Source of the DNA: Promethearchaeota archaeon
Lineage (GTDB): Archaea > Asgardarchaeota > Lokiarchaeia > Sigyniarchaeales > SOKP01
Assembly: GCA_016926735.1 (NCBI GenBank)
Contig: JAFGOA010000087.1
Location: 1-23,752 of the forward strand
Length of the DNA: 23,752 bases
Reading direction: 5' to 3'
Part shown: positions 1-23,752 of the stretch, in pieces
Position numbering within the stretch: position 1 is the first letter of the stretch
Layout: the number at the start of each line of letters is the position of its first letter
Notes under the pieces: generated by a model
The model's input: the letters and a program-made list of their open reading frames with translations, nothing else
Told to the model about the DNA's origin: nothing
The model's database searches: none
Program-made: the position numbers and the translations under genes

Positions 1-73
1 AATATTAACTAAGAAAAATTAATCATACCCAAAATTACTGGATTTTTATAAATAATTTAAAGGTTATTAGTGA

Positions 74-454
74 TCATATCTTCCCATTTAAGTTTCCAGT
101 ATTTTTTATAAGAAATTCTAAAACTTGTTGAGTGTCTGCTTGAGGCATAGCGAATGAAACAAGCATCCCTCCATCAAAGTTAGCAATTATTATATGTCCC
201 ATACCTTTGTTATTAGTACTAATGACTCCTTTAGAATCTGTTTTAACAACTAAAAACTCTAAATTATTAAAAATAAATTTATCAGTACCTTTTAAAACAT
301 CTAAAAGAATATTAGTATATGATGAAAGTTCCCAATTATCTGTTTGATATATAATCTCTCCCAAATTGGATATTACAGCTAAGCTAGCGATCTTAATACT
401 CGATTCAAATGCTAAAATTCCTATATCATCAATAATTTTTTTTATTTCATTCAT
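74..454 (-). CDS. Asgard profilin-like protein
   Basis: 126 aa. The pattern IIDD..AVIS..GEIIYQTDNW...FLVV.T....ISTN.KG.GHIII...GGMLVSF..P.A closely follows Lokiarchaeal profilins as I recall them (GQIITQTENW / TN..GKGH). Confidence 0.75.
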   Translation of the reverse strand: MNEIKKIIDDIGILAFESSIKIASLAVISNLGEIIYQTDNWELSSYTNILLDVLKGTDKFIFNNLEFLVVKTDSKGVISTNNKGMGHIIIANFDGGMLVSFAMPQADTQQVLEFLIKNTGNLNGKI

Positions 455-564
455 AATACTCTCTTTTTAAGAACATGAACATTCCTTTATTGTATTTGTA
501 TATAATATAAGATTTTCTATTTATATATTATATATAATTTTCATAAGGTTTTTGCTATTAACTC

Positions 565-834
565 TTATTCATTCATAGTATCGTATTTTTGCCAATAAAT
601 TTTTAGTAAAGACAAATATGAGGAAATATATATATTTTGGGGACTCTTCTTGTTTCTTTTCCATCCTTTTTGAACAAAACTTTTTGGAATAAGACAAGAT
701 TTTTCAAAATTATTATTTTTAAAGATTATATCTTTCTCTGTTTCATTTTCATAATATACATTTCTAATATAAGTCCCTTTTGCCAAGTTGTATGATATTC
801 GAACGATTTCATTTTTATTATCTCTCTTATCCAT
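565..834 (-). CDS. small hypothetical protein (ETEK-x-I...IPKS motif)
   Basis: 89 aa ORF filling an otherwise empty region, same strand as its neighbours. Function not recognised. Confidence 0.55.
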   Translation of the reverse strand: MDKRDNKNEIVRISYNLAKGTYIRNVYYENETEKDIIFKNNNFEKSCLIPKSFVQKGWKRNKKSPQNIYISSYLSLLKIYWQKYDTMNE

Positions 835-1101
835 TTTAAATAGCCTTTAGTGATTTGTATGTGAATGCTTAATACTTTATTCTATTTTGATATTATAATT
901 AAAAGATTTTACTTCTGTCTTATTTGGTTAGGTTTAATATTTAAAACTATACAGTCTATAATATAATAACTAAAACTTATATATCTTTTTTTTAAATTAT
1001 ATAAATAATTATTTCAAATTGAGATTAATTAGATCTTAATATATGAAATATGATTATAAGAACATAATTATAGTTAATTGATGGAATCAAGATTGAGTTT
1101 A

Positions 1102-1977
1102 TTAAATATTCCTTCCCCATAATTCTGATAATTTATCTCCAAGAATATCTTTAGCAAAAATCAATCTAACTTTAAAATACTTTTCAATAATATTGATAAG
1201 AAAATTAAAGAAATGTTTTGAAATCCTGATAAATTGAGTATTTTCAATATAATTAATTATAACACTCCCTCTTATTCCTTCTCCTTCTTGTTGATATATT
1301 TTAAGAATTTTATGACATAATATATTTACTTCTCTTATTCTATTTCTTAGATTTGTAATGCTTTTTTTATCATCTAATTCACTATAGAATTCTTTTATAA
1401 ATGATTCTTCGAATGATAAATCTCTTGATGGTATTTTATAATTCTTGACTTTTTTCCCTTCTAATATGAGAAAATCCTTATAAATATCCCGATTATTCTT
1501 AAAATCACTTTTTAATTCTACATTTATGTTGGTTTCAAATAGATTATCAAAAATATAGCCCAAAAATGAATTTAAATCTTGTTTTTTATGATATAATTTA
1601 TCATCGATAATTATTAAAATAGGAAATCGATGAAATACTCCAGATAAAAGATTTACAAATAACAGATAATCAATATTTATTTTGAGAGTGAATAAATTGA
1701 TATTCTCTATATTTATTTTTGATTCAAGCGTAATATCAGAATTAATAACATAATCTACTTTCTGATAACCCCTAACATTAAAATTCTTATCGATAAATGG
1801 AATTATAATATGATCACATACTCGATATTTTGGAATTTGAATTGTAGTTAAATGATTACTTTCATTTATAATCATTTCTGGAATTTGGATTGTATCTATT
1901 TTTTTACAAATCGGGCAAACAATTTTAACATCCTTATATCCAATGAATTCAGATTTTAAATTAGATTTAATACTCAT
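1102..1977 (-). CDS. hypothetical protein with N-terminal Zn-binding ribbon (CxxC...CxH), Lokiarchaeal-type family
   Basis: 291 aa with CPICKK and VCDH followed by FIDKNFNVRGYQKVD. The C-terminus is helical, possibly winged-helix. Confidence 0.65.
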   Translation of the reverse strand: MSIKSNLKSEFIGYKDVKIVCPICKKIDTIQIPEMIINESNHLTTIQIPKYRVCDHIIIPFIDKNFNVRGYQKVDYVINSDITLESKINIENINLFTLKINIDYLLFVNLLSGVFHRFPILIIIDDKLYHKKQDLNSFLGYIFDNLFETNINVELKSDFKNNRDIYKDFLILEGKKVKNYKIPSRDLSFEESFIKEFYSELDDKKSITNLRNRIREVNILCHKILKIYQQEGEGIRGSVIINYIENTQFIRISKHFFNFLINIIEKYFKVRLIFAKDILGDKLSELWGRNI

Positions 1978-2203
1978 TTGATTTAAATTAATACCTTTTG
2001 TTATTGCTATCTCTAGATTAAAATTAATAAAATCATTGAAAATCTTACTTTTTTATTATCTATTGGTTTTTATTTTATTTTAATCCTAATTATTCAATAA
2101 TAGAGAAAGACCACATGAAATATTTTTAAATATTATGAAAAAATAAATTAAAAATATCAATTCTTACATTTAATTATTATATAAATTATTGAGTTTTATT
2201 TCT

Positions 2204-3127
2204 ATGATTCGGTTAATCCTTATTTTTCAACAACAATCAGGCGAACTTTTATATAGTTATTCTCTTCAAGAAGAAATAAAGATTGATCTTTTTAGTACCA
2301 TTATTTCAGCAATAACAAAATTTACAAATGAGTCTTTTAATGGAGAAAATTCCTCTTTAAAAAATATACAAATTGGTGAATATCTTATATATGTTTATCA
2401 GATTTATGAAAATTCTTTGAATGTAGTGTTTATTTGTGATCATAATGATGAGAAAATAATAAATAAGATAATACCAGATATTTCTCAAATTTTTTTAGAT
2501 TTTAAAGAATTATTTTCATCTGATATAGGTGATTTAGAGCAATTACAACATTTTACATTTAAATTATCAGCAATAATCGCTTCGGTTAGTAAAACTATCT
2601 TAAATGAAGAGATCCCACTAACTCAAGAAGCAATAAATAAGACATTATTGAATTATAAAGGAACAATTATAACAAATCTAAAACAAAAATTTGAAAAAAT
2701 AGAAAATAAACTAATACTTCTTTATGAAAATGAAGATAATGTAATTAAGAAAAAACAAATCTTAAATAAAATTTGTAATATAAAAAAAAAATTAGCAGAT
2801 GAAGAATCTTATAAAGAATGGAATGAAGAATTGAATAAAATTTTAAATATAATTAAAGATCAAGAAGTTAGACTTAATTATTATCTAAAGAAAATAGAGG
2901 AAGCTTTAAAAAGTGAAGATTTTAAATCTATATATCCTTTTCTTTATTCTTTTTGTGAAAAACTACAACATTTTGGAAAAAAAAGTCTTATTAAAAAATA
3001 TAGACAAATTGCGGAGATTCTTATTGATGAAAGAAAGGTTTCTGAAGATGAAATCCTGTATGCGAGAAAAGAAATCGCAAAAATAAGCTTTAATCTTCAA
3101 GATTTTTATCCAGATGAAAAATTATAA
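2204..3127 (+). CDS. N-terminal longin/roadblock-like domain protein with helical C-terminus
   Basis: ILIFQQQSGELLYS...DLFSTIISAITKFTNE...LKNIQIGEY..YVY...VVFICD is a longin-type beta-beta-alpha-beta-beta-beta pattern. ATG at 2204 preferred over TTG at 2189. Confidence 0.65.
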   Translation: MIRLILIFQQQSGELLYSYSLQEEIKIDLFSTIISAITKFTNESFNGENSSLKNIQIGEYLIYVYQIYENSLNVVFICDHNDEKIINKIIPDISQIFLDFKELFSSDIGDLEQLQHFTFKLSAIIASVSKTILNEEIPLTQEAINKTLLNYKGTIITNLKQKFEKIENKLILLYENEDNVIKKKQILNKICNIKKKLADEESYKEWNEELNKILNIIKDQEVRLNYYLKKIEEALKSEDFKSIYPFLYSFCEKLQHFGKKSLIKKYRQIAEILIDERKVSEDEILYARKEIAKISFNLQDFYPDEKL

Positions 3128-3310
3128 GCCTTTTTCCAGGCAAATATCCTTATAGACTATGTATAGACTTATTTTTTATAAATAATTTCCTTTTATTTTA
3201 AGCTATTGTTAGGATTTGTATTTCTTATTATTTAAATAATTCAATTTTTATCTGTTTATTAAATATTTTTACCTTTATTAAAAAAAATATAAAAAATACA
3301 TTGAGAAAGT

Positions 3311-6300
3311 ATGAAATCAATAAAAAGATCAAAAAGAATAACGCAAATATATATAATCTTATCTATTATCATAATATCAAATATATTCTTTATTTTATCC
3401 GATGGAATTCTCAATAATTCTCAGACTGATCTCAACAATAATGAACGTGAAGAGGATCCAAACCCATTATCAATATTAAAAACAAATGCTTTTGGTGAAG
3501 CTGATTGGTGGGATCATTCATATGAATATCGAATGTTGATCAATATAACAAACCCATATCCTTATGATATTGAAAATTATGGAGTTAATATTTCTTTTAC
3601 TTACAGTAATTTACTATCAGAAAATAAGATACAATCAGATTTAGATGATATTAGAATAATAGAAAATGATATTTTGAAAAATTATTATGTTAAAAAAGAT
3701 TATCCTAGTGTTGGAATTGCAACTGTTTGGTTTGATACAAATATTTTAGCAAATTCAATTGAGACAGATACATATCTCTATTTTGGTAATCCCTCTGCTG
3801 TTAACAATGCTTCTTCAGATAGTTCAGAAAGTTTTGGATGGATTAAAAATGGAGATTTTGAAATTGATATAAGTAGTGCTACAAATTTTGATCCTTTTGG
3901 TTGGTCCTTTAGTAATAACCCCGTTGATACTATCGTAGGACTCTCACAAGATTATCCTGATGAAAATACACCAATAGGAGACTTTGTAAATTGTTTAATC
4001 GATGATACAACTGGTGATCATAGAATTGGTAGCGGTGTTTATGCGTATAAATGGGGTGTTAATACAAATACACCAGCAGGTAGCTCTGTAAATGATTATG
4101 CTGGAACATTATTTTCATATCCTTTTAAAGTTCCTACAATAAATGGAGGAGATATATATTTAAAGCTTTTTAGGAATATAAGAACCTATCATTTTGAAAG
4201 AAAAACACTTAATCCTAAAAACGATGAAATTCAGAAAGATGGTTATTTTATTAGAGTCCTAAATGCATCAGATTATAATTCTGATCCAGATACTCATAGT
4301 GATGTAGATATTCAACAATCTAGTTATGAAAATTATCTTGAAGCGTATGATGGATTTGCAAGAAAAACAGCATTTTGGAGTAATGAAAAAGATCTAATAC
4401 AACTTCATGATGGAAGTAATTTTGTTCATGACGACGATATTATCAAAAATACAGGCAGTTCTCAAGAATTAACTGGATATATGAATCTTGATTTAACACA
4501 ATATATGGGTGAAACATTATTTTTCGAAATAGGAGCTTGGGGTGAAGAAACTACTGAAAAAAATGCTTTTTTCCAAGTAGATAGTTTAGAATTTAATTAT
4601 TTTATAAGTACTTCTCTAAATGAAATACAAGCACGTAGATCAGATATTACTGTTGTAGTGCGAGATATCGATGGTCAATTTGTTCCCAATGCAGAAGTTT
4701 ACCTAATAAATAATTCTGCTACAATTCCAATAGTAGATTCAAAAATATCTTCGACTGTGGATGGTTCTGCTGAATTTATAGGGATTTTAAATGGTATCTA
4801 TAATTTCACGGTGAATTATACAATGGGTTCTTATGAAGCAGAAGTATATAATAGTACAAAATTAAATAAAATTCTCTATGAATTTGATGGAAAAGAATTT
4901 ACAGTAGAAATCTATGTTAATTTATGGACAATTAATTTTGAATTTACTGATTCAGATGGAATCCCCTTTAACTATGGGTATTTAAAAATTAAAGATGATA
5001 AAGCAGGTACAACATTAAGAACAATTAATCTCGATTCAGAAGGTAAAGCTACTTTTAGATGGCTAAATACAGCATATTATTATTATGAACTCTATTACAA
5101 CAATGAAGATTATGCAGATAGTCCATTTTTACTGAATCAAAGTAATTATATTTATCGTTCGGATTATGAGAGTGTAAAAGAGCAACAAAAAGTTATTTCT
5201 GTTGTAAATAATAATCAAGCTCCTTCGGGTGAATCTTGGTATTTAATAAATCAATATGTCTATTCTAATGGATCTTCATCTTTTAATAATAGAAATATTA
5301 TTCAAGCAAATATTACTCTAACCGATATGACAGATCAGTTGGTTAATGTATCAATCTATTATATAGATGAGGACAATTCAACAGGAATAGGAGATGAAAA
5401 TCTGATATATTTTGAGGAAGATTATGGTTATGGTGTATATAACGATTTTATTTCTCTTGATTTTCTCTCAATTGAAAATACTAAATTAGAAAGTGAGAAT
5501 TTTAACGTTTATGGATTAAAGATTGTAATTTATGGCTTAAATAGCTCAACTTGTAATGGATTAGTTATGGTTGATTCAATTGAGACCTGTCATATTTTTA
5601 ATAAAACAGAATTATCAAGATTGAATATAAGAGTTATTAATATGAATGATTTATTCCCAGAGGGTCAACCATTAAATGCTCTCATTAGAGTTGAGGATGA
5701 TTCAGGAACACCTTTAATTAATTTAACATCAATTGCTGTGAGAGATGGTTATGCTTATGGAGAAAAAAATGCATATGATATCCCTTTTTGGTTCTTTAAA
5801 GATTATAATTACACTTTCAGAATAGATGTTCTTAATTATACAGATGTTGAATTCAACATCACATCTATAGGCGATTCTCGATGGATACCTACAGGAGCAA
5901 TACAGTCATATGAACACTATTTCAATTCGACTATGATGATAGAATTTAATGTTATTTTTGAAACAGAATTCAATATATCATCATATAATACAGCAATTTT
6001 CAATGTTACCCATACAAATCAAGTTCAATGGGGAGAGAATCTTTATTATAAATTGGATTTTATGTATACTGAAGATGATGGAGAAACATGGGAGTATGTG
6101 ACAAATCCTGGAGCAACATGCAGATTATATGTATATTTACAAGGAGAGTCAGAAATATTATTACAAAGGTCTTTTCAAAATAATGGAAATGGAACTTTTA
6201 CTTTAATATTAAACTCAAGTGTTTTATCGGCAGGATATGATTCTAAAACGTATACAATGATGATTACAGGGAATAAACCAGGATATCCTTTACCGAATGA

Positions 6301-7663
6301 AGTATTTAAAGTCTCTACAATAAATGCTGTACCAGCAGAGATGAGCGCCTACGATCATGATACCCTTATAGAACTTCCTTTTGGGGAATATGAAGCCTCT
6401 TTTAATGAACTAATACAGATGACAGTACAATATTATGATAGTTTAACACATTTCGTATATGAAGATGTTTTATTAACTTATGAATGGATTAATCTGGATC
6501 CTGTAATAATACAACCAGATCCAATAAACATTGGATATTACACATTTACGCTAAACACTTCAGATGCTTTAAGTACAGGACTAGAAAGTATAAAGATTAA
6601 AGCATATCTTGAAAACCACTCATTAATTGGAGGATATTTTGAAATTGAACTAACAATAATGGAGAGAAATACAAAATTAAATGGAGAAATTAATCCGCAA
6701 CCAATTAGTATGGAGATTTGGGTAGAAGATTTCCAATATTTTGTATATGAATATACTGATGCTGAAACAAGTCAATTACTTAGTGGGCTTAGTATAGCAA
6801 CGTTTAATTGGTATGAAATGGATAACTCAGGTTCTTTCCTAAACTCTAGTGGAGGAGGATCATTAATTTCAAATATTAATAAAACATATACATTAGATTT
6901 TAACACAGGATACCGAAATCCAGGATTTTATTTAATAACAGTATCATTGAAAAAGGATAACTATGAAAGAAAACAAATGACGCTCATAATTAATATAAAA
7001 TTAAGAGAAATGGAATATGATCTTACTGCTACAAATCTCAAAGGCAACCGAATAAATATTGCTCATGGAACTCAAATTGAATTTCAATTACAGATAAATG
7101 ATCTATCAAGAGGAGGTATATTACTTCAAAATGCTGATGTTTCTATAATTTTAAATCAAGTTAAATATAACTTTACTGAAACATCACCTGGAATTTATAT
7201 ATATAGTTTAAGTACAACTCAATTTGATGCTTTCTTTACATCTTATATTTTATCTGGTACATTAGAGATACAAGTTGCTAATTTTACATCAATAGAAATC
7301 GGTTTAACTGTTGTTATAAAGATGGAAGAAATTTTTCCAGGAATACCAACATTCTATTTTCTGTTGCTTATTTCTGCCATCATCGCAGTAACTGGAAGTT
7401 TAGTGGCATATAGAGTAATTCATTACGCTAGAATCCCAAATTATGTCAAAAAAATAATGAAAGTCCGAAAAGTAATAAAATCGAAGAAGAAATTTATAGA
7501 ACCTATAAAAGCACCTAGTAAGGAAGCAATGATTGTTTCTATGTTAGGAGATGAATGGAAACAGATTGGAATATCATTGAATAAGAAATTAGATGTTAAA
7601 GGGAAAGCAAAGCTAATAAAGAAAGAGAAAATAACAAAACAAGGAGAAGATGTGATGAAATAA
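3311..7663 (+). CDS. large membrane-anchored cell-surface glycoprotein (DUF2341-like N-terminal domain, Ig-like beta-rich repeats, C-terminal TM and basic cytoplasmic tail)
   Basis: 1450 aa. Basic N-terminus plus hydrophobic signal/TM. WWDHSYEYRMLINITN...DLDDIRI...TVWF...YLYFGNP resembles DUF2341. About 30 N-x-S/T sequons. C-terminal TM (FYFLLLISAIIAVTGSLVAY) followed by a Lys-rich tail. Confidence 0.8.
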   Translation: MKSIKRSKRITQIYIILSIIIISNIFFILSDGILNNSQTDLNNNEREEDPNPLSILKTNAFGEADWWDHSYEYRMLINITNPYPYDIENYGVNISFTYSNLLSENKIQSDLDDIRIIENDILKNYYVKKDYPSVGIATVWFDTNILANSIETDTYLYFGNPSAVNNASSDSSESFGWIKNGDFEIDISSATNFDPFGWSFSNNPVDTIVGLSQDYPDENTPIGDFVNCLIDDTTGDHRIGSGVYAYKWGVNTNTPAGSSVNDYAGTLFSYPFKVPTINGGDIYLKLFRNIRTYHFERKTLNPKNDEIQKDGYFIRVLNASDYNSDPDTHSDVDIQQSSYENYLEAYDGFARKTAFWSNEKDLIQLHDGSNFVHDDDIIKNTGSSQELTGYMNLDLTQYMGETLFFEIGAWGEETTEKNAFFQVDSLEFNYFISTSLNEIQARRSDITVVVRDIDGQFVPNAEVYLINNSATIPIVDSKISSTVDGSAEFIGILNGIYNFTVNYTMGSYEAEVYNSTKLNKILYEFDGKEFTVEIYVNLWTINFEFTDSDGIPFNYGYLKIKDDKAGTTLRTINLDSEGKATFRWLNTAYYYYELYYNNEDYADSPFLLNQSNYIYRSDYESVKEQQKVISVVNNNQAPSGESWYLINQYVYSNGSSSFNNRNIIQANITLTDMTDQLVNVSIYYIDEDNSTGIGDENLIYFEEDYGYGVYNDFISLDFLSIENTKLESENFNVYGLKIVIYGLNSSTCNGLVMVDSIETCHIFNKTELSRLNIRVINMNDLFPEGQPLNALIRVEDDSGTPLINLTSIAVRDGYAYGEKNAYDIPFWFFKDYNYTFRIDVLNYTDVEFNITSIGDSRWIPTGAIQSYEHYFNSTMMIEFNVIFETEFNISSYNTAIFNVTHTNQVQWGENLYYKLDFMYTEDDGETWEYVTNPGATCRLYVYLQGESEILLQRSFQNNGNGTFTLILNSSVLSAGYDSKTYTMMITGNKPGYPLPNEVFKVSTINAVPAEMSAYDHDTLIELPFGEYEASFNELIQMTVQYYDSLTHFVYEDVLLTYEWINLDPVIIQPDPINIGYYTFTLNTSDALSTGLESIKIKAYLENHSLIGGYFEIELTIMERNTKLNGEINPQPISMEIWVEDFQYFVYEYTDAETSQLLSGLSIATFNWYEMDNSGSFLNSSGGGSLISNINKTYTLDFNTGYRNPGFYLITVSLKKDNYERKQMTLIINIKLREMEYDLTATNLKGNRINIAHGTQIEFQLQINDLSRGGILLQNADVSIILNQVKYNFTETSPGIYIYSLSTTQFDAFFTSYILSGTLEIQVANFTSIEIGLTVVIKMEEIFPGIPTFYFLLLISAIIAVTGSLVAYRVIHYARIPNYVKKIMKVRKVIKSKKKFIEPIKAPSKEAMIVSMLGDEWKQIGISLNKKLDVKGKAKLIKKEKITKQGEDVMK

Positions 7664-8742
7664 TGCCAATTGGTTTAATAGTAATGAAATGGAGTAGTAG
7701 GTTAGGAGCCCAGATTTTAGAAAAATATCCAAAAGAAGTAGAAGTAACAGATGAGACATTAATGCAAATTTATGCGTCACATGAATATGGAGGAGAGGGA
7801 GGTATTGTAAGCTTTTTTGTGAGGTCATTAAACATTACATCTTTTTATGCAGGCCCAGAAAAATCTATCTATGTTATATTATTTTTAAATTTAGAAGAGG
7901 ATCCTGATGAATATGAAGATGCATTGATCAATGGATCAAGATTAATTCTTAAAAATTTAGAAAATGATGCTTATAAAGCTTTGATCCCATCTATATTTCA
8001 ACGAATATCTGCTTATCCAAAATACAATGATGAGCAAAAGTTAGCAATAATCTACAATGATGAAGTAAACAGATTAATTATTAATAGATTAAGAGAGGAA
8101 GGTGTATTTAGTAAATCTGAGCTCAAAATATGGTTAAAAGATGTATATAGAGGTCTTTTAACAGATATTGATAGTGTTTTAACTGAACTTATTAAAAAAG
8201 AAGTTATAAAAGAAAGTTCAGTAAAAGGTACACTATCTGAGATGATTTTTCTTTTAAATGATTTAATAATGATAAGGAGACCTCCCATTGATCTATATAA
8301 TAATCCCGTTGAAAATGGACTTCCAGAACAATTTATTGACGATTATAAAAGACAAATAACAACCTTCTTTGAATCATATCTCCCGAATGAAGACGATAAT
8401 CTGAAAGTATTAGAGATGATTCTTGATCCTGAAATATATCTTGTTTTAAGACTTCTCAGAAAAAACATGGCTTCAAGAAGTATGCTTGAGAAATTAAAAG
8501 CTCGTGGACTTGATGATATTGATGAGACTTTAAAAAAATTGTGGGATGCTAAAATGATTAGTGTTTTTCAAGATAAAAATCAAACAGAATACTATGCTTT
8601 AATAACAGATTTTTACATTAGGAAACTATACCCGAAATATATTCTGAATAGGATTATCCAACAATATGAGGTTAAATCCAAATCTAACGAGGTTCTTTTA
8701 GAATATTTAAATGTTCTTGAAAATAATTTTTCAAAAAATTAA
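7663..8742 (+). CDS. longin/uDENN-like N-terminal domain plus two probable winged-helix repeats
   Basis: 359 aa, start overlaps the upstream stop (TAATG). N-terminal W..RLGAQILEKYP resembles a uDENN/longin start. Two internal repeats: LIINRLREE...DIDSVLTELIKKEVIK and LVLRLLRKN...DIDETLKKLWDAKMIS. Confidence 0.6.
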   Translation: MPIGLIVMKWSSRLGAQILEKYPKEVEVTDETLMQIYASHEYGGEGGIVSFFVRSLNITSFYAGPEKSIYVILFLNLEEDPDEYEDALINGSRLILKNLENDAYKALIPSIFQRISAYPKYNDEQKLAIIYNDEVNRLIINRLREEGVFSKSELKIWLKDVYRGLLTDIDSVLTELIKKEVIKESSVKGTLSEMIFLLNDLIMIRRPPIDLYNNPVENGLPEQFIDDYKRQITTFFESYLPNEDDNLKVLEMILDPEIYLVLRLLRKNMASRSMLEKLKARGLDDIDETLKKLWDAKMISVFQDKNQTEYYALITDFYIRKLYPKYILNRIIQQYEVKSKSNEVLLEYLNVLENNFSKN

Positions 8743-8749
8743 TTTTTTA

Positions 8750-9805
8750 TTATTTTTTTTCTATTTTATTTTTATTCATCAATTCTTTCATTTCTAAAGA
8801 TTTTTCATAAAATTGTTTGCTTAAATTATCATCTCCTAATTCTAAACATAAATCAGAAATTTGTTCATATAAATGTAAGGCTTCAGGTAAAGCTCCTCTT
8901 TCTATTGCTAGTTGTGCTTCACCAATTAAAATATCTCTTTCAAAAAGAGGTTTTAATAGAGATATATTTGTATTGATCTCTAAAATATCGGAAATTATAA
9001 GAATCATTTTTTCTCTGTTATTTGGATCAATAGCAACCATAGAATACGTTTTTAACCCTATTATTTCTTCAATCTTTTGAATACTTAATGCACCATCTAA
9101 ATCTTGTTTATTTCCAATTACGGCACTATTTGCATAAGGTGCTTCAGATTTTATAATTTCCAAGAAATATCGACTTTTTTCTACATTCTCTAGAGTTGAA
9201 TCCGTAATAATTAATACAGCATCGCTTCCTTCTATAAAATTATTCCATAAATAACTAAATTGTTCTTGACCAGCGAAATCCCATAATTTAAAAATAAGTT
9301 TACCTATCTTAATTGTTGCAATCTTTCCTGTGATGGTTGGAATATGTTGCATGGGAATTTCTTGATCTTTAATTAATTGTGTTGTAGTCGTTTTTCCAAC
9401 CCCAGAAAATCCAACTAATGATATTTTAGCACCTAAACTTTTATGAAGTCCATCGATTCTTGAATCAATGATTTCTTTAAATCCCTCTTTATCACCACTC
9501 TCAATAAGGTCAAAGTAGAAGTCTGAGAAATCTTTTTTTAATTTTTTCAATTCATTAAAAACCAAGTCTACTTCATCTGCTATTCCAGTGACTAAAATAA
9601 TTATCAGATCTTTTTCTTTATCTAATATGTAAAATATTTTTTGTTTAAAGATTATATTATCTCCTAAATCATCTGTAGCTCCAAATTCAAGATCTCTCTT
9701 AAGATTTTTCAAAAATTCATTGAGTATTTCTTTTGATATTGCTTTAGCAAAGATTTGTTCGTATATTATTTCATTATTCTTTAAAATATATATTTGTCTT
9801 AGCAT
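8750..9805 (-). CDS. longin/roadblock-fused Arf/Rab-like small GTPase with C-terminal helical hairpin
   Basis: G1 GFSGVGKT, G2 PTIT, G3 WDFAGQ and G4 NKQD. About 120-aa N-terminal longin-like domain and a TPR/MIT-like C-terminus. Confidence 0.88.
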   Translation of the reverse strand: MLRQIYILKNNEIIYEQIFAKAISKEILNEFLKNLKRDLEFGATDDLGDNIIFKQKIFYILDKEKDLIIILVTGIADEVDLVFNELKKLKKDFSDFYFDLIESGDKEGFKEIIDSRIDGLHKSLGAKISLVGFSGVGKTTTTQLIKDQEIPMQHIPTITGKIATIKIGKLIFKLWDFAGQEQFSYLWNNFIEGSDAVLIITDSTLENVEKSRYFLEIIKSEAPYANSAVIGNKQDLDGALSIQKIEEIIGLKTYSMVAIDPNNREKMILIISDILEINTNISLLKPLFERDILIGEAQLAIERGALPEALHLYEQISDLCLELGDDNLSKQFYEKSLEMKELMNKNKIEKK

Positions 9806-10074
9806 AAATCTTCAATTTTTATATTATGAGAAAAATCAGTCGTTCTTATATCATAGAATAGTAAAATTTCAATAAATAATTAACTTATATTTAATCTTAG
9901 AAACTGATCTATATGAAGATAAAATCAAACTTTAGATATTTAAATTTTTATAGTTAATTTAACTGCAAGTTCCTTTAAATTTAATTATCTTTTTGGTTAA
10001 TTATAATAAAAAACCTCAAATAGAGTAATTTGAAAACAATAAGTTTTTATATTAGAAGTTCTAAAAATAAAATT

Positions 10075-10101
10075 ATGTACTCAATTTAGTACATTATATA
10101 A
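10075..10101 (+). promoter_or_regulatory. 20-bp palindromic operator candidate abutting a TATA box
   Basis: ATGTACTCAATTTAGTACAT (10075-10094) is a palindrome with one mismatched pair. TTATATAA at 10094-10101 lies about 25-32 nt before ATG 10126. Confidence 0.5.
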
Positions 10102-10125
10102 AAAATATTACTCAGTGAAAGAAAT

Positions 10126-10848
10126 ATGGTTAATACAATAGGTATGATTGATGGGATCTTAGCACTTGCTATAGTACTAATATCAATTCTTATTGGACTG
10201 TTAAATATAATAAAAGCTAAAGCAAAACTTCAGAAAATATCGGGAATTATAATAATCTGTATGGGATTAGTAATGCTTGGTAATTTGATAGACTTTTTTG
10301 CACTCCTTTTTACAGAATCTCACCTTAATGAGCCGGAGATATACATAATTCTAACATATATATGGATTGCTCCAATCTTAATATTAGGAACTTCAATGGG
10401 TGCAGAAGCTATATTACCAGATAAAAAAAAATTAGTGATAATCATATCTGCAATACTAGGACTTATTTTTGTTATCTTGATTTTTGTAGTATTATATGGT
10501 CTTGAAGGTGATCCTCCTTTTACTGCCAGTAAGAATTATGTATCTGGTGAAACATTAATTAATTTTAGATTCATCTTAGACGATCCAATGGGTATGTTAT
10601 TGGTAGTACTATTAATTGCTTGCCTTGCTGTAATGTTAATTATTAATGTTATAGGTTCACTACAAAAGGCAGGAGAATCTTCGGGAGTTATAAAAACAAA
10701 ATTTATTATGATTTCTCTTGGTTGGCTTTTATTCATTGTATTTGGAGTAGTTGATAGCATCATTGATCTTGGTGATCTAATTATGATTCCTCGACTACTT
10801 ATTCTTCTAAGTGTTCTATGTTTATATTTAGGAACTAAACCATCATAG
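10126..10848 (+). CDS. seven-transmembrane integral membrane protein without soluble output domain
   Basis: 240 aa with seven hydrophobic segments of about 20-25 aa counted by eye. Followed by a T-rich tract. Confidence 0.75.
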   Translation: MVNTIGMIDGILALAIVLISILIGLLNIIKAKAKLQKISGIIIICMGLVMLGNLIDFFALLFTESHLNEPEIYIILTYIWIAPILILGTSMGAEAILPDKKKLVIIISAILGLIFVILIFVVLYGLEGDPPFTASKNYVSGETLINFRFILDDPMGMLLVVLLIACLAVMLIINVIGSLQKAGESSGVIKTKFIMISLGWLLFIVFGVVDSIIDLGDLIMIPRLLILLSVLCLYLGTKPS

Positions 10849-10871
10849 TTCTTAAAAATTTAAGAGTTCAA

Positions 10872-10898
10872 TTTTTTTATTTATTTTTATTTTTTTTT
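10872..10898 (+). terminator. oligo-T archaeal terminator candidate
   Basis: T-runs (ttttttt...tttttttt) directly downstream of the stop at 10848. Confidence 0.45.
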
Positions 10899-11011
10899 AA
10901 TTTATCAAATTTTTAAGTCTATAAACCTATTTATCAAAAAAGCATTACACCGTCTCTTTTTAAATAAAATAATATCAATAGTTATTTAAATTAAGATCTG
11001 TGTGATAAAAA

Positions 11012-11461
11012 ATGGCTTCAAATGTACTAGCTGAAAAAACACATATTGAAGGTTTTTTTCAACCAGATCTCAATTTTGAAATGATATTAGATTTTGAAGC
11101 ACTTATAAATCATCATACATGTTTTAATAATCTTATTCCTTATTTATACTATCATTATAACGAATCTCCATTAAATAATATCATAAAAATAACTGATTTT
11201 TTACTTGCTAATATTAAAAATGAAATTGGTAAAGAATATCGATTGGAATTTAGAAATAATTTTGCATTAATAAAAAATGATGAGGGAGCTTGTTTTTTAT
11301 ATAGAAATCATTTAAATGAGAAGAATTATCTAGATTTTATAAAAAAAATAAGATTTCTAATCCTTTCATATGATAAATTTGATATTAAAGAAAAGGGTGA
11401 TTTGTGTAAGCTAGAAAGATTTTTCATGAAAAGATATTTGAATAAGATTAATTCTGAATAG
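11012..11461 (+). CDS. hypothetical protein
   Basis: 149 aa ORF with upstream GTGAT SD-like element and downstream T-run. No recognised motif. Confidence 0.6.
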   Translation: MASNVLAEKTHIEGFFQPDLNFEMILDFEALINHHTCFNNLIPYLYYHYNESPLNNIIKITDFLLANIKNEIGKEYRLEFRNNFALIKNDEGACFLYRNHLNEKNYLDFIKKIRFLILSYDKFDIKEKGDLCKLERFFMKRYLNKINSE

Positions 11462-11514
11462 AAATAGAGCTCTTTTTTTCATATCAGAAAAAAAAGAAGA
11501 AGAAAAATCTTTAT

Positions 11515-12078
11515 TTAAATTTTAGAGCCACAATTCTCACAAAAATTTGCATTTTTTATAATATTATGACCACAATAAGGGCAAAAATTTTTACCCATAG
11601 ATTCTAAAGGATGATCAATTTTTTTGGGAGGAGGAACATATTCTTCTGCTTGTTCATATTGTACCTTTTCACCAAGAATAATTTCTCCCGTTTCAGGATT
11701 AAATTTATATCTTACTCGACCATGAGATCTTAGGTCTAATAGAACTCTTAATACATCAGAGGGTTTTATTCCTACTTCTAGTGCAATATTTTCAATTTTA
11801 TGCGTTCCTTCATAATTTCTATCCGCAATAGTAGCCATTATGGATTTCTTATAATTATAATTTGTATATAATTGACCAAATCCACCTAAAATTATAAAAA
11901 AAGCAGGAATAAATAACCAATATCCCCAATATCGTAGACCTATAAAATCTATATCTAAATATTCTAAAACAAGAGATCCTATTGCTACAAATAAAAAAAC
12001 TAAACCTGTTCCAAAAATACTAATTGCAGCTTCATATTTTCCTTTTGAATAATACCTTTTATATGATAATTCACTCAT
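11515..12078 (-). CDS. membrane protein (2 TM) with winged-helix-like domain and C-terminal zinc ribbon
   Basis: Two hydrophobic helices, IENIALEVGIKPSDVLRVLLDLRSHGRVRY HTH-like segment, and a CPYCG...CENCG ribbon. Confidence 0.75.
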   Translation of the reverse strand: MSELSYKRYYSKGKYEAAISIFGTGLVFLFVAIGSLVLEYLDIDFIGLRYWGYWLFIPAFFIILGGFGQLYTNYNYKKSIMATIADRNYEGTHKIENIALEVGIKPSDVLRVLLDLRSHGRVRYKFNPETGEIILGEKVQYEQAEEYVPPPKKIDHPLESMGKNFCPYCGHNIIKNANFCENCGSKI

Positions 12079-12381
12079 AGTATCAATCTTCTATTAATTG
12101 CTCTTTTTATTAAAAAAGTAAGGATAATATATAAAAGTACTTTATATCAATTATTATTTTTGATAATATCCCATTTTTTTGTAATAATAGCATAAGAATA
12201 TTTATGACGTAATATAATCAAAATTAAAAAGAATTGAATAGATTTTATAATACAACCTAATAATAGTTCATTAATTAATTACGATATTTTATAGAATATT
12301 AAAAATTTTAAAATAGAAACACACAATTTATTTAAAATAATTTGAAAAATAAATTAAATTATATATAAAAAAAGTTATAAT

Positions 12382-13314
12382 TCATTTTTCTTGAGCTTCT
12401 ATCTCAGATAAAATAACTTTCCAGCTTTTATCAATTCCTTCTTGAAGTTTAATTAATTGTTGTTCGGAAACTGTTCGAAATCTTTTTTGTTTGGAAAGAT
12501 ATTCGATTAATGGAATTCTTTTACTTGGATCTACATATTTTTTACTTGCTTTTGAAATTGTTTTAACGCCATTTTCAACTTCATACAAAATCCATAATCC
12601 AGATTTTATAGCTAATCTTGCCATTTCAATAGTATCTTCAGCTCCATATCCCCATCCAGGAGGACAAGGAGCTAAGATGTGAATATATTTACATCCTTCG
12701 ATATCTTTGGCTTTTTTAAATTTTTCATATAAGTCTAATGGTTCAGATACACTACAAGTAGCTATATAAGGAATTTCATGTGCTTCCATAATTCGAGGTA
12801 GATTCTTTTTATATCGTTGTTTTCCGAATGGAGTTGTTGTAGTAATTGCAGAATGAGGTGTTGAGCTGCTTCTTTGAATTCCAGTATTCATATATGCTTC
12901 ATTATCATAACATACATATAAAATATTTGAATTTCTCTCAGCAGCACCACTTAGTGCTTGTATACCAATATCTGTTGTTCCACCATCCCCCGCAAATACT
13001 AATGTAGTCATTTTATCCCATCCTTGATTTGGAAATCTATATGCTTTAGCTTTAAATGCCGCATCAACTCCAGTAGCAGCAGAAGCCCCAGCAGCAAAAG
13101 CCATATTTATAAATGGGAAATTCGGAGCTGTTTTAGGCCATAGACCAATAACAACATTTAAACACGATGCAGGGGTAACTAAAGCTGTTTTAGGACCTAA
13201 AGCTTTCATTGCCCATCTTAGAGCAATTTCAAGACCACATCCAGCACAACATGAGTTACCTGGAAGAAAATATTCTTCACATGCTTCATTTAACGTTTCT
13301 TTTATTGTAACCAT
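12382..13314 (-). CDS. porB: pyruvate/2-ketoisovalerate:ferredoxin oxidoreductase beta subunit
   Basis: CAGCG, TPP-binding GDGG...YDNEAYMNTGIQRS and PCPPGW motifs. Confidence 0.92.
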   Translation of the reverse strand: MVTIKETLNEACEEYFLPGNSCCAGCGLEIALRWAMKALGPKTALVTPASCLNVVIGLWPKTAPNFPFINMAFAAGASAATGVDAAFKAKAYRFPNQGWDKMTTLVFAGDGGTTDIGIQALSGAAERNSNILYVCYDNEAYMNTGIQRSSSTPHSAITTTTPFGKQRYKKNLPRIMEAHEIPYIATCSVSEPLDLYEKFKKAKDIEGCKYIHILAPCPPGWGYGAEDTIEMARLAIKSGLWILYEVENGVKTISKASKKYVDPSKRIPLIEYLSKQKRFRTVSEQQLIKLQEGIDKSWKVILSEIEAQEK

Positions 13315-14571
13315 TTATTTCACCTCTAATATTCCATCCCAGAGAGTACCATGAATTAGATTATTTGGTAATTCTCCAGTTTCTTTTATTTTAATTAGGG
13401 TCTTTAATTCTTCTTTTTGTTGTACTAAAGTTACCTCGCGCCCTCCTATTCCTGCCATCATTGGTAATACTTTAGTAGTTATACCTGTATCATAAAGACA
13501 GGATAAAACATCACCACTTACAGGACCACCTGTGGGGGAGCCAAATGCAGTAGCCCGATCCATAACACCAAGAACTTCTACTTTTTTTGCTATTTTTCGA
13601 ATATCTTCTGTAGGAAATGGACGATAATGTCTTAATTTTACCATTCCAACTTTATATCCTTCTTCACGTAGTTCCTCAACTGCTTGTTCCATTTGTAAGG
13701 CTAAATCACCATAAATTATAATTCCAACATCTGCATCATCCATATTGAATTCTTCAATTAGTCCATTACCATAACTTCTTCCAAAGGTTTTCTCAAACTC
13801 TTTTGAAGCTATTTTTATTTTATCTTTAGTTTTCATAAGAGTATCTTGAATTTTCATCCTGAATTCACTATAAAATCCAGAAGGCATTATAAGATTGCCA
13901 TGCATCATAGGTCTTTCAGGATCAAGAAATATTTGAGGCCATCCCTTTTCATCAGGTAATGGTGGAAGGTATTGATCTACAAGATCTTGATCTTCAATTA
14001 TAACTGGTTTTGATGTATGAGAAAGAATAAAACCCCCATACGCAACAAATTTGGGTAATAATACATCATAATCCTCACAGACTTTATAAGACATTAAAAT
14101 TTCATCATATATTTCTTGATGCGTAGCACAAAACGCACTCATCCAACCAGTATCACGAGCATTTATTACATCTGAAAAGTCAGCCCATATATTCCAAGGA
14201 GGAGCTGCACCTCTGCTTGCAATAGCTGTGACAATAGGTAATCTTGTTCCAGCAGCCCAATGAATCATTTCATTCATATAAAATAAACCTTGTCCAGATG
14301 TAGCTGTAAAGGTTCTCGTTCCAGCTATACTCGCTCCAATAACAGAAGCCATTACTGAATGTTCACTCTCTACTTTAATATATTGAGTTCCTGGCATTTC
14401 TCCTCCATCAACAAATTCAGATAATTTTTCAACTACAGTAGTTTGGGGAGTAATAGGATATGCACTAATCATTTGGACTCTTGCAGATTTTGCAGCATAA
14501 GCAGCTGCAACATTCCCTTTAATAATTTTTGTTTCTCTTTTTTGTATAATATTATTCGTTTTACTTATCAT
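13315..14571 (-). CDS. porA: pyruvate/2-ketoisovalerate:ferredoxin oxidoreductase alpha subunit
   Basis: AYPITPQT, VESEHS, RTFTATSGQGL, RDTGW and RPFP motifs. ATG at 14571 (GTG at 14580 is the alternative). Confidence 0.92.
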   Translation of the reverse strand: MISKTNNIIQKRETKIIKGNVAAAYAAKSARVQMISAYPITPQTTVVEKLSEFVDGGEMPGTQYIKVESEHSVMASVIGASIAGTRTFTATSGQGLFYMNEMIHWAAGTRLPIVTAIASRGAAPPWNIWADFSDVINARDTGWMSAFCATHQEIYDEILMSYKVCEDYDVLLPKFVAYGGFILSHTSKPVIIEDQDLVDQYLPPLPDEKGWPQIFLDPERPMMHGNLIMPSGFYSEFRMKIQDTLMKTKDKIKIASKEFEKTFGRSYGNGLIEEFNMDDADVGIIIYGDLALQMEQAVEELREEGYKVGMVKLRHYRPFPTEDIRKIAKKVEVLGVMDRATAFGSPTGGPVSGDVLSCLYDTGITTKVLPMMAGIGGREVTLVQQKEELKTLIKIKETGELPNNLIHGTLWDGILEVK

Positions 14572-14908
14572 CTGATTCACTCTCTCTAATCATCTTAATT
14601 TTATGAGTTGGACACTCTTTTGCGCATATTCCACATCCTTTACAATATATTAAATCAATTTCAAAAGACCCATTCTCATTTTGTTTGATAACTCCTTCAG
14701 GACAATACATCCAACATAATCCGCATCTATTACATCCTTCAAGTATTACAGGTCGAAATGTTCTCCAATCTCCTGTAGTTCCAATACTTCCTTCAATTGG
14801 TAAGGAAATTGGAATTGGAGGTAGTTCTTTCCAATTTTTATATTCCTGAACTTTAGGTCGTTTTTCTTTAGATTCATTTATTTTTTTCCATTCTTCTGAT
14901 TCACTCAT
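14561..14908 (-). CDS. porD: 2-oxoacid:ferredoxin oxidoreductase delta subunit (2x[4Fe-4S])
   Basis: TGDWRTFRP, CNRCGLCWMYCP and CKGCGICAKECP. Confidence 0.92.
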   Translation of the reverse strand: MSESEEWKKINESKEKRPKVQEYKNWKELPPIPISLPIEGSIGTTGDWRTFRPVILEGCNRCGLCWMYCPEGVIKQNENGSFEIDLIYCKGCGICAKECPTHKIKMIRESESDDK

Positions 14909-14910
14909 GA

Positions 14911-15483
14911 TTACTCCTCCTTAACAGAATTGAAAGCATCTTTAGCTACTTTCATATTTTTTGATAATCTTTTTTCTCCAAATTCATCTCTTATGATGTT
15001 TTCCATAACTTCAAGATCATAAAATCCTGTTATTTTTCCAAATGCTCCAAGCATAGGAATATTTAAAATAGGACCACTTGACAACATAAAAGAATTATCA
15101 ATGCAAATCTTTGTTGCATCAACTAGATAAATCTTAATATTTTTGGGTAGATTAGTATTATCTATGGGTTTATTACTATTTATAAGGAGAATTGTTCCTT
15201 CCTTTATCGAATTTCGAATATTGGGAATTTCCAAAAGAGAGGTGTCAAATATTAACATATAATTAGGATTAACGACACTATCATATGTTTTTATCATTTT
15301 ATTTTTTGAAATTTTAGTAAATGCCCAAATAGGAGCACCTCTTCTCTCTGCACCGATAATAGGGATAGCAATAGCATCTTTAAACCCTTTATCATAAGCA
15401 AATTGAGCCAAAAGTTGACTTGCAGTTACAGCAGTTTGTCCTCCCCTCGCTGCAAATGAAATCTCTATTATTCCGTTTGCCAT
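14911..15483 (-). CDS. porG: 2-oxoacid:ferredoxin oxidoreductase gamma subunit
   Basis: EI.F.ARGGQ.AVTA, GAERRGAP, VDATKI and NIPMLGA motifs. ATG at 15483 preferred over TTG at 15498. Confidence 0.9.
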   Translation of the reverse strand: MANGIIEISFAARGGQTAVTASQLLAQFAYDKGFKDAIAIPIIGAERRGAPIWAFTKISKNKMIKTYDSVVNPNYMLIFDTSLLEIPNIRNSIKEGTILLINSNKPIDNTNLPKNIKIYLVDATKICIDNSFMLSSGPILNIPMLGAFGKITGFYDLEVMENIIRDEFGEKRLSKNMKVAKDAFNSVKEE

Positions 15484-15536
15484 CACTTTTTTTTCCAACT
15501 TTTTCTTTTTGATATTTGTTATTTTAATTCATCATT

Positions 15537-15576
15537 GCTACCAAAAAACTCAAAAAACCAGAAATTTTTTGGTCGC
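15537..15576 (-). promoter_or_regulatory. hairpin / U-tract element (candidate attenuator) between leader ORF and porG
   Basis: Sense strand reads GCGACCAAAAAATTTCTGGTTTTTTGAGTTTTTTGGTAGC. ACCAAAAAA pairs with TTTTTTGGT, there are two U6 tracts, and an alternative short ACCA/TGGT pairing exists. Confidence 0.55.
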
Positions 15577-15577
15577 T

Positions 15578-15682
15578 CTATAAAAGTAAAATTACTACTA
15601 CGTGTAATAATAAAATAATTACAGATAACAATAATACTGAGTTTAAAGTCACTAAACGATTGTTATTTGCTATTTTGTTCAT
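15578..15682 (-). CDS. Ile/Leu/Val-rich leader peptide (34 aa)
   Basis: Manually translated as MNKIANNNRLVTLNSVLLLSVIILLLHVVVILLL*. 21 of 34 residues are I/L/V. Same strand as, and just upstream of, porG. Confidence 0.65.
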   Translation of the reverse strand: MNKIANNNRLVTLNSVLLLSVIILLLHVVVILLL

Positions 15683-15976
15683 TGATAATTCAAACCTTAT
15701 ATTATTGTTAAAAAATATTAAAAGTCTAATACAATAAAATTCCGATTATATTAAAAATTTACTATAAAAGATTATAAATCGTAATTTTAAATCATAAAAA
15801 TAGTTGAAACAAAAAAAAAATCACTATTAATTATTTAAAGTAGATAATAATTTGAAATAAAGAAAAAAAGTGTAAAAATACAGATGTTCTTTCTTTATAA
15901 AAATTTTTAACTATTCTTTAACTTTTGATAAATAGTTGTAGCAATTTATGTTCAAAGAGTCTATGAAATTTAAATT

Positions 15977-16546
15977 ATGTCCAAATTCATTAGTGAACCA
16001 GAGGAAGAGTTTAGTTTTAATTGCCCCTCTTGTAAAGATGGTCATTTAAAAATCATTAAAAATCTTTATGATCTTCCAGATAAAGATAAAATGTTGATTA
16101 TTAAATTTGAATGTGATAATTGTAATTATCATCAAAATGATATTATTCCATATACTACACGTATAGAACCCGGGAAATTAACTTTAAAGATAACAAATGA
16201 AGAAGATTTAAAGTCAAAAGTATATAGATCTCCAACTGGTAAATTGGAAATACCTGAATTAGAATTATCTGTAGAACCTGGACCAAGTGCAAAATTTTAT
16301 TATACTAATATTCAAGGTATATTATTTAGATTCGAAAATGCTATAGAAATACATCTTAATAATGAAGAATTATCTAAAGATGAAAAGTTAGAAGTTGTAA
16401 AGATTCTTAATAACTTAAAAGAAGCCATAAATGGTAATTATCCCTTTACATTAATTATTGAAGATCATTCAGGAGGTAGTTATATTATTCCTACAGATGA
16501 TTCCAAACTTTCTTACACAAAATTAAATATTTCTGATAATGTATAA
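15977..16546 (+). CDS. ZPR1-type zinc-finger protein
   Basis: CPSC...FECDNCNY, EEDLKSKVYRS, IPELEL.VEPG, TNIQGIL and FTLIIEDHSGGSYI are typical of archaeal ZPR1. Confidence 0.9.
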   Translation: MSKFISEPEEEFSFNCPSCKDGHLKIIKNLYDLPDKDKMLIIKFECDNCNYHQNDIIPYTTRIEPGKLTLKITNEEDLKSKVYRSPTGKLEIPELELSVEPGPSAKFYYTNIQGILFRFENAIEIHLNNEELSKDEKLEVVKILNNLKEAINGNYPFTLIIEDHSGGSYIIPTDDSKLSYTKLNISDNV

Positions 16547-16644
16547 TTTAGAAAATTTTTTTTTTTATCAGCCTTTCTACTAAATTAAGTAATATATTAA
16601 GTAAAAAAGTAGATTTATAATTTTATAAGAAAGGTCAAATAGAT

Positions 16645-17861
16645 ATGGTAGATAATATAAAACGGGTTGGAATTCTAACAGGGGGCGGAGATTCGATAAA
16701 GATTTTCCTTTACGATCCGCATACTGCCCTGGTTTAAATAGTGTTATTTATGGCATTATGTTAAAAGCCTTTGATTCGAATGTTAAATGTGTTGGTATTC
16801 TTAAAGGATGGAAAGGTTTTATGGAAAATCTTACAATACCCCTTAACATTGAAGAACATGATGATCTTCATACAATAGGAGGAACTTTTTTATATACTAG
16901 CAGAACAAATCCATTTGAAGAATTACAAAAAGTAACATCGAAAGAAGAGAAGGAAAAAATAAAGGAAGAAATAGCTAAAAAAATGGCAAAACAATTTGAA
17001 CTTTTAGATATTGATGCCTTAATTGCTATTGGAGGAGATGATACTCTTGGTGTTGCAAATTCCATGCATAAATACGGAAATGTTAACGTTGTAGGATGCC
17101 CTAAAACAATCGATAATGATTTAGCGGGAACAGATTATACTTTTGGTTTTTGGAGTGCAGTTCAATTAGCATCTAATACTATAGATAATCTTACAACAAC
17201 AGCACGATCTCATCAAAGAATATTTGTTGTTGAAATTATGGGAAGAGATGCAGGATTTTTAACAATGTATAGTGGAATTTCAGGTGGAGCAGATATTATT
17301 CTTGTTCCTGAGACTCCTTTTAGCTTTCAAAATCATATAGTCGATGTTTTAAAAAGAAGGGTTAATGCAGGTCATAAGTATCACATAATTGCTTGTTCTG
17401 AAGGCGCTTATCCTTCAGATGAATCGTTAGAAAAGGATTTTAAAACAATATCAAAAGAAACTATTAATCAATTGCCAAAAGATGTATTTGGTAATCCTTT
17501 GCTAACTAGACTAAATATATCACAAATTTTAACAAAAGAAATAAATCTTAGAGAGGACTTAAAAGCAGAATTTAAGAAAAATGATACAAATTTTGAATGT
17601 AGGGATGTTGTATTAGGCCATACAATGAGAGCAGGTACTCCAAACTCTTTTGATAGAATATTAGGATTACGATTAGGTCTTGCTGCAATGAAACTAGTAT
17701 TAAATAATGATTTTGGTAAAATGGTTGCTCTTAAAGGAACTAATATTAAGGGTGTTCCTCTTTCTGAAGGATCGAAAAAGAAATATATTAATCCAGATGA
17801 AGATGAAGTAGAATTAAGAAATCTTTTGGTTAAGACAAGATACAAATCAAGAGAAAATTAA
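16645..17861 (+). CDS. pfp: PfkA-family phosphofructokinase, PPi-type signature; join(16645..16690,16723..17861), 394 aa after removal of a 32-nt insertion
   Basis: Exon 1 gives MVDNIKRVGILTGGG(D) and exon 2 continues CPGLNSVIYGIMLK. Motifs GGDDT, PKTIDND, TFGF, VEIMGRDAG and LGHTMRAG are present. GGDD plus PKTIDND is the PPi-utilising signature. Confidence 0.88.
16691..16722 (+). other. candidate 32-nt bulge-helix-bulge (tRNA-type) intron in the pfp mRNA
   Basis: Central helix GCGG(16685-88)/CCGC(16717-20), 3-nt bulges AGA(16689-91) and AUA(16721-23), internal stem UCG-UAAAG/CUUUA-CGA. Cutting after the second nt of each bulge yields G|AC TGC CCT = D-C-P in frame. Confidence 0.75.
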
Positions 17862-17873
17862 TTTTTTTTTTTT
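17862..17873 (+). terminator. oligo-T terminator candidate after pfp
   Basis: A run of about 12 T immediately after the stop codon. Confidence 0.5.
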
Positions 17874-17945
17874 GAAAAGCTCTTACTTAATCTATAAAAA
17901 GATTTTAAAAAATTCTAACTATATTTCATTCTATATAAAAGATGT

Positions 17946-18212
17946 TTATTGAATTATATCAATTATATTTTCAAAAATTTTTCCAAAAGTAATGATCTCA
18001 TTTATAGAAGCTCTAAACGCAGTAATATCGTTACTTTCAATGTAGAATTTAAGATTATTCTCTCCTTCTTTTTCCATAGTTAATTTAGATCTTTTAGAAT
18101 TAATTTTATTAAATTCAGGTAAAAAAGTATTGAAAGAGATATCTCTTATTTCTGATGTTTTAAAATAAAAGTTTACAGAGGATTTAATTGAATAATCATC
18201 TTGTTTATACAT
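17946..18212 (-). CDS. pcc1: KEOPS complex subunit Pcc1
   Basis: 88 aa with RSKL...LKFYIESNDITAFRASIN motif, at its canonical position after rpl37ae. Confidence 0.85.
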   Translation of the reverse strand: MYKQDDYSIKSSVNFYFKTSEIRDISFNTFLPEFNKINSKRSKLTMEKEGENNLKFYIESNDITAFRASINEIITFGKIFENIIDIIQ

Positions 18213-18502
18213 TATTTTTCAACTAGATCTAACTCTTTTTGTTTTCTTTTTGAAACTCTAAAAGATTCAGCTCCTCTTGGAGTTTCGATAGAATATGCTC
18301 CACCTGTAAATTTAGCTTTACATTTTTTACAATACCAAATGCCAGTTGATAATCTTTGAACTGATCCTTTAGTTTCGCATTTGGGGCATTTTATATTATT
18401 ACTTTTCATTTTCTCAAGGATCATACGAGTTCTTTTTCTTACTACTGATCCATATCTTGCTCCATATTTTCCTGTAATTCCGACCTTTTTAGTCTTACCC
18501 AT
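18212..18502 (-). CDS. rpl37ae: 50S ribosomal protein L37Ae (eL43)
   Basis: KKVGITGKYGARYG, CPKC, GIWYCKKC and FTGGAY. Confidence 0.97.
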   Translation of the reverse strand: MGKTKKVGITGKYGARYGSVVRKRTRMILEKMKSNNIKCPKCETKGSVQRLSTGIWYCKKCKAKFTGGAYSIETPRGAESFRVSKRKQKELDLVEK

Positions 18503-18643
18503 ATATAATCACATTTGATTCTTCTAAATTTACTTAAATAATTAAAAACAATATAAAATAAAAATTTTAGCCAAAAATATAAATAATATTAAGTTATTTT
18601 GGACAAAAGACTTATTCTATCATAAAATCAAAAAAAAAGATAA

Positions 18644-19471
18644 TTAGGTTGAATTCTTTACATATTGCCAAATGTTTAATTCTTCTCTTAGATTTTTTGC
18701 AATTTCTAATGCTTTTTCACCAAGCATTTTTATCTCTTCAATAGTAAAGGTTGCTATCCCACTTTTTTGGATACTTGTAATCTCTTTTTCTGTGACTGAT
18801 AATGTAATTCTTCCATCACTTACTAATTCTTCTGGAAGACTTGGATCTAAGAATATAATATCGTCAATCTTTCCAAAAGTAATTGCCAACGGAAGTTCAT
18901 TTATTAATTCTTTTCCATTGAGATATTTTCCAGTCCATCTGGGTACTTCATCAACCCATTCTCCTTTTGGAATACGGGACGATATTAAAGCCGCTAAGGC
19001 ACTCACACCTCCACAATCAATCATATTTCCTCCATGATTGATCACATACATATCAACAAACAATATATAAACTGCTTTTTCTTCTTTTATACATAATTTT
19101 TGAGTTTGTACACAATCAGCATGTCTTATTCCTCTATCAACAACTCTTGCTAATTCAATTGATTCTTCATCGGGAGGACCTCTCTCGAATAAGGGGGAAG
19201 CTAAAGGTAATAATTCAGCCATAATAGTGCAAACACCTTCATTTGGTAAATCGGGAAAAGGTTCACCAATATCATATTTTACTCCTGTGATTATTCTAGT
19301 ATCACCTAAAGTAACATCAGCAGACCCTTCTGCTGAAGATATTGTATCTGTTTTAATACAAAAAGGTCTATAATCCCAAAGTCCTCTTCCATCAATTCTT
19401 TCTCCTTTCTTTAAATTGTTAGTGATATAATTCTTTTCAATTGTTGATATTACTCGTTTAATATCCATCAT
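18644..19471 (-). CDS. rrp42: exosome complex component Rrp42
   Basis: RIDGRG, AEGSA.V.LG.T, PFPD.PNEG, GPPDEESIELARVVDRGIR. Confidence 0.96.
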   Translation of the reverse strand: MMDIKRVISTIEKNYITNNLKKGERIDGRGLWDYRPFCIKTDTISSAEGSADVTLGDTRIITGVKYDIGEPFPDLPNEGVCTIMAELLPLASPLFERGPPDEESIELARVVDRGIRHADCVQTQKLCIKEEKAVYILFVDMYVINHGGNMIDCGGVSALAALISSRIPKGEWVDEVPRWTGKYLNGKELINELPLAITFGKIDDIIFLDPSLPEELVSDGRITLSVTEKEITSIQKSGIATFTIEEIKMLGEKALEIAKNLREELNIWQYVKNST

Positions 19472-19488
19472 TTTTTATTTTTACCTCT

Positions 19489-20241
19489 TTATTGTTGTAT
19501 TCCCTCTTGAATCTGAATATACTTCGATTTTAATGCATCCAATTGCATGTGGTATATTTTTTCTAAAGCATCTTTTAACATATCGAGAGACTTAGTCATT
19601 TCTTCTTGATTCATTTTTCCATCAAATTGTAATAAAGATATTTCATTATTGAACCATGTTATAGCACAAGGCATATCAGAATCACCAGCTTTATCTTCAA
19701 TTCCAGATAAATCCGTTATAAGTTGTCCATCTACTTTTCCTACAGCACATGAAGTAACTAAACTTCGCATAGGTATGCCCGCATCTGCAAGTGCTAACGC
19801 TGCAACTGTGGTACTTGCGCATCGTGTACCTCCATCAGCATCAATTACTTCAATAAATATTTCAAAACTTGTTCCAGGGTATAGTTCAAGAAATAAAACA
19901 GGTTCGAGACATTCTGAAATAATCATAGAAATTTCTTTTTCTCTTCGACCAGGAGCAGGACGTTTTCTTTCAAATACAGAATATGTAGCCATCCTATAGA
20001 ATACTCTTAAAATCCCTTTGTCAGGTTTTGCTAAATGATGAGGATGTACCTCTCTAGGACCATACACTGACGCAAATATTTTATTGTTTCCCCATTCTAT
20101 ATAGGCACTTCCATCAGCATTCTTTATTACATTAACTTCCATTTTTATTGGACGTAGGTCTGTTAAACCTCTTCCATCTAAACGTAATCCATCATCACGC
20201 AATAACTTTTTGGGATATTCATCTTGAATTAATAATGTCAT
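19489..20241 (-). CDS. rrp41: exosome complex exonuclease Rrp41
   Basis: RLDGR, ADGSAYIEWGNNK, YGPRE, RREKEIS, ADGGTRCA and catalytic ED..GDSDMP. Confidence 0.97.
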   Translation of the reverse strand: MTLLIQDEYPKKLLRDDGLRLDGRGLTDLRPIKMEVNVIKNADGSAYIEWGNNKIFASVYGPREVHPHHLAKPDKGILRVFYRMATYSVFERKRPAPGRREKEISMIISECLEPVLFLELYPGTSFEIFIEVIDADGGTRCASTTVAALALADAGIPMRSLVTSCAVGKVDGQLITDLSGIEDKAGDSDMPCAITWFNNEISLLQFDGKMNQEEMTKSLDMLKDALEKIYHMQLDALKSKYIQIQEGIQQ

Positions 20242-21029
20242 TATTTAATACCTCTTCTTTCTATTTCATTTTTTATAAATCCTTCCATTCTATCTGTTAA
20301 ACCCGTTGTATGGGCCTCATTTTCTATTTTATAAATAGCTTCAATTAATAGTCGTTCATGTTCAATATCAAAACCTTTTAACCAAATACGACCATTTTGT
20401 GCGACAAAAATATTACAATTAGTTAAATTTTTCAACATTTTTATCATAGAACCATTACGTCCTATTATTCTTGGCACTTTTTGAGAATCAATTTGTATAA
20501 TTATTCCCCCCATCTTTTTACCAAGATATTTACCAGCTAAGGTTATTTCAGGAGAATTTAATCGATCTGCTGCAATTACTTTTCCAATAATTGCATCACC
20601 TATAAAAAGCTTTTCAGGAATTTCTGATTCTCTTGAATTTCCACGCATCCTTATCTTAGGATTCCTTTTTACAGTATTTTTAATCTTAAGAATTCCTGAA
20701 TATTTTGCATTAATATCACAAACATATTTTACGGGGTTCTTATCTAAGACGATCCCGATTATTTTATCTCCAATGTGGGGGGTATAAAAACCTCTTAATG
20801 GTATTACATTAATATAATTCTTTTTAATTTGTTTCAAACCAATTATAACAGAGATAATCTTATCTCCTTTTTTATTTAAGATCGCACCTCTACCAGGTAT
20901 ATAATTTTCTGTATCATCAGTTAATACTTCACCCGGTGCAACAATTTCACGTAGAGTTTCTTCATCTTCAAACTCATCATTTTGTTCTTGCTCTTCCTCT
21001 TCTTGTTCAAGTTCTTCGTTATTTTCCAT
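20241..21029 (-). CDS. rrp4: exosome RNA-binding cap protein Rrp4 (S1+KH)
   Basis: IV.PGEVL, VIPLRG.Y.P..GD.IIG, KVPRIIGRNGSMI, QNGRIW and AHTTGLT. ATG at 21029, with an acidic N-terminal extension. Confidence 0.95.
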   Translation of the reverse strand: MENNEELEQEEEEQEQNDEFEDEETLREIVAPGEVLTDDTENYIPGRGAILNKKGDKIISVIIGLKQIKKNYINVIPLRGFYTPHIGDKIIGIVLDKNPVKYVCDINAKYSGILKIKNTVKRNPKIRMRGNSRESEIPEKLFIGDAIIGKVIAADRLNSPEITLAGKYLGKKMGGIIIQIDSQKVPRIIGRNGSMIKMLKNLTNCNIFVAQNGRIWLKGFDIEHERLLIEAIYKIENEAHTTGLTDRMEGFIKNEIERRGIK

Positions 21030-21215
21030 AAAAATACACAATCATAAAATAAATAATAATAAACAAAATTTTCTTTTTTTTTCAAACTTAAAATAATTAA
21101 TCATTGACATAATAAAATTTTAATGAAATTTGGAGTTAAGAATCAACTTTTATTTCTAAAAAATCTAAAGGAAAAAATTTTTGAGAAAATTCAAAAATTT
21201 TATTTTTTTTTTATT

Positions 21216-22007
21216 CTAAGATTTTACTAATTTTGTTTGAACTCTTCCATGAGTAAGTTTATTAAGTTTATCTATTAATTCCATTTGTAATCCTGCAGGC
21301 ATATTTACTACAGAAACCCAAGATCCATCAGATTGCCATTCTTCCTTTTTTATTTGAGCATATTGAGCCACAATATTATAACCTTTTGCTGTAAAAGATG
21401 TAGGAATTTTAATTGCCATCTCAATCTGTTCCATTTTTATTGGTAGAATACTCCTAATTTGCTTTACAATATCATCAACTTGCTCTTCAGCAGACTTCAT
21501 TAGATGTATTTTGATATTTAATTCTTCAATAGCTTTTTCTATTCTTTCAGGGGGATGTGGCTTTTTATTCTGAGGATTAATTGCATTTTTTGATATTATA
21601 TTTATAATTTTTTTGAGTTTCTTCTCAATTTCCTCTTCACGTTGTGTCTTTGTCCAATGAAATTCTCCTTCTAAAAGGATATGTGCAGCTATTTCTTTTC
21701 CGTCTGTGGTCTCAAATATTGCTTCCATATCACCATCAGTGGCTTTTTTACCTCTCTTTAAATCCTCAAATACAATAAAACTTTGAAAAATCAATTCTAA
21801 AGGTATATTAGGATCTTTTAATACTTCTTGAATAGTTAATCGAGATTTTCCTTTTCCTTCTTTTAGTCTTCTATTGATTTCTTCTCGAATATATTTGTTT
21901 ATACTCCATGCTTTATCGGGATCCATAAGCATCTCGAATATCCTACCACTTTTTTCAATTCTCCCGATAATATTATCTCCCAAATCAATTCTTGCGCGAT
22001 CAATCAT
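21216..22007 (-). CDS. sdo1: ribosome maturation factor SBDS/Sdo1
   Basis: FE.L.DP, KKGK-like/F.TTD, INPQ..KPHPPERIEKA and EEWQSDGSW motifs. Canonical position between psmA and rrp4. Confidence 0.95.
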   Translation of the reverse strand: MIDRARIDLGDNIIGRIEKSGRIFEMLMDPDKAWSINKYIREEINRRLKEGKGKSRLTIQEVLKDPNIPLELIFQSFIVFEDLKRGKKATDGDMEAIFETTDGKEIAAHILLEGEFHWTKTQREEEIEKKLKKIINIISKNAINPQNKKPHPPERIEKAIEELNIKIHLMKSAEEQVDDIVKQIRSILPIKMEQIEMAIKIPTSFTAKGYNIVAQYAQIKKEEWQSDGSWVSVVNMPAGLQMELIDKLNKLTHGRVQTKLVKS

Positions 22008-22138
22008 AGCATTAACACAATTTTTTTTTTTTTATTTTCAAGATCGATACTTTTTTTTTTTAAAACTTACTTAAATGAGCAATTATAGATAAATAATAAG
22101 TATAATATTTCAAATTATTTTTTTTTTTTGAAATATTT

Positions 22139-22858
22139 TTATATTTTACTCAATAACTCTTTCTTTTCATCATTATTTAGTAGAATGAATTGTTTTTGAT
22201 CCTTTAAAATATATGCTACATCACAGGTTTTTTCATTAAGGTTTTCATCTCCCATAATCTCTTTCAACGCTTTCAATGGTAATAACTTTAAATCATCATC
22301 ACTTATATCTTCTTTATAATTTTCTTCTAAATAGGTTCGAGCTTCATTTGCTCCAGATCCTATAGCAAATGCTCTATATCCCCATAATGCACCAGAAGGA
22401 TCTGTAAGGAATAAAGCCGTTTCACCATCAGGGTCAATGCCAGCAATTAAAAATGAAACACCAAAAGGTCTAACACCTGCATTTTGGGTATATGCTTGTA
22501 ATATTTCACATATCTCTAATGTTAATTCTTTCACATTTATTTTTTCATCATAATTTAAAAGATGAATTTGTGCTTGTACACGGCCTTTGTCAATTAAAAC
22601 ACGAGCATCAGCAGTTAATCCCGCAATAGCAACACCAATATGATTATCAATTTTAAATATCTTTTCAGAACCAATATTTTCTTGAAGATCAGAGCTTTTC
22701 TTTTCTACAGCGAATACCACAGAATTTTTATTTCTCGCACATATTGCTGTAGTTCCCCTTCTAACAGCTTCGATAGCATATTCTACTTGAAAAAGTCTTC
22801 CTTCAGGTGAAAATTGGGTGATAGCCATATCATAACCGCGTCCAGCTTGTTGGAACAT
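22139..22858 (-). CDS. psmA: 20S proteasome alpha subunit
   Basis: GYD.AIT.FSPEGRLFQVEYA, GLTADARVL, RPFGVS.LIAG, TDPSG and AIGSG. Confidence 0.97.
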   Translation of the reverse strand: MFQQAGRGYDMAITQFSPEGRLFQVEYAIEAVRRGTTAICARNKNSVVFAVEKKSSDLQENIGSEKIFKIDNHIGVAIAGLTADARVLIDKGRVQAQIHLLNYDEKINVKELTLEICEILQAYTQNAGVRPFGVSFLIAGIDPDGETALFLTDPSGALWGYRAFAIGSGANEARTYLEENYKEDISDDDLKLLPLKALKEIMGDENLNEKTCDVAYILKDQKQFILLNNDEKKELLSKI

Positions 22859-23021
22859 TTATCTTATGCACCTTTAAATTTTATTTAAGCAATATTTTCT
22901 AATTAAAAAGAATAATAATTGGTTCAATATATATTTTTTTTAAATATATTATAAAATCGTTTTAGAAAACTAAAGCTCATTTTTAGAGGATATATCATAA
23001 TTCTAAGCTTTAAAACAAAAA

Positions 23022-23405
23022 TCATTGCCATGCTATTTTATTAACAAAAATAGACCATTCCAATAAAATTAATCCTGTTTCTTGAGCAGTATGAATAATT
23101 AGATAATCCCCTTCCTTTGTGATAGATCCCGCAATATTTCCTTTTCCTCCAATTATATTTTTAGCAGCCAATTGAATATCATCATTTTTAATAATAGCAT
23201 ATCTATTACCTAAAAAATTTAATGATGGTTTTTTATTTTTCCAGGCATCTAATAATGCTTTACTCTCTTCATTAGTTATTGGAAATTCTTTTGATTTAAA
23301 AATTACTTCTCCTTCATTATTCAATAAGATTACTTCTTCTACTCCTTCATATTCATTGAGATCTTCAACGATCTGTTTAAATTTATCTACATCCATAATA
23401 ATCAC
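23022..23405 (-). CDS. second profilin-like / roadblock-profilin fold protein
   Basis: 127 aa. VILLNNEGEVI...EESKALLDAW...SLNFLGNRYAIIK.D...LAAKN..GKG matches the profilin pattern (l.f.G.kY.i..). Start may be a few codons downstream. Confidence 0.65.
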   Translation of the reverse strand: MIIMDVDKFKQIVEDLNEYEGVEEVILLNNEGEVIFKSKEFPITNEESKALLDAWKNKKPSLNFLGNRYAIIKNDDIQLAAKNIIGGKGNIAGSITKEGDYLIIHTAQETGLILLEWSIFVNKIAWQ

Positions 23406-23519
23406 AAAAAAATACTTAATTCTAATCTGAAATAATAAATCATCAATTTAAATTTTAATAATTAAAAAATTTTTTGTTCATAATAAGAACTTTAAATTAA
23501 ATAAAAAATGAGATAGATT

Positions 23520-23752
23520 ATGGTAAAAAAAATTGTATTATATGATAAAATCTATAATCTCGAGTCTTATAAAGATAAAAACGACCTTATTCATAGATAT
23601 GAAAAATATTTACTTGAATTGACTAAAGGATTTTCTGGTACTCATATTGAAATAAAAAAAAAAAGAGAATTTGACAATAGAATTGAAATATATATAGAGG
23701 GTTCTGAAGAAAAATTTGTTAGGAATATACTTAAAAAAGAAATTGGCAGCAC
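23520..23752 (+). CDS. 5' part of a conserved archaeal protein, possibly DUF2110 family (runs off window end)
   Basis: Manual translation MVKKIVLYDKIYNLESY...RIEIYIEGSEEKFVRNILKKEIGS is open to the end. The I.IEG.E..F..N.L.KE.G pattern recalls DUF2110. Confidence 0.55.
   Translation, partial: MVKKIVLYDKIYNLESYKDKNDLIHRYEKYLLELTKGFSGTHIEIKKKREFDNRIEIYIEGSEEKFVRNILKKEIGS

Follow-up and report, generated by a model that had tools for sequence, protein, structure and literature searches.

An Ile/Leu/Val-rich leader reading frame with a conserved post-stop hairpin upstream of a 2-oxoacid:ferredoxin oxidoreductase operon in Promethearchaeota: a candidate ribosome-read attenuator

Introduction

Leader-peptide attenuation is a textbook bacterial mechanism that needs coupled transcription and translation, and the enterobacterial ilvL-ilvGMEDA, ivbL-ilvBN and leuL-leuABCD systems are its branched-chain representatives. 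At Escherichia coli pyrBI and tnaC it is likewise the position of the leading ribosome that decides termination, with no antiterminator helix; the downstream signal is a hairpin in pyrBI and a Rho loading site by the stop codon in tnaC. Archaeal RNA polymerase is not known to us to use hairpin terminators, and the Asgard archaea are the closest prokaryotic relatives of eukaryotes.

Archaeal termination has been described at U-tracts acted on by aCPSF1/FttA. According to PMC8716108, aCPSF1 of Methanococcus binds U-tracts via its KH domains, good binding requires roughly two U4 tracts at least, and the native factor can be replaced in Methanococcus by a Lokiarchaeal orthologue. According to PMC11616081, FttA takes the RNA directly at the polymerase exit channel, and steric exclusion of FttA by a coupled ribosome is proposed, not demonstrated.

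A literature search at the level of titles and abstracts returned no report of leader-peptide attenuation in archaea or in Asgard lineages, so that a bacterial-style control by the ribosome in an archaeon would probably be undescribed before. Here we analyse a leader in a 23,752-nucleotide stretch of Promethearchaeota DNA (contig JAFGOA010000087.1; hereafter the window), in which a hairpin directly follows the stop codon of a short reading frame packed with Ile, Leu and Val codons, upstream of an operon for a 2-oxoacid:ferredoxin oxidoreductase (Table 1).

Results

A hairpin directly follows the leader stop codon

The leader is about 190 nt long in total and has the order putative promoter, P1 helix, mini-ORF, hairpin, A-rich spacer and por-type operon. 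A ZPR1-like gene lies upstream of it and is transcribed divergently.

Table 1. Positions of the leader elements and of the downstream genes in the window, with the basis of each assignment
Feature	Position	Strand	Basis
Promoter-like BRE/TATA element (A-rich, then TTTTTAAT)	15744..15766	(-)	Conserved by eye; presumed promoter
P1 helix, 5' strand, in the 5' UTR	15689..15710	(-)	Alignment A4 and MFE fold
Leader mini-ORF, 34 codons + TAG: MNKIANNNRLVTLNSVLLLSVIILLLHVVVILLL	15578..15682	(-)	ORF list, frame conservation
P1 helix, 3' strand, inside the ORF (codons ~12-19)	15626..15647	(-)	Alignment A4 and MFE fold
Middle hairpin, last third of the ORF	15579..15625	(-)	MFE fold of this leader
Leader stop codon (TAG)	15580-15578	(-)	
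Post-stop hairpin (main finding)	15537..15576	(-)	Fold and orthologous leaders
Post-stop hairpin, 5' arm	15576-15562	(-)	
Post-stop hairpin, loop	15561-15552	(-)	
Post-stop hairpin, 3' arm	15551-15537	(-)	
Proximal U6 tract	15552..15557	(-)	Unpaired, within the hairpin loop
Distal U6 tract	15543..15548	(-)	Paired to the A6 run of the 5' arm
A-rich spacer with AUCAAAAAG motif and second AAAGUUGGA copy	15487..15514	(-)	Conserved across genera
Four-gene 2-oxoacid:ferredoxin oxidoreductase operon	12382..15486	(-)	NCBIfam family models
Gamma subunit gene	14911-15483/15486	(-)	
Delta subunit gene	14561-14908	(-)	
Alpha subunit gene	13315-14580	(-)	
Beta subunit gene	12382-13314	(-)	

The hairpin sequence, from 15576 to 15537, begins one base beyond the leader stop codon. 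Its minimum free energy is -11.1 kcal/mol, with 12 consecutive pairs and two closing G-C pairs, compared with a mean of -5.24 kcal/mol for shuffled sequences (z -2.75; 4 of 200 shuffles were equally stable), and the pairing of the 5' arm with the distal U6 tract that an earlier note on this DNA had claimed, closing GC pairs included, is borne out. The same note had the hairpin masking the U-tracts, which is correct for the distal tract, whereas the proximal U6 tract sits unpaired in the 10-nt loop, so that masking by the hairpin is only partial. A short ACCA/UGGU hairpin put forward as the alternative fold fared poorly, at -1.9 kcal/mol and with pairs expected at equilibrium with a probability of about 1e-6; only 5 of 37 leaders carry UGGU in the loop, and we rejected this structure as a switch partner because it is weak and not conserved. 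The G+C content of the window is about 27%, and the closest relatives that bear a name are Promethearchaeota (Asgard) MAGs. Searches of Rfam gave no match at gathering score in the window, and none up to E = 1 in 15400-15850.

The hairpin is conserved across ten genera

Orthologous gamma-subunit loci were surveyed in 40 relatives, and the same arrangement was recognised by eye in 14 of 24 same-family loci. All 16 orthologous leaders of the first round have the hairpin; in a MAFFT alignment of these, 89.6% of the stem cells pair, compared with 34-54% when the partner is slid, and 4 of 13 stem pairs are changed on both sides. We then built a covariance model on the ORF tail and hairpin, which found matches in 32 of the family's 135 genomes, spread over 10 of its 13 genera, and in none of 19 genomes from three other families of the order. 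The hairpin recurs, with compensatory changes, in 37 distinct leaders from 31 genomes and 10 genera of one Promethearchaeota family. Among these 37, the paired fraction of stem cells is 92.2%, and both sides have changed at 6 of 13 pairs, although this alignment was fitted to the model and is biased toward the structure. The earlier note had called for a check of covariation across orthologous leaders, and pairs changed on both sides are present in both sets (4/13 pairs, n=16; 6/13, n=37). The post-stop hairpin is real, beyond chance. RNAalifold, run on alignment A3, called only seven stem pairs, those containing G/C. Stem energies average -15.5 kcal/mol and lie between -11.4 and -21.9 kcal/mol (n=37). 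In the source genome, nhmmer searches with two profiles found a copy of the leader at this locus only.

The stem starts 0-3 nt past the stop codon in 33 of 37 leaders, and a ribosome at or near the stop must therefore cover the A-rich 5' arm, as had been supposed. Four loci in genus g2 are ORF-less: a hairpin is found at the equivalent place, about 45 nt after the promoter-like element, with no start codon between the two and with U-runs of at most 4. These hairpins have diverged in sequence from those that follow an ORF. The persistence of a hairpin in such forms fits a protecting rather than a terminating role.

The mini-ORF is a kept reading frame

The frame of the mini-ORF is retained in all 37 leaders, and changes in its length, which varies from 27 to 38 codons, are always in threes. 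Spacing between the start codon (ATG in 33 leaders, TTG in 3, GTG in 1) and the structural anchor is 37, 40, 43, 46 or 49 nt, all of these being 1 mod 3 (37/37), and over the 37 leaders the numbers of stops in frames 0, +1 and +2 are 0, 231 and 58. The mini-ORF is thus a kept reading frame, and on these sequence patterns is predicted to be translated; the proposal that the hairpin belongs to a conserved Ile/Leu/Val-rich leader ORF is upheld by the retention of the frame throughout.

In the predicted peptide a polar N-terminus precedes a stretch of about 20 hydrophobic residues. Across leaders about 80% of the last 20 codons specify Ile, Leu or Val, and at this locus 17 of the last 20 residues do so. 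Membrane-like 20-mers of the same genome (1330 segments) offer a standard of comparison: at least 16 Ile/Leu/Val residues occur in 0.7% of them, and 17 in none. Their composition is 28.6% Ile, 19.9% Leu, 12.7% Phe and 7.3% Val, compared with 38% Leu, 21% Val, 19% Ile and 3% Phe in the last 20 residues of the por leaders. The leader peptides therefore match membrane helices in length and hydrophobicity and depart from them in composition, with Val at 21-25% versus 7.3%, Phe at 3% versus 12.7% and, in the copies upstream of a mutase operon described below, Ile at 2% versus 28.6%.

Codon choice is also skewed, with GUA accounting for 122 of 132 Val codons in the leaders compared with 39% genome-wide. 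This is partly because the last 18 codons fold better than shuffled versions (mean z -1.84; 20 of 37 leaders below -1.64). In the MFE fold of this leader they contribute to a middle hairpin, in the outer stem of which the last sense codon is paired together with part of the stop; with RNAalifold this hairpin was not called on alignment A3. The GUA bias and the middle hairpin show that RNA structure shapes the codons, and part of the Ile/Leu/Val content may accordingly be structural.

Other conserved elements and the search for a competing helix

The promoter-like element precedes the leader start codon by about 65-85 nt and recurs before the mutase-type leaders. In the P1 helix, which joins the 5' UTR to codons about 11-19 of the ORF, 76.8% of cells pair in alignment A4, compared with 38-50% when the partner is slid, and both sides have changed at 16 of 22 pairs. 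The 5' strand of P1 holds AAGGUUUGAA, a version of a conserved AAAGUUGGA motif positioned 5-8 nt before the start codon; the second copy of AAAGUUGGA lies just before the start of the gamma-subunit gene. We considered AAAGUUGGA as a general ribosome-binding site and rejected it, since the words enriched before start codons are of the canonical GGAGGUGAU type, whereas GTTGG shows no enrichment there. Folding the whole leader (15530-15725, reverse strand) yields P1, the middle hairpin and the post-stop hairpin in a structure of -43.8 kcal/mol (z -4.52), a stability that none of 200 shuffles reached.

The earlier note had also suggested folding the RNA with the bases after the stop constrained. 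When the first 16 nt after the last sense codon are blocked, the U-rich arm refolds onto the A-rich spacer, and this proved to be an effect of composition only: such a 3:4-type pairing of the 3' arm with the spacer has a mean z of +0.11 against shuffled spacers, with 2 of 37 leaders below -1.64, and was rejected. RNAalifold on alignment A3 found no competing helix. With no conserved competing helix, nothing apart from the ribosome is evident that would compete with the hairpin. To look for a second promoter between the hairpin and the por-type operon, k-mer positions were scanned in 2073 upstream regions, from which no promoter model of use emerged.

U-tracts as probable termination signals

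In the source genome T5+ runs are enriched 4-5-fold just after the stop codons of 2181 long ORFs, and they occur within 60 nt of the stop in 52% of long ORFs compared with 18% of intragenic windows. Hairpins at those ORF ends are weak. These runs are likely to be the terminator signal of this genome, which encodes an orthologue of aCPSF1/FttA (TIGR03675, 876.8 bits; cut-off 580.2). Within the loop and 3' arm of the post-stop hairpin the longest U-run is at least 5 nt in 28 of 37 leaders and exactly 4 nt in 7, giving a U4+ run in 35, and the present locus has two U6 tracts; the U-tract and aCPSF1 setting supposed for this leader is in agreement with all three observations. The remaining two leaders, with runs shorter than 4 nt, are mutase leaders that keep the hairpin. 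In the 25 nt past the stem the longest U-run is at most 2 nt in 30 of 37 leaders. Since the stem contains the U-tracts and has none after it, the hairpin cannot act as an intrinsic terminator of the bacterial type.

A sister leader precedes a mutase operon

Matches to the covariance model include a second type of leader, present in six genomes of two genera, which precedes an operon for the large subunit of an acyl-CoA mutase, a B12-binding subunit and a MeaB-type GTPase. The promoter-like element, P1, mini-ORF and hairpin all recur in this second type, and the hairpin arms are altered in a compensatory way. The best solved relative of the large subunit is 2-hydroxyisobutyryl-CoA mutase (1e-170), with human methylmalonyl-CoA mutase at 1e-142, and the positions occupied by Tyr and Arg in methylmalonyl-CoA mutase are Phe and Gln in this subunit. 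We take a Phe/Gln pair at those positions to be the signature of isobutyryl-CoA mutase, and a literature search on mutase specificity residues found no confirming publication; judged by these two residues, the operon appears isobutyryl-CoA-mutase-like. The tails of the mutase leaders are rich in Val and Leu and have 2 Ile in 120 residues, and in each of the six genomes that carry both types, Ile is more frequent in the por leader. In the source genome the mutase operon has no leader, and its upstream region is short and plain.

The operon and the branched-chain pathways of its hosts

NCBIfam models place the por-type operon in the pyruvate/2-ketoisovalerate family, with the POR and VOR equivalogs scoring about equally and all below their cut-offs, and the enzyme may simply be a pyruvate:ferredoxin oxidoreductase. 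No other four-subunit enzyme of its type was found in the genome. A tie of the oxidoreductase and the mutase to Ile, Leu and Val is plausible. We did not find ilvC, ilvD or acetolactate synthase in the source genome, which is 99.3% complete. Genes that are present include a LeuA-like gene (453.8 bits; cut-off 484.75), isopropylmalate isomerase (484.7; cut-off 410), a LeuB-like gene (339.3; cut-off 353.2), none of whose neighbours is informative, and two IlvE-like genes.

Strong matches to ilvC (E of 1e-50 or less) were counted by hand per genus against leader matches (Table 2). The leader is commonest in genera without ilvC: it occurs in all six ilvC-poor genera, counting g6 in which one of six genomes has ilvC, and five of the seven ilvC genera are without it except for one match each in g11 and g2. 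The sole leader-bearing genome in g11 has no strong ilvC match, and the sole match in g2 is an ORF-less form. This association may rest on one or two events, as related genomes are not independent and the leader-bearing genera may form one clade.

Table 2. Genomes with a strong ilvC match and genomes with the leader, by genus
Genus	Strong ilvC	Leader
g1	0/4	3/4
g5	0/10	10/10
g6	1/6	6/6
g13	0/1	1/1
g10	0/1	1/1
g4	0/1	1/1
g3	5/7	6/7
g9	2/2	2/2
g8	5/5	0/5
g7	1/1	0/1
g12	1/1	0/1
g11	37/54	1/54
g2	23/42	1/42

Discussion

We consider it fairly probable that the leader is a ribosome-read sensor of branched-chain amino acids of some kind. The best explanation that we can offer, put forward tentatively, is a sensor of aminoacyl-tRNA acting on U-tracts embedded in the hairpin. 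With Ile, Leu and Val plentiful, the leading ribosome would be at the last codons or the stop while the polymerase crosses the U-tracts, and would cover the A-rich 5' arm; the U-tracts would then be single-stranded and open to aCPSF1/FttA, so that transcription would end and the operon would be off. With these amino acids scarce, the ribosome would stall upstream on Ile/Leu/Val codons, the hairpin would form and sequester a U-tract, and the polymerase would read on, leaving the operon on. The enzymes could then serve an anabolic use, in which branched acyl-CoAs would be reductively carboxylated to give the 2-oxoacids of Val, Leu and Ile in lineages that lack the acetolactate pathway. We favour the earlier note's direction from stalling to read-through because a U-tract can plausibly be hidden from aCPSF1 by the hairpin, which a ribosome at the stop would prevent, and it fits the geometry, an anabolic role of the enzymes, the Val/Leu content of the mutase leader and the ORF-less forms that keep the hairpin. 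The full chain of events, with this direction specified, is possible but doubtful.

Three observations count against an aminoacyl-tRNA sensor acting on the embedded U-tracts: only one of the two U6 tracts is masked at this locus, two mutase leaders keep the hairpin without a U4 run, and the mutase operon of the source genome lacks the leader. Moreover, with FttA taking RNA at the exit channel (PMC11616081), a hairpin that forms later may come too late. An extended form of our reading, to which we give a rather low probability, is a ribosome-mediated attenuator native to archaea and built on their own mode of termination, in which the hairpin next to the leader stop would hide U-tracts from aCPSF1/FttA or expose them. 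It would control a ferredoxin-dependent route to branched-chain 2-oxoacids, composed of a VOR-type oxidoreductase and an isobutyryl-CoA-type mutase, in Asgard lineages that lost the acetolactate pathway, with the codon mix matching what each enzyme would supply (Ile/Leu/Val for the oxidoreductase, Val/Leu for the mutase).

The switch could also work the other way round, which we regard as quite unlikely. By this opposite logic, a form of polarity-type attenuation like that of Rho-dependent leaders, a coupled ribosome would keep FttA off when Ile, Leu and Val are plentiful and catabolic operons would be on, and an early stall would uncouple the polymerase, so that FttA could load and terminate at the U-tracts. 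A catabolic role of the enzymes would favour it. Cultured relatives are amino-acid fermenters, a 2-oxoacid oxidoreductase and an isobutyryl-CoA-type mutase fit Val catabolism, and it would benefit an auxotroph without ilvB/C/D to stop catabolism under scarcity of these amino acids; that a coupled ribosome excludes FttA is itself a published proposal (PMC11616081). However, the hairpin would form in both states and so have no discriminating role, the promoter and hairpin persist in ORF-less relatives, where no ribosome could shield the polymerase, and the mutase leaders are rich in Leu besides Val, which suits synthesis over catabolism, Leu being derived from 2-oxoisovalerate.

Other explanations dispense with sensing. 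It is improbable, in our estimate, that the product of the mini-ORF is a small hydrophobic peptide that inserts into the membrane and has its own function, followed by a hairpin that is an ordinary stabiliser or partial terminator; a polar N-terminus before about 20 hydrophobic residues does resemble a tail-anchored segment, and U-tracts after the stop are the usual gene end in this genome. Relative to the genome's membrane-like segments, however, Val is three-fold up, Phe four-fold down and Ile nearly absent from the mutase copies; conservation is at the nucleotide level, helices inside the ORF included; the cassette is duplicated together with its promoter and hairpin before a second operon for a cytoplasmic enzyme; and ordinary terminators of this genome lack strong hairpins. 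A 5'-UTR structure independent of the ORF, for mRNA protection or protein binding, would make the nearness of the stop incidental. The retention of the hairpin after loss of the ORF in one genus and the unusually strong structure of the leader as a whole (z -4.52) speak for such an element, which is distinctly improbable given that 33 of 37 leaders keep the stem within 0-3 nt of the stop despite ORFs of 27-38 codons, and that the ORF-less hairpins have diverged in sequence. We give very little credence to a DNA site for a dimeric transcription factor, or to a chance palindrome. The palindrome is near-perfect and lies between the promoter-like element and the operon, and A/T inverted repeats are frequent in AT-rich DNA; but among the 37 leaders the hairpin varies from 36 to 48 nt in length with variable loops, which is ill-suited to an operator with two fixed half-sites, G-U pairs are tolerated on the leader strand, and chance is ruled out by conservation across 10 genera.

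If a sensor of this kind operates, archaeal transcription machinery would read the position of a ribosome. The leader would then give an in vivo handle on archaeal transcription-translation coupling and on signal recognition by aCPSF1/FttA, and hint at how Asgard lineages handle branched-chain amino acids without the standard pathway.

Compared with ilvL, ivbL and leuL, the Asgard leader has a similar short 5'-leader ORF packed with Ile/Leu/Val codons, here with translation predicted, a stop codon at which a terminating ribosome would sit over the first arm of the helix that follows, and sister leaders with differing codon mixes before different operons. It differs in that it has no conserved alternative 1:2, 2:3 and 3:4 helices and no U-run after the stem, and its targets are a 2-oxoacid:ferredoxin oxidoreductase and an acyl-CoA mutase rather than ilv and leu genes. 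With neither mutually exclusive helices nor a stem-plus-U-run terminator, the design is distinct from the bacterial 1-2-3-4 scheme, in line with the earlier note. It resembles pyrBI and tnaC in that the proposed ribosome position lies beside a single downstream signal with no antiterminator helix, although those systems sense UTP-dependent pausing or free tryptophan and not hungry codons, and act through an intrinsic terminator or Rho, both bacterial. The U-tract terminators of archaea that depend on aCPSF1/FttA, as presented in PMC8716108 and PMC11616081, share with this locus the signal and the factor, there being two U6 tracts within 40 nt of the stop and an encoded orthologue; the terminators described there need no hairpin and lie at gene ends, whereas the U-tract here is an arm of a conserved stem and is placed within a 5' leader.

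Codon choice and start-codon context of the leader ORFs

Valine codons in the leader ORFs are strongly biased towards GUA, which accounts for 122 of 132 in the por leaders and 27 of 30 in the sister leaders that precede the mutase operon, as compared with 39% genome-wide (leader ORFs of 37 loci in all, including 15578-15640 on the minus strand of the window). Leucine codons in the leader ORFs are also skewed, with UUA at 75% versus 53% genome-wide. In the predicted fold, the GUA repeats of the leader ORF pair with UAC repeats located upstream to form the middle hairpin.

A AAAGUUGGA-like motif precedes the start codon of the leader ORF, and also that of the gamma subunit, by 5-8 nt in each case. 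Comparison of the words preceding start codons in the genome shows that this motif differs from the usual ribosome-binding word.

Coordinates of features described in this section
Feature	Position	Strand	Remark
AAAGUUGGA-like motif, two copies	15691-15699 and 15493-15501	-	conserved across genera
Region before the mutase operon, window's genome	G000:C41:60764-60900	-	promoter-like element present
Complete leader with gamma-subunit stub	L072 (G024:C148), about 3450-3760		repetitive sequence follows
Insert in phosphofructokinase gene	about 16693-16724 (region about 16645-16760)	+	32 nt
Ribosomal protein L37Ae-like and exosome-subunit-like ORFs	18212-21041	-	translations judged by eye only

Operons and leaders found apart

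The mutase operon of the window's own genome has a AAATTTTTAAT-type promoter-like element, the same as at the leaders, and within the tabulated region preceding it we found no leader ORF and no hairpin. Locus L072 carries a complete leader, after which come a start codon, just five codons of the gamma subunit and then repetitive sequence that is unrelated; an intact por orthologue (L017) lies on a different contig of the same genome, without a leader. This arrangement may reflect either a rearrangement or an assembly break.

An insert in the phosphofructokinase gene

The phosphofructokinase gene, downstream of which the L37Ae-like and exosome-subunit-like ORFs are located, is interrupted between its GGGD and CPGLN motifs by an insert whose length is not divisible by three. 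A same-genus locus also has 32 nt at the identical site. In several further genera there are loci whose insert measures 34 nt and has conserved ends, and the majority of orthologues have none. The insert resembles a short intron of an archaeal mRNA, possibly one of the bulge-helix-bulge type, rather than the mark of a broken gene.

Follow-up and report, generated by a model that had tools for sequence, protein, structure and literature searches.

An Ile/Leu/Val-rich reading frame within a conserved structured leader upstream of a 2-oxoacid:ferredoxin oxidoreductase operon in Lokiarchaeia

The porGDAB operon

We analyzed a stretch of 23,752 nucleotides from a Promethearchaeota archaeon (contig JAFGOA010000087.1), referred to below as the window. 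An operon on the minus strand (12382..15483) encodes a four-subunit 2-oxoacid:ferredoxin oxidoreductase of the pyruvate/2-ketoisovalerate family with the subunit order gamma-delta-alpha-beta. It is composed of porG (gamma subunit, 15483-14911), porD (delta subunit, 14908-14561), porA (alpha subunit, 14580-13315) and porB (beta subunit, 13314-12382), all on the minus strand. Pfam and NCBIfam support this assignment and bear out an earlier note on this DNA, made from the letters alone, which had named the operon as one of this type. The NCBIfam subfamily models TIGR02175 and TIGR02179 scored above their cut-offs. The window also carries an archaeal exosome/proteasome cluster, an Arf-like GTPase and a profilin-like gene.

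The same note had drawn the implication that the enzyme is VOR-like. The alpha subunit scored 395.6 bits with PorA_Arch (cut-off 550), 361.5 bits with the VOR alpha model PRK08366 (cut-off 646) and 355.1 bits with the POR alpha model PRK08367 (cut-off 625). For the beta subunit the two kinds of equivalog model gave 386.2 against 382.7 bits, and for the delta subunit 95.7 against 94.1 bits. Since all POR and VOR equivalog models score nearly alike and remain below their cut-offs, the enzyme cannot be called a VOR, nor a POR by the same standard, and we do not adopt this implication. The source genome contains one four-subunit enzyme of the POR/VOR type, together with two other POR_N genes, and this sole enzyme may also have to serve pyruvate. 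A further homologue of porG, examined in a sister genome to tell POR from VOR, proved to be a solitary gamma-like gene beside a PAS histidine kinase.

The leader reading frame

The spacer upstream of porG is 493 nt long, has a GC content of 19% and is flanked by porG (minus strand) and a divergent ZPR1-type zinc-finger gene. It houses a short ORF of 34 codons on the minus strand (15682..15578), which runs from an ATG to a TAG stop codon and translates to MNKIANNNRLVTLNSVLLLSVIILLLHVVVILLL. The last 19 residues comprise 17 Ile, Leu or Val (I/L/V) residues, one Ser and one His, whereas Phe, Ala, Gly and Met are absent. The ORF ends (15578) 94 nt before the ATG of porG (15483). The translation thus agrees with the earlier note in length and tail composition, and the distance is close to the 95 nt given there.

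All ATG-initiated ORFs of 25-45 codons in the 3.88-Mb genome (26% GC; n = 7436) were ranked by the number of I/L/V residues among their last 19 residues. With 17 such residues the leader ORF stands alone at the top. The two runners-up, with 15 each, lie inside long ORFs in another frame and were discarded as frame artefacts. The earlier note had also suggested looking for such leaders at ilv and leu genes; no ilv/leu-type leader was seen among these 7436 short ORFs of the source genome.

A comparison with putative membrane helices gave a similar picture. Among 922 membrane-helix-like windows of 19 residues from the long ORFs of the genome none reaches 17 I/L/V residues; the maximum is 16 and occurs twice. 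These windows contain 30% Ile, 20.5% Leu, 12.9% Phe, 7.7% Val, 4.4% Gly and 4.3% Ala. In the tails of the leader ORFs found upstream of porG (see below) the corresponding values are 37.5% Leu, 21.5% Val, 18.8% Ile, 3.3% Phe, 0.8% Gly and 0.7% Ala, so that Phe, Ala and Gly are reduced 4-6 fold and Val is increased about 3 fold relative to the membrane-helix-like segments. These figures uphold the claim that a tail free of Phe, Ala, Gly and Met is unlike real transmembrane helices. A small single-pass membrane protein would fit the peptide in length; its composition differs and it has no conserved residues.

Over the last 20 codons, I/L/V codons make up about 78% in the 30 por-type copies. The Val codons of the leader tails are 119 GTA and 6 GTG, although the genes of the genome use GTT (46%) more often than GTA (39%). 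This bias indicates that RNA pairing imposes part of the apparent amino-acid pattern.

Conservation of the leader and of its reading frame

A PorG search of 41 relatives yielded 30 loci, of which 24 are family-level loci and 6 come from other families within the order. At 14 of the 24 family-level loci a uORF of 30-38 codons on the sense strand ends 88-112 nt before porG, and these uORFs terminate in ..VVVIL(LL) directly before the stop codon. At the 6 loci from other families no I/L/V-rich uORF was found before porG. In the codon layout of the 14 loci the N-terminal halves are unrelated between genera, and in the hydrophobic half the second codon position stays T over 15-20 codons even though the nucleotide sequence changes. 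No position of the peptide is conserved as an amino acid in this comparison, and the polar residue in the middle of the tail varies (His, Arg, Gln, Asp, Glu or none).

The 14 loci were used to seed a covariance model, R1. When applied to the 30 porG loci, R1 scored the seed loci at 98-146 bits and all others at 26 bits at most. A search of 121 family genomes gave 40 matches in 34 genomes and in 9 of 13 genera. The distribution is uneven, as two deeply sampled genera have no match (0 of 41 and 0 of 5 genomes) and a third has the element in 4 of 41 genomes. Over the order, matches were obtained in 24 of 101 family genomes and in none of 19 genomes from three other families. The source genome holds a single copy according to both nhmmer and R1. 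By context, 33 of the 40 matches precede porG and 6 precede a mutase operon, which is described in the next section.

In all 40 matches the ORF is open from the aligned start to the stop codon beside the hairpin P3 (see below). The start codon is ATG in 34 matches, TTG in 4 and GTG in one; the remaining match (L069) opens with TTG, and an ATG in the same frame follows ten codons further in, level with the other starts. In the copies of one sampled genus (L059, L060 and L068) the stop codon naturally stands 15 nt further upstream. Codons 2-15 fall into the unalignable P1 loop (see below), where R1 cannot constrain them, and in the 26 non-seed matches they contain no stop codon in frame, compared with 29 and 47 stop codons in the other two frames. 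For the seed set the numbers are 0, 27 and 15. Close kin among the matches are not independent; even so, with about ten separate lineages represented, the absence of in-frame stops is far from chance. Conserved I/L/V-rich uORFs with divergent nucleotide sequence upstream of porG, which the earlier note had suggested searching for, are thus found in 34 genomes.

A chance ORF would be conceivable in a spacer with 19% GC, where NTN and AAN codons are common. It is refuted by the conservation of the element (40 copies, an open frame and covarying helices) as well as by the outlier rank of the tail, and we consider it virtually excluded. Neither chance nor a lone peptide gene accounts for the ORF; it makes up the coding core of a leader that spans about 185 nt and is conserved. 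A search of positions 15300-16100 of the window with the Rfam 15 covariance models on both strands gave no match up to E = 10.

Second leader copies upstream of a mutase operon

Six genomes from two genera contain a second copy of the leader (71-75 bits with R1). In each case it is located 31-153 nt upstream of a three-gene mutase operon on the same strand. This operon encodes the large subunit of an acyl-CoA mutase (544 residues; 788 bits with TIGR00641), a B12-binding subunit of 133 residues and a MeaB-like GTPase of 331 residues. The mutase gene of the source genome itself has an upstream spacer of 153 nt without a leader.

The closest solved structures of the mutase are 2-hydroxyisobutyryl-CoA mutase (561 bits), methylmalonyl-CoA mutases (451-491 bits) and IcmF (330 bits). 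An alignment with the PDB chains shows the motifs rqFsgf and iaQksw in the mutase, where methylmalonyl-CoA mutases have rqYagf and mvRnty; the positions occupied by Phe and Gln thus correspond to Tyr and Arg in the latter. In the 2-hydroxyisobutyryl-CoA mutase HcmA these positions are Ile and Gln, and HcmA has Thr-Asp where the mutase has Val-Ala. The Phe/Gln pair is, we assume, the signature of isobutyryl-CoA mutases (ICM). The scores with the NCBIfam equivalogs for methylmalonyl-CoA mutase (MCM) and IcmF are below cut-off. Based on these residues we describe the mutase as isobutyryl-CoA-mutase-like. IcmF is reported to interconvert isobutyryl-CoA with n-butyryl-CoA, and likewise pivalyl-CoA with isovaleryl-CoA (PMC10481361). 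The isobutyryl- and isovaleryl-type acyl-CoAs handled by IcmF derive from Val and Leu.

The leader tails before the mutase operon contain 48% Leu and 25% Val, but 1.7% Ile. Within the same six genomes Ile occupies 2 of 120 tail positions in the mutase leaders and 16 of 120 in the por leaders. A codon mix that follows the served operon is what leader peptides show and membrane peptides do not. The six paralogous copies before an isobutyryl-CoA-mutase-like operon therefore lend independent support to the link with branched-chain amino acids that the earlier note had claimed.

RNA secondary structure of the leader

The leader is built up from four parts, a BRE/TATA-like box, a helix P1 and two hairpins, P2 and P3. 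P1 is a long-range helix. Its 5' arm (15689..15710, minus strand; UAACAAUAAUAU..GGUUUGAA) lies in the 5' UTR immediately before the start of the uORF (-28 to -7) and its 3' arm (15626..15647, minus strand; ..UUUAAAC..UAUUAUUGUUA) covers approximately codons 12-19 of the uORF. This pairing is present in the minimum free energy fold of all 14 orthologues. The start codon is located in the loop closed by P1. Compensatory changes in P1 are visible, for example, in L004, L005, L016, L018, L021 and L022.

P2 (15591..15611, minus strand) lies inside the I/L/V codons. It has the form UUAUUAUU-ACACG-UAGUAGUA, which translates to LLL-H-VVV, and its loop or closing codon specifies the polar residue that varies at mid-tail. 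In other genera the hairpin reads UUGUAC..GUACAA or CUCGUA..UACGAG. In comparison with shuffled sequences, the 40 leaders gave a mean z-score of -1.74 for P2, with 27 leaders below -1 and 16 below -2, which we regard as moderate support for a predicted hairpin.

P3 (15537..15576, minus strand) begins 4 nt downstream of the first base of the stop codon and is composed of GC-ACCAAAAAAUUU, a loop and GAGUUUUUUGGU-GC. It forms in the single-sequence folds of all 14 orthologues with 12-16 base pairs and energies from -12.6 to -20.9 kcal/mol. In 39 of 40 leaders its first paired base and the first base of the stop codon are 0-9 nt apart, and the sequence of P3 is conserved across genera. The 3' arm contains a U run, U6 in the window, with at least four U residues in 37 of 40 copies and at least five in 30; in three copies it is short or absent.

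RNAalifold predicted no pairs on three alignments (A1, A2 and A4; MAFFT or model-fitted). P1 and P3 were consequently named from the single-sequence folds, and their pairs were then counted in the alignments. On the structure-blind MAFFT alignment A2, 75.8% of the cells of P1 and P3 are paired, compared with 44-52% for slid partners; double changes occur in 12 pairs, and values as high were obtained in no more than 2 of 500 shuffles. The alignment of all 40 sequences, which is fitted to R1 and thereby favours structure, gave 83.2% paired cells compared with 36-52% for slid partners and double changes in 21 of 34 pairs; none of 500 shuffles reached these values. Compensatory base changes in the aligned leaders thus support P1 and P3 as probable helices.

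P3 has no U tail after its stem and is thus not a bacterial-type terminator; a scan for bacterial-type promoters and terminators, which performed at chance level, did not call it either. U runs can serve as termination signals in archaea, and the internal U run of P3 could act in this way, with the exception of the three copies in which it is short or missing. Folding of the nascent RNA without the 3' arm of P3 revealed no conserved alternative pairing of the antiterminator type. We also considered whether the ORF tail pairs with the P3 5' arm; this pairing was weak and not conserved and was rejected.

The folds raise the question of whether the RNA alone could account for the leader. P1 and P3 hold most of the sequence conservation together with the covariation, Val is encoded almost exclusively by GTA, the LLL-x-VVV motif is itself the P2 hairpin, and the uORF lacks a canonical ribosome-binding site. 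A structured non-coding leader, i.e. a protein- or metabolite-binding RNA or a processing or stability element, could control the operons in this manner, with the reading frame tolerated or serving for unfolding only; the I/L/V content would then be a by-product of U-rich stems of the GUA/UAC type in a region with 20% GC. Such an RNA, however, does not explain why all 40 copies keep the frame open across 14 unalignable codons while the other frames collect 29 and 47 stops. It likewise leaves unaccounted for the start codon at the same aligned place, the stop codon fixed beside P3, the persistence of T at codon position 2 over 15-20 codons and the loss of Ile codons specifically in the mutase copies. 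The leader matches no Rfam family either. We regard a purely non-coding leader as unlikely.

A hydrophobic peptide of this size, with a long-range helix closing the region around its translation start, is also reminiscent of a type I toxin-antitoxin module, in which a small toxic peptide would be encoded by an mRNA closed by 5' UTR pairing. Against this stand the single copy in the source genome, the fixed synteny and orientation before two metabolic operons in 9 genera, and the lack of a conserved antisense feature; matches of the model on the reverse strand score 26 bits at most and reflect the palindromic arms. A toxin module is, in our judgment, very improbable.

Promoter-like box, spacer and translation signals

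The fourth part of the leader is a conserved block which reads (C)CGAAAATTTTTAATATTATC in alignment A1. In the window it corresponds to the box AAATTTTTAATA (15749..15760, minus strand), preceded by TATAGT. When at most one mismatch is allowed, 28 of 40 leaders contain the 12-mer; it usually lies 75-88 nt upstream of the start of the uORF, and all 6 mutase-linked copies carry it exactly. It resembles the archaeal BRE+TATA consensus and is a candidate for the promoter of the leader transcript. This resemblance would place the transcription start about 45-50 nt upstream of the uORF ATG and upstream of P1. A genome-wide positional scan of the box showed no sharp peak.

P3 and porG are separated by an A-rich spacer (15484..15536, minus strand) with the conserved columns AAAUCAAAAAGAAAAAGUUGGAA in A1. 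It may hold a second promoter and/or the translation initiation region of porG. In one mutase-linked leader (L061) a TATA-like run precedes the mutase ATG by about 26 nt. If this A/T-rich spacer contained a separate promoter for porG or the mutase gene, the uORF unit would be a small gene of its own.

Such an independent gene would encode a small single-pass hydrophobic peptide; the box would be its promoter, P3 would mark its 3' end or act as its terminator, and synteny would be its sole link to porG. The polar, often basic N-terminus and the hydrophobic tail of about 20 residues are in line with this view, as are the conserved promoter-like box upstream, the strong hairpin right after the stop codon and a possible TATA-like run, rich in A/T, in the interval from P3 to the next gene. 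The tail, on the other hand, differs in composition from the membrane-helix-like segments of the genome, no residue is conserved as such, and variable His, Arg, Gln, Asp or Glu residues would come to lie in the middle of the helix. Moreover, operons for two soluble cytoplasmic enzymes follow at a fixed short distance on the same strand, and genera share the sequence of P3, which would not be expected of a generic terminator. We therefore judge an independent peptide gene to be quite improbable.

The motif GTTGGAA is conserved before both the uORF and porG. We rejected it as a ribosome-binding site of the lineage, because it is not enriched before genes: GTTGG has an enrichment of 0.57x, compared with 3.3-4.5x for GGAGG, GGTGA, AGGTG and GAGGT. 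The ribosome-binding motif of the genome is of the GGAGGTGA type. No canonical Shine-Dalgarno sequence was found upstream of the uORF, and a 16S gene was not found in the assembly.

Proposed mechanism

Based on the conserved reading frame, the helices and the two operon contexts we favour, with somewhat better than even confidence, a translated regulatory leader that reports the supply of Ile-, Leu- and Val-tRNA to branched-chain catabolic operons. It most probably works like a bacterial leader peptide, for which we propose the following mechanism. Transcription would begin at the BRE/TATA-like promoter about 45-50 nt upstream of the uORF. The 5' UTR would pair with uORF codons at about 14-19 to form P1, and a ribosome would initiate at the start codon in the closed loop. 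While decoding the I/L/V run the translating ribosome would melt the 3' arm of P1 as well as P2. Because about 78% of the last 20 codons specify Ile, Leu or Val, the speed of the ribosome would be set by the charged tRNAs for these amino acids. Only a ribosome that has arrived at the stop codon would cover and melt the 5' arm of P3; if it stalls 5-15 codons before the stop, P3 would be free to fold.

The switch would thus lie in the position of the ribosome, which would decide whether P3 and its U run form behind the RNA polymerase or not. The output could be transcriptional, either via the U run in P3 or via a loss of coupling followed by factor-dependent termination. Alternatively, access to the start region of porG could be controlled. 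Both types of served operon look catabolic, which makes it likelier that the leader is ON when Ile, Leu and Val are plentiful: the ribosome would then reach the stop codon, stay coupled to the polymerase and open P3. Stalling within the I/L/V run would turn the operon OFF. The logic may hence be opposite to that of ilv attenuators.

The earlier note had proposed leader-peptide attenuation. The part of this proposal that stands is a short ORF in the 5' leader, 94 nt before porG, with clustered I/L/V codons; ORF and codon run are conserved in place, and the rest of the peptide drifts. A classical pair of mutually exclusive terminator and antiterminator structures was not found: the leaders share three consecutive hairpins and show no conserved alternative pairing. 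A simpler scheme, in which the ribosome melts P3 without any alternative pairing, is possible.

Comparison with known leader systems

Control by leader peptides is a textbook bacterial device and needs ribosomes that follow closely behind the RNA polymerase. Branched-chain examples are IlvL of the E. coli ilvGMEDA operon, IvbL of ilvBN, the leu leader and the actinobacterial ilvBNC leaders. For ilvBNC of C. glutamicum, a three-hairpin attenuator is described (PMC11857589). The leader studied here resembles the bacterial ilv/leu leaders in its short ORF with a distal run of I/L/V codons and a variable N-terminus, in the RNA hairpins that overlap and follow the ORF, and in a codon content that differs between operons (I+L+V versus L+V). 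It differs from them in its archaeal host and in the operons served, which encode an oxidoreductase and a B12 mutase and not ilv/leu biosynthesis. In addition, neither a U-tailed terminator nor a conserved antiterminator alternative was found here, the start codon is enclosed by a long-range helix, and the logic is probably inverted.

The pyrBI leader of E. coli responds to UTP by way of polymerase pausing. TnaC detects free Trp within the exit tunnel, and tna is a catabolic operon that is turned on when its amino acid is abundant. Archaeal termination relies on U runs and factor-dependent cleavage and not on Rho. As in pyrBI and tnaC, the continuation of transcription would depend on a ribosome translating as far as a hairpin or into it; unlike in these systems, the cue would be the decoding speed of I/L/V codons. 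Mycobacterial polycysteine short ORFs, which are leaderless, are described in a preprint as Cys-responsive attenuators (bioRxiv 10.1101/834739). They share with the present leader the enrichment of one kind of codon, the location at the head of an operon of matching metabolism and the discovery by conservation, and they act without a textbook terminator/antiterminator. They differ in being bacterial and leaderless and in serving biosynthetic or assimilatory operons.

A full-text literature search found no archaeal leader with runs of amino-acid codons. The element is real and conserved and, judging from this search and from Rfam, so far undescribed. We see about an even chance that it represents the first archaeal leader with ribosome-mediated amino-acid sensing, with three RNA helices, a small regulon in one family of Promethearchaeota that ties branched-chain tRNA charging to the branched-chain fermentation enzymes, a VOR-type oxidoreductase and an isobutyryl-CoA mutase, and a codon mix tuned to each operon (I+L+V versus L+V). 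Even if the sensing function fails, a new class of conserved structured RNA without an Rfam match would be left. The 40 natural variants, the two operon contexts and the clear anatomy make translation-coupled attenuation in archaea directly testable. If the proposal is true, the leader would annotate, for uncultured Asgard archaea, which substrates a POR/VOR-type enzyme and a B12 mutase accept, and would point to a regulated fermentation of branched-chain amino acids in these organisms. It would also mean that the prokaryotes most closely related to eukaryotes regulate genes through a functional coupling of transcription and translation.

Genomic context of the leader

On one side, the leader is flanked in the window by a divergently oriented gene, which encodes a ZPR1-type zinc-finger/jelly-roll protein (15977–16546, plus strand) and is followed on the same strand by a phosphofructokinase-family gene (16758–17861). 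Antisense ORF fragments suggest a ZPR1-type neighbour at several related loci as well. The minus-strand stretch 17946–23405 contains an archaeal exosome/proteasome cluster, comprising the proteasome alpha subunit, SBDS, Rrp4, a pair of Rrp41-/Rrp42-like RNase PH proteins, L37ae and Pcc1. Together with the profilin-like gene that comes after it (PF00235, 26.3 bits), this cluster fits an Asgard archaeon. Elsewhere in the window, a protein of 351 amino acids (8750–9805, minus strand) carries an Arf/Ras-type small GTPase domain preceded by an N-terminal extension of 120 residues. The adjoining plus-strand ORFs of 1450 and 359 amino acids (3311–7663 and 7663–8742) had no Pfam match.

The motif (A)AAGTTGGAA is found on the minus strand of the window at 15484–15510 and 15689–15697. 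In most genera it lies 4–5 nt upstream of the start of the uORF, the short Ile/Leu/Val-rich reading frame of the leader, and 8–10 nt upstream of the porG start. A role as the general ribosome-binding motif of the genome was ruled out, since GTTGG occurs at only 0.57x before genes.

Paralogous leaders and a second PorG-like gene

In six genomes of two sister genera (loci L061–L066), a paralogous leader is located upstream of an operon encoding the large subunit of an acyl-CoA mutase, a B12-binding subunit and a MeaB-like protein; at L062, for example, the element spans positions 3868–4042 on the minus strand. The leader peptide of these second copies is rich in Leu and Val and almost free of Ile. 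The mutase encoded behind them has F/Q where methylmalonyl-CoA mutases have Y/R.

In a sister genome, the region G018:C5:120500–126000 holds a further PorG-like gene, the second in that genome, for a protein of 191 amino acids (PF01558). It is solitary, outside any four-subunit operon, and adjoins a multi-PAS histidine kinase of 1326 amino acids.

Apparent separation and possible loss of the element

In genome G024, leader and porG are split between two contigs, which may reflect an insertion or an assembly break. The leader (C148, element at 1459–1652) is followed, after about 400 nt, by a repeat-like ORF that contains VRLPMDSGNRV.. twice and reaches the contig end. The region upstream of porG (C209) is unrelated and higher in GC.

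In genera without the element, four porG upstream regions (L010, L012, L015 and L019) contain pieces resembling remnants. L010 has a degenerate, Ile-rich ORF (ending in KLIIITIIIINSL and a stop) and a stretch, TTTTATTGGTTGTGC, resembling the 3' arm of P3, the hairpin at the uORF stop codon. At L019, a short hairpin (AAAACAATAA-caat-ATTATTGTTTT) resembles P1, the helix enclosing the uORF start codon, minus its loop. Judged from these sequences, the remnant-like pieces suggest that the element would have been lost from these genera rather than being primarily absent.

Follow-up and report, generated by a model that had tools for sequence, protein, structure and literature searches.

An intron in the pre-mRNA of the archaeal cbf5 gene was reportedly described by Watanabe in 2002 and by Yoshinari in 2006. 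The same cbf5 pre-mRNA intron is the subject of Yokobori 2009 (PMC2738675). In Haloferax volcanii, the HVO_1309 mRNA contains a bulge–helix–bulge (BHB) that is cut by the archaeal splicing endonuclease, after which the flanks are joined, as in the proposal made below (PMC7714728, PMC10485636). A 2023 review names only cbf5 and HVO_1309 as archaeal mRNAs spliced by the tRNA endonuclease and considers that more are probably undiscovered (PMC10485636). The cut rule of this endonuclease, EndA, after the second nucleotide of each bulge, is established, and the Asgard enzyme has been reported as an (αβ)2 form with a broad-specificity L1 loop (PMC5829648). According to a preprint on Asgard tRNA introns, Asgard tRNA genes are heavily interrupted by BHB introns that were gained repeatedly, and two EndA paralogues are present in most Asgard genomes (bioRxiv 10.64898/2026.10.13.758758).

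The window considered here (the whole stretch of DNA that was analysed, 23,752 nt) belongs to a genome in which a single pfk match was detected. Positions 16691–16722 of its forward strand are interpreted, with a probability of roughly 85%, as an archaeal BHB intron in the pre-mRNA of this genome's only detected phosphofructokinase gene. By sequence reading, the PFK motif GGGD^CPGLN is split by exactly 32 nt at these positions, as a first-pass annotation of the stretch had claimed for the N-terminal motif of PfkA. Exon 1 (16645–16690) extends from the start codon to the first base of the Asp codon and encodes MVDNIKRVGILTGGG plus the G of GAC; the intron follows (16691–16722, the equivalent register 16692–16723 giving identical mRNA), and exon 2 (16723–17861) contributes the AC of the Asp codon, then CPGLN and the rest of the protein up to the stop codon at 17859–17861. 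Two further claims of the annotation were borne out, namely, that the unspliced frame from ATG 16645 ends after 30 aa at TAA 16735–16737 and that the N-terminal motif is missing from the 367-aa ORF starting at 16758. From 16725 onward, the open frame matched PF00365 over profile positions 11–276 of 277 (E = 5.4e-83); it lacks exactly the first 10 profile positions, and these are supplied by exon 1, whose contribution of GILTGGGD completes a full-length PF00365 member including the N-terminal GGxxxG loop. The best NCBIfam match of exon 2 was TIGR02483 (PFK_mixed), with 322 bits, which is under the cut-off of 430 because the query did not include exon 1.

In silico deletion of 16691–16722 gave a single PF00365 frame of 394 aa with the start MVDNIKRVGILTGGGDCPGLN, and the predicted peptide across the exon junction of the spliced PFK is ...GILTGGGDCPGLNSVIYGIMLK. 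The claim that removal according to the EndA rule yields this enzyme and that neighbouring registers fail was confirmed: when 30, 31 or 33 nt were removed, the frame stopped after 20, 21 and 19 aa, respectively. Among the 121 cut pairs within ±5 nt, two (16690|16723 and 16691|16724) yielded the intron-less mRNA, and they do so identically because A repeats; 39 further pairs kept the frame open but altered the motif. The ATG at 16758 might suggest a protein in two pieces, with the 30-aa peptide and the 367-aa ORF made separately, or a short form that works alone. This is very unlikely, given that about 20 residues at the start of the PFK fold, GGGDCPGLN among them, are missing from the short form, that the 31- and 30-nt introns found elsewhere leave no comparable restart, and that the codons from 16725 to 16757 show coding-type conservation in every relative.

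The MFE fold of the region (−19.1 kcal/mol) comprises an exon helix, the helix GCGG(A)/(U)CCGC and an intron hairpin. In the outer exon helix, CAGGG (16679–16683) pairs with CCCUG (16727–16731), whereas the central helix joins GCGG of the exon (16685–16688) to CCGC of the intron (16717–16720), a strand placed by the fold together with the alignment of relatives. The central helix is flanked by two 3-nt bulges, AGA (16689–16691, predicted cut after 16690) and AUA (16721–16723, predicted cut after 16722), and the intron hairpin (16693–16715) consists of UCG, an A bulge and UAAAG, a 6-nt loop AUUUUC, and then CUUUA and CGA. Thus, the 4-bp helix, both bulges, the intron hairpin and the presence of an exon helix agreed with the first description of this locus; the exon stem as described there did not stand, since two incompatible registers had been mixed (G16684–C16724 with a G–U pair versus CAGGG/CCCUG). 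Canonical EndA cutting of this fold, after nucleotide 2 of each bulge, gives exactly the intron-less mRNA. It should be added that the MFE central helix has 5 bp, that the strict form with 4 bp and 3-nt bulges costs +2.7 kcal/mol, and that the fold of the sequence itself beats chance by only a modest margin (z = −2.0; 8 of 200 shuffles were equally stable); the evidential weight comes from the comparison of relatives rather than from the single fold. No family was matched in an Rfam search of the window, and the insert, at 32 nt, is not a group I or group II self-splicing intron with a ribozyme core of hundreds of nucleotides. An intein was rejected as well, since 32 nt shift the frame and the 30-nt inserts of relatives carry one to three stops.

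According to the proposed mechanism, the last bases of exon 1 (GCGG) would pair in the transcript with the 3′ end of the intron (CCGC), placing the 3-nt bulges on opposite strands on either side of the 4-bp helix, with the intron hairpin on one side and the exon–exon helix on the other. A heterotetrameric (αβ)2 EndA would then cut after the second base of each bulge, and an RtcB-type ligase would join the exons, restoring the GAC codon and GGGDCPGLN and giving the 394-aa enzyme; the unspliced message would presumably be non-productive.

Comparative analysis was performed on 129 pfk loci, namely, 115 from the same family and 14 from three other families of the order. An insert of 31 or 32 nt at the same codon was found in 26 of the 115 loci and in none of the 14. 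Within the family, carriers made up 4/4 loci of group g1, 10/37 of g2, 7/42 of g11, 4/9 of g5 and 1/6 of g6, and carriage was scattered almost at random over the pfk gene tree. In the carrier alignment, 89.5% of cells were paired, and this value fell to 26–47% when the partner was slid by one to three columns; in 500 shuffles, neither the pairing nor the covariation of the real alignment was reached. All 25 distinct sequences had the central helix paired, with one double change from C–G to U–A. Double changes were found in six pairs, including an exon GGC→GGU answered by an intron G→A, and five of the nine hairpin pairs were changed on both sides across relatives; exon–intron covariation was seen in locus L027, and in locus L101, the intron hairpin was wholly rewritten. 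Compensatory changes supporting the BHB structure were thus present, and the same-site insert and covariation that the annotation had expected an alignment of orthologues to reveal were both found. The first nucleotide of the intron (column 24 of alignment A1) varies freely. The conservation of the outer exon helix says little, because both of its strands code (Gly codons versus Pro-Gly codons).

Among the orthologues, the strict BHB lay 0–6.2 kcal/mol above the MFE and was not the favoured fold of most of them in isolation. Only 4 of the 25 sequences had a central-helix probability of 0.5 or more, and 20 had one of 0.3 or less, because the exon–exon helix GGCGG/CUGCC competes; RNAalifold, applied to the 25 sequences, picked this competing helix and did not return the BHB. 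The 31-nt variants have a 3′ bulge of, in effect, 4 nt, which corresponds to a relaxed form. Intron identity between genera averaged 0.74–0.83, whereas four-fold sites were saturated at 0.32–0.45.

The dN/dS ratio was 0.06–0.13 among carriers and 0.09 between a carrier and a non-carrier, and carrier genes showed purifying selection up to a dS of about 2.9, in exon 1 and at the precise junction codon as well. Relaxed selection, named beforehand as a sign that would speak against an intron, was looked for and was not seen. Because of these ratios, the carrier genes are not pseudogenes: the notion that the insertion killed pfk and that the gene is decaying has in its favour the frame broken after 30 aa in the unspliced form, but it is highly improbable, given also that the 26 carriers have no further stops or frameshifts beyond a second defined insert and that the insert itself is conserved and covarying. 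An artefact of assembly or binning, or a chimeric contig, might be suspected in a metagenome-assembled genome of 238 contigs. It is extremely unlikely, since the insert occurs in 26 separately assembled genomes and since a metagenome contig from a different study spans 16450–17312 with 0 gaps across the site; the caution about assembly raised by the annotation is answered in this way. In the RNA data, the pfk stretch was absent from the contigs of two metatranscriptome runs of the source study, and none of the listed RNA runs matched positions 15900–18300. The contig was not recovered from a possible source run, about 56% of which was read.

Two EndA-family (PF01974) genes scored above the Pfam cut-off in this genome (100.8 and 66.3 bits; 203 and 202 aa), so that a splicing endonuclease, presumably of the relaxed-BHB type, is represented by two genes. 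The two paralogues lie around 8963–9190 of contig C33 and around 19024–19269 of contig C100. We take one paralogue to carry the catalytic-looking Tyr/His/Lys and the other to be without it; the α/β assignment of the two and the L1 loop are likewise presumed. No RtcB (PF01139) was detected in this assembly (99% complete by markers, 238 contigs). All 3 congeners and 126 of the 135 genomes of the family have it; its absence here is likely an assembly gap. Taken together, the insert, its structure, the covariation, the selection and the two EndA paralogues argue for the EndA-spliced mRNA intron first proposed for this site, and from them we infer splicing itself.

The missing RtcB is also what could be cited for a message that EndA cuts and whose halves are not rejoined, so that the element would act by decay or silencing, much like the decay started by the tRNA endonuclease in yeast, and the gene would be effectively off in carriers. 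Cleavage of mRNAs without ligation is reported for the yeast TSEN enzyme (PMC10485636). For the present locus, this is improbable: the carrier genes, junction codon included, are under purifying selection to dS of about 2.9, pfk is single-copy in this genome, permanent silencing is implausible for the housekeeping genes that carry such inserts (nadE, EF-2 paralogue), and RtcB is widespread in the family as given above.

Further inserts were found in the same family. A second pfk intron of 30 nt, located at GGD^DT, was present in 18 relatives; it is in frame, contains one to three stops and has a weak central helix (one G·A mismatch and two wobbles). The rtcB gene of five relatives has a 29-nt insert whose core, UUGG/CCAA, is Watson–Crick paired; GVGYDINCG is restored when the same cut rule is applied. 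In the genome of the window, ten further BHB inserts of 29–32 nt were identified in nine other genes, sharing the core with the pfk intron, and cutting after the second bulge base restores the frame in all ten. Seven of them were checked against intron-less orthologues, which aligned across the junction in nadE, a deoA-like gene, a thiF-like gene, an aldolase, an AIRS-family gene and an EF-2 paralogue. The nadE exons matched NAD_synthase positions 2–143 and 144–242, the aldolase insert showed exon–intron covariation, and a stop abuts exon 2 in both the thiF-like gene and nadE. The predicted junction peptides are KYGD-GGVD for nadE and HIDHG-K-TT for the EF-2 paralogue. The moxR open frame is truncated in carriers (genomes G001 and G002) and full-length in G005, G010 and G044.

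With blastn-short, no further copy of this intron turned up in the genome, only AT-rich chance words. The cbf5 gene is uninterrupted, with one open frame in this genome and in the 40 genomes, of 41, that gave a match. A strict genome scan (hBHBh′ with ORF rescue) gave about 1270 and 1334 hits per strand versus 1183–1345 in shifted-cut controls, with no excess after a no-start-codon filter either; it was uninformative, because pfk itself was missed and there was no excess over controls. A relaxed scan with ORF rescue also gave no bulk excess over shifted-cut controls and served as a ranked candidate list, with confirmation by homology. The suggestion that other frameshifted genes with BHB motifs could be found by scanning this genome was fruitful in the ten inserts, seven of them checked by homology, although not in the bulk counts. 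Three scan candidates were false: aEF-2 on contig C138, the N-terminus of which lies in a single unbroken ORF both here and in relatives; a nucleotidyl-transferase on contig C97, whose supposed intron codes for GWGTRLRPL; and an ACT/DUF711 gene pair. In a separate tRNA search, ARAGORN made 52 tRNA calls in this genome, of which 19 were intron-flagged and several were implausible (supposed introns of 245 and 736 nt).

These inserts bear on the question of translational recoding, in which the ribosome would frameshift or hop past the insert with no RNA splicing. The inserts are short (29–32 nt) and hairpin-forming, like bypass elements, yet such recoding is quite unlikely here. Bypassing requires matching take-off and landing codons, and nothing at the 3′ end corresponds to the GGA/GAU of the 5′ side; the 31-nt variants lack even GAU. 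A frameshift would put about 10 foreign residues into the phosphate-binding loop, would have to go in opposite directions in the 31-nt and the 32-nt forms, and could not get through the stops that the 30-nt introns contain. What all inserts have in common is a 4-bp helix with 3-nt bulges and exon–intron covariation, and we know of no use that the ribosome makes of a BHB-like helix flanked by such bulges. Excision accounts for inserts of 30, 31 and 32 nt alike, whereas no single recoding trick fits them and three different events would be needed.

The pfk intron is one of a class of 29–32-nt mini-introns in protein genes of a Promethearchaeota family. The on/off switch for glycolysis and gluconeogenesis suggested in the annotation is unsupported, since carriage is almost random on the pfk tree and look-alike inserts occur in nadE, the thiF-like gene, moxR, the EF-2 paralogue, rtcB and other unrelated genes. 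Scattered carriage and inserts in unrelated genes fit a tolerated, possibly mobile class better than a regulator; the mini-introns are most likely tolerated elements rather than gene-specific regulators, and perhaps they are mobile. With moderate confidence, it can be proposed that in this family of Asgard archaea, BHB mini-introns have spread into many protein genes, mostly into their most conserved motifs (at least 11 introns in 10 genes here and others in the pfk and rtcB genes of relatives), with fast gain, loss or exchange, yet with intron sequence that is far more similar from genus to genus than neutral sites are. In this lineage, splicing of protein genes may be common.

An intron of this kind is already known from crenarchaeal cbf5, and the novelty lies in the genes concerned, in the Asgard lineage and in the number of introns. 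No earlier report was found in the literature, and BHB hits outside tRNA genes may already be tabulated in the supplements of PMC5829648 and of the preprint on Asgard tRNA introns; the word "mRNA" is absent from the text of the preprint (bioRxiv 10.64898/2026.10.13.758758). A central-metabolism gene is affected, as are nine or more others of this genome and the rtcB of relatives, all of them Asgard. Gene callers will report such genes as truncated, split or pseudogenes, and metabolic reconstructions of Asgard MAGs may consequently be wrong for glycolysis, NAD synthesis, nucleoside salvage and E1-like enzymes. Translation can start on nascent RNA, so that cells must somehow avoid translating unspliced messages, and whether the introns are mobile is a question prompted by their patchy carriage together with a similarity between genera that exceeds that of neutral sites. 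Where rtcB, which encodes the ligase, itself carries an intron, a feedback loop is possible, which would be a self-referential circuit. If the proposed reading is true, protein-only mRNA splicing would be routine, and uncoupled from a nucleus, in the closest prokaryotic relatives of eukaryotes; these archaea would offer a living model of a host coping with the spread of introns into coding sequence, and debates on introns at the origin of eukaryotes would become testable in a prokaryote.

The likeness to IRE1/RtcB splicing mentioned in the first-pass annotation holds as an analogy. In HAC1/XBP1 processing, a protein-only endonuclease and RtcB-type mRNA ligation likewise act at paired stem-loop sites and change the frame, whereas the nuclease is unrelated (the kinase/RNase IRE1), the RNA motif is another one and the process is stress-regulated; evidence of regulation was not found for the pfk intron. 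Translational bypass elements, such as T4 gene 60 and the yeast mitochondrial byps, are also short, hairpin-forming coding inserts that leave the protein intact. They are skipped by the ribosome by means of matching take-off and landing codons, whereas the pfk insert has no such codons. The HVO_1309 case differs in coming from a euryarchaeon with an α′2-type enzyme and in being single. Its BHB reportedly lies in the leader and does not split a conserved catalytic motif.

The hosts of the cbf5 intron (Aeropyrum, Sulfolobus) also have a heteromeric (αβ)2 EndA, and that intron, likewise, has a patchy phylogenetic distribution with gain and loss and is routinely missed by annotation pipelines (PMC2738675, PMC10485636). 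It differs from the pfk intron in gene and in phylum (Crenarchaeota) and is confined to one gene, whereas here at least ten genes in one genome are interrupted, sometimes by two introns per gene; cbf5 splicing was shown experimentally, whereas pfk splicing is predicted. The BHB introns of Asgard tRNA genes have the same motif, the same predicted enzymes and similar sizes (bioRxiv 10.64898/2026.10.13.758758). Unlike them, the pfk intron has a coding sequence as its host and an outer helix built from codons, so that its excision must be base-exact to keep the frame.

In the window, the unspliced pfk frame opened by the ATG at 16645 encoded MVDNIKRVGILTGGGD followed by unrelated residues and was ended by the TAA at 16735-16737 after 30 aa. 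The ORF starting at 16758 comprised 367 aa, and the CPGLNSV... frame was open as early as 16725; from this point it matched the phosphofructokinase profile PF00365 at positions 11 to 276 of 277 (Pfam, E = 5.4e-83), and exactly the ten leading profile positions missing from exon 2 were encoded by exon 1. When 16690 was joined to 16723 in silico (scripted by coordinates), i.e., when the 32-nt insert at GGGD^CPGLN (^, insertion point) was removed, a single 394-aa frame with GILTGGGDCPGLN was obtained, and the alternative removals of 30, 31 or 33 nt gave a stop after 20, 21 or 19 aa, respectively. Of the 121 combinations of cuts placed no more than 5 nt from the proposed positions, two yielded this mRNA, and these two were equivalent because an A is repeated at both borders. 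The split pfk described in the first-pass annotation was thus borne out by the frames, the stops, the PF00365 match and the 394-aa join. A genome search returned a single pfk match in the window's own genome (G000), where no second copy of the intron was found, and a PFK enzyme made of two pieces would be without the phosphate loop. A self-splicing intron or intein was ruled out by size, frame and an empty Rfam scan of the window.

The genes neighboring pfk (12382-15498 (-), 15977-16546 (+) and 17946-21041 (-)) encoded four 2-oxoacid:ferredoxin oxidoreductase subunits, a ZPR1 zinc-finger protein, Pcc1, ribosomal protein L37ae and exosome proteins, namely, two RNase PH subunits and Rrp4. Elsewhere in the window, a 1450-aa ORF (3311-7663 (+)) and an adjoining 359-aa ORF (7663-8742 (+)) had no Pfam match at E <= 1e-4, and a 351-aa protein (8750-9805 (-)) carried at residues 125-254 an Arf/Roc/Ras-type small-GTPase domain, of a kind typical of Asgard genomes.

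The minimum free energy (MFE) structure of 16672-16738 (-19.1 kcal/mol; z = -2.0; 8 of 200 shuffles folded equally well) comprised an exon helix (16679-83/16727-31), the helix GCGG(A)/(U)CCGC, a 5' bulge of 3 nt and the intron hairpin UCG-A-UAAAG/CUUUA-CGA with a 6-nt loop. The strict bulge-helix-bulge (BHB), in which GCGG/CCGC forms a 4-bp helix between the bulges AGA and AUA, lay 2.7 kcal/mol above the MFE, and its central helix had an ensemble probability of 0.87. Canonically, the archaeal tRNA-splicing endonuclease EndA cuts each 3-nt bulge between its second and third bases (PMC5829648; bioRxiv 10.64898/2026.10.13.758758); applied to the window's BHB, this rule removes 16691-16722. A single predicted fold at z = -2 is weak evidence for a BHB. 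The exon stem of the first-pass annotation, a detail, mixed two mutually exclusive registers.

The nearest named relatives were MAGs labelled Promethearchaeota or Promethearchaeia, i.e., Asgard archaea; pfk was searched in 61 and then in 135 genomes, with 129 readable loci and one further locus left out because some of its bases were withheld. Orthologue alignment revealed both the insertion and its covariation. A 31- or 32-nt insert at exactly the window's codon was present in 26 of the 115 loci of the family (4/4 in the window's genus g1, 10/37 in g2, 7/42 in g11, 4/9 in g5 and 1/6 in g6), and the motif was uninterrupted in the other 89 and in 14 of 14 loci belonging to three further families within the order. 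Across the 25 distinct sequences aligned for the intron region, 89.5% of the cells of the BHB model were paired, versus 26-47% when the partner was slid by 1-3 columns, and none of 500 shuffles reached the pairing or covariation of the real alignment. All 25 sequences had a paired central helix, and six BHB pairs had changes on both sides. At locus L027, a synonymous exon change (GGC to GGU) was matched by a G to A change in the intron; the hairpin of locus L101 had a wholly different sequence and the same shape, and the base with which the intron begins, third in the bulge, varied freely.

RNAalifold on the same alignment picked a competing exon-exon helix, GGCGG/CUGCC, and not the BHB. Owing to this competitor, the strict BHB was 0.6-6.2 kcal/mol worse than the MFE in the 31-nt variants; central-helix probability was >=0.5 in just four of the 25 sequences and <=0.3 in 20. 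Since the 3' bulge of the 31-nt variants is effectively 4 nt and the competing helix is present, the pfk inserts are considered relaxed BHBs, a class reported to be cut only by (alpha-beta)2 and epsilon2 endonucleases (PMC5829648).

It should be noted that the intron-carrying locus L019 (genome G019, g6) had ATA in place of its relatives' ATG start, with an in-frame TGA two codons upstream. Genome G073 had two intron-less pfk loci on separate contigs (L071 and L072), which could represent duplication, strain mixture or contamination.

A second, 30-nt insert, within the second catalytic motif, GGD^DT, was found in 18 of the 129 loci (11 in g2, six in g11 and one in g5; e.g., L029:~1501-2631(-), L035, L036, L037, L077 and L092), ten of which contained both introns. 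It was in frame, yet contained 1-3 stop codons in every case. Its borders, GGNGGAG and AC, were those of the first intron; its hairpin was perfect, AU-rich and up to 10 bp long, with compensatory changes, and its central helix, with one G.A mismatch and two wobbles, was weak. On a FastTree phylogeny of the 129 proteins with inserts removed, a gene tree that may be poorly resolved and is not a species tree, the first intron required 20 changes for 26 carriers (shuffled labels, 24.1 +- 1.3) and the second 15 for 18 carriers (17.1 +- 0.9); within g2, g11 and g5, the 18 changes observed were no better than shuffled labels (18.8). Intron identity between these genera averaged 74-83%, reaching 100% in some cases, and four-fold sites of the host gene were saturated (32-45% identity). 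This pattern could stem from any one of rapid loss and gain, recombinational exchange and strong constraint on the sequence.

Decay of pfk into a pseudogene was excluded by dN/dS values of 0.06-0.13 between carriers (dS 0.18 to 2.9); the value for one carrier compared with a non-carrier was 0.09, and no carrier had a further frame defect besides the second, equally defined insert. An assembly artefact was likewise excluded, as a salt-marsh metagenome contig from a different study aligned to all of 16450-17312, insert included, without a single gap and with 65 substitutions. Ribosomal bypassing or frameshifting across the insert fails as an explanation: take-off and landing codons were absent, stop codons lay inside the 30-nt inserts, and three insert lengths (30, 31 and 32 nt) would need three different tricks, whereas excision covers all of them.

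Two scans of G000 for BHB cores with ORF rescue yielded no bulk excess over shifted-cut controls, and since the strict scan missed pfk, they are worthless as statistics; pfk ranked fifth in the relaxed list, ordered by hairpin energy (lengths 25-38 nt). Checks of the candidates (Pfam, comparison with five relatives and motif continuity) placed inserts in nine more genes. In nadE (C143, 3080/3049 (-), 30 nt), NAD_synthase positions 2-143 matched exon 1, whose final residue ended the match, and positions 144-242 matched exon 2, whose initial residue began it; the other candidates likewise began or ended mid-profile. For six of the genes, the inserts were base-exact against contiguous orthologues in the relatives compared. 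Among the genomes checked, the nadE insert was confined to G000 (contiguous in G001, G005 and G010). Inserts were also present in a thymidine/AMP-phosphorylase-like gene (deoA-like; DKHST^GG; C50, 76346/76377 (+), 30 nt; carriers G000, G001, G002 and G005; contiguous in G010 and G044), a ThiF/E1-like gene (GVGAL^GCE; C108, 9873/9842 (-), 30 nt; carriers G000 and G001; contiguous in G005, G010 and G044), an AIR-synthase-family gene (C62, 12419/12449 (+), 29 nt; carriers G000 and G002; contiguous in G001) and an EF-2 paralogue (GHIDHG^KTT; C188, 20430/20462 (+), 31 nt; carriers all four g1 genomes; contiguous in G010 and G044). A DeoC/LacD-family aldolase gene had two sites (C50, 42202/42169 and 42800/42769 (-)); site b (32 nt) was interrupted in G000 and G002 and contiguous in G001 and G010, and the aldolase central helix, GCGU/GCGC in G000 and GUGU/ACAC in G002, provided further exon-intron covariation. 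Frame comparison with orthologues placed an insert in the MoxR ATPase gene (C235, 10294/10263 (-)), whose open frame was shortened in G000, G001 and G002 and full in G005, G010 and G044. The POR-gamma/IorB-like gene (C4, 54825/54856 (+)) carried the insert in all four orthologues found, with no intron-less one among them. In dnaG (C192, 7775/7807 (+)) and at the other aldolase site, what we take to be inserts were recognised by motif continuity alone. The tally for G000 was 11 inserts of 29-32 nt in 10 genes including pfk, each with a 4-bp central helix and mostly A-rich bulges; of the ten non-pfk inserts, seven were compared with intron-less or full-length orthologues and three were assigned by Pfam or motif continuity. 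As the search was insensitive and the listed candidates were only partly examined, ten genes is a floor and no census.

At least two additional listed candidates were plainly false, and aEF-2 proper was rejected as a G000 carrier, its N-terminus being one ORF in G000 and relatives. In G025, G006, G007 and G015 (loci L255, L256, L258 and L259), aEF-2 proper had one in-frame stop within the first 200 residues and a match exceeding that of other genomes by ~30 nt, which may represent further in-frame mini-introns. Another candidate (C49:240..276 (+)) lay at the C-terminus of a TnpB-like ORF (CPHCG...DADLNAARN), which would put a BHB-like fold close to the end of the element; in archaea, BHB motifs have been reported for circular omega-RNAs (PMC12558985).

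G000 contained two PF01974 (tRNA_int_endo) genes (100.8 and 66.3 bits; 203 and 202 aa), the product of one having what is presumably a catalytic Tyr...His...Lys pattern and the other lacking it. This pair fits the Asgard (alpha-beta)2 enzyme with an L1 loop, as far as the sequences suggest. Such an enzyme has been reported (PMC5829648), and of 60 Asgard genomes surveyed elsewhere, 44 had two EndA paralogues (bioRxiv 10.64898/2026.10.13.758758). The ligase RtcB (PF01139) was found in 3/3 congeners and 126 of 135 family genomes and not in the 99% complete G000 assembly, an absence that may reflect an assembly gap. In five of the 126 matching genomes, from three genera, the rtcB match was split at profile position 47 (L217:284-313 in G015; L221-L224 in G131, G031, G035 and G018). 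The 29-nt insert, within GVGY^DINCG, combined a central helix of Watson-Crick pairs (UUGG/CCAA) with two bulges of 3 nt and a hairpin of 9 bp, and the cut rule restored GVGYDINCG exactly; the splicing ligase would thus depend on the splicing of its own message.

EndA cleavage without ligation fails against purifying selection on the host gene and the presence of housekeeping genes among the hosts. The best explanation, at a probability of roughly 0.85, is that EndA would cut the pfk transcript at both bulges and RtcB-type ligation would then join the exons. The tRNA-type BHB intron first proposed for pfk was in its core read correctly, splicing being deduced from recurrence, covariation, selection and the exact cut; the accompanying idea of a regulatory switch has no support. 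The wider finding is that there are many such introns, the one in pfk among them.

Full-text searches, largely confined to the main text of openly available papers, returned no account of BHB introns in pfk, in rtcB or in the protein genes of Asgard archaea, and a prior report is possible. The sole Asgard intron preprint (bioRxiv 10.64898/2026.10.13.758758) concerns tRNA genes, and the word 'mRNA' appears nowhere in its text. Archaeal mRNA BHB introns have been reported in cbf5 of Desulfurococcales and Sulfolobales (PMC2738675) and in HVO_1309 of Haloferax (PMC7714728; PMC10485636). Unlike in the cbf5 system, cbf5 was uninterrupted in G000 and in the relatives giving a match.
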